DNA from: Takakia lepidozioides
Taxonomy: Eukaryota; Plantae; Bryophyta
Length of the DNA: 64,000 nt
Assembly (NCBI GenBank): GCA_030704615.1
Contig: CM060734.1
Span: 56,854,001 to 56,918,000 of the forward strand
Direction: 5' to 3'
Position numbers and translations under genes: made by a program. Numbering within the stretch: position 1 is the first letter of the stretch; each line of letters starts with the position of its first letter. The notes beneath the pieces are model-generated. The model did not search any database. It saw only the letters and a program-made list of their open reading frames with translations, and was not told the DNA's origin. Shown here piece by piece: positions 1 to 64,000 of the stretch.

Positions 1-2003
1 ATTTCTAGGCTGGGAGGGAATGGGCCTTCACAGCTGTAGCGGGCTTTGTGCCGCGATTGCCTAGAAATCAAACACCAGTTTTTGGCGATTGCACTTTATT
101 ATTTATCTAGGTATATTGTGGCTACTTCAAGAATTTCAGCGTAGCCTGTCTGGCTATTAGTACTGCATTTTGGGCCTGGAGTGGCTAGGTGGTAAAGTCA
201 CAGCAACAATAGCATGAACACAACAGGCTTAAGGCAGCAGAATTCGAATGTGAACATTGAGACCAAAGTAATTTCCAAGCCAATTGTTGTTTTTCTCACA
301 TACAAAGTTTGATACTATGAGCATGAGTTTGATCTAAACAAAGAGACTGTTTCCGTCGAAGCCAATGTCTATAGATAAGAGTTACTTCATCTTTCATACA
401 TGGGCCTTCTCCTAGCTGATGTTAGTTGGACAACATTCCACCAATACACAACTTGCCTCATTTCATTTCATTGAATAAAGTTCCGGTCTTTTTGTTGTGG
501 CATGCCTTTTGATTGTTCCTATCAGACCCTACTTGAGGCTGTAAGTAATCTGCGAAAAAAAAGGACCAGAAAAACCAAAATAAAATTTCAGGCCAGGTTT
601 TCAAGAAATAAGGGTTTCCTAGGTGTGGATTTAGAAGTCAGAATGACACAAAAACGAAGGAAAATTTGATAGATGTGGCACACATTGGTCTCATCATCTT
701 CGTGTAGGAAAGCTAAATTATTTCTATCAAAAGTCAGCCCAAGGAAGTCGTTCTTGAACATTCCCTGCAATATTAACAACACTTCAACTAAGAGGGGATA
801 TTGAACTTTCTTGAACCAAAACAATATTGATTGACAAAACTAAAGAAACGATCACTTAGCACTGAGGAAGGGTTTTTCTTACATGTATGGCATACATGTG
901 GAAAACAATGTATGAGAGATGGTAGCGCCACACACGCTTTGGCAAATCGTCAATTAGGCAGAAAAGCCTGCCACCACAAGGAATAAAACGTGCTCATGCA
1001 AGCACATGAATTCAGAACAGTTGAAACACCAGTCCCTCCACGTAGTATTCATGGCTTAAAAGACAATGTCTAGCGTGGGCCTTTCATGGCAAGAGATTCT
1101 TTGCACGACTAAACCATATACAAATATGCTTGTTATCCAGTATAGAGAGAAATGGTCCTCATGTCCTCTGGATGTTATCAATCTCCAGATGTCTATATAA
1201 CAATCACACCTAACCCTGTAAAACTGTAAACGCTAAGGTACCCTATCTTCATAAGTGGACATATCACCTCGGTGTTGGGGGGACATTATTATGTAGAAGT
1301 GGTCTAAAAAGTGAAATCTGGACTAAAGCCTGATGCTCCTTCAAAAAGGAAAATATACATAATACGAGTATAGAAAGTGCAACATGAACATACCTGAACT
1401 CATGCGCCAACAACGATGCCAATAAGAAGATTGGGAACCACACTTGTGCCAGACGCAAGCTGTTGTGGCTGTTAGGAATTCCCTACGTTTACAACCCGAA
1501 GTTTTCAAGGCTCGTCTTCTTCATCATCGGGCTTGGGAAGCTTTGCACCTACCTCTGTCGATTCGTCTTGAGTCGGGTCTCTGGCAAACGTCCGAGCAGA
1601 AGTGGCTTGGCTATCACTATTACTCGAAGGCTCTGGTGCCTTGCTTTTAAGGGCTCTTCGATTTCACTCGAGAATTTGTCGGTGCAAACCCATGACCGTC
1701 GATCTGGTGGATGGTCTTGTTGGAAACAGTTTGAGTGTACAATCTTTAGACATTTCAGTATTGTCACGGACGTGGGAGGAGAACGACACGACAATAGTGG
1801 GTCTTTGGATCAAGACCGAAGCGGTGTGGGAGTGGCTCGCGTTGGTTGTTTACAGCCAGTACACACGACCTACTCAAGCTTCTTTCGTGCTTTGTTTGGA
1901 CGCCAAAGACTACACGATCACCAAGCCCAAGGCCGCGGCTGATCATCCTAGCGGCTTAAAGGTCACTTCTTTTTGAAGTTTGTCTTCCTTGTTGCATGCT
2001 GAA

Positions 2004-2369
2004 TCAGTTTAAGACTACTTGGTTGCCATTTGGTAGGCAGCCACCAGGGCTTGTTGATGGAGAGGATGTGCCCGGAATGAGCAATGATTCCGTGTGAGCC
2101 TGGCCGCATGAGCCTGTGAGCTTGTGAGCGTAGCCAAGCTGGATTACTTTCATGTAATCATCATAGTCCATGACAGTTTCTTGCCCTTCAGGCTCCACAT
2201 TATAACTTGTTACTCTGCTGCTCGTCTCTGTATTTTCTATTCCTTGAGCAATCTGATTGATTGCCTGATACAGCCTGTGCCTATAGTGGGGTGTTACAGC
2301 GAGTAGCTGCCCAATTGTTATCTCTGCTTTTGACTGGCATATAACTTCCGCCAATGCCCGTAGGTGCAT
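2004..2369 (-). pseudogene. Possible retroelement gag/pol-linker fragment
   Basis: ORF contains AEITIGQLLAVTPHYRHRL, which resembles the ITxxQLLAxxP motif before the protease in some LTR retroelements. No catalytic motif seen. Confidence 0.25.
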
Positions 2370-2935
2370 ATTTTAATGCGCGGAGTGTTTTTTGAGTGTT
2401 TTTGAGGCAATGAGAGCTAAATTGTACACAAACAATTAAGAATTAAAACCATTTGTTACAAAAATGGCGAAACCTCGACACAGCTACTGGTATATCTGCA
2501 AATGGAAAAGTCTGCGACGTCCATGAAGCCGAAGCCTCAGGAGTTTATACGACTAGGGTACCTGTAAGGAGCAGCAGTTGAAGGCGTGCGATTTCAGTCG
2601 TCCGTTTGAACATCTAGGGGCCGATTATACGACTACAGACAACGGTCTGCCTTTTCCCTCACCTCAACATCCGATCGCAATTCAAAGTGAAGGCAAGCAA
2701 TGAGTGTGGCCTTAAAAACGCCCGATGGCTGTGCTTTAAACACACGGTTGATAGTAGTCTCGCAATATGCCAGGTAGAAATCTCCATGTTGTTCCAATGT
2801 AGTTTCATGAGGACGCTGGAGGCGTGGAGCACACTTGCTCTTGGTTATGAGAGAGAGAGAAGACTCCGGCCGAGACCGGCATAACTAAGAGTCACTTTGC
2901 CTTGCAGCTACTGCCCTTTTTCAGGGGAGGGCCCC

Positions 2936-4272
2936 TGACGAGCCTTGGTTGCGCGCGGCCAGGGTGACGGCATACTAGCCTAGGGGGTCGTGACAAGTTG
3001 CGGTGTAGGTTGGGCTCAACGAACCGCCTACCCGGCTGCGGTAAGTGCAGGGGTCCGTGGCAGCTATGGACGGATCTAGATAGTCTAACTTCCTACCGGC
3101 AAAGCAAAGCTTAACAACTCTACTTCACAGGGCGATTTGCGTTTCCTAGTCTTACGTTTTGTTTATGGGTTTTCTACGTCTTTAATCGTAATTGCCTTCC
3201 AAGTCTTTGTTTATTACTACTTCCTACATGCCTGGACTCCGAACACGCTTATAGCCGGGACGAACCTTCAAATCCCTTCACCAAACGAATCCCGAGCCCA
3301 GGGAGACGGGGATCATCTATCTCCCGCCCAATGCCCCCCCCCCCCCCCTAAATCCCGAGGTGGATGAGTGTCCTACCTCCTAGGAAGGGACCGGATCCGC
3401 TTTCCCAAGTCAGTCTCTCCTGCTTGGAGCGATCCCAAAATGCCACCTCAATGGTCAGTCCATCGGGTGAATGATAACAATGCCAACCTCCTGGTAATTC
3501 TCGATGATAACAATGGCCGTTCCTTGGCCCAAGGCCCCCCAATGGCCGGGTACTTGACTTCGAATATCCTCAACAGAAGGGGGCGATACCGCCATTAAAT
3601 TTTGCATTTCAAAGTTAAGGGGGTCCGGATAAAACCCCTTAATAAAGGCGAATTATCTTGCTAAATAATAAAGACAAATCATTAAAATATTCCTACAAAT
3701 GCATGAAATCCGTAGAAATAGAGAATCATTGTAGGATGCTGGAGCTAACTAAATTACCCTCAAGGTACTAGGGGAACACCCTTTTATGCCGGGAGCGTTG
3801 AGGAACCGCTCTCCACTTGGGAGCGCCCCTAAATTCCTACACCAAACCACTCAAGAACTCATTAGCAACTTAAACCATCACCGGGCCAGGATGAATGAAA
3901 TCAGTCGCCCAGCAGTTTCTCATCTGCTCGCCACCCTGGTGTGTAAACAATGATTAAACATTCAGTGGGTCCCAGGGTCCATTCCCTGTGCCTCTTCCAC
4001 CTACTTCCAATATAATCTGATTAATTTATGCAGGCAACCAGCCTCGAACGAAGTTGAAACATGTCATCTTCTACCTGTAACCCCAGCAGGGATTCTCTCA
4101 TCCCTGTCTCTGGGCTCTCTCTCTCTCTGCCTGTGGCATCTACCCGTGAGCCGTGCTTTCACAAACCCCGCAATACATATCAAACTGATGGCCTCGCTGG
4201 GGCCTATCCAATGGTTCCAGCCATTTCTTATCCTTTGCTGAAACACGCCCTTATTCTCATGCAAGAAGAATA
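2936..4272 (+). mobile_element. Truncated 3' LTR of a large LTR retrotransposon (same family as solo LTR 21866-25427)
   Basis: Starts TGACGAGCC after the purine tract AGGGGAGGG (PPT-like, ~2923-2931). Colinear with 21866-~23218 until interrupted at 4273 by another LTR. Confidence 0.8.
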
Positions 4273-4853
4273 TGTCGTGCGCATACATATCGTTACACAA
4301 CTACATCGCTGTCCAAAACCACACAACACATGTGCATACCAAACACTAGTCCACCACTAGCCCACCACTGGGTTGCCACTAGCCACCACTAGTGCAGCCA
4401 CTAGTCCAACCACTAGGCTGCCACTAGTCCATCACAATGATAAGGAAAAGAATGATACAAGCACACAAGCTCTCTCAAACTCACATACTTGCACATGAAA
4501 ACATCACTCATATATTAAGTCGAGCCAAGTGCACCCCACGCCATGGGGAATCCACACTACGGCGCCATAGTTAGATGCGGTGAGGCTCAACTCGAGAAAG
4601 ATGAGCCCACCGCGATCTGCCGTGAAGATAATAACGTCAGGTGCCCAAACATGTATTGGCCCTTGGATTGACACTTGGGTCAATCCCAAATGTCAATATA
4701 TAAAAGCTAGCTATTTCCTGGCTAACTTCACACTAGTGGTAAAATAACTTGACAGCTGTCGTGCGCATACATATCGCTACACAACTACATCGCTGTCCAA
4801 AACCACACAACACATGTGCACACCAAACACTAATCTATCACTAGTCCATCATA
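4273..4853 (-). repeat. 3' LTR (581 bp) of the DNMT-Gypsy, with internal terminal direct repeats 4273-4436 and 4757-4853
   Basis: Follows the PPT (~4854-4864) on the minus strand, ends ...CACGACA, TATA-like run near 4697-4703. The two end blocks are near-identical; block 4273-4436 has extra CCACTAG units. Confidence 0.85.
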
Positions 4854-5113
4854 ATCGCCCCCCTAGCTGGCGCTTAGGTCCCTCTAAGTCCAGGTAGCTA
4901 CAAGATGTGATAGTGGCCATAGCCTCACAAAGTCCCCCACCACTGTCCCTACTACACTCAAACTCAATAGATCAAGAGGCCGGGTACAAGAGTTGCCCTA
5001 TCGTTAGTCGCCGTCTTGCAACCTGTGAACTTGAGCCTGAGATCTCGGGTATTGACTCCTATGAGCTTGGCCTCCCATGTCTTGTTAGCTATCACTAGTC
5101 ATATCCACTGCCA

Positions 5114-5262
5114 CTATCCCAAGCAGTGTGGACATAACCAATCTCCATCAGGAACCCTTTCAAGAGGTGGTATCAAGCATCCCATGTGCCAACCTCGTGA
5201 GCATCGATCACGCACCAGCATAGTGGCGGCATCTTGAGCATGCCCACATAGCATGCAGCGCA
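5114..5262 (-). pseudogene. PHD finger at integrase C-terminus (frameshifted)
   Basis: CMLC-x9-(R)DRC-x4-HMGC-x-PPLERVPDGDWLCPHC is a C4HC3 PHD with one Cys>Arg change. The copy at 27.9-28.05 kb retains that Cys. Confidence 0.88.
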
Positions 5263-5295
5263 ATCCTGCAGGTACCATTGCAAGGTTGGGATCTA

Positions 5296-6975
5296 TCATC
5301 CCATCCACATGTGGAAGGTGACATGGCGCACAATTGCGCACATGGTCCTTCCATACCATGCCATCTCGACCCTCCAGAATCGACCCTCCAGAATCAACAG
5401 TCCTGAAGGCAACACCTCCCTGACCCTTAGAATCACACGTCCTGCTGTGATATCCAAGGTCGTAGGCGCTGTCTGCTGTAGATACACATAGTCCCCAGGG
5501 TGGAAACGCCGAACACCTGGCCGATATCCCCCTCCACGTATAGTGACATATCTCAATGTGTTTCGGTGTTGGGCAATAGCAAGGTTCTCAAAAGCCATAG
5601 GCATGACCCTCTTGAACAACTCTGCCCACTGGGCACATGCTTGTGTCCACAAATCCAGATCATCAAGGTTGAGGACTACTGTAGCCTCCCTGCGAATAGA
5701 CGCAGACAATTCTGGCTCTCGGCCAAAGAGAAGAAAATATGGTGAGAAGGAGGCAAGTGATGCTTGCTTGCTAAACCTGTAGCCCATGGCTAACCAAGGT
5801 ACTTGAAGATCCCAATCTCCTAGGTGTCCCTTTTGCAAGCCATACTTGCTCAAACCCCTCTTCACCGTCTGCACCACTCTCTCTGTCAAGCCATCGGCCT
5901 CAGGATGATCCCGAGAAGTGGTACGGTGGTCTATCAAGGCTTTATCACACAAAGCCTGAAACTCCCCCAAGAACTCTCTCCCTTGGTCCATGAGCACCTC
6001 AGCTGGAGCACCGAATCGGCTAAGCACACGATCCAGGAATGCATACGCAGCCCCCTCACTAGCCTTGTCAGGCAATATAACCAACTCAATCCACTTGGAG
6101 AAGTGCTCTACCATCACCAACACATATCTGTGGTGACGCATCGTCAATGGCAACAGCCCTGCGAAGTCAAAACTCCACCTGTAGCCCAATCCCATGATGG
6201 GTAATGGATGCAACTGTGGTGTAGAGGCGTTGAATGAAGCACGCACCCTGTCACACACCATGCACCTAGCCACGAACTGTTGCACCTCTGTGTGCATACC
6301 ACGCCACCAATACTGCCCCTGCAGTAAACTATGAGTGCGTCGCACTCCAAAATGCCCTAACTCCTTATGGGCATGCCGCACTAACCATGCACGCTGTGTT
6401 GGGTGAGGCACGATCCTCACCTGACCATCCTCCCATACTCGAAGCAGGTGTATCCCCTCCCACTTGAACCTCTTGGCTCGTTGTAGGATCCGATCCCTCT
6501 CCTTGGCAGTCACACTAGCTGCCGTGTCTCCAGTGCGGAGGTAGTCCAACACAACCGAATCCTCATGTATATCTTTGGCACCACCTGGCTTATCACTAGC
6601 CTCAGGATCCTCAGACACTCCGTCTACAGTCATCCTTGTTGTAGGTCCAATCTGACCTCCCGATGTCAAGATACACAAAAATGCAGATGCATGCCATCCC
6701 GACACCATCTCCTCGTCCATCTCACCATGCCACCGAGCTCCAGTGTCATCATGCTGGCTCGTGCATGGATTGCGACTCAATCCATCCGTATCCCTATTGA
6801 CCAAACCCGGTCGATGCACAACCTGAAAGTCATACTCCTGGAGTATAAGTGCCCAACGTGCAAGCTTCCCCGTAAGCTTGTCTGACTTCATCAACCACTT
6901 GAGTGGCTGGTGATCCGTGACAAGGGTGAAAAGATTGCCGTATAGATAGCACCTGAAGTGTGCCATGGCCCACAC
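5296..6975 (-). CDS. Gypsy RNase H C-terminus + integrase (pol fragment)
   Basis: TDHQPLKWL...LARWAL, zinc-binding HAHKELGHFG...CMVC, catalytic FDFAG / MDQGREF / GLTER. Confidence 0.95.
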   Translation of the reverse strand: MWAMAHFRCYLYGNLFTLVTDHQPLKWLMKSDKLTGKLARWALILQEYDFQVVHRPGLVNRDTDGLSRNPCTSQHDDTGARWHGEMDEEMVSGWHASAFLCILTSGGQIGPTTRMTVDGVSEDPEASDKPGGAKDIHEDSVVLDYLRTGDTAASVTAKERDRILQRAKRFKWEGIHLLRVWEDGQVRIVPHPTQRAWLVRHAHKELGHFGVRRTHSLLQGQYWWRGMHTEVQQFVARCMVCDRVRASFNASTPQLHPLPIMGLGYRWSFDFAGLLPLTMRHHRYVLVMVEHFSKWIELVILPDKASEGAAYAFLDRVLSRFGAPAEVLMDQGREFLGEFQALCDKALIDHRTTSRDHPEADGLTERVVQTVKRGLSKYGLQKGHLGDWDLQVPWLAMGYRFSKQASLASFSPYFLLFGREPELSASIRREATVVLNLDDLDLWTQACAQWAELFKRVMPMAFENLAIAQHRNTLRYVTIRGGGYRPGVRRFHPGDYVYLQQTAPTTLDITAGRVILRVREVLPSGLLILEGRFWRVEMAWYGRTMCAIVRHVTFHMWMG

Positions 6976-7014
6976 TGCAGCTAAGCACTCCCCCTCATAC
7001 GAGCTATACTTAGA

Positions 7015-8133
7015 CTATGCAACGTTATTCGAACGGCTAGCATAAGCCACTATGAACTCTCTTCCCTCATCATCCACATGTGTGAGCACTGCTCCAAGCC
7101 CCAACATGCTCCAATTTGTATGCAGCTGAAAGGGACGCCCCCTGATGGGTCGTCTCAAGATGGGCGCCGAGGTCAACCTCGCCTTGAGCTCCTGAAAAGC
7201 TCGTTCTTGCTCATCTTCCCACTGCCACTCCTGATCTACCTTGGTCAGCTTGGTTAGAGCCTTTGCAATAGCGCTAAATACCTTGACAAACCGTCTATAG
7301 TAGTTTGCCAACCCCATTGAAAGCTCGAACTCGGCTCACATCCGTGGGGCGTGGAATCTGTGCGATGGCCTCTACCTTAGTCTGCTGCACCCCCAATCCT
7401 CCAGGATATATCATGTGGCCCAGATACTCAATTTGGTTGTGGAAGAACTTGCACTTCCCCGGATATAATTTCAATCCGTGCGCTCTCAAACGCTCAAACA
7501 CCACCTGAAGGTATATCTCATGCTCCTCCACCGTAGCACTAAAGATGATGATGTCATCTATGTAGCACCGAGCAAAGTCCACCCCTGCTAGAATCCTGTC
7601 CATGACTCTCTGAAACTCTGCAGGAGCATTCTTAAGCCTGAATGGTAAGAACTGCCACTGATATAGGCAATCCTTTCCGTGCTCATTGATCCCCCAGACT
7701 GCCGTCGTCTGCTTGTCCGCCTCCTTGATCGGCAACTAGTGATATCCGGACCGCAAGTCCAACGTGCTAAAGACCTTGGCATGCCCAATGGCATCAAAGA
7801 TCTCCTTAGGTGTGGGCATGACATACTTATCGGACTTGGTCTAATGATTTATAGGCCGGTAATCACCGCACATACGTCTCTCCGTCCAATTGCCATAGAC
7901 ATCCTTCTTCATCACCCTACTTGTAACAGATCCACCAAGTCATAGGCCACCGTGGCTGAAGCATACTCTCCACCAGAGAGCTCCACCAAACCAGCCTCCC
8001 AGAGATCTTGAGTCCTCATCTGAATCAAAGACCTCTCCATGTCACTGTATCTATAGGGTCTCCAAAAGATTGGCGTGTCCGTGGCCAACTCAATACGAAT
8101 TTCCTGACCCTTCAGTGCTCCCAAATCCTTCAA
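7015..8133 (-). pseudogene. Gypsy reverse transcriptase / RNase H (stops and frameshifts)
   Basis: PIFWRPYRYS, RRMCGDYR, DKYVMP, LPFRLKNAPAEFQR, YIDD (7553-7564), GLANYYRRFV, SAPILRRP. Confidence 0.95.
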
Positions 8134-8589
8134 ACTGAAGGCAAAGCAATTCCTATAAGCCCTCAGGAACCGCCGTATACGTCGTCTCTCTCCTCCAGTG
8201 ACAATGGGTCCAATGTCAAGCTCCCAATTGTCCTCCGTAACTGCAACCTTAAGTCCAGCAGACTTAGAGGTAGAGGACGCGTCCCGTGGTTGCTATGCCG
8301 CAACCTCATGAGTAGTACTCCCTGCCTGCTCAGTCAATGACAAGGCCTCATCCTGCCCCATCATCTCATCCTTGAGGACCTCCTCAACCCGAGAAGAATC
8401 CCCAACCTCATCCATCACAACCGCCTTGCCTACCAACTCCCTCTGAACCTCGAGCACCTCCCACGTGTGCCATGGATGTCTATACCCCGTGGTCCTCACC
8501 GGCTCGCCCCCACTCACTGCCTGTACCGTCTCAGTAGGCAAAGAGACTGTCAAGGGAAGTGAACTCTGCACTCTACGTTGCTCAGCCAT

Positions 8590-9545
8590 AGCCAAGCTGA
8601 TAATCCAGGTCAAGCAATTGAGATCCATCGCTTGCCCCAACACCTGACGACGTGATGCCTCAAAAAGAGAAGGCACCGCCGTGGTCCCAGTGGAAAAACC
8701 CATAGCCCGCTCTCGCTTGTCGGCATTAGGCTCCACTAACTGCTGCAACTGAGCATCCCACAGGAGGCCAGGTCCACTATCCCGGAAAGCATGTGATCCT
8801 GGGAAGTTGAGCAGTGTAGGTAGTGCTGCTCGTGGTCGACCCACTTTGTTGACCACTGCCAAAGGCAGACGGTCATCGTGTCTCACACGCTGAGACTGCC
8901 TCCCTGTGTCCAAGATGCTATCAATTGTGAGGGGAACTGGTCGCTCCACCCCATCAAATGCACGCTTAAGCAGTGCGGGTGGCATCAAGTTAGTCCACCA
9001 TAACCGTGCACGATGAGCCCGTGATCCCATTGCAGCTGCATCAGCAACACTACTGACCCAAGCCACAACCGGACTTGATGGACACTGGCCATCACCCTGG
9101 CCCAAGAATCGCCCATCAGTGGCACATTCTCCAAGATGTATGCTGGAGATATAGCCTGATGAAGCTGTAAGTGGCGCAAAACCCGCACCATCTCCTAAAA
9201 CAGACCCAACCTCGAGTCTCGCAGTCCATTGCCATATCCGGCTGATGAATGCCCTTGGCAGGGCCAACCTGCCACTACCAAATCAATGGAGCCAACCCGC
9301 TCCAAATCCTGCGCCCCCAGCAAAGAGATGTCTACTAGCAAGGCGTGCTGATATCCACGAACCGCAGACACCGGCAACAACTCAGGGTACTGCTGCACCA
9401 ACTGAGCAACATGATGGAGTAAGACGCATCGTGCAGTCTCATCCCTCTCCACATACAAGTAACGTTGTACTCGTACACCTGCCTATAGAACAACAGCCAA
9501 CTCGGTGCTGATCCCGCCAAACAAGTCCAGAAGGCAAATGCCTTC
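8590..9545 (-). pseudogene. C5 cytosine DNA methyltransferase domain inside pol
   Basis: Motif I LLDLFGG (~9513-9533), motif II YVE, motif IV IDLVVAGWPCQGHS (PCQ 9255-9263), motif VI YILENV (9123-9131), motif VIII AHRARLWW, motif IX RERAMGF, motif X LGQAMD (8623-8640). Two in-frame TAG stops (9483, 9195) and one frameshift near 9045. Confidence 0.93.
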
Positions 9546-10097
9546 ATCCGGACACTGCCACACGATCGGTGTGGTGTCCAATGGTGACAACTGAGGTGGT
9601 CCTGGTGCAATCACCGCACTGTCCTCCTCTCCTGACAGTACAAAAGCCTCTACCCAGGCTTGTTGCACACGCCAATCAGCAACCCGCTGCAAATCCTTGC
9701 TCGAGCCCCACAATGGAGTGTGAGCAACCATGGTAGGCAACTCCGCCATACTATACATGTCATCCCGCTCTCCCGGAGGTGACACATTCTCTGAATGAGT
9801 GTTGCTATCCAACAACTCTCCAGGCCAAGTCACTGCAGCTGTGAATGCTGCTAGTGTTGGCATCTTGCATAGTTGGGCAAGTGCAACTCCTCGTATGAAC
9901 GTCACGGGAAGCTGCACATGCCGGCCCTCCCCTGACTGCCATCCAGGCCTATATGAAGCTGACTCCTCCTAAAAATCCAGGATGAAGCCCATGGGTTACA
10001 ACACTGCCCCACCAACAAAGATATCGTATGAGACCGCGTCTGTCACAATGGCCTTGGCTCTCATCACTGAGCCATCTGTAGGATGATCCGGCTGTAG

Positions 10098-10412
10098 TCA
10101 GATAGCCAACTCATGCCGTGTCATGCCCCGAGCCTGCTCTGATCCTCCCAGAGATGTCTGCATCTGGAAAGGGCACGGCTCTATATCCGCCTCCGTGAGG
10201 CCCAAGCCTGCAATAGCAGCTCTGCCCAGCATCAATGGCTGAGCTCCCGAGTCCAACAAGACCCGCAGTGGCCGGTACCTCTTGTTTGCCGGTCCACTCA
10301 AACAGAAAATGTCATCCTGGTTGTCTAACATGACAACTCCAGGTGTCACCATGGCGCGCTCAATGGCTGGCCTAGCTGAAGCTCCATCAACCTGGCAGCT
10401 GCAGCTTGCCAT
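10098..10412 (-). pseudogene. Retroviral-type aspartic protease
   Basis: RVLLDSGAQPLMLG (DSG 10245-10253). The downstream YDIFVGG half-site follows an in-frame stop. Confidence 0.85.
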
Positions 10413-10688
10413 GGCGCCGCCGTGGCAGTCTTGACCCTCACATCGGAGGATCCCTCCGGCACTACACCTCCCACTATCTCCGCAGAAGATGAAGTAACCT
10501 CCCCGCTCTCACAGAGTGTAGCTGCCAGCCTGAACACCTCAGCTGGTCTTACCCCCGGCGTCGCAATCATGGTAGCCGAGAACAATGGAGCCTGACACAT
10601 AGCTGTGGCCGCCCCTACTTCCACATGTTTGTTTCTGTTTGTTTCCCTTGCCTTTGGGTTGATGCAACTCTCGTGCATTCCTTTGCAG

Positions 10689-13523
10689 CAAGACATTGCA
10701 GATGCAGAAGAGCGTGACAAACTGGAATACTACAGCTCTACCCCGGAGGAGAGAAGGACAGCAAAGGGGGTTGAGAGTCACATCCAGAAAGAGATGACGG
10801 CCACAAGAAGGACTATTATGAGTGTTTTTGTTAAGCAGTTGAGAATTGCCGACCCATCATTCGGACCGCAGTTTCTTCAAGAGGTGAAAAACCATTACAA
10901 CAAGCCAGGCAAGCCGGAGATGGCCCAGGAGATGTTACATAGGTTGTCTACCGCCGTTGTGTCTTCAGAACAGAAGGTGAAGTGGCTACAAATATGGAAC
11001 TCCGATCCCACTGTTAGGGATACCCACATGTTCCTTAGGCCGGAGAAAGAGAAGAAGACCCAGCATGTCATTCCTGTCAGTGACAATGTGTTGGACACAT
11101 GGCTTCACAAGGCCACTTACTGGAGCCAGGTATGATGTCCTTTACTGTGCCATTTTCTTTTCGTTTTTTCTGTCATTCTCTTTCCATGTTACATTGGCTG
11201 TGATTGTTTTTGGGTTCATTCTTGCATTCAAATTGTTTTGTAGTTGGAGGAAAGGGCCTGGTCGGTTCTACATACGCAGCTGGCTGACTATGGGATCACC
11301 ATGACAGCACCGAAGGTCTCATTCTAAGCATACATGAGGAAATGGAGAGCCACAGTGTGGCAATCTTGTTTCTTCAGAGAGTTCAGCAAGGAGGGTGGCA
11401 TCAGTCAAACAAATGAGCTTGACCAGCAAGAGAAAGGAGAGGAAGCCTGGAAACGATGCATTTACAGGTGCGAAATGGGTGCTTCTTTGTTTTGCAAATT
11501 CTCCATCCAACCTGTTTTGGGCTGGCTCATATGAGTTTGCGGTGCCGCACACTCATTTGTTCTATCTGTGTGTAGTAACACCAACGTGCACACCCTGGGC
11601 CCTTCAGGCTATTTTGTGTGCGGTGGTTGCAGTGTACTGTGCCGCATACTCTTTTAGGGGGTCTTCGTGATGTGGTGGAAAAGCTGGGAGACAATAATTG
11701 CATTGCATAATGAGGCTGTCTCTGTTCCTGCAGGTACATAAAGTATGTTCTCATGGCAGAGAACTGCTTGTACAAACATCCTGATTTCGTGGACCTTTGG
11801 CTTGTCCCTGCTGGCAACCAGACCATATTTACTACGGGGATCTTGCATGACTGGGGCCCAGACCATCTTTCGGCTTGTGGTTGGTATTTGGATTGCCCTG
11901 CTTCTGAGACCCCAGCTCAGGAGGTGTCTTTGAGGAGAGAGAATGAGCGTATAGCAGCCACCGCCGCAGCAGCCGACCTCGACATTCATGATAGAAATTT
12001 GAGGACTCTTGCAGAGAAGGAGCCTCCCGCTCAGGATACCCCGGGTAGAGGTAGAAAGGCAAAGGGAAAGGATGTTGCTGGTGGTGTGAGGAAAGGAAGG
12101 GGTAGGGGGAAGGGGGCACAAGGGCAGGTAGGTGGGCAGGGAAGTGTTCCAGATACTGGCCCTGTGGTGGATGTCCTGCAGACTCCACCGCATGGTAGGG
12201 GATCCGGGAGAAAGAACAAGGGGGTGGTTGATCCCAAGGACCCATACCATGCAGTGGAGCATCCCACGAGGGTCATTCGCCCTACCAGGTTGGAGATGGC
12301 CAACGTCGGGTTCCTTACCATGATGGAGTCCAAGAAATCTGATTACCAGGGCGAGCCATCACCAGTGTGGGAGAGGATTGTGGAGTTCCTCGACACGGTG
12401 CGTGTTGTCTTTTGCTTCCTGTCTGTTGTGGGCATGGATCGTTTCAATCCTCTTGAGCATTCCATTGCATGCTTGTTTGCAGGCTAAAATGACCAAATCC
12501 GGGGTGAACGGGAAGGAGAAGCCATATGCAGCCGAACTCATCATCTTGGACATCCCTAATGGGTTGCCAGTCCCGGATGTCCCTCCATCGGGTGCTTGTT
12601 CAGGTTGGAATGCTTTTGATGAGCGCTACTGGCGGTGGGTTTTCTCCTTTTGCAATTTCTTTCTGTCCGATGCAGGTGTTTTGGTGCTCATCCAGTCCAT
12701 CGACCTTTGTTGTCGTCGTGCACTTGCCAGCTATTTGAAAGCCTCCGGTGTGAGGGTCCTGAAGACATGGAATTGTGTGAACATCATGTACCTGACGAAG
12801 GGGGATCATCCGGGAGAGATGGTAAATCTGCTTTCTTATTCCTCTTCTTGGTGGTTCTCGGGTGGAGTTGCATAAGTCGCTCAAATGAATATGTAGGGGC
12901 CTGGTTTTCAAGCTTCTTAGGTCCTTGTGGATGTCTTGTTCGCAGACTCGTTTGTTTGAAGCTGTTTGTCTCGTCCGAGTGCATCCACCTACGACTCCAG
13001 CCGTCATTAGGGAGTTCGCCATCACTCATGGGGGCAAGTTCATAGACGAGAGGACAGATCCTCCCACGGACTACGTGGACAACAACGTGTGCTTGCAAAG
13101 GGGGGATGGGGTTCCTTGGAGAGGGGCCAGGGAGAGGAGCCCGACTTTCATTCAAACGATTGTGGAGTGTTGCACCTACACAGACGCCAGAGTTCTGGAT
13201 TTGTCAATGGGCACAGGTTCGTCTCTTCAACATTCACATTTCATGAGGTTTGTTTGAGCTTGCACTTTCAGCACTTCCCACCGTTCCAAATGTGTCTTCA
13301 ATGTCTGTTTCCTTCATTTTATTCCACTGCAGGTGCTTCGTACCACGCTTGCAAGGCCAGTGCGCGACATCTCTTTGGGATTGAAGGGGATGCTGGGATC
13401 AAGAACCTCCTGATGGGTTTGGGTGGACACACTTCTCAAGTCATTCCGAAGCCCCTTCCCGGTGATATTGATACAGGGGAGACTTCTGACAAGGAGCTGG
13501 ATTCCGACTTTGCCTGCGAGTAA
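10689..13523 (+). pseudogene. Multi-exon gene with C-terminal beta-class N6-adenine/N4-cytosine DNA methyltransferase domain (5' end missing; one in-frame stop ~11325)
   Basis: GT-AG introns at 11130-11243, 11468-11733, 12398-12482, 12822-12945 and 13217-13332 join the ORFs in consistent phase. The spliced product has LIILDIPNG (motif IV, DPPY-like), then ERSPTFIQTIVECCT-DARVLDLSMGTGASYHACKASARHLFGIEGD (motifs X-I-II). Confidence 0.8.
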
Positions 13524-13739
13524 GTTCAACCTGTGGATGCTTGCATTGTTGTTTCAATACCCATAATCATTGTTCTTAAGGCAAAATGCACATGGGAGAC
13601 ATCCTCTTCGTTGGACTTGTGCATTGCATCATTGTGTTCAAAATGGGTTTTTGTCGACTTGTGCAGGAGTCCGCGTGCTTCCACTGACCCTCCAGGGCTA
13701 TCACACCTTTTTGGACTTTTTTCAAGTCCTCCTCAGTAT

Positions 13740-15090
13740 AAGAGGTGTTTCGTGGGACACTATCAGTATTCAGCAGGTGAGGTTCGTCCCACCCACCTTC
13801 GATGGGCCCATTGTCTTCGAGCTCTCCCCACCTCTCCGAGTTGGTGGCTTGGCTGGGCTAATGGCCGGAATGGATAAGAAACATGAACGAAAACAACAAA
13901 CATTCAAAACCGTGATCAGTTGACATTCAGGAGGACTGTGTGCAATGGCCACCTGAGGTGCGAGAACTTGAAATGCCATCATTTCCTCATGAGTGGTGTT
14001 CACAACCAAAGTGAGTGGGATGGTGTTGCCGAAAATCCATTCCAACCTGGCATACCTTCTTCTTATAGCAACACGTTCATGTGTAAATTCTGTAAAATGA
14101 CCCCACTATTCCTGGCTGTCTGCAACACTAGAATGTACTACATCATCCATCGCTGCAAGACAATGACCAGAGCCTGTGTGCACTTTGGATTTTACAAACA
14201 TCCCGTTTCTAAGGGTGATCATTACAAAGATTGTATTGAGACTATGTCCACATTGATAAGGGAAGAGTGTAGTGCCAATCCCACAGCAACCACATCTGCC
14301 ATTGCACTTGCAGCTAGCAAGACATTCTTAGAGAGTCACATTCTTCATGAGGGAGACTCACATGGGCGGAAATTGGACGGCCCAGCACTGGAAGTGGTGA
14401 TGGATAAATTCTCCACCTTGAGTTCACCTAACATTCGAAACCAAATCACTGCTTTCAGAATAGAATCCGGTTCCACGGGATACATGGACAACATAATGGA
14501 TTTGAAGCGAAGAAGCCGGTATGACTTCATCCAAGGCAGTGCTTTCTTAGGTCAGGGAGCTAAAAAGGTCTACCTTTTCAAAATGTCCAATTTGGGACAA
14601 GCGAGCGGTGTCGGCCTGGTGAAGAGGATGTAATATGGTGGAGATCTGCAGAATTGTTAGTTGATGTTCGATTACGTTAAGCAAGTAAAGGATTGGACAA
14701 CCATGGCTTGCCAAGTGTATGACCCAGTGTATGCACGGGTTATGACAATTGCAGTCTGTGACATGCAATCGGAGGATGCAGATTCCCAGGTTCTCATGTG
14801 GAACTCACTTACTGCTTGCATGAGGTCTCACGGTGTGCAATCCCCGAACTTTGTAGGCTTCATGGCCGACAGTGCCCAAGTGAATTTCAATGTTGTTCGT
14901 GTATTTGACACGAGGCGTGTATTTGACTCGGGGGACCCAAAAATCCCAATGCCAGGGAGAGAACGGATTTGTCTGTTTCACTGGACACGGTCCCTAGACA
15001 AGAATACAAAGTTTGACATAAAGGTCGAATTGCAGGATACACATTTGAATCTTTGCAAGCAGTACAAGAATGCAAGGGGTGTTATTCTGT
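13740..15090 (+). mobile_element. Mutator-like (MULE) DDE transposase with N-terminal GCM-type zinc domain, decayed and 3'-truncated
   Basis: CNGHLRCENLKC...CKFCK...C...RACVHFGFYKHP (GCM/WRKY-like zinc ligands). MFDYVK (first D, 14670), FMADSA (second D, 14868), CLFHW (MULE CxxH). Frameshift ~13915, stops at 14631 and 14658. Confidence 0.8.
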
Positions 15091-16696
15091 GAGCCCAGGA
15101 AACCGTGAGCCCAGCACAGGCTCACGCCACGTCAGCATGCATACAAGGCCTATTTCTGCGGGTGTCACCTATTACCGCGGGTTGATCAGCCATTTCCAGG
15201 GAATGCTGACTGGATGTGTTACATCCATTGTATCCATCATTTCTATCCATTGCATCCATGTAGACGTTATCAACATACCAAGCCCCTGCATTGGAATGTG
15301 CCTACGTCGCGAGCAGGTGCACACTCACATCATCCAAAGCGGATCCCTGCGAAATCTTTTCTTACTCACCACCCTTGCCAACATGCCAGGTATGTGCGGG
15401 AGCATCATGGATGCTCACCAGAATTGAGAATGCCTGAACGCTCTTTGATCACGTGGACTTTATCATGATGGATTTACCAAGCATTCTTCTAGCAGGAATG
15501 GTTTGGAGACCAACGAGCAAATGATGCGAGAATGATCCACCCGAACCAAAGACGTTTGTTTGTTTTTGCAATGCACACAAGCCTGTGAGCTCCGCAAAAC
15601 ACTAAATAGATTGAAGGAACAATCCGGGCAGTCCATGCAACCATCTCCAACGATAGTTTGTTCCCATGAATTTGCATCCCACGCACACATTGCAAACATG
15701 GCAACAAGTACACACAACCATCCCATTTCAAAATTGGCCCCGAATGAAAGCAAAAGAAAACTTCATATCAAGTGTCACAGTCATCAGAATCAGTATCGAC
15801 CTCCTGTGCTATATCATCCACAAAGATTCCGGCCCCAACACCACGTCTTCTACCACGGCCGTCAATGGTTGGACTGCGAGTGCCATGAATGGACATGCTT
15901 GCTGCGAGTGCCTCCGCATAGACATGAAGCACAAAGTGTATTGTCCTCGGTGCTAATCCTTGATCCCACGAAGAAATATATTCATGGCCTTCTACCTACA
16001 TCCCCACCTGCGACCAGACATTCCCGACATGGCTTTCAACTTTGGGATGACACTGCATATTTCCTACACCTCATTGTCTTGGGACATAGAAGTTGGAGGC
16101 TGGGGAGGCTCAATTTCCGATACGTCCTCCTACAAGGAATCAAAAAGCTCCACTACAGTGCTAGAGGTCCAACTCTTGTTTGACCTTAATGTCACGGAAG
16201 TCCTGCAGTACAACAGAAGTTGCAGTTCCCGACGTAACAATGGAGCCAGTGGATTGTTGTCGCGGAGCCCCGAGCACCCGGTATCTTCCCGCATCAACTC
16301 TCCACTCACATCTTCCTGCAAAATCAAGTGGACACTGGAAAAGGGTACTGTTGACATTCCCGCCTTCCCCATATATCTCTTTCTCCACAACGAGAGAGCC
16401 AAGGTCCAGTTTAAATTTGGTCGCAAGGACATGCTCCTTAACAATTACAAAACCAATATCATCCGGAGACAACGCAAAGGGAAGTGTTTCGCCGAGGGAG
16501 AAGAATATTGGGCCAGGGACGAAGCCATGACTGGCCCTCGAAGCACACGGAAGATCTAACACAGAATGCGACCGTGTGTCGATCAATTTTTCGGATCATA
16601 ATTTAGAATAGCACATTTTATGTACAATACTATATATTTTATGAAGTTTAGTACGAAATCATAGTAAGAAATCATAAATAAAATGGAATTCTAGCA

Positions 16697-17320
16697 ATGG
16701 CAGAGGCGGAGGACCAGATGAAGGACAACTCTTTGATTCCGGGATTGACAGACCATGTGACACTAGAATGCGTAGCACGGGTGCCTCGTTCTTATTAATT
16801 ACCGTTGAAAGGTGGTCGTAAGAAATGGCAGAATGCGCTAGTGGTGGTTGATGACAAAGTCTGCAACGACATCTTTGAGACTCGCAAACGGGTAGGGATC
16901 AAGAAGGAATGGGTTTACATGCTGGTTGGGCCTGCATATAATGTACAAACTCTCATAAATGCACGGAAGTGGTGGACGTTTGATTCCATTAGTACGCGTT
17001 GGCGTTGTCTGCCAGACTATCATGTGGATTATACCTTTGAAGTTTCTGACAAGGAGTCGGCAGTTACAGGAACTCAACTTTTGGTTTGTGGATAGTACCC
17101 TAGAGGCTACATGGTATGGAGGTATGATTTAGAACTCAACGAATAGTCTTCAACGCCAAGAATGATTCAAGATTGATGTCTTTTTGACTCAGCAAATGTG
17201 GGACGTCTATTTGTACTGGAAGTCTCACCAATAGACGACTCTCAAAACAATCAAACGCTACAACTCGCTACTTCAAGCATGGGAACCTCTCCCCGATCTC
17301 AACATAGCACGGGAAAGGGA
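16697..17320 (+). pseudogene. F-box/kelch-repeat protein pseudogene
   Basis: SLIPGLTDHVTLECVARVPRS (plant F-box), EWVYML, W..FD....RW..LP, SDKESAVTGTQLLVCG, VWRYD, WEPLPDLN. Several in-frame stops. Confidence 0.85.
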
Positions 17321-17447
17321 GCTAATGGGAAAACAAGGATAAATGTGAACCACTGGATATTGGTTGATCAAGGGTAGCGATCCCCACTTCCCAAACGGAT
17401 GAATGACATGGATGAGGAGCAACATTTTAAAACAGCTCATGTATCAA

Positions 17448-19450
17448 TGTAAGTACTTAAGTTGGTCATGTCCCTAGATGGATGGAAGTTATAGATGGAT
17501 GAAAATTATGAGGAAGAATGAAAATGGATGAAATCAGCGGACGGATGAGAGAGCACAGGCTGGATGAATTTATAGGATGGATGCAAAAGGGATGACATTA
17601 CTAGGATGGATGAAATCAGAAGTATTCAAGTTTGCTTGACCAACAAGCTTCCCATTAAATTTAATGATTAATTCTTAATTTTTCTATTGGCCCAACAGAA
17701 GCATAAAATGAGGCTTGGGGGAGTGGGAAGCAAGTAGTATCAATCAAGAGAGTACCAGTGAGTGACTAGCACGATGTAGAGAGCACGGTAGAGGACAACC
17801 GTTAGAGTTGGAGAGCACAAAGATGGAGAGAGAATCAGTAGTAGTGAGCGATGGACTCAAAGTTACAATTATTTTGTTCCAGATTTGCAATCGTATCTAG
17901 TTCTTTCCACTTTGTAATTGAGTAAAGTGATGACTTGATCTGATCAACCCTCAAGTGTAACGCTAATCTAGACAAAGGCTGGTAGGACGTCCAGTTCTTG
18001 TTTTGCTTTTCAAGTCCTTGGCTTTAGGATTCTGCTCGTATTTTGGCAAAATAGATCTGCTCTAGTGGGGTCTTATTGACCTATTTCCATGCTAGTTCTT
18101 TCTGATAGCAGAGAATAAGGATAATTCTCCCAATAAAACCTGACATTAGTGTAATCAGAGCCTTGTATCCATAGAAATTAATTATTGAAATCAGTTTTTC
18201 TTACAATGGCACACAATTGCAGATGTTGGGGACTGGTCATTTTTCATGTAGGAAAGGGTTCTCATTTCTTTTATACAAAATCGATCTGCTTTAGAATATG
18301 TTCTTGGAAGCTTTCTATGCTAGTTCTTGTTGATAGTAGAGAATAAGGCTAATACTTCCAATAGGACCTAAGATTAGCCAAATCGCAGCCAGGGATCATA
18401 AAATAAGAAGTTTTGAAGGTAGTTGTTCTTAAACTGGAGCAAACAAAAGTCTAAGGTGTAGAATTATGTTTGGCTGATACGATTTGATCTATTTAATTCT
18501 GCTAGTAAGATATCTGAGTGAATTCTTCTTTGAGTCATAAAATTAAGATTACTACAACACTAGAAGTTTTTAGTTCTAGCAATTATTTTTTGGGTTAAGA
18601 GATATTAATTTCAAAAGTAGGCAATATATGCTAGCAGAATTTGGGACGGTCATATCCATGGCACTGATTCTGCAAAGACATATACGTTTGAATGATTTGA
18701 GCTAAACCCTTTTTATGGACCTTGATTCACAAACTAATTCCAAGATCTTGTTGAGTAAATCTTAGGCTAGAGCTTCTGTTTTACAGCAAGTGACTTGAAG
18801 AACCTAGTAGGGACTTAGGATTTTTGAAAACAGGGAATTCTAACTGCCAGGCCATGTTAAAGAGTGAGATTTGACTATTGTGTTTAAATAACTAAAATGA
18901 ACCCTCTTATAACAACATCTAGATTAGTTTGATGGTTAGTTTGGTAGTTTACACTTCCGGGGTTGGGGGTTCAATTCCTGTCGGCCGCGATTTATTTAAT
19001 TTTGCTTATCTGTTCAAAATATTTGTAATAGCCCTATAAGTACTTAGATAGGCAAATTGGCTTTGAATATAACTTGAGGGACTTATTGGTTAGAGGTTTC
19101 GCTCGCACATTCGAGGTTGGGGTTTCAAATCCCAATAGTCGCCACACTGTTTCCCTATAGTTGGTTTTGATTTTGGCTATATTAATATTGTTTGTTAGGC
19201 TGATCTTTTCCTTAGGATGATCTAATTGATTATATATTTTTGACTCACCTAAATTATTGGGTACTAGTAAAAACTAAATAAATAAATATCTTTATCTTTT
19301 AAACATATATATAAAATTATTCAAAAATAATAATAATAAAGTTGGTTAATTGAAATTAATTTATTGTTGTTTACTGAATAATTAATATTTACACTATAAT
19401 ATCTCTCCTTTAAAATAACCATAACCGTTTATACCGAGGGTAATTATACA
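17448..19450. mobile_element. Possible decayed LTR-like segment
   Basis: TG...CA candidate ends, GGATG-rich block (17476-17615), internal ~100 bp duplication (18051-18150 vs 18280-18378), tRNA-like boxes. No TSD found. Confidence 0.3.
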
Positions 19451-20663
19451 TTCGCATTACTTATTTCTGGACTATTGTTTTTGTAAATACGTCAATGAGT
19501 TAGTACTAACTTTTGGTTACAAATTACAAACGCAAACACTTATAACATAGAAAATTTATAAATCCACACTAGCAGCACCCTTGGAGCTAGGCGGCGCCTT
19601 CGGGACCTAACATGGCTTGGTCTAACACAAACCCTAAATTAAGTATGCGATTGTTAATGGGGTCTATTAATGGTTGACACCGTGCACTCCCTGAAAGGTC
19701 CCTGAAATTGCATGATTTTGGAGGTAGTGTTCTCCCCGGAATACTCGGTCAATTCACATCTACTAACGAGGAAAAGAAGCTCAAGGACGTCATCTATATC
19801 CCAACCCACTAGAATGGTTGAGTCGCAATGTTTTTCATCTATGTCCCAACCCACTAAAATGTTTGAGCCAAAACCTATTTGAAAAGCTGACAGACCGTTA
19901 AAGAGTCTTTCAGAAACAGTTGTCAAAACAGTTCTAAAATAAGTTGTTAAGCAGTTATGTGTATGTACTGATACACGTGAAAAGTCGGCGGGGACAAAAA
20001 AACTGGCATTCTATGCCTTCAAAATTTGTTGAGGCACATGGAACCCGACAATGCATTGAGTGAAGGGTTGCAGGAACAACGGCGGACAACCAATGAAAAC
20101 CTGGTAAAATCTAGTGCACTTACTCATCAATCCGGGAAGAATATATGGCCATAGCTACATATGCAAAGACGGCGGCCAGTGCCGATATGTCACATATGGC
20201 GTTGCGATGTGGACACGTATGCGGTGAACACATGTATGCATAACCGCCGAGAGGGAGGCTGGGGCTGGTACTCATCGCACGACGTCTCGCACCCCAACAT
20301 ATCGACGTTTTTCAAGCTGGAGAGCAGCAGGAGAGTGAGTTTCCAGCGAGAGAGTGGAAGGCGTGGAGGCAGTCTATTTTTACATCAGCGAGAGAGAGGA
20401 AGAAGGCGAGAGAGAGAATGAAAGATCACAAGCTGAACATGACCATGAAGGACATTGCAAAGGAGTACGCTGCCCTGCTCCGTAGGAAACGATGCCTAAG
20501 GGCAAGGCACTTGTGGAGGAGGTGGCGACCCCGAAGAAGAAGAAGAAGACCGCGCAGACAGGGAAGAAGGTGCCTGCAGCAAAGGCATCTGGGAGTGCTG
20601 CACCCAAAGGACCTTAGGTAAATCTCCTCCTTCGCTCTTTCTATGCATTGTACATGGCATGGA

Positions 20664-21160
20664 AAATGCGTGCGGTGACGCACGCAATTTTCATACACAC
20701 TTTTCTTCTCCATTTCTGCTTCAACAACCACTGCAAGAAGGCACAGATGCAGGGACCATACAGGTACTCAGTTACCTGTATTCACCTGGAAACAGAGATC
20801 CAGAGATGAGAAATGACATTGAGAGAATCCCCAGAAATTACGTGCGCCCCCAAAAATTGCGTGCGTTGACGCACACAATTTCTGGGGGTTCTCTCAATGC
20901 CATTTCTCATCTCTGGGTCTCTTTTACCCTTATCTATGAAGGACGAGAAATGATGTGTGTTTAGTGGTAGTACCCCCACACAGAGAAGAGAATGAGCACT
21001 AAGAGAACCCCCATAAATTCTCTAGGTCATAGTTCTTCATTATCCATTCAGGCAAAGAGAAGGGATTTGTTTGTAGTGATAGATACTGTACAATCGGAAA
21101 AGAGGACCAGTGGGGGAACCCCCAGAAATTGCGTACGTCAACGCACGCAATTTTTGGGTG
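20664..21160. repeat. Fold-back / palindromic repeat cluster
   Basis: ~53 bp inverted arms 20794-20846 / 20870-20922. Palindrome AATTGCGTGCGTTGACGCAC(G/A)CAATT-like at ~20664, ~20855 and ~21127. Confidence 0.8.
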
Positions 21161-21865
21161 TTCTCCCACTGCTCATCCTCATCTTTGTTTCACAGTTTTG
21201 CCTGTTTCTCCCTTGAATGACCTGATAAGTGTTAGTATAGATTAGTTTTCCATGTCTGATATGTACCTTAGGCTGTAGCAACAATTAATGGTTTGGAAAG
21301 AAGCTACATAGAAAGTTCTGAAACAGGGCCAAACAATATTGTTAATTAATTCCAATTTGTCCCAGAGACCTTTAAAACTACTGCAGATGCAAATAAATAC
21401 ACATGATACAACATACCAGACAGTTACTCCTCGACATCAGAGTGACTATAAATGGTTGAGGTATCAGGTACTGATGCCCCTGTTGTTCATATAGTCAATT
21501 TCAAACCAGCCCCTGGCATACTTTACCAGCATTGAAAAAACCATACAGGGGTCTTGGTTATGCAAATATATCCAGGTGGTTTGGCATCAAAATCTGCATT
21601 AGATGCTAAGCCATGAAAGGGGTTTTTTTATAAAAAAAAACAATGGTACCCAAAGAGTTGCAGTACAAATACTTATGCAGCACTGATATGAATCATATCA
21701 GTATTGATATGTATTATATCAGAAAAAAAAATCACCTTCATACTACCTGGGTACATCAAAGAGTACCATAACCACTCATGCTAGTGTCATTCTGCATCAG
21801 TATATGGTATCATATGTGAACATGGGGGCAGAATACACAAAGGTGTAGACATTGATGTGTGTGTC

Positions 21866-24800
21866 TGACGAGCCCTGGTCGTGCACGGCCAGGGTGATGG
21901 CATACTAGCATATGGGGTCGTGGCAAGTTGCGGTGTAGGTTGGGCTCAACGAACCGCCTACCCAGCTGCGGTAAGTGCAGGGGTCCGTGGCAGCTATGGA
22001 TGGATCTAAACAGTCTAACTTCCTACTGGCAAAGCAAAGCTTAACAACTCCATTTCACAGGGCGATTTGCGTTTCCTAGTCCTACGTTTTGTTTATGGGT
22101 TTTCTACGTCTTTAATCGTAATTGCCTTCCAAGTCTTTGTTTATTACTACTTCCTACATGCCTGGACTCCCAACACGCTTATAGCCGGGACGAACCTTCA
22201 AATCCCTTCACAAAATGAATCCCGAGCCTAGGGAGACGGGGATCATCCATCTCCCGCCCAATGCCCCCCCCCCCCTAAATCCCGAGGTGGATTAGTTTCC
22301 TACCTCTTAGGAAGGGACCGGATCCGCTTTCCCAAGTCAGTTTCCCGTGCTTAGAGCGATCCAAGTTTCAACCTCAATGGTCAGTCCATCGGGTAAATGA
22401 TAACAATTCAAACCTCTATGTAATTCCCGAGATCTAATAAAACAATGGCCGTTCCTTGGCCCAAGGCCTCCCCAGCGGCCGGGTACTTCACTTCAAATAT
22501 CCTCGGCGGAAGGGGGCGACACCTTTCTTAGAACTTCCGTTTTTAAGTTAAGGGGGTCCAGATAAAACCCCTTATTAAAGGCGAATTGCCCTGCGGAATA
22601 ATAAAGAACAAATCATTAAAACCGTCTTACAAATGCATGAAATTTGTAGAAATAGAGAATCATCGTAGGATTCTGGAGCTAACTAAATTACCCTCAAGGT
22701 ACCAATGGAACGCCCTTTATGTCGGGAGCATTGGGGAACCGCTCTCCACTTGGGAGCGCCCCTAAATTCCTATACCAAACCAATCAATAACGCATTAGCA
22801 ACTTAAACAATCACCGGGCCGGGATGAATGAAATCTGCCGCCCATCAGTTTCTCATCTAATCGTCACCATGTTGTGTAAACAATGATTAAACATTCAGTG
22901 GGTCCCAGGGTCCATTCCCTGTGCCTCTTCCATCTACTTCCAATATAATCTAATTAATTTATGCAAGCAACCAGCCTAGAATGAAGTTGGAACATGTCAT
23001 CTTCTACTTTGTGAAACCCCTACCAGGAATTATCTCCTCCTTGTCTCTGGGCTCTCTCTCTCTCTCTGCCTCTGGCATCCACCTGTGAGCCGTGCTTTCA
23101 CAAGCCCCGAAATACATATCAAACTGATGGCCTCAATGGGGCCTATCCAATGGTTCCAACCATTTCTTATCATTTGCTAAAACACGCCTTCATTCCCATG
23201 CCACATGCAAGAAAAACACCATGAATAGTGCACAAAAAATCAAAGGCATAGGAGAAAACCCCCCTTAAAATACCCGTACCAAGGACCAACAGTCCCTGGC
23301 GGGGTCCGTCGTAATATCTAGCGGTTAAAACCGAGACCCTGCGGCCAGCGTTACGTGGCGCGGCGTGACTGGCCCGCCGCCGGTGCGGGTCCAATGGGTA
23401 ATAGCAAGCTCCGTCGTCTCTACCGCTCATGTCATACCTACGCGGGCCCAGCTATGGCGCCTGGTGCTGCCACGCAGTGTACCAGCAACCCGTACTTTGC
23501 TCAAGGGGTCAACTCCTCCCACGGGGGGAAGGCTGCACCACCCATGTTAGATGCGCCTTTCCATGGCGATTCTAGGCAACCTCCTTGGTTGACCTCCAGC
23601 CTAGAGGCGCCGACACTTTAGTGTTGGGCTCTGCCTTTTTTGGCAGCTCTCTACAAAATAGCTTGACCACTTATAAAGCTAGTTAGCACTGCCTCCCATG
23701 GTCCTCTATGGCCAGGGGGCTTATGAACATAGATATAAACTTAATAATATGGAAATTTTGGTGATAGCTTCGCCGTCTCATGCAATATGGCCGTTGCCAC
23801 TAAGCTAGAAAGGGAAATTTGACAAGAGCTTCGCCACTTCATGCAAGCTCGCCCTCTCCTTAAACATAATAATGGACATCTACCATCACTTCCATGACGT
23901 AATTGGGTTAGATTCCTAAGGCCCTGTCTCCTAGGGCTTCAAACCTGTGCTCTTCACACATGCACATAGAGATGCACACACATCCTCTTTGAAAGAGGGT
24001 TAGTTTTTATAGATTTCTAGCAAACAATGCTATAAGGTCTCTTTTTGGGACAAGCTTGAACAACAAATGAAACAAATGAATTCAAAGGTCAAGATAATAT
24101 GGTAAGTCACCTTCTGAAACAAATGGTTCTTGGGATGTACTAAATCGCTCGGTAGAATGGTACTCAAATCTGGTCCTCCTCCGGCACTCCTACTCGTCCT
24201 CAAGTCTCCCACTTCATGGAGCGCTTCCTCTACTTCTTGCCTCAAATGGCCAGAAGGCCTTGAGCTAGGACTATTCTGCTCTCACTATGCTTGCTTCTAC
24301 TACTAAAGAGCCACAAGCTCAACTCTCTAGGATCTAGCTCCCTCAAGCTCAAAACTAACTAGACAAACAAGAGGCCAAAACAAAGAAATGAGACTAGATG
24401 AAGAACAAGAGGAGCCTGCTCTTCTTTTGTTGTGTTTTTGGGGCCTCTTAAACTAGTGAAGGATAGTCTTAAACCATTATTTCCTACATGAATCTATAAT
24501 TTAAAAACAATAGAACACCATAAAATAATAATCATGGATGGAAAACCTTGGTGTTAATGATAAATCTGGTTTTTCATCCATCCAATGGATGACCAATTGG
24601 CGCTAGGTTGTCTTCTCATCCCTCCAGCTTGCAGGTCGAATTTCAAATTTTCATCCATTGGATGAACTAGAATTCCATTTAATCGCCTTTCGCAACTACC
24701 TCCGGCTTGATAATTTGATGCCATCTGTCATCACCTCCAAAAATCCCTAAACTTATTGAAAAATTATAATTAGATGCCCCGTAGCTGCCCGTAAAATCTC

Positions 24801-25427
24801 AAGGGAATCAGGGAAGAATAGCCACACCTTTGGTTGGTTTCCATGGTTTCGCCATATAGGCAGTCTACCGCTTCCTGGCAGTAAAAATACCGGTGGTGCC
24901 CCCAGGGGGTCTTTGGCCCTACCACTGGGTCACAGATCATCTGGAGTTTCCTCCTACACACTTTGCATTGCTGAGGAGTTCAAAACTTCGTCGGGAAGCT
25001 CCTTCACCCGTCATTTGCTCCGATGCAGCACTTGCTTTGTCGCGATATTTCATCGCTTTACAGATTGTTTCCTCCAATTGCCAAGACTCCTCGCTGCGTG
25101 CTCCTACTGGACTTGAAAGGCAGGAGAATAGAGAGATCGCAATCCGAGACTGGAATAGTCGTCATGTATTGTTTCGAACAGATGCATGTTGTCGTTACTG
25201 GTACCAAATTGGCAGCCTAACTCGCTGTCGATGCAGCTCCCTACGGTTATTTTGACTCCAGAGCTCCTCCATGGTTGTCTCAGACATAATCTAAATTCCT
25301 ACGTGCTTTACCAGCGATTCCCAAATAACTCGCAAACTACCCTGCTTTGGCAGTACAATGCCTAAACTGTCTGCCTTAAGATAAAAAACGATCTGAAAAG
25401 AAATTTGTACCAATATATGCATCTACA
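21866..25427 (+). mobile_element. Solo LTR, 3562 bp
   Basis: Begins TG (TGACGAG), ends CA (ATCTACA), flanked by a perfect 5-bp TSD GTGTC (21861-21865 and 25428-25432). First ~1.35 kb is homologous to 2936-4272. Confidence 0.88.
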
Positions 25428-25829
25428 GTGTCCCACACACAGTATAACTTTAATTGTCAAAAGCAAAACTTTGGTCTTATGCAGTCACTGTTTTGGTAGT
25501 GATTAACTAAGTCTTAAGGCCCTATATTGTTCAAAAGTAGAGAAATCCAGAATTCCCTGTGGAACGATACATACAAGAAACCTGCATGGGTAGATGGTCA
25601 ACTGGAAGCCGCAGCAGCAGCGGCACAATTGATAAAATCAGGCACTGCTAATTAAGGCACCTTCTTCAACACATTTCACCATGTTTTCCTCTCTTATCAG
25701 AATCGGCCCTAAATTTTCATGTTGAATTCTGCAAGTTAGCTATTGAGTGAATCTAATTTGGAGTAACATTGACATGAAACTGCCAATGTGACAAAGATAT
25801 GCATTGAACTCATTGGTAACGGGATATTG

Positions 25830-26832
25830 GGATAACTCTTGGCCATGTGCCATCCTCAAAGCTGAAATTGTACTAGTTGTCATTCTGAACACTGCCCTGG
25901 TGGACATGTATGCCAAATGTGGGTGCAGCAAGCCTGATGCGAAGGGAGAGTTCGACAACATGGCTAAATGAGATGTGGTGTTGTGGAGTGCCATGATTGC
26001 AAGGTATGTGTAGCATGGGTGTGGGATTAAGGCTTTGGAAACCTAAGAGCAAATGATGTGGGAAAGGATGAAGGCAGACCAGGTCATGTTCATCTGTGTT
26101 TGTAATATGCATATGCGAGCGTAGAAGCCCTAGGAAGGGGCCAAGAGGTTCATGGTGACATCATCAAAGCTGGAATTGTACCTGATGTCATTCTGAACAT
26201 TCCCCTGGTGTACATGTATGTCAAATGCGAGCATGGTAGCCCTGGAAAGGACGCAAAGGTCCATGGTGACATCGTCAAAGCTGGAATTGTACCTCTAGAT
26301 GTCTCTAAACACTGCCTTGGTGGATATATATGTCAAATGCAAGCCTGGCAGCCCTGAAAAAAGGTGCAGAGGTCCATGGTAATATTGTCAAAGCTGGTAT
26401 TATATCTGATGTGATTCTGAATGTTGTCGTAGTGGACATGTATGCCAAGTTTGGGTACAACTACAAAGATACAAATGACATGCAGTTTGATAATATGGCT
26501 GAATGAGATGTGGTATTAGCCTAGTCCATAATTGCACTTAACTACAGTAGGCAATGAGTGAAGACGGGGTTCGTGGTGACATCGTCCAAACTGGAATTGA
26601 ACTGATGTTGTTCTGAAATATGCCCTTGTGGTGAGGGCGTGCAAAGCAGGAGGTATTGTTCAGAATCACATCTTGTCCAATTCCACCTTTGGTGATGCAA
26701 CCATGTACCTCTTTGCATGTGCTTTCCAGGGCTGCCAGGCTTATACACGCACTGCAAATGCACACAAACATGATGTGGTCGAGCTTCACCCCTTCCCCCA
26801 TCATTTGTTTTCAGGTCTCCAAAGCCTCATTG
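25830..26832. pseudogene. PLS-class PPR gene relic (plus-strand repeats 25830-26530; inverted fragment ~26648-26832)
   Basis: VVILNTALVDMYAKCG, FDNMAK*DVVLWSAMIA, repeated EVHGDIIKAGIVPDVILN units. Many stops and frameshifts. Confidence 0.85.
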
Positions 26833-27174
26833 ATGAAGGTCAACGAAGGTAAACAAGAACATTTCAATCTGCCCAACGAACCTGCCCGAAAAAATAAATT
26901 TTAGAGTTTGAAATTGAATAAATGATCACATTCAAAAAAGCGAAAAGCACCTTATATAAGGACAGAAGAGCAACCTTCGTTTTACTTAGGTCCAACAAAT
27001 GTATATATTTTTCACCAGCATCATTGGACATTTCCGTACCATACGATAATCCAACCTAGAGATTAAAACGGCTAAAAAACATGCATAATTCTTACATTCG
27101 TGCATAATTCTTCCACGTTAGAAGTTCATATCTCATGTTAGTTTTTTTTTGTTTTTTTTTGTTTTTTTTTCCCC

Positions 27175-27368
27175 AACATCCATTTATTTCATTTTTACCT
27201 TTATGTTCTCCTGCTCAGCCTCCACCTTCGGCAGCCAAAGGTGCATGTCAGTACAATGTTGGTTTTATTTTATTTTTAGTTTTTTTAACATCCATTTATT
27301 TCGTTTTTACCTTTATGTTCTCCCGCTCAGCCTCTACCTTCGGCAGCCAAAGGTGGCATGTCAGTACA
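27175..27368. repeat. Local tandem duplication (~80 bp unit)
   Basis: AACATCCATTTATTTC...TTCGGCAGCCAAAGGTG..CATGTCAGTACAAT at 27175-27258 and 27287-27369. Confidence 0.75.
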
Positions 27369-27531
27369 ATCCCGTGTCATTTTTCATTATTGTTTCTCAC
27401 AAATCCAAGCATACAATTAAGGGCAGCTCGAGAAAAAATATTATATTGTCATGTGGCCGCCGTTTGCGCATCCATGTCACACGGATGGCTGATGACTGAT
27501 GGCTGATAGCTGATAGAATAGCAAACCCCTC

Positions 27532-28844
<1,313 letters not shown>

Positions 28845-29519
28845 GGTCAATCAATTCCCAACCCTTCTTTACCCATTACTATGCAGGCTGTTTTGTCCAC
28901 TAACTTCAAAACTTTACATTGTCAGTTCAACAGGCAATCTGAAGGCAAACACATCAGCCTTCTCATGGCTCAATGTCATGTCCATGAGTTAAGCTTTCCC
29001 TGCATTATAGATACAAGATGCACAATGTCACCATTCCTTTAAATATAGTAAGAGTGCTTAGCCTCAAACTCAGCCCTGCTTCTGGTCTAGACATGTTGAT
29101 TGCAGATGGATCCAATATGAGCCTCTTGGCCTGGTCACTGTTCCTATCAGAATTCACAAGAAAGAGGTGTTGTCATGCTGATCACTTGCATAGTTACTAT
29201 TGGGGATCAATTCTTGCTTGGCCTTGATTGGATGACTGGAGCTAGTGCAATTATCAACCTAGCAGACTACTCTCTTCGCTTTAAGAATGGTGAAGGACAT
29301 GAGATTGTAATTCCCCTGAAGACTGTGAAACTCAAAGCATGGGCTGCCACAACCAATCTTTCCAGAGTACAGGCCTTGGTACAAGAGGTAAAGCAGAATT
29401 CTTACTCCCACCTCTCTTGGACTGAATTTTATAATTTCCAGCCTGAACTCCAACTTTTGTATCAATGGCATGTTCATAGTGCTAGTGGCAGAACAAGAAT
29501 ACCCATAGCCATACCTAAA

Positions 29520-29790
29520 AATTCTACTCTGATTCATGCTCATGTTAATGTGACCATTCCTGCCATGACCCAAACAATGGTTAAAAGTGGCCTAGCCTTC
29601 TTATGTCCTGAAGCTCACTTTCTTGCAGTAGAAGGCTGGCAAAGGCTTACTGTTCTCAAGCATTGTCTGGTTGCTATTGGTGTCATAGACTGAGGCTATA
29701 GACAAGAAGTGAAGTTGCTGGTGGCTAATCCTAAACGTTGTTCTGTGACCATTAAGAAAGGCCAAGTCTTGGCTCGCCTCACAGCCCTAC
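29520..29790 (+). pseudogene. Degenerate dUTPase-like domain in pol
   Basis: TIPAMTQTMVKSGL...GVID*GYRQEVKLLVAN...IKKGQVLARL matches dUTPase motifs III (GVIDxDYRGE) and IV (KGDRIAQL). Motifs I and II are not recognisable. Confidence 0.7.
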
Positions 29791-31234
29791 CAATTACCGA
29801 ACTCAAGGAAATCCAAGCTAGCTTCGGATTTGAGGCCACTGGCATTCAACATGGCTCTATAGATGCTGTTGCTGCTTTTACTGCAATGGTTCCTCCTCCT
29901 CTTCCTGACCTCGACCCTGAAGGTAAGAGTGCCCTCACCAAAATTCTTTTTGAAATTAAGTTGGGCACATCTCTTCCCATCTCTTTCATCTGGTCAAAAG
30001 AAAAAGGTTGAAATGCTTGTGGCCAAGAACTTGGATGTCTTTAGTTTGGGTCCTATAGATCTGGGCATGACTTCTATACTTCAGCATGATATTACTACAG
30101 AAGGGCCTCTTGTTAAACAATTTGCCTATCGTGAAAGTGTCAAAGAGCATGCTACCGTTCAGGAAGAGGTTCAAAAGTCAATGTTGGATGCTGGTATAAT
30201 CAAGCCATCAGTTTTCGCATGGGCCAGTCCCATCGTCCTGGTTGGTAAGTAAGACGGTTCAACCCGCTTTAGTGTTGACTTCCGAAAATTGAATGAGGTT
30301 ACCAAAAATGATTCCTATCCATTGCCTAGGATTAATGAAACCTTGGATCAGCTGCATCAGGAAGCCTCTATTTTTTATCCCTTGATCTTGCATCTGGTTT
30401 TGGCAAGCTCCTCTAACTGATGCAGCCAAAGAAAAAACCTCTTTTGTATGTAGGATGTGCAAATACCAATACGAAACCATGCCCTTTGGACTTTGCAATG
30501 CCACATCTACCTTCCAACGCCTTATGGACATCGTTTTGGGTAATCTTCATTGGGAATGTGCCCTGATTTACATCGATGATATTAATGTATACTTATCCAG
30601 CTTTGATGCCCATCTGATTGACTTGTAGCGTGTGTTCAACAAGCTGCGCACTGTAGGCCTGAAAGTGAAACCAAAGAAGTGTGAGCTGTTCATGTCTGAA
30701 TTACACTTTCTTAGTCATGTCCTGTCTAAAGATGGTTTGCTTCTTGATCCTTCCAAACTTGAGGCTGTATGGGGATTTCCCATTCCTAGGGATAACATTG
30801 CATCAAATCCTTTCTAGGTCTGGCTTGATATTATAAAAGGTTCATCAAGGATTTTACTAAACTTGCTCATTTTCTAACTAAGCTGCTGTTGAAGGATGCC
30901 AGGTTTGAATGGACCTTTCCCCAACATGTTGTCTTTGATAGGTTGTGCCAGGCTTTGTGTTCTGCCCCTATTCTCATGTCGAGGATGCTAGATCGTGAGC
31001 GGTGAACCTGTGCTCACGTGAGCGGTGTTGCCCCAGGATTATTTTGCAAAAACATATTGTACGTAATTCCACGGATGACATCCATAACCGCAGACATGAT
31101 GTCCCTATAGGCATGCTAGTGACAAGATTATATGAAGAGCACAGTTGTCAGCTGATTGCTGCGATATTGACAATAGGCCCTAATACAGATTAGTAATAAA
31201 AGGGAAGATGATAACATGGATGGGTAATTATGGG

Positions 31235-32400
31235 TTCTTTAGCGTTTCTTTAGGGTTTCTAGGGTTTTTTTCCCCGCAGATGCCACTGAATACTTTTCTT
31301 GTTTTTTCGGAATTTTAGGGTTTTCTTAGGGGGTTTTAGGAGGTTTTATTTCCCTACAGATGCCATTGAAAGTGGTGTGTGGTGTGCCACACACCACTTT
31401 CAGGGGATTTCTTTTTGGGGAATTCTAAGGGTTTTTTAGGTTTGTTTTAGGGTTTTAGGGTTTTTTTAGGGTTTTTCTTAAAGTGTGCGGTGCCACTATA
31501 AGAGGTGTGCGATACCGCAAATCGTGTGCGGTGTCGCAGACCCATTTCCAGGGTTTTTTTTTAAAATTTTTTAATCCATTTCGAGGGGTTTTTGTTTCTT
31601 TTTTTGGGGTTTATTATTTTTTAAGGATTTTTAGGGTTTAGGGTTTAGGATTTAGAGTTTTTTGTTAGTGTGCGGTGCCACAGAAAGAGGTGTGCGGTGC
31701 TGCACACCCAATTTCAGGGGTTTTGTTTTCTTTTTTTTGTGGTTTTTTACGTTTTTTAAGGATTTTTAGGGCATTTAGGGTTTTGCGTTTTATCTTAGTG
31801 TGCGGTGTCGCACACCCCTTATCAAGGGTTTTTTTTTTGTTTTTTTTTGTGTTTTTAGGGTTTATTTAGGGTTTAGGGTTTAGGTTTTCTTGTTAGTGTG
31901 CGGTGCCGCATACTAACAAGTTTAGGGTTTAGTGTCTAGCCCTAGGGTGCCACTGAAAGAGGTGTGCGGTGATCCACACCCCTTTTCAAGGGTTTTTTTG
32001 TTTTTCTTATTTTTGGGAATTTTTATGTTTTTTAAGTGTTTTGGGTTTTGGATTTTTTGTTAATGTGCACATCCCTTTTTGGTGTGGTTTTTTCTATGTT
32101 TTTTGGTCAAATATTTTTAGTGGGGTTTTTTTTTTTTTTTTTTTCCTGCAGATGCTATTGAAAGTGGTATGCGGTACCACACATCACTTTCAGGGTTATT
32201 GTTTTTTTGGTTTTTTAGGGTTTTAGCCCTAGAAAGTGGCGTGTGGTGTCGCACACCACTTGAGGATTTTTTTTTACGGTTTATTTTGGGGTTGTTTGCC
32301 TGCAGATGTCACTTAAATTGGTGTGTAGTGCCGCACACCATTTTCAAGGTATATATATTTTTGTTTTTTTTGGGGCAATTGCCACTCAAAATGGTGTCAT
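31235..32400. repeat. T-rich insertion with telomere-like TTTAGGG runs and repeated GTGTGCGGTGCCGCACAC units
   Basis: More than ten variants of GTGTGCGGTG(C/T)C(G/A)CACACC separated by T-rich and TTTAGGG tracts; recurrent CAGATGCCA(C/T)TGAAA. Confidence 0.8.
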
Positions 32401-35400
32401 CTTGTTTGCAATATGCAACATAGGTCAGTAATTGACTGTCCTACCTATTCATTGAAGCCATGGGCTCTTCTTTCATAATGGGATCTAATTTTATGATACT
32501 GTAAATGTCGATTCCCACGGTTATAGGTCCACCGGGAATAGGTACTATTTCTTCCACCGCCCGTCATTGCATGACAGCAAATTTGTGGTGGCGACTGATT
32601 ATCTTCCTCTAAAGCTCTTATTTAGCCTCAGGAGCTTCATGGCAGACTTGCTAGATGGGCCATGTCTTTACAAGAGTTTGATATGGATATAGTCTATAAG
32701 AAAGACAAGGAAAATACCAATGCTGATGCATTAACACGTGTTGATCCTCCTGTCAGCAGGCCTATTCTCACATTGGATAACCTTGCTGCTGCTGATGAAG
32801 TTCGCCCACCTGCCTTTTAGATGATCCTGATTGAATTATTTCCATGCTAGTATGTGTGGTGGATCTATTGTTTAAAAGTGAATTAGGATAGATTGGTGGA
32901 AATTCCTTGTCATGTTCCAGATCTGCTCTTTTCTAGGCTCCTGGGTTTGTTGTATTTCAGCTGCTGCACTCCGAAGTGACTTTTGTCTTGAGCCTCAAGG
33001 CCTGATTTAGCTGTCCATGAGTAGCTCAAATGAAGTGAAGGAATCCCTGGCTGGAGATCATAGGTGTAGACACTCCAGATCCACATTCTTTAAAACCCAT
33101 TGTCTACTTCTTATGTGCAGTGCAGTCATGGATAATCAGCTACATGCTGCGCTACTTCAGCGATGCCAATCAGGGCGTTCGCGGCCAACACGCCTTCCTG
33201 AGTCATTTGCGTAAACAAATTCTTTATCACGTGTCTCCTCACCGTTTCATGGGTAATGAGCTTTTCAAGGAGCTCTAGAAAGGGAGTTCCATGCTACTTG
33301 GAGGTGCCACCACGGATTATTGGAGCGTTTCTATTGTTCATTGTATGCAGGTCACCTTGGTATCAAGAAGACCATGGCCTGCATCCAAGAGGTTTACTAT
33401 TGGCTGAGAATTCATCGGGATGTCACGTAGTTCAATTCTAAGTGTGAAGGTTGTCGTGCTAACATTGCTCTCCTTATGAGTTGTAGCCTTTGCCTATTAC
33501 CCATGCATTTGCTCGTGCCGACATTGACTTGGTAGGACCCCTTGCACTCACATCAAAAGATCGAAGCTATCTTTGCGTAGCTACGGATTACTTGATTAAG
33601 TGGATAGAAGTCCGGCCTTTGCGTACCAAGGATAGTGATGCCATAGCTCAGTTCTTCTTTAATGAGATCCTTATGAGGCATGGGTGCCCTCCGGAGATAC
33701 TAATGGATCAGGGCAAGGAGTTTGTGAATCAGCTCCTTACGGTGATATGCTTCAATTTTGGTGTTAAGCATTCTACCACAACCCCTTACCATCCCTAGAA
33801 CAATGGCCTTACGGAGCGTTTCAACCAAACTCTGTGCTGATTGTTGAAGAATAATGATGCGCTTACCAGGGAGTGGGATACATTTTTTCCCCCTATTCTC
33901 TTTGCTTATTGCACTGCCTGTCATGCTAGCACTAAGAAAACTCATTTTGAATTGTTGTATGGTCGAAAGTGTGTTTTTCTTTACATTCTACCCCTCTTAT
34001 CTCCACTGTTGCTGAGCCAATTGATCTTGATACCTTTCTTGAGGATCTTCATGCTAGGCATGTTATTTCCATCCATGATGCCAAGGTCAAAATTGGTAAG
34101 GCTCAAGTGACCCAAGCCCGGATTTTAACAAATGTGTCAAGTATTCTAACATGTTTTAGGTGGGACAGACCGTAAACCTTCGGTTGCAGCATGGTAAGCA
34201 TGCATGCAAATCTAAGCTCAAGATTGACGGTCCATACTTGATTTACCAGATTTTACGTGGGCGACGTGCTCTCCTTATTCCGCAGGGGCATAATGTCAAG
34301 GACTCATGGACTTGGTGCATTCGGAGTTGGTTTTTGATCTTACGTGCATCAACGTGGAAGGTCGCATGGTGGGGTAATCTTTGGTAGCTTAGTCTTAGCT
34401 GGCGGATTTGTGACTTTTTGTAGCCTTAATAGACTTACGACATTGGCCTTCTAGGACTCAAAACATTTTTAGCCTTATAATATATCACCACCTGTCCTCC
34501 CTGCACGGTTTTCCTAGCCAAGGATTTTGTCACACATCTCACTTCAGCAAACTCCCCTTCAAGTCATAGTTACTCGCTTTGATGCGCGCGGCTAACTCCC
34601 AAACTGGCCGCCCGGGCCAATTCGGAGCTTTGGCTGCTCACCAGGGCATAACGGTCCCCCTCATACTCTTACTCAACCCTCAACTTGTTGAGCTTAGTGG
34701 AAATTCCCTTTGGTAAATGACAGTCCGGAACAGCTCCCCACACCTTGGTTGCTTTCTGGCTCGCACACTTACTCACTAGCTTTTGGTCACCAACGGGCTT
34801 ATACCGTTCTCGGGGTTACTACTCCCTGTATATACTTTTGTGACTGTCCGCGGGGGATCCACAAGTAGCCAAGTCCAAATCTGGTGAATCACCACCTAGA
34901 CCCTCGACTCTCCCTGTGATGAGCCATAGTAAGTCTTGGCCCACTCACCACGACCCCAATGGACTGTGGTGAGTCCCAAGACTCCCCACGACTCCCACCA
35001 CAAGGCCTCAGCCCCATGGTGAGTCCTATACCACCCCCACTAAGACCCACTAAGCTACCACCACCCCTCGTGGAGCCACCACCACCGCATCTCGGTTTGT
35101 GGGGCTCCACCTCTTTAAGTGCCTTCGGCACTCAAAGATGCTTCAGCCCCTTTTCATATTTGATGCCACTGCCCCCATCACAGGGGCAGCCCCGTTAGTG
35201 TCCCGACCCCCGCCCTCAAGGGAAAGGGTCACGACACACACCCCCACCAATAGGGAGTCGATGTCCTCATCGACTTGTCGTTTTTGTGGAAACTAACATC
35301 CAAGTTGTGGCGTCCCACATCAAGGAATTTGTTTTCGTGGCATGGCGTCCCATGGCAAAGAACCAAACCCCAACTTGACTCTCACTCCCCACTAGCTAGT

Positions 35401-35751
35401 TCGGCCGACTTCATGAGATAAGTCTCGACCAAGGATGAAGCTTCTCAAGCTCCACACAGTGCACTCGTCTTGGCCCACTCCAAGGCCAAGGAATAATCAT
35501 CCTCGAGGATCAAATCGCCTTACTGCAACAACATTGCTTGCGACCGCTCATGATGCTGCTTTTCGGCATCACCTTGAGCAAGGGTTCACCTTGAACCCTT
35601 TTGACTAGGAAGATAACCTTGAACCAACCGTGCGCCCCAATCACTACAATTGGGTCCGCTTTGGAATGCTGGCCTGAGATACGGGAACACGATGAAGCCG
35701 CACTACGACTTCGTCCTGAGGCTGCACAATTATAGTACGTGAACGGAAGCA

Positions 35752-37650
35752 TGTAGCGTCCGTGTTAGCCCGCACTACAAGGCAACCCCCTCGATAGCGC
35801 AGTTATAGTACGCGCACGCGCCAGGTGCGCACTAGCACGTGAACTTCCAAAGAAGACGTTAGTTTTCTTACCTCTTGGATGGGAGTCACCCAATTTCAGC
35901 GCTGCGCAAACACACGTTAATCCAATTTACCTCTCCCACTTTTGTAAGCTAGTATACATTCTACACACTAGCCAACCATACTATGCATCACCATTCCAAA
36001 CAAAAATAGGAAGCACAACTTTTAGATACCATTTCATTTATAAACAAGATTTGTACAACACAAGTCCTTGCAATCGGATTCCTGAGCTAGCTAAGCCGAA
36101 CTAAGCATGTATTTACTCCTCCACAATCTAAGGTTGATGTCCCCATCAACGCTTCTTCCGCTTTGAGGTCGCCCTTCGATAATTGCAACCGCCTCGGATG
36201 CGTTCCCCATTTCTGAGGCACGCACTCAAGTTGATTCCACTTGATGATAGCCCTTCCATTTCACGATATACTTCGTTTCTCGATTCTTGAACCTCCTCGA
36301 CTTAAGCATTGCCTCCACTTTGTACTCCGGTTCATTTTCATGATCCAACAGCACAGGCGGCGGACGCAACACTTGATGCCGATTCGGACGCGCTTCATCT
36401 TTGAAGTAAGGTTTTAAAATGAAGACGTGGAATACCATATGCACCTTGCTATTTGCCGGCAGTTCCAGCTCATACACATCCTCATTCATAACCTTCCGGA
36501 TGCGAAAAGGTCCCGCATACGGAGGTACGAACTTTGGATTCACTTCTGGAGGTAGGCGAAAATTCTTGATGTTCAACCACACCTCGCTTCCCGCTTCAAA
36601 CTTAACCTCTCGCCGCTTCCGATTTGCCTGCCATTCATATCGTTTCCTAGCTTTGGCAATGTTGTACTTTGCGAGCTCTCTAACAAACGCTCACGTTCTT
36701 CCAACACTGCCGCCGCCGCCGGCTCTTCTCCGTCCTGGGTGGTCCAACTTGTTGGCACCAGAGGTGTTTTTCCGTAAACCAATACGAAAGGGGAAGCTCC
36801 CGTTGCGGAGTGTTCCGTGTTATTATAACAGAACTCTGCCGTATCTAAGTGCTCCACCCAGTCCGACTGGTCTGCCGACACATAATGCCGCAAGAGTTGC
36901 TTTACCACAGAGTTCACTCTTTCTGTTTGGTTGTCCGTTGTAGGTCGGAAGGCCGTGCTCACCTTGAGCCTTGTCCCCATCTTCTTCCAAAGTGCCCTCC
37001 AAAACTTACTTGTAAACTTTGGATCGCGGTCCGAGAGTCCATGATGTTTGAAAACGTGGGCGAAGTAAAGTCGCCACGTCTCCTGCGCCGTTGCTGTCTC
37101 CTTGGTGGAGATGAAATGACCCATTTTACTGAACCTATCCACCACCACCATGATCGCATCGAATCCCTTTGACAACGGTAGAGCCGTCATGAAATCCATT
37201 GAGACACTTTCCCAAGACCTCTCTGGAATCGGCAAAGGTTGTAACAGCCCCGATTGCTTTTTGTACTCACTCCGATTTTGTTGGCATGTGGTGCATGTCT
37301 TAACATACTCCTCGCCCTCCTCCCTTAGCTTGGGCAAGAAATACTCTTTCTTCAAGAGTGCCGCGGTGCGCTTGGCTCCGCCGTGGCCCGCAAGCGGGCC
37401 ATCATGGCATTCTCTTAAGAGACCATCTCTGAGCCCTCCCTTCGGCACGTAGAGGCGCTTTTTCTTGTACCGGAGCAGTCATTTATGCAAGTGGAACTGC
37501 GACTTAACCCCTAGCCTCAAGTTCGGCATCACGGATTTCGATAGCTCATCATTCCGACAGGCCTTTCGAATCTTGAGTTGCTACTTTCTACTTAGAACAT
37601 CGGCCACCACATTGTTCCGTCCCGGTTTGTACTGGATATCCACGTCAAAC
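35752..37650 (-). mobile_element. Chromovirus (Ty3/Gypsy) 3' portion: RNase H end, integrase, chromodomain, probable 3' LTR (~35752-36112)
   Basis: IQYKPGRNNVVADVLSR, CHDGPLAGHGG...CTTC, SMDF / DRDPKF / QTER, YAGPF, chromodomain EYKVEAMLKSR...YIVKWKGY. LTR candidate ends ...GCTACA. Confidence 0.9.
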
Positions 37651-38239
37651 AATAGGGTTCTTGGGCCTTGCACTTCCCAATAGCTTTACACACAGCCATT
37701 TTGCGCCTAACACACATGTTATTTTAATGACTACAGTTGGCCCAAGACCAATCCAGAAGTAGCACAAATTGGCCCATGGCTTCTCTTCTTGGGCTCGGGC
37801 CCTAATGTAAAGTGGCCCTAAGTTCTTATATTATTTCTATTATCTTCATTTATCATGTTGCTGAGATAACTACTTGGCATACTTGTTGAATCCATTGTGT
37901 CACAAACCTAACTTCTTGCCAAGTTGATTTCAAATTGAGATATGAGATTGTAGTTTGAGATGGCGTGAAAGATAACTGTCCAACATGTGGGAAACGATTT
38001 GGAGACCAACTCATCAATGACTGGAAAAAATCTCTAACATTGAAATCCGAGAAAATCCAACCGAAATCTAGCCCACTACTACAAGTAGTGCTTCTGCACA
38101 AATCTGTTTTGATGCTTTGAAAACAGCTTAGAACAGAGGAGCAGTTAAGATCTTAAAGATTGGATAGCAAAGCTCTACGACTCACTCAACCCTCCGGCTG
38201 GGGTCTTCATCCTGTCAAAGTTACAAACTTACTAAACTT

Positions 38240-39456
38240 TCAAGCAACCAAGGTGCTGGCCGTCGCTGACTCACTGCACAAGCACAGAGAGGGAGAGGGA
38301 GCTCAAATTAGCCAATCGAACTCAAATTTCAGTTGTCCCCCGTGATACCAAAAATTACTTCACCATACCTACATTTCGTATATCCAAAGAGTTCCTTCTA
38401 CATCCAGGAGCCCTCACAAGCCATCAGCAATTAGCTCACATAATTTGGAAGTTGGACCACACTCGCAAACAGGGGATGTTGAACTTACTACTTCCAGTTG
38501 GGGGGAAGCTTCTTGGTGCGCTTATAATAACGAGCCAAACGGTGGACACAGCTCTCAATGAGAATCAAGCGGAACTTGGGAATCTTTGTCCTTTCGGTTC
38601 CTCTCCAAATGCTTGCGGACAGCGACGGCCTTTTTAATCAGATGATAAAGGTCCTCTGGAATCTCTGGTCCCAAACATGTCAAATCCAAAAGAACTCACC
38701 GAATAAATTCATGGAGGCCGGAGTGGTATCCGCGATTATTTCTAGTTCTCATTATCTTCAAGACACACTTGTGCTTCTTTGCTAATACTTCAGGAAGGGT
38801 CTAAACAGATTCACTAGAAAAAGGAGAAAACTTTTACCGGAATTGACCACTGATAGCTCACTGTTTAAGCCCTTGCTGGGAGAGGGCTTGCCAGTGTGGC
38901 ATACAGAGGGAAAAAAATAAGGAAGGGTTTAAGCGCTACCATGGCCCTTGAGAATGCGGAGGACCTTGCTCCCCGTCACACTGTTAACTTGCGCAATACC
39001 GTGAGACTCCCTCAAAATTACACCAATCTGTGATGGCGTCAGACCCTTTTTTGCCAGCTTGCAAATATGGTCCTCAACCTACATATCGAAACACCCACAC
39101 AGAAACAGATTGTAAACACATGAGTACGACACCCGAAACACCCACACAGAAACAGATTGTAAACACGCAAGTACAACACCCAAACGTCACCGCGACACCA
39201 AATACACAGCCATGAGAAGAAGAGAACGGAATCTCACGAATGACCCACCTCCTCGGATGTGATATTTAGCCAGCCGGGGGGAGTTCTCTTGTAAGGCAAG
39301 GCCGATGAGGACATACCCTTCCTGCACGTCAGACAAAGCAACAGCTTAACATAACAGACATTCACCCTATGTCCACGGATCAACAAATTACAGAAACACA
39401 CACGCAAGCCTGCCAGCAGAAGCTAGAGCTCACCCGCCACTGTGCATACGACCCAT
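38240..39456 (-). pseudogene. RPS13: 40S ribosomal protein S13 (uS15), intron-containing, apparently disabled
   Basis: Exons MGRMHSGG / KGMSSSALPYKRTPP / [19 protein letters not shown] / [27 protein letters not shown] / ESATASTLVA*. There is a +1 frameshift near 38580 and no AG at the exon-4 acceptor (~38680). Confidence 0.88.
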
Positions 39457-40264
39457 GATGACCGGATTGCAGAGGCTCGGCAAACGCCAAGAGTTGCAGC
39501 AGGAAAAAGAGAGAGCTATGAGCTATTAGTTAGGTTTAGGATTATGGGTTTCACACTGCAATGCCCGTGCGATTGATAACATGCAGTGTTTTGATTTTGT
39601 TTTCATTTTTCCCAAATCGCCACAAGGGCCACATGTTAACTCTACTCAGCGCCCATGTGGCGAGAACAACTAGGTGGCCTCAAACATGATTAAGTCCCAA
39701 GTCAAGGCTTATACCATGTCAAGGTGAATGTCACACTCGGTTTATGCAAGGGAATCCGTCAGTGGGCGCCTAGTACACTATGAACTCGAATTAGAGTAAT
39801 GGGCAAAATGGAGATAGCCATAGCCACATCCAAGGTAGAAGAAGTATGACCGTACAACCTGCTGGCCTCATTACAATCCAGACCAAGCCAGAAAGCAGAC
39901 AAAGGAAGTTGACACATCACAATCCTTAACAGACCCAATGAAGGTCTGAAACAAAGAAGTATACAGAACCCAACAAGCTTATTTCCAGTACAACATTTTC
40001 CTGACAAGGGATGCCCTCCCAGTCAAGCAATCATGCTAGCCCTCCACTGAATCACAAGGATCAAAACTATTCTCCTACAAAGACAGGTTTGGGCACATAG
40101 GCCTTGACCTCCAAATTTCATCTTGTTGCTAGATTAACAGCTGCTATGTTTGAGCAACTCAAGACACTGACCTACAGTGTGAACCTTGCAACCCAAGATC
40201 ATGTTGCTGAATCCAGCAGTGGCAGGGCACAGGGAGATGTATGGTAAAGCAAACCCTACTTTAA

Positions 40265-43200
40265 CTAAGACATAGGTGCAGTGGTTCCTCCAACTCCCAT
40301 CTTTCGCCCAAGCACAGCAAGCTGATCCAAAAACTCTCTTCCAGACAAAATTTCAGTGGTGCCATAGATAATATTTTTGGCAGGCTGTTGTCGTTGTGCA
40401 AATTCCTGCAGACTGCCATACTCAAGGTAATTGCCCCCACCAATCATAAACACAATGGCCTCCTTGAAGGGCCCCTTGAAACCTGGACTACCTTTAGGTG
40501 CTTTGGGATCAAAGAGAAGATATGATTCTGTGTCAGGCGCCAGTCTGACCTCCATCAAGCCCTCCACTGCTCTTGTGAGAGCCAACTGTCGCCCACCTGA
40601 CAGGAGATTTTTCACTCCAGCTGTCACGGCACTCAGGGCCTGCTCATAGATTTTCTCACCCCACACACCAAGGTTGCTTCGATTAGCAGCTTGTGCTGAA
40701 GAGAGTGGAATATTCAATGATTTTATTCTTTTCACATACAGAAAAGCAGAAAGATCCACCTCTGCTGCCCGGAGCACTGATTCCACAGCCTCCACCTCAG
40801 ATGGGGGTGTAGTTTCAACAGCCAACAAGTACACTACAGCAAGACGCAATTTGTCCTCCTTGGTGCCTTTCTCTTTGAGAGTTGCCAAAAGGGTTGTATT
40901 GACAACATTTCCTTTGGTCAACATATCATCCTCCATGGAGCAAAAACCATCAAGAAACCGGGCCTTAATCTCGCCTAATAGAGCAGTGGCAATGTTGGTG
41001 TGCTTGTCAATCATCCTTTTTCTCTCTGTCAGCTCTGGTAGTGAGTTGACAGCACTCATCAGATGCTTGGTGTTGCCCAATAGCTCCTGCTCATCAAAAT
41101 CTCCCTCTTTCCCACCCCCAGTCCTTCTATTGACCTCCTCAATATCCTGTTTGTACCTGGTCCATGACTTTGCAGTTAAACCCCATTGAATGACCCACAA
41201 GCAATCTCCAGTCTGTAAGTCTGGACCCGTCTTTTAAGATAAATTTCGGCTCATACACTGTCAATTGCTGTGCCTGGCAGCATAAACACAATTTGAATCC
41301 TTGAACAAGTGCCAGACTTCAATTAATATCCACACATCAGAAGACAGCAGTATGCAGACAAAAGAGAGACATGTACCTATTCAACTGGGTCTCAACTTCC
41401 TCTGCCACCCTTGGAAACGGAGCAGATGCATTGGCCACCCAAAAGGAATCCCCATCGTCCAGCTCATAGGATTTCCCTGCACCCTTCCCTCTCAAGGTGG
41501 GGGCGGCAACTTCTGACTGTACAGTAACCCGATTCAGTTTCATGCCCAGAACATCGTGCACCAGTGGACGGTAGCTCCATACGTGCTGCAATGCTATAGA
41601 AAGCTCAAAGTTTCGGTCGAAGAGACATAAGACTGGTCGCTGGATAGAGGTTCCAAAGTGCCCAGCTTCTGTGAAAAGGTTGTTTCTTGACACCAAGTGG
41701 TCCCTGAGACGAGTGTCGAGGACGGATGCAACCATCTCTGCTGGCCCACCTCTGGCACAAAGGAACATCAAGATTACAGTGTGATTGATGACAACTGACT
41801 TCTTGTGGTGAACGTCAATGACTTCTAGTTAGATCTGTAACAAAACACTCCCAGTGACATACTAGGGTTACATATAGATGGTAATTCTGGCCAAGAATGG
41901 CCACAAAAACACAGAAGAGTTTAGCAGGGTATAAACTCAAATAATTAGCATTGGTAATTACATCATGACAAGAGAAAAACATTGTGTAGAGGCCCGTGAC
42001 ACAATGCAAAATTCAAATTGCTCTCCTTCCTCTACAACGTCTCTGACCCGTTTCCTCTTTTAAACAAGCCTTAACTCCCCTTATTTCCTGATGTGGTCTA
42101 TGATTAATTACGAGACTTCGGTCACATACCTCGCACAGCGAATTACTGGAACAACCCCCAGTGTTGCAAGTACTGAGAAGAGCCCATTTGCAATGCTTTC
42201 TACCACAGCTTCCACATCTTGTTCTTGTGCAGCTGGGTCATTGAGCTGTACGTAAGTAAGGGGCTGAGCTAGAGAAAACATCCCATTCTCAAGAGTGACA
42301 AACTCAAGATATTGGTCAAAAACCCTAGCAACACGTTGAATGCAATTGGTCTTCAATGTACCCGCAGCAAGCTCCTCCAAGAGAGGCCGCGAGAGGGATG
42401 AAGCAAAGTTGAGATGAAAGCTTTCATAAACCCCACGTGACGTATCCAAGATTATTCTTTGGATGTTGGCCGGCGATGGTTGCACAAAATAGATGGCAGG
42501 AACGTCAGGGATATTTTGGCGTTCATTCTCCAGCATAAGATACAGAGTTATCCCATGCTTACGAAGGTCGTTGACCCGGATTAGTGGGGACAAAAGATCA
42601 CGGCAAAATCGATCCAGGATTAACACTTTGTAAACTTCCTCATCAGCTGTACCCCCACTTACTACTGGTTGATTCAGATTCAGCATCCGCACCACAGCAT
42701 CTGCACCCAGACAAAACAAATTTAAAGCAATTTTGTCCAGAAATCAATATTGACTTGATTGATGGAATTGACATACATCTGCGAGTAATGAAAGCTAAGT
42801 ATACTTGACATACTTAGAACCCTACAGTAGACAATGGCATTCCATATGGCAACTCGTGGAAGAACTTGATAGAAACCATTGCTTGAGTGACTTGTCAACT
42901 CCAACATTTGTTAACGAGTTATACAAAACATAAAATGTGGGGAGTGTGATGAATAGGCTAAGGCAGCTCAGAAACCCTAATGCTACAACCAGTTTTCCGA
43001 TTATTGCATGATGACTGATTTGAACATTCATGGCAATGTAGCTGGCAGTCACAAAAATGACAATCGGGGTATCGTGAGTAGCACGAAACCCTATATAAGG
43101 ACACCTTTGACAGCAAGGATTGTTTGATCCTGGCTGGATAAGTGGCTCACCACGGACCAGAGAATAGTAATCCAAGCACCCCCACATTGTAAGACCTACC

Positions 43201-43802
43201 CAAGCAGTTGCTACAATATACGCTCGAGCTTGATGACTTCATCCAGGAGTTTGATAGTTGGTGTGATTTGCAGCAAATGTGCAATCCACAATTGTTTACG
43301 CCTCCACACGGATTCCGAATGGTTACCAATGGTTACCAATGTCGACAAAGTAGACAACAACGGTTACAGATCTACTGTAATTCCATTGGAGTTCAAGTGT
43401 ACTCCAAACCTCGAACGACACCGACTGTTGCGTTCAAACCCCTGCAGCTGATGGAAAGCCCGTTGCCTAAAGCTCGGAACGATTTCAAGATGTTCACTGA
43501 CACAGAAGATAGAGTGCGTGGTCTCCAGTAGACGTAAACCAGTGCACACTGGCCGAAATGTAGATTCACATGGCAGTCGAGGGTGGGCGTATGAAATGAT
43601 AGTGACTATTGCACCCAAAAAGCAAGTGTGAGCCTAACCAGATTTTCGATGCTACGGTCGACAAGAAGGGTGGGGAGAATGAAAGATGAAGACAAAGATG
43701 GTGGAAAAAGACAGGATCACGCCTGCTATTGAGAAAGGGAGAGGGACATTGAGACACGATCCGGATCATACCCATCTGCTTCTGACGAAGGGAGAGCGCC
43801 AT
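40265..43802 (-). CDS. SLY1: Sec1/Munc18 family vesicle transport protein SLY1
   Basis: Exons 43772-43802, 42130-42700, 41377-41751, 40265-41156. MALSLRQKQ..RMLNLNQP, YKVLILDRF, DVPAIYFVQP, IDKHTNIAT, FMIGGGNYLEY. Confidence 0.95.
43195..43310 (+). mobile_element. Possible short retroelement gag-like relic in SLY1 intron 1
   Basis: LQYTLELDDFIQEFDSWCDLQQMCNPQLFTP looks like an isolated coding fragment. Family assignment is from recall only. Confidence 0.3.
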
Positions 43803-44707
43803 GGTTGCTGAGGCCGTAGGCAGCGATCATGACATTAGCAGCCCTCAATGGCACGCACAATCATCCTCCTTCCAGCCCATCGGCCTCCCTTTCTTGTTGC
43901 CTCTTTCCCCTCCCCTTCCTTCCTGCTCCACAATAAATCTCACTGAAAATCTGGAAACCCACACCAACCCAACTCTAGACAAACACGGAGAGATCCAGAC
44001 ATGTGCAGGCGCGCACGGATCTCTTCCTCCACTCTCTCGCACCTTCACACTCAAGCCTCCACCACCCCATCCCCTCAAAGCCTCGGCTAATTGTGTTTAG
44101 TTTCACTAACCCTTATTAACTAACCCAGTTGCCCACTTACTATTCCTCTTATTACAGGAAAACCTAACGCTTACATTCTCCGTTACTACAATTCCGTTAA
44201 TGTAATGGGATTATTGTACACATTAAGTGATTGATTTTTCGGATGGAGGCTACCTAAAGTTTGTAAACGGTGACATTAGCGTAAATATATATAATTAGTT
44301 TGATGAAATATTAATGTAGTGTAAAGATAACCTAGTCGTTTTTATGTACGAGGTTTTTATTACTCGTAGGAAAATTGGAAATTTGATTATTGTATACGAA
44401 TGATCCAATGATTCGAGGATGAGTAACTTTTCATCCATCTCAGAAGGGGAAGGCAGGGGCCGCGCGGTCGCCGCGGATGCGGCACGACCGCCAAAGTGAC
44501 TGCGCGGCGCATTGTCGACCGCGAGCAGTCCTTCGTAGGAGAGAAGAAAGCGAGAGAGAGGAGAGAGACAAGAGTTCGACGACGCGGGGAGGGTGTATGC
44601 TTTCCATTTGTGTGTCCTGCATCGCTCAATGTGATTGTACCCGTCTGTGTCTGTCTTGAAGAGCATTCTGGAAGGGATTACGTTCTTTCTGTGCCACTGC
44701 GCTAGCC

Positions 44708-46525
44708 ATGTGAGTGTCGTGTTTCTCCACTGCATGTTTGTTTTCTGGCTGCCAAAGTGATGGGTCGAGTTGATGACGGGGAGGGTGAGAATGGGCTTCT
44801 TTTATGGACTGGAGGATGGTTGGAAGGGGATGATGAGGTTGCGGTGACTTTGAGAGTCCGTAGAAGGGGTGGGCATACGGAACGATGTTCCCTCTTTCTG
44901 TTGTGGCGACAGAAAGAGGGAAGGGCACGTGGTTGGGTCCATGGAGAGACTTTGTGGTGGTGAATGGTTTTGGTGTGTGCAGGAGGGCATCCATCAATCG
45001 ACCACCTACGCCAGATGGGGATGAAGACAAAGAACCTGAGCCTACTATTCAGGAGATCGTCAATATAAAGGTAAATAAGCGAAACTTTGGAGACTCCTCA
45101 GCAGTATAAATCATCAAATTTTCTGTGATTAAGAAAGGGGGGTTGATGATGTTATGTCTACATTCAACAACACTTGGTTTCTGCGTGAAATGGAAAACTG
45201 GTTCCGGTGGACCGCTTTTATCTTCACCTCTTGAAACATGAAGATGCTTTTACGACGGTTTAAGCAGGGCCGTGTCGGGTTTACGACAGGAGGTTTTCTT
45301 GATATCCAGAAACGACAGCATAGCTGACGAAGTCCAAGCTGTGGTCATTGTCAGGAATTCTTTTTGTCTATTCCTAAGAAAACTTATTTGCGGCAGCACT
45401 TTCTGAGGAAGGCTTTCCTCTGTTAAAAATTGACAGTAGAGCACCGGAAAGAATAAAGTTGCTTAATTATGAGCACTGACGAGTCTTCCCAGGGTAGGCC
45501 TTTCACACGATTGAATTTTTTCCTACCTGTATACCTTGCAGCAAAGTGGGTGGGATTGGATCACCAGTAATTGATTTGAAAGGTTTACTTTATGTCAAAT
45601 GCTCACACAATAGGAAACTAATGGCTGCAGTTGATAGAAAGTGGGGAGAAAGAGAGGTTGAAAGAGTTGTTGCGGGAACGTCTGATTGAGTGTGGCTGGA
45701 GAGATGAACTCAAGGCCCAGTGCAGGTAATGTGCGCCCAACCCAATGACTCCCTTTTCTTTCGAAGTTGAACTGCCAATTAACATTTTGACTGCATTGCC
45801 ACTGTTAGTGTGGGTGGGCTGCCAAGAAATTTGTGTTTTTGGTGTTCCTCCACATTTTTCAGCAGATTGGTAAAGGGCGGCAAGATAACAAAGGGTATTG
45901 GGAGAGAGGCAGGGCTTTCACAAGGAAGAAAGGTCGAGGCAACATCACAGTCGATGAGCTTGTTCGTACGATCACTCCCAAAGGCCGAGGTATGACAGGC
46001 TGTAGGGGATCCTCTTATCTTGCTGGACCAAATTTAGCATATTGTCAGAGGATAGGAAGGTGGCCATTTTTGTTCCATCTGCTTGAGTGCAGTGGCTTCC
46101 CTCTGCTGTCAACCTTATGCCTCTCCCTCCCAGCTGCCTTACCAAATTGGGTACATGCAGTTTTGGCTTAGGTTACAGGTCACACACTTTCTTGCGCTCT
46201 CACAAACACACACACCAAACAAAATATGTCAGTCTTGGGAGGGGTTATCCATAGGTGGAGAGAATATCGCATGTAGAGCTCTGTACATTTCTGGGCTCAC
46301 AAGGCTACGCCAACCTCAGTGGATGTTTGGGGTAAAAATTGACCACAATTTGCCCCACAAGATTGAGGAAATTAGGTTTGAATAGTTCTTTGATTTTTCA
46401 CCCGTAATCAGGGAACTAACTCTGTCAATGGGATGGGATGGGATGATGCAGCTATGGTGCCTGACAATGTGAAAGCTGAACTGTTGCAACGGATTCGGAG
46501 CTTTCTTTTGAATGATTCCTTGTGA
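44708..46525 (+). CDS. ENY2: Transcription and mRNA export factor ENY2/SUS1
   Basis: Exons 44708-44709, 44983-45070, 45631-45725, 45913-45989, 46452-46525 give [11 protein letters not shown]...[26 protein letters not shown]...[34 protein letters not shown]. Confidence 0.93.
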
Positions 46526-46787
46526 GATATCTATGAGCACAGAGGGGTGGACTAGGTAGTGAGAGGATACACCCAAACTGAAACGATTTGCTGGTGTTTC
46601 CATCTACCATCGATTGCCGTGTTGATACTTGTAAATTACTCCAGAAATAATCAAGTTTAGGGTTTATTTGTTCCTTTTTGAGTGGGGAGGGTCGCCAACT
46701 TGCCATTCAAAGACATTGTACTAAAGACTGACCTCCAAAATCTTTCAATTGCATTTTCAGTGATTCAAAAGTTTTGGATTGCCGTTG

Positions 46788-46891
46788 CTGGTCCCACTTT
46801 TCTTATCCTGTTTGTCCAGAGGATGGCTCAAGCTATACACTGGTCCCACTTTTCTTATCCTGTTTGTCCAGAGGATGGCTCAAGCTATACA
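46788..46891. repeat. Exact tandem duplication of ~52 bp
   Basis: CTGGTCCCACTTTTCTTATCCTGTTTGTCCAGAGGATGGCTCAAGCTATACA occurs twice in tandem. Confidence 0.9.
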
Positions 46892-47553
46892 CGAGAAGGC
46901 AAGTGATAGGAAAGCTTTATTATCCTTTCTGTATTACATTACATGACAGGTTGCTATACTTGCAGAGTCTCATCACAGCAATTGTATATCAAGGAGAGGT
47001 ACACTTGCCAAGCGAAAGCTACACTTACCATGTTACTCACAAGAAAAATTGTTAGCTCCAACCATTCCATGTTTGTTTGGAAAAGGAAATGCAATATTTC
47101 TTGTAATCTTCCTACTTCCAAAACATAAATCTTGCACTGCTCATACTCTTTTTAGAAAGAGGCATGGTAGGTAAAGAAGACACAACCGTCTGGTTGTCCA
47201 CATTTTCTCCACTATAATTAACCTTGAATCTGGTATCACCCACTGATCCCCACGCAGAAATATATATAGTCTTATCTGTCACTAGTCAATTGTCATGAGA
47301 TGAATTGCTTACAAGTGGTCCAGTTTGAAGTACTTTTTGGTCAATGAGGTCATCTTAATCCCTAAATCTGTATAGATTGGGGCTGGCATGCGAGTGCTGC
47401 ACAGCTTGATGTCAGCAAAACCCCTAGTAACATTCTCTTCAATTTGGAATGTATACATACATCCAATTTTCACTCAAAACTCCCGTGCCTCATTATTTTG
47501 AGAACCCGTCAGTAACAAAACCCATAAGTCCACCCTGTAGATCACCTTCTCCG

Positions 47554-50500
47554 TCAGTACCCATAGCCTGCACACAAGTAATAGAAAATTGTTTTTGGAA
47601 GCAATTAGAACTGAGGTAAGCTTTATGAAATGGGAAAACGGGAAAAGACAAACAACCCTTCTCCTGCACTTGACGAGCAGCAGTAGAATGGGAAAGGTCT
47701 AGATCTTTGCAAAGTACAAGTGCTCAATTTTGGAAAAGTGTAATTAAAACAACAAAAGTGTAGGTTTGTCAATAAGGAGGACAGGTCAGCAGCAAAGATA
47801 GGAGTGTGGAACCCTACCAGAGGCATCCATGGGATTTCCCGCAGGTGCTGCTGCTCCCTCTGGCAACTTGATCTCAGTAACGATGGCATCTGAAGTCAAA
47901 AAGGTCTTGGCCACCGAAGCTGCATGCTCCAGGCAGCATCTAACCACCTGCCGATTGTATGACCCACAACATTTTCATCAGCCATCCATAGAGCAGTGAT
48001 CTTGAAGATGCCATCATGTAGCAGACAACACAAAGTAAACCACCACATTGCATGCCCACGTTACCACTTTAGGGCATGCAAACAACCTCACAGTCACACT
48101 GTCACCATTCGAATTCTTCACATTACTGCCCAGGTCAATGATCTAGTTATTTCATCCCTTAGGATGAATCACAAAGTTAAACTCCTGCTGGTAATAGGTT
48201 GACAACTACCTTCCGATGCAGTTCTTGTAAAGAATCACAAGAGGTGTTTGAACATTGTGCCAGGAGAGAGTGGAGGGTTCTGGCAAGGCCCCCCGCACCT
48301 GAGGAAGGCTTGAAGTTGAAACTTAAGATCAGGTTATATGTTTAGACTTAGAAGGAACGAACAGGCTGACTAGTATTATAACATCTTTCCACCCACAAAG
48401 TATCATAAGTGTTATAACAGGCCCGGGATCACTAATGTGCAGGAGTTTCAAAACTAGGTCAAACCAGTGGGAGAATATAATGAGAAAGGTTAGGCGTATC
48501 AAGCGTAGACCAAGTCCAGCCCAAGTCTTCAAGGAATCTAGAGATTCAAGTTAGCAAGGAGGAACAAACCTTAGTGGGGTCGATGATGCCAGCTGCCATG
48601 AGATCCTCATACACTCCTGTAGCGGCATTGTAGCCGAAGCTTGGATTGCCATTGGCCAGCACCTATGTGTTACCATGTAGACAGATTAGTGAGCTAGTAC
48701 AATTCCCAGCTACATCTCTATATGTCTTGGTGAACCAAAACAATAAGACATTCACAGGAATATATCTACTCCACAATACAACACGAAACAAAATTCGAAT
48801 TAGTCGAAAAGTACACTTTCTTTCGAAGACGTAGCAAACCCTTGACTGTCCATGCAAGACTGATTACTTATACTTTGTATTTCCTTTTGAAGATAACAGA
48901 CTAAGAGATTGCCTATAGATAGTGACTTCAAGGGAACCAAAGCATCTGACCCTCCACAAAGAGCTCTGCCTTTCCATATCATACATACGATGGTGATTCA
49001 TTATCGCTGGCGATCCCCAAGTATTAGATAGTACTCATAAGACGTTGTTTGCCGTAGCCTTGTGGCCATTGACCCCGCGCCCAGTTTGAGCGGGAACAAA
49101 AGGGACAGAACCTACCTCTGTCAGGGGCTGACGTTGGTAGTAAGACTTACCTCCATATAAAGAATTAATCCGGGTTTTCCAGATATCCTCTAGAAATCCC
49201 TTCACACAAGCATCAATCTGCTGTGTGTGATTTGCCCAAAAACTAGGCCTCAGGAGGGCCTGGGCTTTTGGCTCAGCCTCGAGACTTTCAAAGTTGGTAA
49301 ACAGGGGTACAGGCACAATTCCCTTAATAGATTTGAAGAGAGCGTCTCTTTGGTGAGAGAACCCCGGACAGTGTATCAGAAAATGAATACTGTCTTCAGA
49401 TTGCCCACACAACGGGCAATTGCACTCTCCCCAAGTATTAGAATAAAAATGTGGACTGCCTGCTCTGGCAGTCCACAAATTACATTTTAAAGTAAAAAAT
49501 AAAATATGGGAACTGCCAGCCCTGACAGTCCCCAATATACAACAAAATGCCTGTAAGAGCATTCATCATAGCAATACCAGTTTTCAACCATTTTGGGGCT
49601 ATCAAGGAGAGGACAACCCCACCTTTTCAACCACCACGCTTCCATTCACACCTGCATTCTTCGCAATCAATTTCAAAGGGTAGCTCAGGGCACGTCTTAC
49701 AATGTCTGCTCCAATCTGCAGTAAACACATTGCCCCACAAACCATTGGAGTGAGTCGTCTGGAAAATGGAACTAGACAATATGTTGAGAAACCAAAAAGG
49801 GTTAACTCACAACTGAGACTGGCATAGTTTGCATCAGAAATCTGACAACTGACACAGCCACCATGTAATCTCATCCAGACAAATAGGCAGCCAATTGGAG
49901 ACACGCATCCATTTACTTACCTTTTGCTCATCGTTCTCAAGAGAGGACTTGATGGCCTCTACTTTGCCAGCAAGTCTCAAGAGAGTGCACCCTCCACCAA
50001 CAACTATCCCCTCATCCACCGCTGCCTACAGAACACAATTCACAAGTCAAGAAACAAGGTAGGTAGATGCCACTTTCAAATTAGAAATGGCAGGGGCAGA
50101 TAAACGTTGCAGTGGCGAGCAGTTCGTGGTTTCCTATACAGTGCATAAGAAGTGCCTGAAACCATTCAGTGGTAGCCTGGTTGTTGAACCCAAGAGTTAG
50201 CAAGGGCACCCATCTGATGCACAGCACTCCACTCATATGCCATGCCCCACTGACACGTACACTCTGCTGCTTTGTCCCGCTACCACCAGATGGTTGACTA
50301 AACCATCCCTTGGTAAGCGGACATGTTTAGTTTGCCTGTTGTCCAAGTAGGGGCAGGGGAGTCACTGCACCATGAGACCAGGCAGTTGCAGCTCCCACTG
50401 CTCACCCCGTTTCTCCCAACGGAAGTGGCTCACCTGGCACATTATACTCTACACAAATAAGCATGCCTGAATCACCAACTATCAATGAAATAGCTGGTGA

Positions 50501-53500
50501 TGCAGGAATGCCTCTCCAGCCATACCTTTGTCGCATTGAGGGCATCCTCAACACGCAACTTCTTCTCCTTCAGCTCTGTCTCTGTTTGTGCTCCAACCTG
50601 TCCACCAAAAGCAATCAACAATCCTCACAGTGAGTGAGTAGTTATGTGAAAAACATCCCATGCAGTAACAAGTGACATGACAAAAGGCATGACAACTCGT
50701 GGCACCACATTCCGCAACCATTTGCATGAATGCAACAACGATCTCCCAGTCAGAGCTGGAGCCAGCACAAATGCTCTACCTGGATGATGGCAACCCCTCC
50801 TGACAACTTCGCAATCCTCTCATTCAATTTCTCCCGCTCGTAGTCCTGGTCGGCAGCCTACACCCACATGTATGCACCACCATCCTCTGGTGTTAGATTA
50901 TCATGCAAGTTGCTACAACAGGTAAAACTATGAGCTAGATTCCAGTAAGACGACAAGCTACGACAGGTCAGACCATGGTCACTACTCTGGTACATATCCC
51001 TACTATTTCAATCCTCTCAGATATGGACTGCATACAGCATTTGCCAGCCAAAGACGTACATAAAACCTCTGCATAAACAGTCCCAAGCGGAAAAGCCCTT
51101 GACATCATCAGAACTAAACATTTCCAATCATAATGATGATAACAATTAAACCCGCTCACCTCAATCAGACTGCGTATCTGAGCCACGCGCTTACTGACAG
51201 CATCTTGTGTGCTGCCATCACCCACAATCGTGGTCGAATCCTTAGTAAGCTCCACCTTGGCTGCAGTACCCAGCACTTCACGTCCGACTTTATCTAGCGC
51301 TAGCCCAATCTCATCCCTAACCACCGTACCTGTTGCATGCCATTTCACCAGTTCAGAATTCTTCACAAGCAGAAATATGAAACTGCTTGAATAGTTTGTT
51401 GTAACTTCAAGCAACTTGTCATGCAATGCCAAATTGTACCAACACCAACAAACAGTGACTCTGCTTGTTACAGATCACTCATTCACCCGCAAACAAAGAG
51501 GAGACTTTTCTCATGAAGAACAACAGCTTTATGCTATATGAAGATAGCGGGAGCAAACACATGATACCAGTTACCACTAGATGAGGATTTCTTTGAAGTG
51601 TTGAAGTTAGGGACACCATCTCTACTCTACTCATACACAAATACTCACCTCCAGTGAGGATGGCAATGTCATCCAGATATTGACTCTTTCTCTCTCCAAA
51701 CCCAGGTGCCTTGAAGGCAGCCACTTTGAGAGAACCTCGCAGCTTGTTTACAACCAGGGTTGCAAGGGCTTCCTGCTCTATGTCTTCTGCGACAATCACG
51801 AGTGGGTACCCACCACGGATTGCATCCTCAAGAATTCCAATCATGTCACGAGCAGTTGTGATCTTCTTATCCACCAGTAAAAGCTGCTTGCATTGCACCA
51901 ACCAAAACTGGCATGTCAGGCCTCTATTCTTAATACAATAAACAATAAAACCATCACGAAGCCCCAAAATCATATTGATGACCTTCAGCAGCTGAAATGT
52001 ATCCATGGAAGGAAACCCCACTAAATGAAAAAATCGTGAATTGTTTGTTTGCACGGGACATGAAGCACACCTTGCAGTTGTTGTACTCAACAGTCATCTT
52101 CTCAGGGTCGGTAACGAAGTAGGGTGAAATATAACCACGGTCAAATTGCATACCCTCCACCACATACAAGCTGTTCTCTGCACTCTTGCCTTCCTCCAGT
52201 GTAACTACACCCTTGCGCCCCACCTTGCCCATGGCCTCTGCAATCATCTGTCCCACTTCAAGATTGTTGCCCGCACTCACTGCTGCCACATCCGCCAACT
52301 CACTGTCCTCCACCTGCCATGATCAATCCCAGAAGCAGAATGCGCCTGTAAAGCTCCACAGTAGAAGTTCTATCCGGCTTGTTTAGGATGGGCAGATTGA
52401 TAATGCCCCAACTCATGTGTATGGGTTTTGCCTTTGTCCATCCAAAGTGGGCACACAGTCTGCGGCCAGAAATCTTTAGTAATAATCAGCAGATGTATTT
52501 CCTCTCCAGAGGACATTTCCGTTTCCACTCCCCATCAAAGATAATAAAACCTAAATTGAGTTCATTCTTCAACACACCCATAAGCCTGTGTCACCATGTC
52601 TGTCACCACTCTTCCTTTTGATTCTTTCCAAGTAGTTGCATGAGGGTATATGTGGGGATTTAGACAACCCAAGACTTACATCCTTGGAGAGAGCCTTGAG
52701 CTCCTTGACAAGGGCAGTCACTGTTTTGTCAATGCCTCTGGTGATCTGGACGGGATTCGCTCCTGCAGCTACCACCTGCACCCATCCATCTACTCTCCAT
52801 TTAATACAGCCAGTAACCAGAGTGCCCCTGTACAGACAATGACAGCATAACAACTCAACAACCTAATTAGCACTACATTTACTCTGTATTTAACGAACAC
52901 AATGGGGTGGATCCTAAATAAAAATGGGGATGGCTATCACCTTCACACCCTCAGCAATGAGGCCTTGAGCAAGCACAACAGAGGTGGTAGTGCCATCACC
53001 AGCCAGGTCATTTGTTTTGGCTGCTGCCTGCCGCACCAACTTTGCACCAATGTTCTCGACCGGGTCCTCCAGCTCAACCTGCCAACACACATACCAGATC
53101 CATAACACATTAAACGATCTTTTAACAATGATCAAACCCTGGCAATGCGTCAAGGAGGATAAGATCTTCGGAGAAAAGACAATTATCACAAAATCAGTGC
53201 TTTGGGCTCCAAAGCTTCTGACCAACATCCAAACTATCACAACTGAGAAATAAAGCGAGTCTCACCTCCTTTGCAACAGTTACACCATCATTCACGATTT
53301 TGGGCGATCCATACTTGCTCTCCAGCACCACATTCCGTCCCTTTGGCCCGAGGGTCACACCTACAAGGTCTGCCAGTTTGTTCACGCCAGCCTGCAATCG
53401 AGGCAGAACCTATTAGCTTGATCTACCATACACACCCAGCAACCAATTTCAAGACCAGGTGCACTCCTTGGCCAGTAGGACTCCAAATTCATACATATGC

Positions 53501-53898
53501 CAAGAGGAAACCAACTGCCTGCCCTCCATCCCCAACCCCCCCTGCAAACAAAACAACAGGAACCCTGCAGCTAGTAGGCAACCATGCCCGATAGAGTGGG
53601 GGTTCTGACTTCTCTTCAAACAAATGGTCCTCAGATGACACTATACCTGCATTTTCTTGATGGCTGAGCCATCCTTGTTGAAATGGAGCTCCTTTGCCAT
53701 GCTGGTGGTCTGAACTCTATGCACCATTGTCCTGCTTTGCTGCTTGTTCCCAACATGAAAGGACACATGCCGCAAAGCTGTTGTCGAGCCAAGTGATTGA
53801 GCACCCTTTCCAGTCAAAAAGGAAGAGGGTGACACCTTGGACTTGTTGAGAGAACTTGTTGTGTGCACAGCCGCAATGCTCCCCAAAGTGGCTGCCAT
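47554..53898 (-). CDS. CPN60B: Plastid chaperonin 60 beta subunit (multi-exon)
   Basis: Ser-rich transit peptide then [68 protein letters not shown]-terminus [11 protein letters not shown]. Confidence 0.96.
49025..49545 (-). mobile_element. 3' fragment of a non-LTR retrotransposon (LINE) in a CPN60B intron
   Basis: [17 protein letters not shown] (CCHC knuckle) followed by IWKTR, typical of LINE ORF2 C-termini. Short TACT-like tail after the stop. Confidence 0.75.
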
Positions 53899-55559
53899 CC
53901 TTCCAAATCCTGGTTGGCAATAACAGGGTCAATTAGCACCCTAAATGTGCAAGGTTAAGGAATCCATGATCTCCCAAGCGATGGTACGCGAGAGAGAGAG
54001 AATAGACAGAGATGGATTTCAAAACAGAAGGCGTGCGATTTATAGGAAATATAGTGGGGTTTGAAGGACTCTCTAGAGTGTTCTACAATAATAACCATCT
54101 TCCCACTTGGTCCTCCATTACCTCGGAGAATAAATACAGACACGACAATGCCATTATCAGCCTCTGTAAGGGACTAGAACTTCAAAATCATGGGCGAGGA
54201 TAATACACCAACTGCTCCGTTTTCGTAGTTGAAACTAATGACATTCAGGAGAAACGTAATGCATGCGCACTGTGCATATCGCAATATCAATGTCACCCCA
54301 CTCTGGACCATCGGCTATTGTCCATCTCAAAGAGAACTCATATTTCTCGTTGTTCAGTACTTTACTCTAGTAGTGAAGGCACAAAGACAATCCTGCGGGA
54401 CTGCACAACATCACACTACACTGCCAATGCTCTCTTTGCCCACCCCCCTTGCACAAAAGAAAGATAACACGAACAGAACAGACCCATGGACAAAACTTGT
54501 GAACATCATAACCACAGAGACAAAACAAAAAACTAAAGACAAAAGAGGAACCCACACCAAGCTCCAAGCTCCAAGTGTTTTTAGCTTACCTCAAAATGGG
54601 AACACAAAAGAACCCACAGCTGATTGTCACCACACGTTCAATGATCGACAAACTGCACCGCGGCAAAATGAAAGGGACGAGGGAGATGGGCGATGAGTCT
54701 AGAACCTTCTCTCTCGATTAGAGGGATGAATGGGAAGTGAACTGTACAGGGAATCCCACAGATACCATTCGTAGATGAAACAGTCTATGGATCTGGCATA
54801 TTATCAGCGTCATACCGACCTAAGTACATCATGTGAGAGAAGCAGCAGCTTACTCTTCGAGCCTACAAACTTCCCCACACAACTCTCCCGGGCCATCGTC
54901 CAGTCTGATCATAGCTCATGGTTTAGCAGTGGTGCAGGAAACAAATTAATGTCCATCAGGTCGCGCAGGAGTCCATCGTCGCTAGCGAAAGAAAATGGCA
55001 GAGACTAATAAGGAGTTGATGGAGTTGATGGCCACCCCCTCAAGCTATATCCATGTATACTGACTAAATGAAGAGGTATGGACAATATCCATCTATCTTT
55101 AGCTTTCCGAGGACATCAAATTGGGGTTGGAGATAGCATTTGTTTCCTACACGAACGGTGCGAAGTTCTAGTGTTTTGCAGATTCATTCCAGGAATTTCA
55201 GCATTCGCTTCCTGGAGTATTGGAATGTCCAGCACATCAGAACCTAGCATCATACATGTGCCCTTGCCCAGGGAAAGCGTATGTCCAGCTGATCTCAACC
55301 TTTCTGTCCTGATGTCGATGTTACGGTCTTTCAAGTCTTTCGCCCTTTTACCTTATGCACATGACTAGTTCTGACCTGTAGCCCAAAGGTGATGTGTCTC
55401 TTAATTAGTAGTTCGGCAGACTTGGAAGTTCGCCTTTGGAAGATTTTGCAGATAAACTTTAAATTTTTTGCTATGGTCGCTTTTTTCTCCCTATTTTTCC
55501 CTGACAGGACAGATGTAATAAGGTTTGTCCCTGTAGAGGCGGTCCGCCAGCAGGTCCAT

Positions 55560-55583
55560 AAACCCTAAACCCTCAACCCTAAG
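55560..55583. repeat. Short interstitial telomere-type repeat / telo-box
   Basis: AAACCCTAAACCCTCAACCCTAA. Confidence 0.6.
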
Positions 55584-56711
55584 CATATATTTGGAGCACA
55601 CTATCCATCCAAGCTTATGAGATATATACCTGGTAACAGATGACTTGAAAAGTATACGGCCCCATGTCCCTTAAATTCGAATAAAGAAAAAGTGGAAAAA
55701 GAATCACATAAGGCGCGAAGAGTGGGTAACCACTGAAGCCACCGGAATCGACCACCCTGAAAAATATATTGCATAAAACATGTTTTGCATGTGTGGAAGT
55801 AAGCAGAGAGAAAGAGAGAGAGAGAGAGGATGCAGACAATAGCCGGCATAAATGGAAGTAAGCCTTGGCCATCTCAGTAGTAACTCCTCATTCATTCCAG
55901 GAGAATAGGCGAAAGTCTCACCTCTACAAAAAGAAAAAACTCTCTCCATGTCTGAGATACAATTAGCCAGACTCTGGGTGAAATACAAACCTTGTCTTCG
56001 CATCCAGATGCAACTTATGAATACTTATGGAAACAACTCAGAACTGCAGTACTAAATGGGTCCGCAAGTGCCCTATCTATATAGTGGCCACCCCATAAAC
56101 AAATAGGACTTAGCACCCCTCAAAAAATTAGCCACCATAGTTATAACAAGCCCCAAATGGCAATGGGCTCTCTTGCTTTGGCAAAACACAAGAGGAAGGA
56201 AAGACTAAGGGGCATGACTTAGCACAACACATCAATCAGCACGTTGACACAGTGTAAGGTCCTTTGACCACTTTTCTCCATTGACTGGAACATCATGCGT
56301 AGTCTCTCTCTACAAGAGAGCCAACAAAATCAATCACTCAGAGAAATGACACACAATTTTAATTTCATCAATCGGTTGCGTAGTGTCACCACCAGACTGA
56401 CTCCAGACTCATCTTGCCTCCACTATGAAGATGGGGTGGGTAGAGCTATCATCTGTGCTATAGACAAAAGTTTCAAGCCAGTTCCATGTTTGATGCTTTG
56501 TTGATTTCAAATTGGACAAGCACGATAATTCAGAGGCCATTTCATGACGGGTTATCAATTACACCAAAGCTGTAGCGATAGCTGTTGGGACAGAAATTAG
56601 ATGCGAAACTTCCAACCATTGCTCCTGTGTTGAGGACAAACCAACTCCAGTGACACCAGAAAGCATGAGCATCGCACCCCTGGTGCATGTTGCAAGAAAA
56701 CAAAGGTTGTA

Positions 56712-59700
56712 TCATCCAACCCTCCCTACCCTGCTGCGTAACCGCTTTCCACTCCCTGCCTTGGCCTGAAACAAATCTTCCTTGCTCCGTGAGTGCTTCT
56801 CTGTACCTTGGTACTTCGAACTTCCGAGATTTTGGAGGAGGTCCAAGTCTGCCAGAGCCAGCATCTCAGATGTGGTTCTCCAAGCTGTGCTTTGTGTCAC
56901 ATCCACAGCCCAACGCTCCTCACAGTCCCTCTCCACTACTTCAGTGTAGTGTTGGTGCTCCAACTTCTCACTGCATAAATTCACCCAAAACATCAAGTAG
57001 TTGTGAGTAAAAGCTTTGATGTAAAGTTTAGCAGTACAAAAGTGCTTTCAAGGTATGCAAGTTTTGAATGTCTCAAAAACAAACCTCCTTGAGACATCAC
57101 AGGGGAGATTTTAGATAAATGGTAATGTAGCAGGAAGTGTATGACCTACAAAAACCATGCCAAGATACAACATAGCCAGCATTTGCAGGGAGTGCGATTT
57201 TCTCACTTTGTTTCTGAACCTAGACCCTGTCTCCTGCAAGTTCACTTCCTTGCATCTTCTGACATTAACGTCAATGAACACATCTCAGTTCAGAGGTTCC
57301 AGAGCTGATACCTCTTCAATGCTTCAGCATTTCCTTCCCATCTGTCTGCAAATTGCTCCTGTAGTCTGCCCAACAGAGCAGACACCCTGGTTAAGCCGCT
57401 TGGCTCCCAATGGCTAATTCTGGGTCAACTCATATCACACCAGTCCCATGTAGTGTTTATATGCACCCGTCCATCCACCCACCCACCATGTGGTCGTAAG
57501 TGTGAAATGGCATACAACTAGTTTAAACATACCATGGTGAGTATCTCTGCAATTTCTTGACCTGAAGTGTCCGTGTTGACCAGCCAACACAATGATGTGT
57601 CCTTTGCTAATCTTGCCGGAATGACTGAAGCCCCTTTGGAAACAAGGTGGTTTTGGCAATGCTGTTACAACTCACTGCATAGGTCCACCGAGGCTAGCAA
57701 TGAAGGCAAAGAATGTGACTTTTGGTTGAACCCCACTGTTCACATTTCATCAGTTTGAAACATGTTCCCAAACAAACACATTTTCTTGTAAAAGCACCAT
57801 TCCAGACGCTCCTGATCTCATCAACCTTCAAAATGACATCGCATGTTATCTTACTTTATTTCCTTGTGGTGGTCGTGTTGCATTTTGTCTCCAAGTACTC
57901 GGCGGCCATCCTCTAGCCCATCTATTTCTTCCTTGGATTGCCACCTCTCAAACAACTGATCATCATCTGACTGGTGACTCCGGCCTTCATCCCTCCACAA
58001 AGCTTCCTGCAATAAGAAAAACAAGAGTTGAAAACAAACTTGCAAGCAGTCTCTCTTTCACGAACTTCATACCTCATCTTAACACAACAGGGGACAGCAT
58101 TCCACACCTTCACAGCCACCTCCTCACCCCCAACACTCACCATTTTCCATTTATGGACATGCACCCTTGTTTGACAAAGGATGCACCACCATTAACCTAA
58201 ACTACCTGACCATTTCACACAGGTACTGCAAGACACTCATAAAGACAAATAAGCATGAAGTGAAAGCTTGAATACAGCCATCACCATCCTTTGCATCCCT
58301 CCTTAAACCCCACAAGCACATATTCCCATCGACACAGACATCTGGCCTGACTAGACTACCTCTATCTACCACCATCCCGTTGGCCACTAATCATGCTTGT
58401 CCAGACCCCACCACTACACCCTCATTACTGCCGGTGTCATATGGTTGGTTGTATTGCTGATGGATTGGGGGGGTAGCTTGTGAGGGTGGAGACTCGAGGT
58501 GGATGTGGTTGTGGTGGTGTAGATAGTTGCGTGAGTGTGGGAGGGTTGAGTGAGTAGGGGTAATGCCCAAGGGAGATATGGAGTGGGGTAGTGGTACCTC
58601 TCTCACCCACATATGGTTCTTAAAGACACAAAAATGTCAACCTGGCTCCAGTTGTATCTTCAGTTATGAAGTGTTGGAAAAGGTTTTTCAACAGACTGGA
58701 CACTGAGTACCATCCACCAGTCTTCAGGAGGGTGCCAGTGGATGCAGGAAGTAACTGGGAAAATGACCTCATCCTTCATGGCCCTCTTCCAGATCTGGCT
58801 GAACACATTTGCATGATATATGAACCAATTCCCGTGCGGTAGAGCACCCTAAGACAGTCTTTCATTCAAGAGGAATTGTACAAACCAAGGTGAGACTCAT
58901 CAAAAGGATTCAAAGGCATCCTCCTCCATCCCCTGCATAAGCTCTATAGCAAGGGTTCTACAACCAACCAACTGATACAGAGGACGGAGAGGTTGGATCC
59001 AACCTCAACCTGGAATTCTAGTGAGCAATAAACAGTAACACTTACACATCTGCTTCCCAAACACCACCTCAGTTTCAAAATGGTCCATGAAGTTTACAAG
59101 CCATTACCAAGCTCAAGACAATCCAGATGAAGCCAAAAGGTACAGATGCCACACCTCAAGGCGGTTTTCAGGTTCATGCTTTGGTTCTTCCTCACACCCA
59201 TGCTGTTTATGCATAGGCTTCTCCTCAAATTCTCTCTGAAGCCACTCCCCATCTTCTCTCTCCCTTTCTTCCTGTCAGCTCCCAGCATGGCCAGTTCCCA
59301 ACGCAACCCATGTCATTCTCCCTCTCTTCTTCAAATTGCACCACATCAATTCACAACAGATTAAGAGAGGCAAAGCTACACTGATTCAACTGGTGTACTG
59401 GTGTATTGGTGTATCTTTTGGGTATTACCTCATTTCTTGCTTTGCATAGGTCATGACAGAGGTTGGGGTTTTACTACCTTTTCTTCCTGAAAGATGGAAA
59501 GAAGAAGATATATTTCCCAATTCTTATTGGGGAGGGAAAATAGCCTACATCCCTTGACCTTGCAAGCAAAGCGTATGACTCCACCAGATATATCCAAGGA
59601 AGTACAGGAGTTTAGAGTGTTTTGACAGGTGAGCCATCCGAAAATATGCCCTTCACAAACTTTAGTAAGAGAAAACAGACATAGAGAGGTCAAGAGTACA

Positions 59701-62700
59701 AGACAAATCAACTGGTTCCTGAATGGAAGTTACTAGCTTCTAAGACTCCTTACTGAGTCTGAGCACTTCCCAACAGTGGGTGCAACTGCACTCAGTTTGT
59801 GTCATATTCCCAGGAGATGTGAACAGCCCCAGCAAGCAACAATTGAGGAAATAGTTAAGCCAGAACAGAATTTGAACTGAAGCAATCTAAAGCAGCATTC
59901 AAGAGCAGTCTGTGACCACACCTACCTTCATCATGGGATCTTCCACACCAGTCAGCCCCAAATCCTCCTGGGCCTGGGCAAGCTCTGCCTGTTGCTGGCG
60001 TTCTTCCTCCTCCCTAGAAAGAGATGAAATTGCAGCCCACAACGGTGCACTGTCAAAGGAGCAACCAAAAGCCCACATCCAATCCTATCCTATCAAATCC
60101 TATCCTCTCTCACCGTGATTCTTTCTTCCCACAAACACTACCAACCACTCAATTGGTTCAACCATGACCTTTTCATGGACACTTCAAGAGAGAAAGGACA
60201 CCCACTGTCTAATTCATATTCAACATCCTTCTGTTGATGAAGAAAACAAAATAGCTTGCTGTCTGTCAAAGGAAAGAAAAGAGCCAAAACGAAACGCATG
60301 AACTGGTAACAGACTGCTTGGTCCATGCCTTTCTCCACAGAGCCACCCTGTTTAGGGCAGGCACACTAGCCCTCAGACAAGGATGAGAGATGACAAGAGG
60401 ACCACGGAATCTCATCTAGGAGTACCCTCAAGAGGGATGTTGTTTCATATTTGGAAATAGCGATTAGGTTTCGGGAGACTGTAGTATGAGAACTAATTGT
60501 TATCCTCCATGACGTCACGAAAATTGGAACTTTTCATTAGATCGCAGCGACATACCCACAGAAATGAACTGCCCTTGAGGTCCATACCCTCCGGAGAAGA
60601 AACTTATCTGTTTTGTAGATAGATAAGCATGTCCAAAATGCACTATCACCTCCTATACAGCCTCTCAACTCAGCCCCCTACAAACCGTCTGCTTTAGAAA
60701 TATTTAGCAGCTTCACTGCCAAGCTCATAACCAAACCCTCTTCCATTAAATTTGGTCTCTGTCAGAATGCTTGTCTGGAAGTTAACCAAGTCAGATATTT
60801 CAAAAAGTCTAGTTGGTTCAAATGAGCCAACTGACACCACCACCTCAGCTTGAAGTCATCTTTTCTAGACATTGTGGGGAGAGGAACTGCAGATGAGCAG
60901 ATTTGAAGTCTGGAAGCTCTGGAATTCGCTGACACACCGTTCTTGAGCGCAGGAGGCTTCACTACTATGAGCCTCTTGTTAGTGGGCACTTATTGATGGC
61001 AGCCTTCCTCACAAGGAGGATCTAGACACAACTCATGGCTGGGTTTGTGTATCTTTCTCCATCTATCTGCTTACGCTTGGCCCCATTAGCGTGGGAAGGG
61101 CTAAGGAGGGGGCAGTAAACTGGCATGCTATGATGACCATAACAGCGCCATGTCATGGATACAGTGAACGCTTTAAGATTACAATGTCAGTGAAGGTGAA
61201 ACCTATAATATACCATTCAAGAGTTTTGTCATGGGGAAGGGTGTGAAGTCACATGTGTTGGCACATACCTGGAAAACCTCTAAGTATAATTCTCTCTTCT
61301 ATACTCTTTGATTTTGGTGAAGATGTGGAAGAGAAGGGCTGACATCAACATACACCTCTCGATGATGTCTGCGGATGACTTGGCAGACATGAGGGGTGAC
61401 TCTCACAGCTGGAAGGGTTGCCTGTATTGTTATTGGCCATAGTTATCAGGAGTTTTTACTGGCAGTTTGATTGCACATGCTCAACAGGTGGTGGAAACAA
61501 GCCAAAGAATGATGTTCTCACTTCCAACTGCAGGACAATTTTCCCAGAGCAGTGACTGGATTTATGCTTTTTATTGTATTGAGATCTGCATTAGTGCTTT
61601 GTCAAAGGGCGAGCCCATGCATAGGCTCATAGTGAAGTAATTGGCACAAGAGGTAGAAAGTCTCTCTTTTCCTCCCATCTGTTCAAGACTGTCCTTTATT
61701 GCCAAATGTGGAGTGCTGGAGTGACAAGTGAACAAAAATAACACAAGATGGGAGGGATCCCACCTCAAAGCCTGGGCCCTCTCTTCCAACTTGAGCTTCT
61801 CTCGTTCAATGTGCACCAGCTCAGCCTGACGGGCCTCGATCTCAAGTCTCCGTGCCCTTTCCGCAAGCTGCTGGCGCGCTTGTGCTTCCAGCCTCTCCTT
61901 CTCAAACTTCCTGCACTGTATATTCCTCTGACTGAAGTAACTCTCTCTATCCCAGTCCACCACATAGGTTGCTTTGAAGCTTGAGCCTTCCTGAAAGGAA
62001 TAAGCTCTGTCAGTAACTAAGCAGAGAATCAGGAATCAGGTCTTGATCTATGGAGAGAGGGAGGGGACAATGAGAAGAGGAGAGAGCCAAAGCAGGACAC
62101 TCGATGCTTTTTGGTCACTGCAAAAGAGATAGATATTATTAATACATTGAGTCACAACTAAACTACTAACTCCATTTGGTTCGTGAGACAGAAAACAACA
62201 CAATTATCTGTTATTAGGGAACAACCGGACAGGCATTACAGCACCCGCTGCATTGACAGCCATGCACCATGGAAATTCTGCAGAAGCTTTGACCCCTTTC
62301 CTCCCTCTTTGCAACCCTATCAATAAAAACCCACCTTCTGCATGGCACAGCCACAAAAAGCCTCCATTGCATTGCAAAAACTGTCATGATTCTCGAACTG
62401 TACCCACACTTGGCACTGAAGTGCAGCTGCCAGGGCCCCAGGCTCTTTTGCCACTTTGCTCACATCTCCATTCCCCGTCACCTCCAGGTTCCTGGCAAGA
62501 AACAGATTCTGATGACACGGCAAGCAACATATGCTCCCCCTCTCTCTTTCTCTCTCGTCCTGTAGGGTGAGGGGAGAGTAGCACTACCCTGAATAGAAGA
62601 TGAGGCAAAGCTGCCCTTTTCTAGACAAAATGCAATCCAAAGAGTCAAACTTGTGTTTGGGACCAGCAACACTAAACACAGTCTTGCGGTTAGGGCACCA

Positions 62701-64000
62701 TTAAGAGAGTGGGGGATCCAACATACATAACAGCATGCCAGAAGAAATGTCTCCTGCAAGGATTATGGCCGCAAAGCTGCCACGTAATGGCATTAGCAAT
62801 GCAACCAAGCCTATATGCTTCCCCCCGATATTTACAAAGCCCTTCCTTTCTTTCTATTACGGGCTTCCACAGATACTAAGCCTACCTAGTACATCTGCTA
62901 AAGGGGCCCAACAAGTACATCTACACGAGAAATAATCCAAATACATGAACATTGAAGTTTCCTCAATGCCGGATTTCAAACAACTTTTCCATGCACAATA
63001 CAAAGAAGACACAGCAACAGCTCCCAACACAAACACAATTAGTTATACTGGCAAAGTGCCTTACATGCACCTTGCATGGTGGCACAATTCAGCCTGAGAA
63101 CCTAGACTGCCATGTTTTATTGCAGTCTCCCTTAAAACATACAGAAGATGCCTGGCTTACACTTGATATGGACGCTTCCACCATTAGAGGAGCTTTGCAG
63201 ACGACACAGCTTATTATGAAAAGTGGTTGGCTGATTACAGCCAGAACACATACTTCATGAAATGCTTTTGCAGCTGATATGGTCTGTAAGGAGAAAAGTT
63301 CTACAATCAAAGCTTAAATGATTAGTTTTTTTCGCATTACAGCTGTACTGATAAGGATATCCTGAATTTAGAGCTAAAATCAGCATTGCAAAGTTACCCT
63401 AAGTCGAAGATCAGGTAACTCTTCAAGTTTGAAGAGTTCCCCAAGACTAGAGAAGATGAATACCTGATATCCCCAAATTTTGAGAAGATCGTGTGTGTGA
63501 CTAAGACAGAAGCTTTGGAAGATACACGTGTCTCTGCAAACCATCGCGATGGCACGCCTTTCAATACGAGTGTGTTGGGTCGTTCGGCTGCTTTTCCTGC
63601 CTGGTAACCTGGTAAAAGCATGATGAAAACCAGATGTACATGGTTGGTCACAGCAGCAACAGTAAAAATTTGTCCTTGCTGAGCTCCAATGTGAATTTAT
63701 CACACATTCACAGCAACTACTGAAGGACCGCATGCCCACCTACTTATATCTCTTTCCAATTACGACATTATGTAGCCCAATTTGTAACAAGTGACATCCC
63801 TCAGCTAATGACTTTTGTTCTTTCACCTGGATCTGCAGGCTGTTTAATCCCAAACCATAATGCAGATCTGAAGTCAAGCAAGGATACGATGATGCCTATT
63901 GAGGGGCATTGACAGCACATGCAACATTCCCAAGCATATGACTGAATCTATGATAGGTAGGCAGGAGGGCGGCAAATCAGTGACCTCCATGACCACTAGA
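56712..64000 (-). CDS. AKAP17A/XE7-like (plant ZCW7-like) splicing-associated protein, 3' part; 5' end outside window
   Basis: Exons 63464-63600 (ERPNTLVLKGVPSRWFAETRVSSKASVLVTHTIFSKFGDIR), 62335-62491 (CQVWVQFENHDSF), 61764-61990 (VDWDRESYFS + coiled coil), 59926-60013, ~57855-58006. The 3' end is uncertain. Confidence 0.8.

Follow-up and report, generated by a model that had tools for sequence, protein, structure and literature searches.

A DNMT3-like cytosine methyltransferase domain in the Pol of a decayed Gypsy-order retrotransposon from a probable moss, and its relatives in bryophytes

The nearest described counterpart of the element reported here is KnitGypsy-Dnmt3, which is presented in PMC5890265 (de Mendoza et al. 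2018) as an acquisition of the Klebsormidium nitens lineage with DIRS-like repeats; the survey table in the available part of that paper has no entry for Marchantia or Sphagnum, and its seed-free land plants are Physcomitrella and Selaginella only. The same work describes SymbioDIRS-Dnmt3 from Symbiodinium, and reports that the DNMT3 domains of DIRS elements from Symbiodinium, expressed in yeast, carry out de novo methylation at CG and that the Klebsormidium domain produced no methylation there, a result called inconclusive by its authors. EpiLTRs of Cymbomonas and Euglena (bioRxiv 10.64898/2026.05.21.726589) are elements of the LTR class that likewise combine a C5 methyltransferase with a chromatin reader; the accessible text of this preprint speaks of "streptophytes (Gypsy-DNMT3)" with no land plant named, a wording that could extend beyond Klebsormidium. 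As for land plants, the available text of PMC6338049 says that transposons encoding a methylase do not occur in land plants such as tracheophytes, and builds an argument on that absence. Two further points of reference are PpDNMT3b, a bryophyte host DNMT3 with de novo activity on CG and CHH (Yaari et al. 2019, PMC6453930, accessible part), and the REXdb lineages of Ty3/Gypsy, such as Phygy and Tcn1 (Neumann et al. 2019, PMC6317226), which have the order PR-RT-RH-INT and for which the available text mentions no methyltransferase.

The stretch of DNA analysed here, called the window throughout, is 64 kb long and contains on its minus strand a retrotransposon with a C5 cytosine methyltransferase domain in its pol (Table 1). 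This element is of the KnitGypsy-Dnmt3 kind and extends that kind to mosses and liverworts: as far as the available text of PMC5890265 describes it, both have an intronless DNMT3-related domain in a Gypsy Pol together with DIRS-like split direct repeats, of which the 5' repeat is visible only in relatives of the window copy. Unlike KnitGypsy-Dnmt3, the window element has a land plant as its host, its domain is only 34-41% identical, its family greatly exceeds in abundance the 33 DNMT genes reported for Klebsormidium, and it carries a PHD finger, a term absent from the accessible text of that paper. SymbioDIRS-Dnmt3 shares the DNMT3-type domain in Pol and the split direct repeats, but it is a DIRS element with a tyrosine recombinase, whereas the window element has a DDE integrase and its family makes 4-bp target duplications. 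In EpiLTRs, according to the available preprint text, the DNMT is sister to DNMT4 and occurs with a DAM domain and a chromodomain, whereas the window element has a DNMT3-like domain and a PHD finger, and Pfam returned no DAM domain in its pol. The order of the REXdb lineages is also that of the window element, in which no chromodomain was found. PpDNMT3b belongs to the same DNMT3 class and has the same unrearranged motif order, but it is a host gene outside any retroelement.

Table 1. Positions within the window of the parts of the methyltransferase-bearing element, of other remains of its family, and of the host gene used for placement
Feature	Position	Strand	Evidence or remark
End of gag-protease linker	10271..10620	minus	homology to relatives
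Aspartic protease, with stops	9990..10270	minus	LLDSGA 10242-10259; weak Pfam match
DNMT3-like C5 cytosine methyltransferase domain in pol	8590..9545	minus	motifs, PF00145, conservation, profile
Reverse transcriptase (RT), with stops and frame changes	7313..8154	minus	YIDDI 7550-7564, Pfam
RNase H (RH)	6805..7317	minus	Pfam, RT-RH tree
DDE integrase with H2C2 zinc finger (rve)	5400..6400	minus	Pfam
PHD finger, end of pol	5123..5257	minus	Pfam E 4.6e-9
Polypurine tract (PPT), directly before repeat B1	4858..4870	minus	
Repeat B1	4757..4854	minus	ends CA, then CA-GC-TG palindromic junction with A2
Repeat A2	4438..4754	minus	starts TG, ends CA; about 317 nt (310-339 nt in relatives)
Repeat B2, with short-unit expansion	4273..4437	minus	ends CA, which is the 3' end of the element
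Second, truncated family copy (integrase end, PHD, PPT, B-A-B repeats)	27532..28845	plus	
Gag scrap of the DNMT family	43220..43303	plus	75% identical to Marchantia proteins across 28 aa
Host SLY1 (Sec1-family) exons	40268..42743	minus	used to place the host

The initial annotation had described C5 methyltransferase motifs in canonical order inside pol, interrupted by only two TAG stops and one frameshift, and this description proved correct, with the motifs distributed over two minus-strand frames. Motifs I, II, IV, and VI share one frame (LDLFGG at 9513-9530, YVERD at 9441-9455, GWPCQ at 9255-9269, and LENV at 9123-9134) and motifs VIII, IX, and X lie in another (HRAR at 9004-9015, RERAMG at 8698-8715, and VLGQAMD at 8623-8643); the order I, IV, VI, VIII, IX, X is that of the C5 cytosine methyltransferases, and the catalytic Cys, ENV, and RxR are all present. 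Within the domain, the breaks are TAG stops at 9483-9485 and 9195-9197 and a frame change near 9043. The HMM check proposed at the same time returned PF00145 with an E of 5.7e-6 on the stop-free piece 9195-9482 and of 5.3e-11 on the N half with X at the stops (43 bits, the cut-off being 22); the C half alone had no Pfam match and is 61-75% identical to the corresponding part of close relatives. The window thus contains a real C5 methyltransferase domain and, as described below, this domain is a fixed part of a multi-copy family.

The domain is situated, as had been suggested, between protease and RT, with a protease motif upstream (Pfam E 0.008, below the cut-off) and the RT downstream. Homology to relatives ends near 10620, so that gag and the 5' repeat have been lost from the window copy, which abuts another repeat at about 10620-10690. 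Additional stops and frame changes occur in pol outside the methyltransferase domain, and the window copy is dead. Its naming as a Ty3/Gypsy retrotransposon stands as regards the order protease-RT-RNase H-DDE integrase and the PPT, and fails as regards the LTR pair, which is absent and replaced by split direct repeats: instead of two full LTRs at the ends, the relatives L029 and L047 have the layout A...B-A-B and both window copies have PPT-B-A-B. The element is therefore filed here as Gypsy-order with permuted repeats and not as a canonical LTR element. Relatives show the TG...CA termini, PPT, and 4-5 bp target duplication of Ty3/Gypsy elements, the window itself showing the PPT and the 3' CA only; a tyrosine recombinase without target duplication, the mark of DIRS/Ngaro elements, was not found, and an rve integrase and 4-bp duplications are present instead. 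The viral contigs searched gave no match.

Two other structures in the window were considered as parts of the element and rejected. A 1.33-kb direct repeat (2935-4262 and 21865-23201, 89.6% identical, starting with TG) was examined as an LTR pair; no fitting primer site, PPT, or target duplication was found by eye, its depth is 30-100 times lower than that of pol, and the DNMT element has its own end at 4273. This repeat is part of another repeat family. The plus-strand genes at 10.7-15.1 kb do not qualify as cargo, with a depth of about 1e5 and less compared with 5-10e5, and they are missing from the layout of complete relatives. One of them, at 10690-13520, has several exons and belongs to a separate repeat family (depth about 1e5); by eye we take it to have an amino-methyltransferase layout, with a DPPY-like motif near 12520 followed by a SAM-binding motif near 13200. 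Searches of Pfam, NCBIfam, PDB, phages, and proteins gave no match for this gene, and the atlas led to methyltransferase families at 0.88-0.89 only; this place may hold a second mobile element that bears a methyltransferase. The other, at 13887-15092, is a frame rich in Cys and His that looks like a transposase; it has two stops and no Pfam match, and the depth is low at 13.9-14.4 kb. Elsewhere, the window includes an array of 100-200 bp units in which TTTAGGG-like runs are frequent (31330-32370) inside a decayed Gypsy element at 29.1-34 kb, a minus-strand chromovirus relic (36229-38000; integrase, SH3, chromodomain) with a CpG o/e of 0.88, i.e., much less depleted than its neighbours, and a minus-strand plastid chaperonin-60 beta gene (49600-53930), recognised by eye from its exons.

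Regarding the class of the enzyme, a 61-row profile of the family matched DNMT3A with an E of 1.6e-26, DRM with 4e-15, and HhaI with 9e-9. A structure model of the open relative P0003, which is 69% identical to the window domain, has a pLDDT of 93; its Foldseek match to DNMT3A has an E of 2e-18, and it aligns with DNMT3B at a Z of 29.0 (rmsd 2.6, 278 aligned residues), followed at lower Z by M.MpeI (25.5), DNMT1 (19.6), ZMET2 (18.3), and MET1 (17.0). DNMT3 is thereby the closest match in sequence and in fold, the fold being that modelled for P0003, and the motif order is without the rearrangement of the DRM type. Hence, by profile and by predicted fold, the methyltransferase is DNMT3-like; the DNMT trees discussed below were built without host DNMT3, MET1, CMT, or DRM sequences.

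The residues needed for catalysis are kept across the family: in 140 domains, whose selection by similarity favours conserved residues, the catalytic Cys is present in 138 (two gaps), the motif VI Glu in all 140, and each motif VIII Arg in 138. With pairs that are not independent and codons that tolerate breaks (open frames alone comprise 4 loci and 5 pairs), dN/dS between distant copies is 0.23 for DNMT (327 pairs, dS 1-2.5), compared with 0.33 for RT-RH, 0.30 for the protease, and 0.19 for the integrase, and it is 0.14 for the 22 unsaturated of 78 pairs with the window. Between close copies, within families, it rises to 0.5-0.6, a weaker constraint than the <0.2 given in the available text of PMC5890265. 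Taken with the finding that only 4/66 loci have one open DNMT frame, these within-family values indicate that most of the sampled copies are dead.

Relatives of the domain are numerous. The N half has 31 relatives among 1622 candidates, 35-72% identical, of which 12 are from Marchantia polymorpha, 3 from Calypogeia fissa, and 1 from Sphagnum, with 15 lacking a species name, and a profile search of 1.84 billion representatives returned 327 clusters at E<=1e-30, the best 150 of which were examined. According to home-made domain profiles, retroelement domains lie beside DNMT in 119 of 185 proteins, while the other 66, mostly short, have DNMT alone. Two domain orders were recognised, order A being protease-DNMT-RT, as in the window, and order B being RT-RH-DNMT-integrase-PHD, which was not found in the accessible text of the papers searched. 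In a FastTree phylogeny of 140 near-full domains (46 partial domains dropped, 38 without a flanking domain), 29/29 A and 73/73 B domains fall on opposite sides of one branch (97), and an RT-RH tree of 59 rows, with one outgroup and no reference Gypsy lineages, splits A from B in the same way. Species names could be assigned to 5 of 20 representatives, namely K. nitens GAQ93235 and three Closterium in A, and Scenedesmus in B. The order B proteins (P0032, P0033, P0277, P0385, and 69 more) make up a separate clade in the DNMT and RT trees, and their only species name, Scenedesmus sp. PABB004, is the one name behind a putatively chlorophyte-wide order B.

The window's order recurs in metagenomes as well: in 80 loci (the best 80 of 151 confirmed), the nearest downstream domain is RT in 61/61 and the nearest upstream domain is protease in 41/44, the full order from gag to PHD is present in 11, and 39 share 80% identity or more with named Sphagnum proteins. 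Same-order relatives come from Marchantia, Calypogeia, Sphagnum, Closterium, and Klebsormidium. In Marchantia, four gag-protease-DNMT polyproteins are annotated as hypothetical genes (Mp8g17980, Mp8g15430, Mp4g09160, and Mp6g11220, i.e., P0007, P0008, P0013, and P0025), and no paper on these gene ids was found in the literature searched. Some loci are rearranged: in L055, L058, and L062, DNMT-RT pieces lie opposite an inverted protease-DNMT piece, which suggests inverted or self-inserted copies, and in L020, L029, L047, L068, and L076 family copies adjoin other RT-integrase elements or lie within them, frequently sharing their orientation.

How abundant the family is can be gauged from a DNA run of the host species, which yielded 71,864 contigs on 2.8-16.7 kb. 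Over 4.7-10.7 kb, a span that takes in the DNMT, the summed depth is 4-10e5, and unique contigs stand at about 60; this summed contig depth, which is no copy number, is level across DNMT, RT, and integrase at ~10,000 times that of unique contigs. The DNMT family is very abundant in the host, and the DNMT is a fixed part of it. At the first stop of the domain, 34,141 of 35,363 depth units (97%) differ from the window, at the second 478,681 of 479,004 (99.9%), and 33 contigs diverge from the window at the frameshift; consequently, these breaks are private to the window copy. Contigs 93% alike over pol also occur in one run guessed to be RNA, which is no evidence of expression.

Turning to the ends, the arrangement PPT-B1-A2-B2 closes both window copies, and L029 and L047, which represent one insertion, read A1-gag-pol-PPT-B1-A2-B2. 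A 4-bp target duplication is present in 5/5 loci that have A1 and the outer 3' end (four independent insertions; A1 was located in 14 loci). The B1|A2 junction is the palindrome CA-GC-TG, and at A2|B2 the CA of A is followed directly by the sequence with which B1 begins after the PPT, a join seen in both window copies, in L010, L017, L029, and L047, and, with two changes, in L039. A two-LTR circle made from an LTR of composition B+A would carry such an A|B junction. Because the observed join agrees with this expectation, the integrase would have opened the circle at B|A, and we lean towards this circle-permuted route of integration. The B|A junction occurs at only 8/18 PPT sites, and in nine loci the element stops after a single B; one of these, L048, has a flank in common with the B-A-B locus L039, which suggests collapse or B-B recombination as the likely source of the B-alone ends. 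Furthermore, in 6/12 loci 8-11 nt of the sequence that follows A1 can pair with position 168-170 of A (0-9/200 in shuffles), a target ~31-33 nt below a TATA box; in the other 6/12 loci the complementarity lies elsewhere or at chance level, and A1 is absent from the window. Self-priming of the Tf1 type is the mechanism behind this reading of the complementarity, and the sequences suggest that it may be used here. Tcn1 elements are predicted to self-prime in the accessible text of PMC6317226.

That the host is a land plant, as first proposed, is upheld on other grounds: the PPR and F-box/kelch relics given as its basis are motifs seen by eye, with no Pfam match at E<=0.01 in 9/9 frames, and the placement comes instead from SLY1. 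An IQ-TREE phylogeny of the window with 31 of the 120 relatives listed, no named hornwort among them, sets the window inside the land plants (100/100) and with three JGI proteins at 100/99, apart from liverworts and vascular plants; two of the three JGI clusters contain Sphagnum and Physcomitrium proteins, and the window branches outside both (92/82). To judge from this gene tree, the host is most likely an early-branching moss. In a 34-row IQ-TREE phylogeny of the DNMT, which is unrooted and weak in its deep branches, the window falls in a 99/99 clade with bryophyte sequences, within which the order does not follow the host tree. GAQ93235 of K. nitens, a gag-protease-DNMT protein found by the family profile, is on the window's side of the tree of 140 domains, in line with the link to Klebsormidium elements made at the outset; we infer that it is a copy of KnitGypsy-Dnmt3, and with it the domain order of the published element. 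A lineage that is old in streptophytes and survived in bryophytes is part of the best explanation.

The explanation we consider reasonably probable is that the window holds a dead copy of an abundant Gypsy-order family of a moss, in whose working copies the DNMT methylates the element's own new cDNA. The DNMT, synthesised within Pol, would enter the particle together with RT; an RNA beginning in A would prime itself, Tf1-style, on the sequence just after A1, and RT would make a linear cDNA whose true LTR is B+A. The DNMT would then methylate this cDNA de novo, most likely at CG and perhaps at CHH, for which the activity of PpDNMT3b serves as the model, and the new copy would enter the genome already marked like host chromatin. 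Before that, the cDNA ends would join into a two-LTR circle, the DDE integrase would open it at the internal CA-GC-TG site and give A...B-A-B, and the PHD finger would read histone marks and pick the integration site. Methylation of the cDNA in cis by a Pol-borne enzyme is, on the sequences and the structure model, the somewhat favoured function.

Other accounts of these data differ in what they dispute. That the domain is a piece of a host gene captured only here, a nested insertion, or an artefact of assembly might be read from the broken window copy and its junction with another repeat; a single capture of this kind, absent from other copies, was named in the initial annotation as a result that would refute its reading. 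Instead, the same order appears in dozens of independent records from several genera and the depth is level across pol, which refutes this account and leaves it next to no probability. More serious, if less probable than the circle route, is an origin of the A...B-A-B ends without a two-LTR circle, in which the RNA would extend into B2 and template switches on the B-A junction would rebuild the linear cDNA ends. Such rebuilding of ends by template switching has been proposed for DIRS/Ngaro-type elements. The repeat layout is the same as that of the DIRS elements in the available text of PMC5890265, and TG/CA ends with 4-bp duplications would suit any linear DDE substrate; on the other hand, the PPT lies directly before B1, and B2 starts exactly where the PPT-primed strand starts and is joined to the CA of A, which is what the joining of B+A LTR cDNA ends predicts and favours the circle.

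The remaining two accounts concern history and function. Horizontal transfer from algae or among bryophytes, in place of descent from the streptophyte ancestor, is in our view the less likely origin of the bryophyte members, even though the RT-RH of the window and that of a Marchantia element are 79% identical, about as close as the host SLY1 (80-83% to liverworts), a Sphagnum-like DNMT clusters with Marchantia (98/92) and not with Calypogeia or the window moss, and no Physcomitrium or vascular-plant name is found among the 16 named matches. The bryophyte sequences nevertheless form their own clade and are only 34-44% identical to the algal domains, the dS values between window and loci approach or exceed saturation, and old paralogous lineages with losses explain the tree equally well. 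Transfer is, moreover, a question of history and would be compatible with methylation of the cDNA. As to function, the domain could be an active or binding module with another job, which protects or binds the RNA-DNA intermediate, acts in trans on insertion sites, or damps the element's own spread, options listed by de Mendoza et al. (PMC5890265). Conservation shows a function and not its target, the Klebsormidium domain had no activity in yeast (PMC5890265), and the CpG o/e of the element (0.53) shows no greater depletion than that of the window (0.49) or of a neighbouring Gypsy element (0.41), so that composition shows no sign of self-methylation; CpG/CHG composition was uninformative here. 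All catalytic residues are kept, however, the modelled fold is nearest the DNA-acting DNMT3 enzymes (Z 29.0, against 21-23 for the DNMT2 tRNA enzymes), and the constant fusion of the domain in Pol favours action in cis on the cDNA; another job for the domain thus appears less likely, and the methylation of new cDNA remains the preferred reading.

Regarding its status in the literature, no report of DNMT-bearing Gypsy elements in land plants was found in the texts searched, to the extent that these were available, and subscription papers, Repbase, or supplements may hold one; as the initial annotation had supposed, the occurrence does not appear to be catalogued there. The accessible text of PMC11982613, PMC8616336, PMC9033089, PMC12513842, PMC10952607, PMC6453930, 10.1101/2022.06.16.496473, and PMC6317226 makes no mention of such elements, and we judge it fairly probable that they are unreported in print for land plants. 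No vascular-plant member of the family was found here.

The broadest scenario, offered with considerable reserve and held to be the less probable outcome as a whole, would be a single capture of a DNMT3 by a green-lineage Gypsy clade, before or near the chlorophyte-streptophyte split, with the domain then occupying two positions (protease-DNMT-RT in streptophytes and RH-DNMT-integrase in chlorophytes), with pre-methylation of the cDNA and opening of the circle at an internal palindrome, and with survival in mosses and liverworts at copy numbers that would shape methylomes, missed by LTR-pair finders and hidden in Marchantia gene models. The permuted ends suggest that the DDE integrase acts here by a route uncommon for such enzymes, and they explain why pipelines that search for LTR pairs would miss the family. 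For annotators, copies of the family inflate the counts of "DNA methyltransferase genes" in bryophytes. Finally, DNMT Gypsy elements occur in mosses and in liverworts, the genetic model Marchantia among them, so that the question of why a retrotransposon carries its host's silencing enzyme may be studied in a plant for which mutants and methylomes exist.
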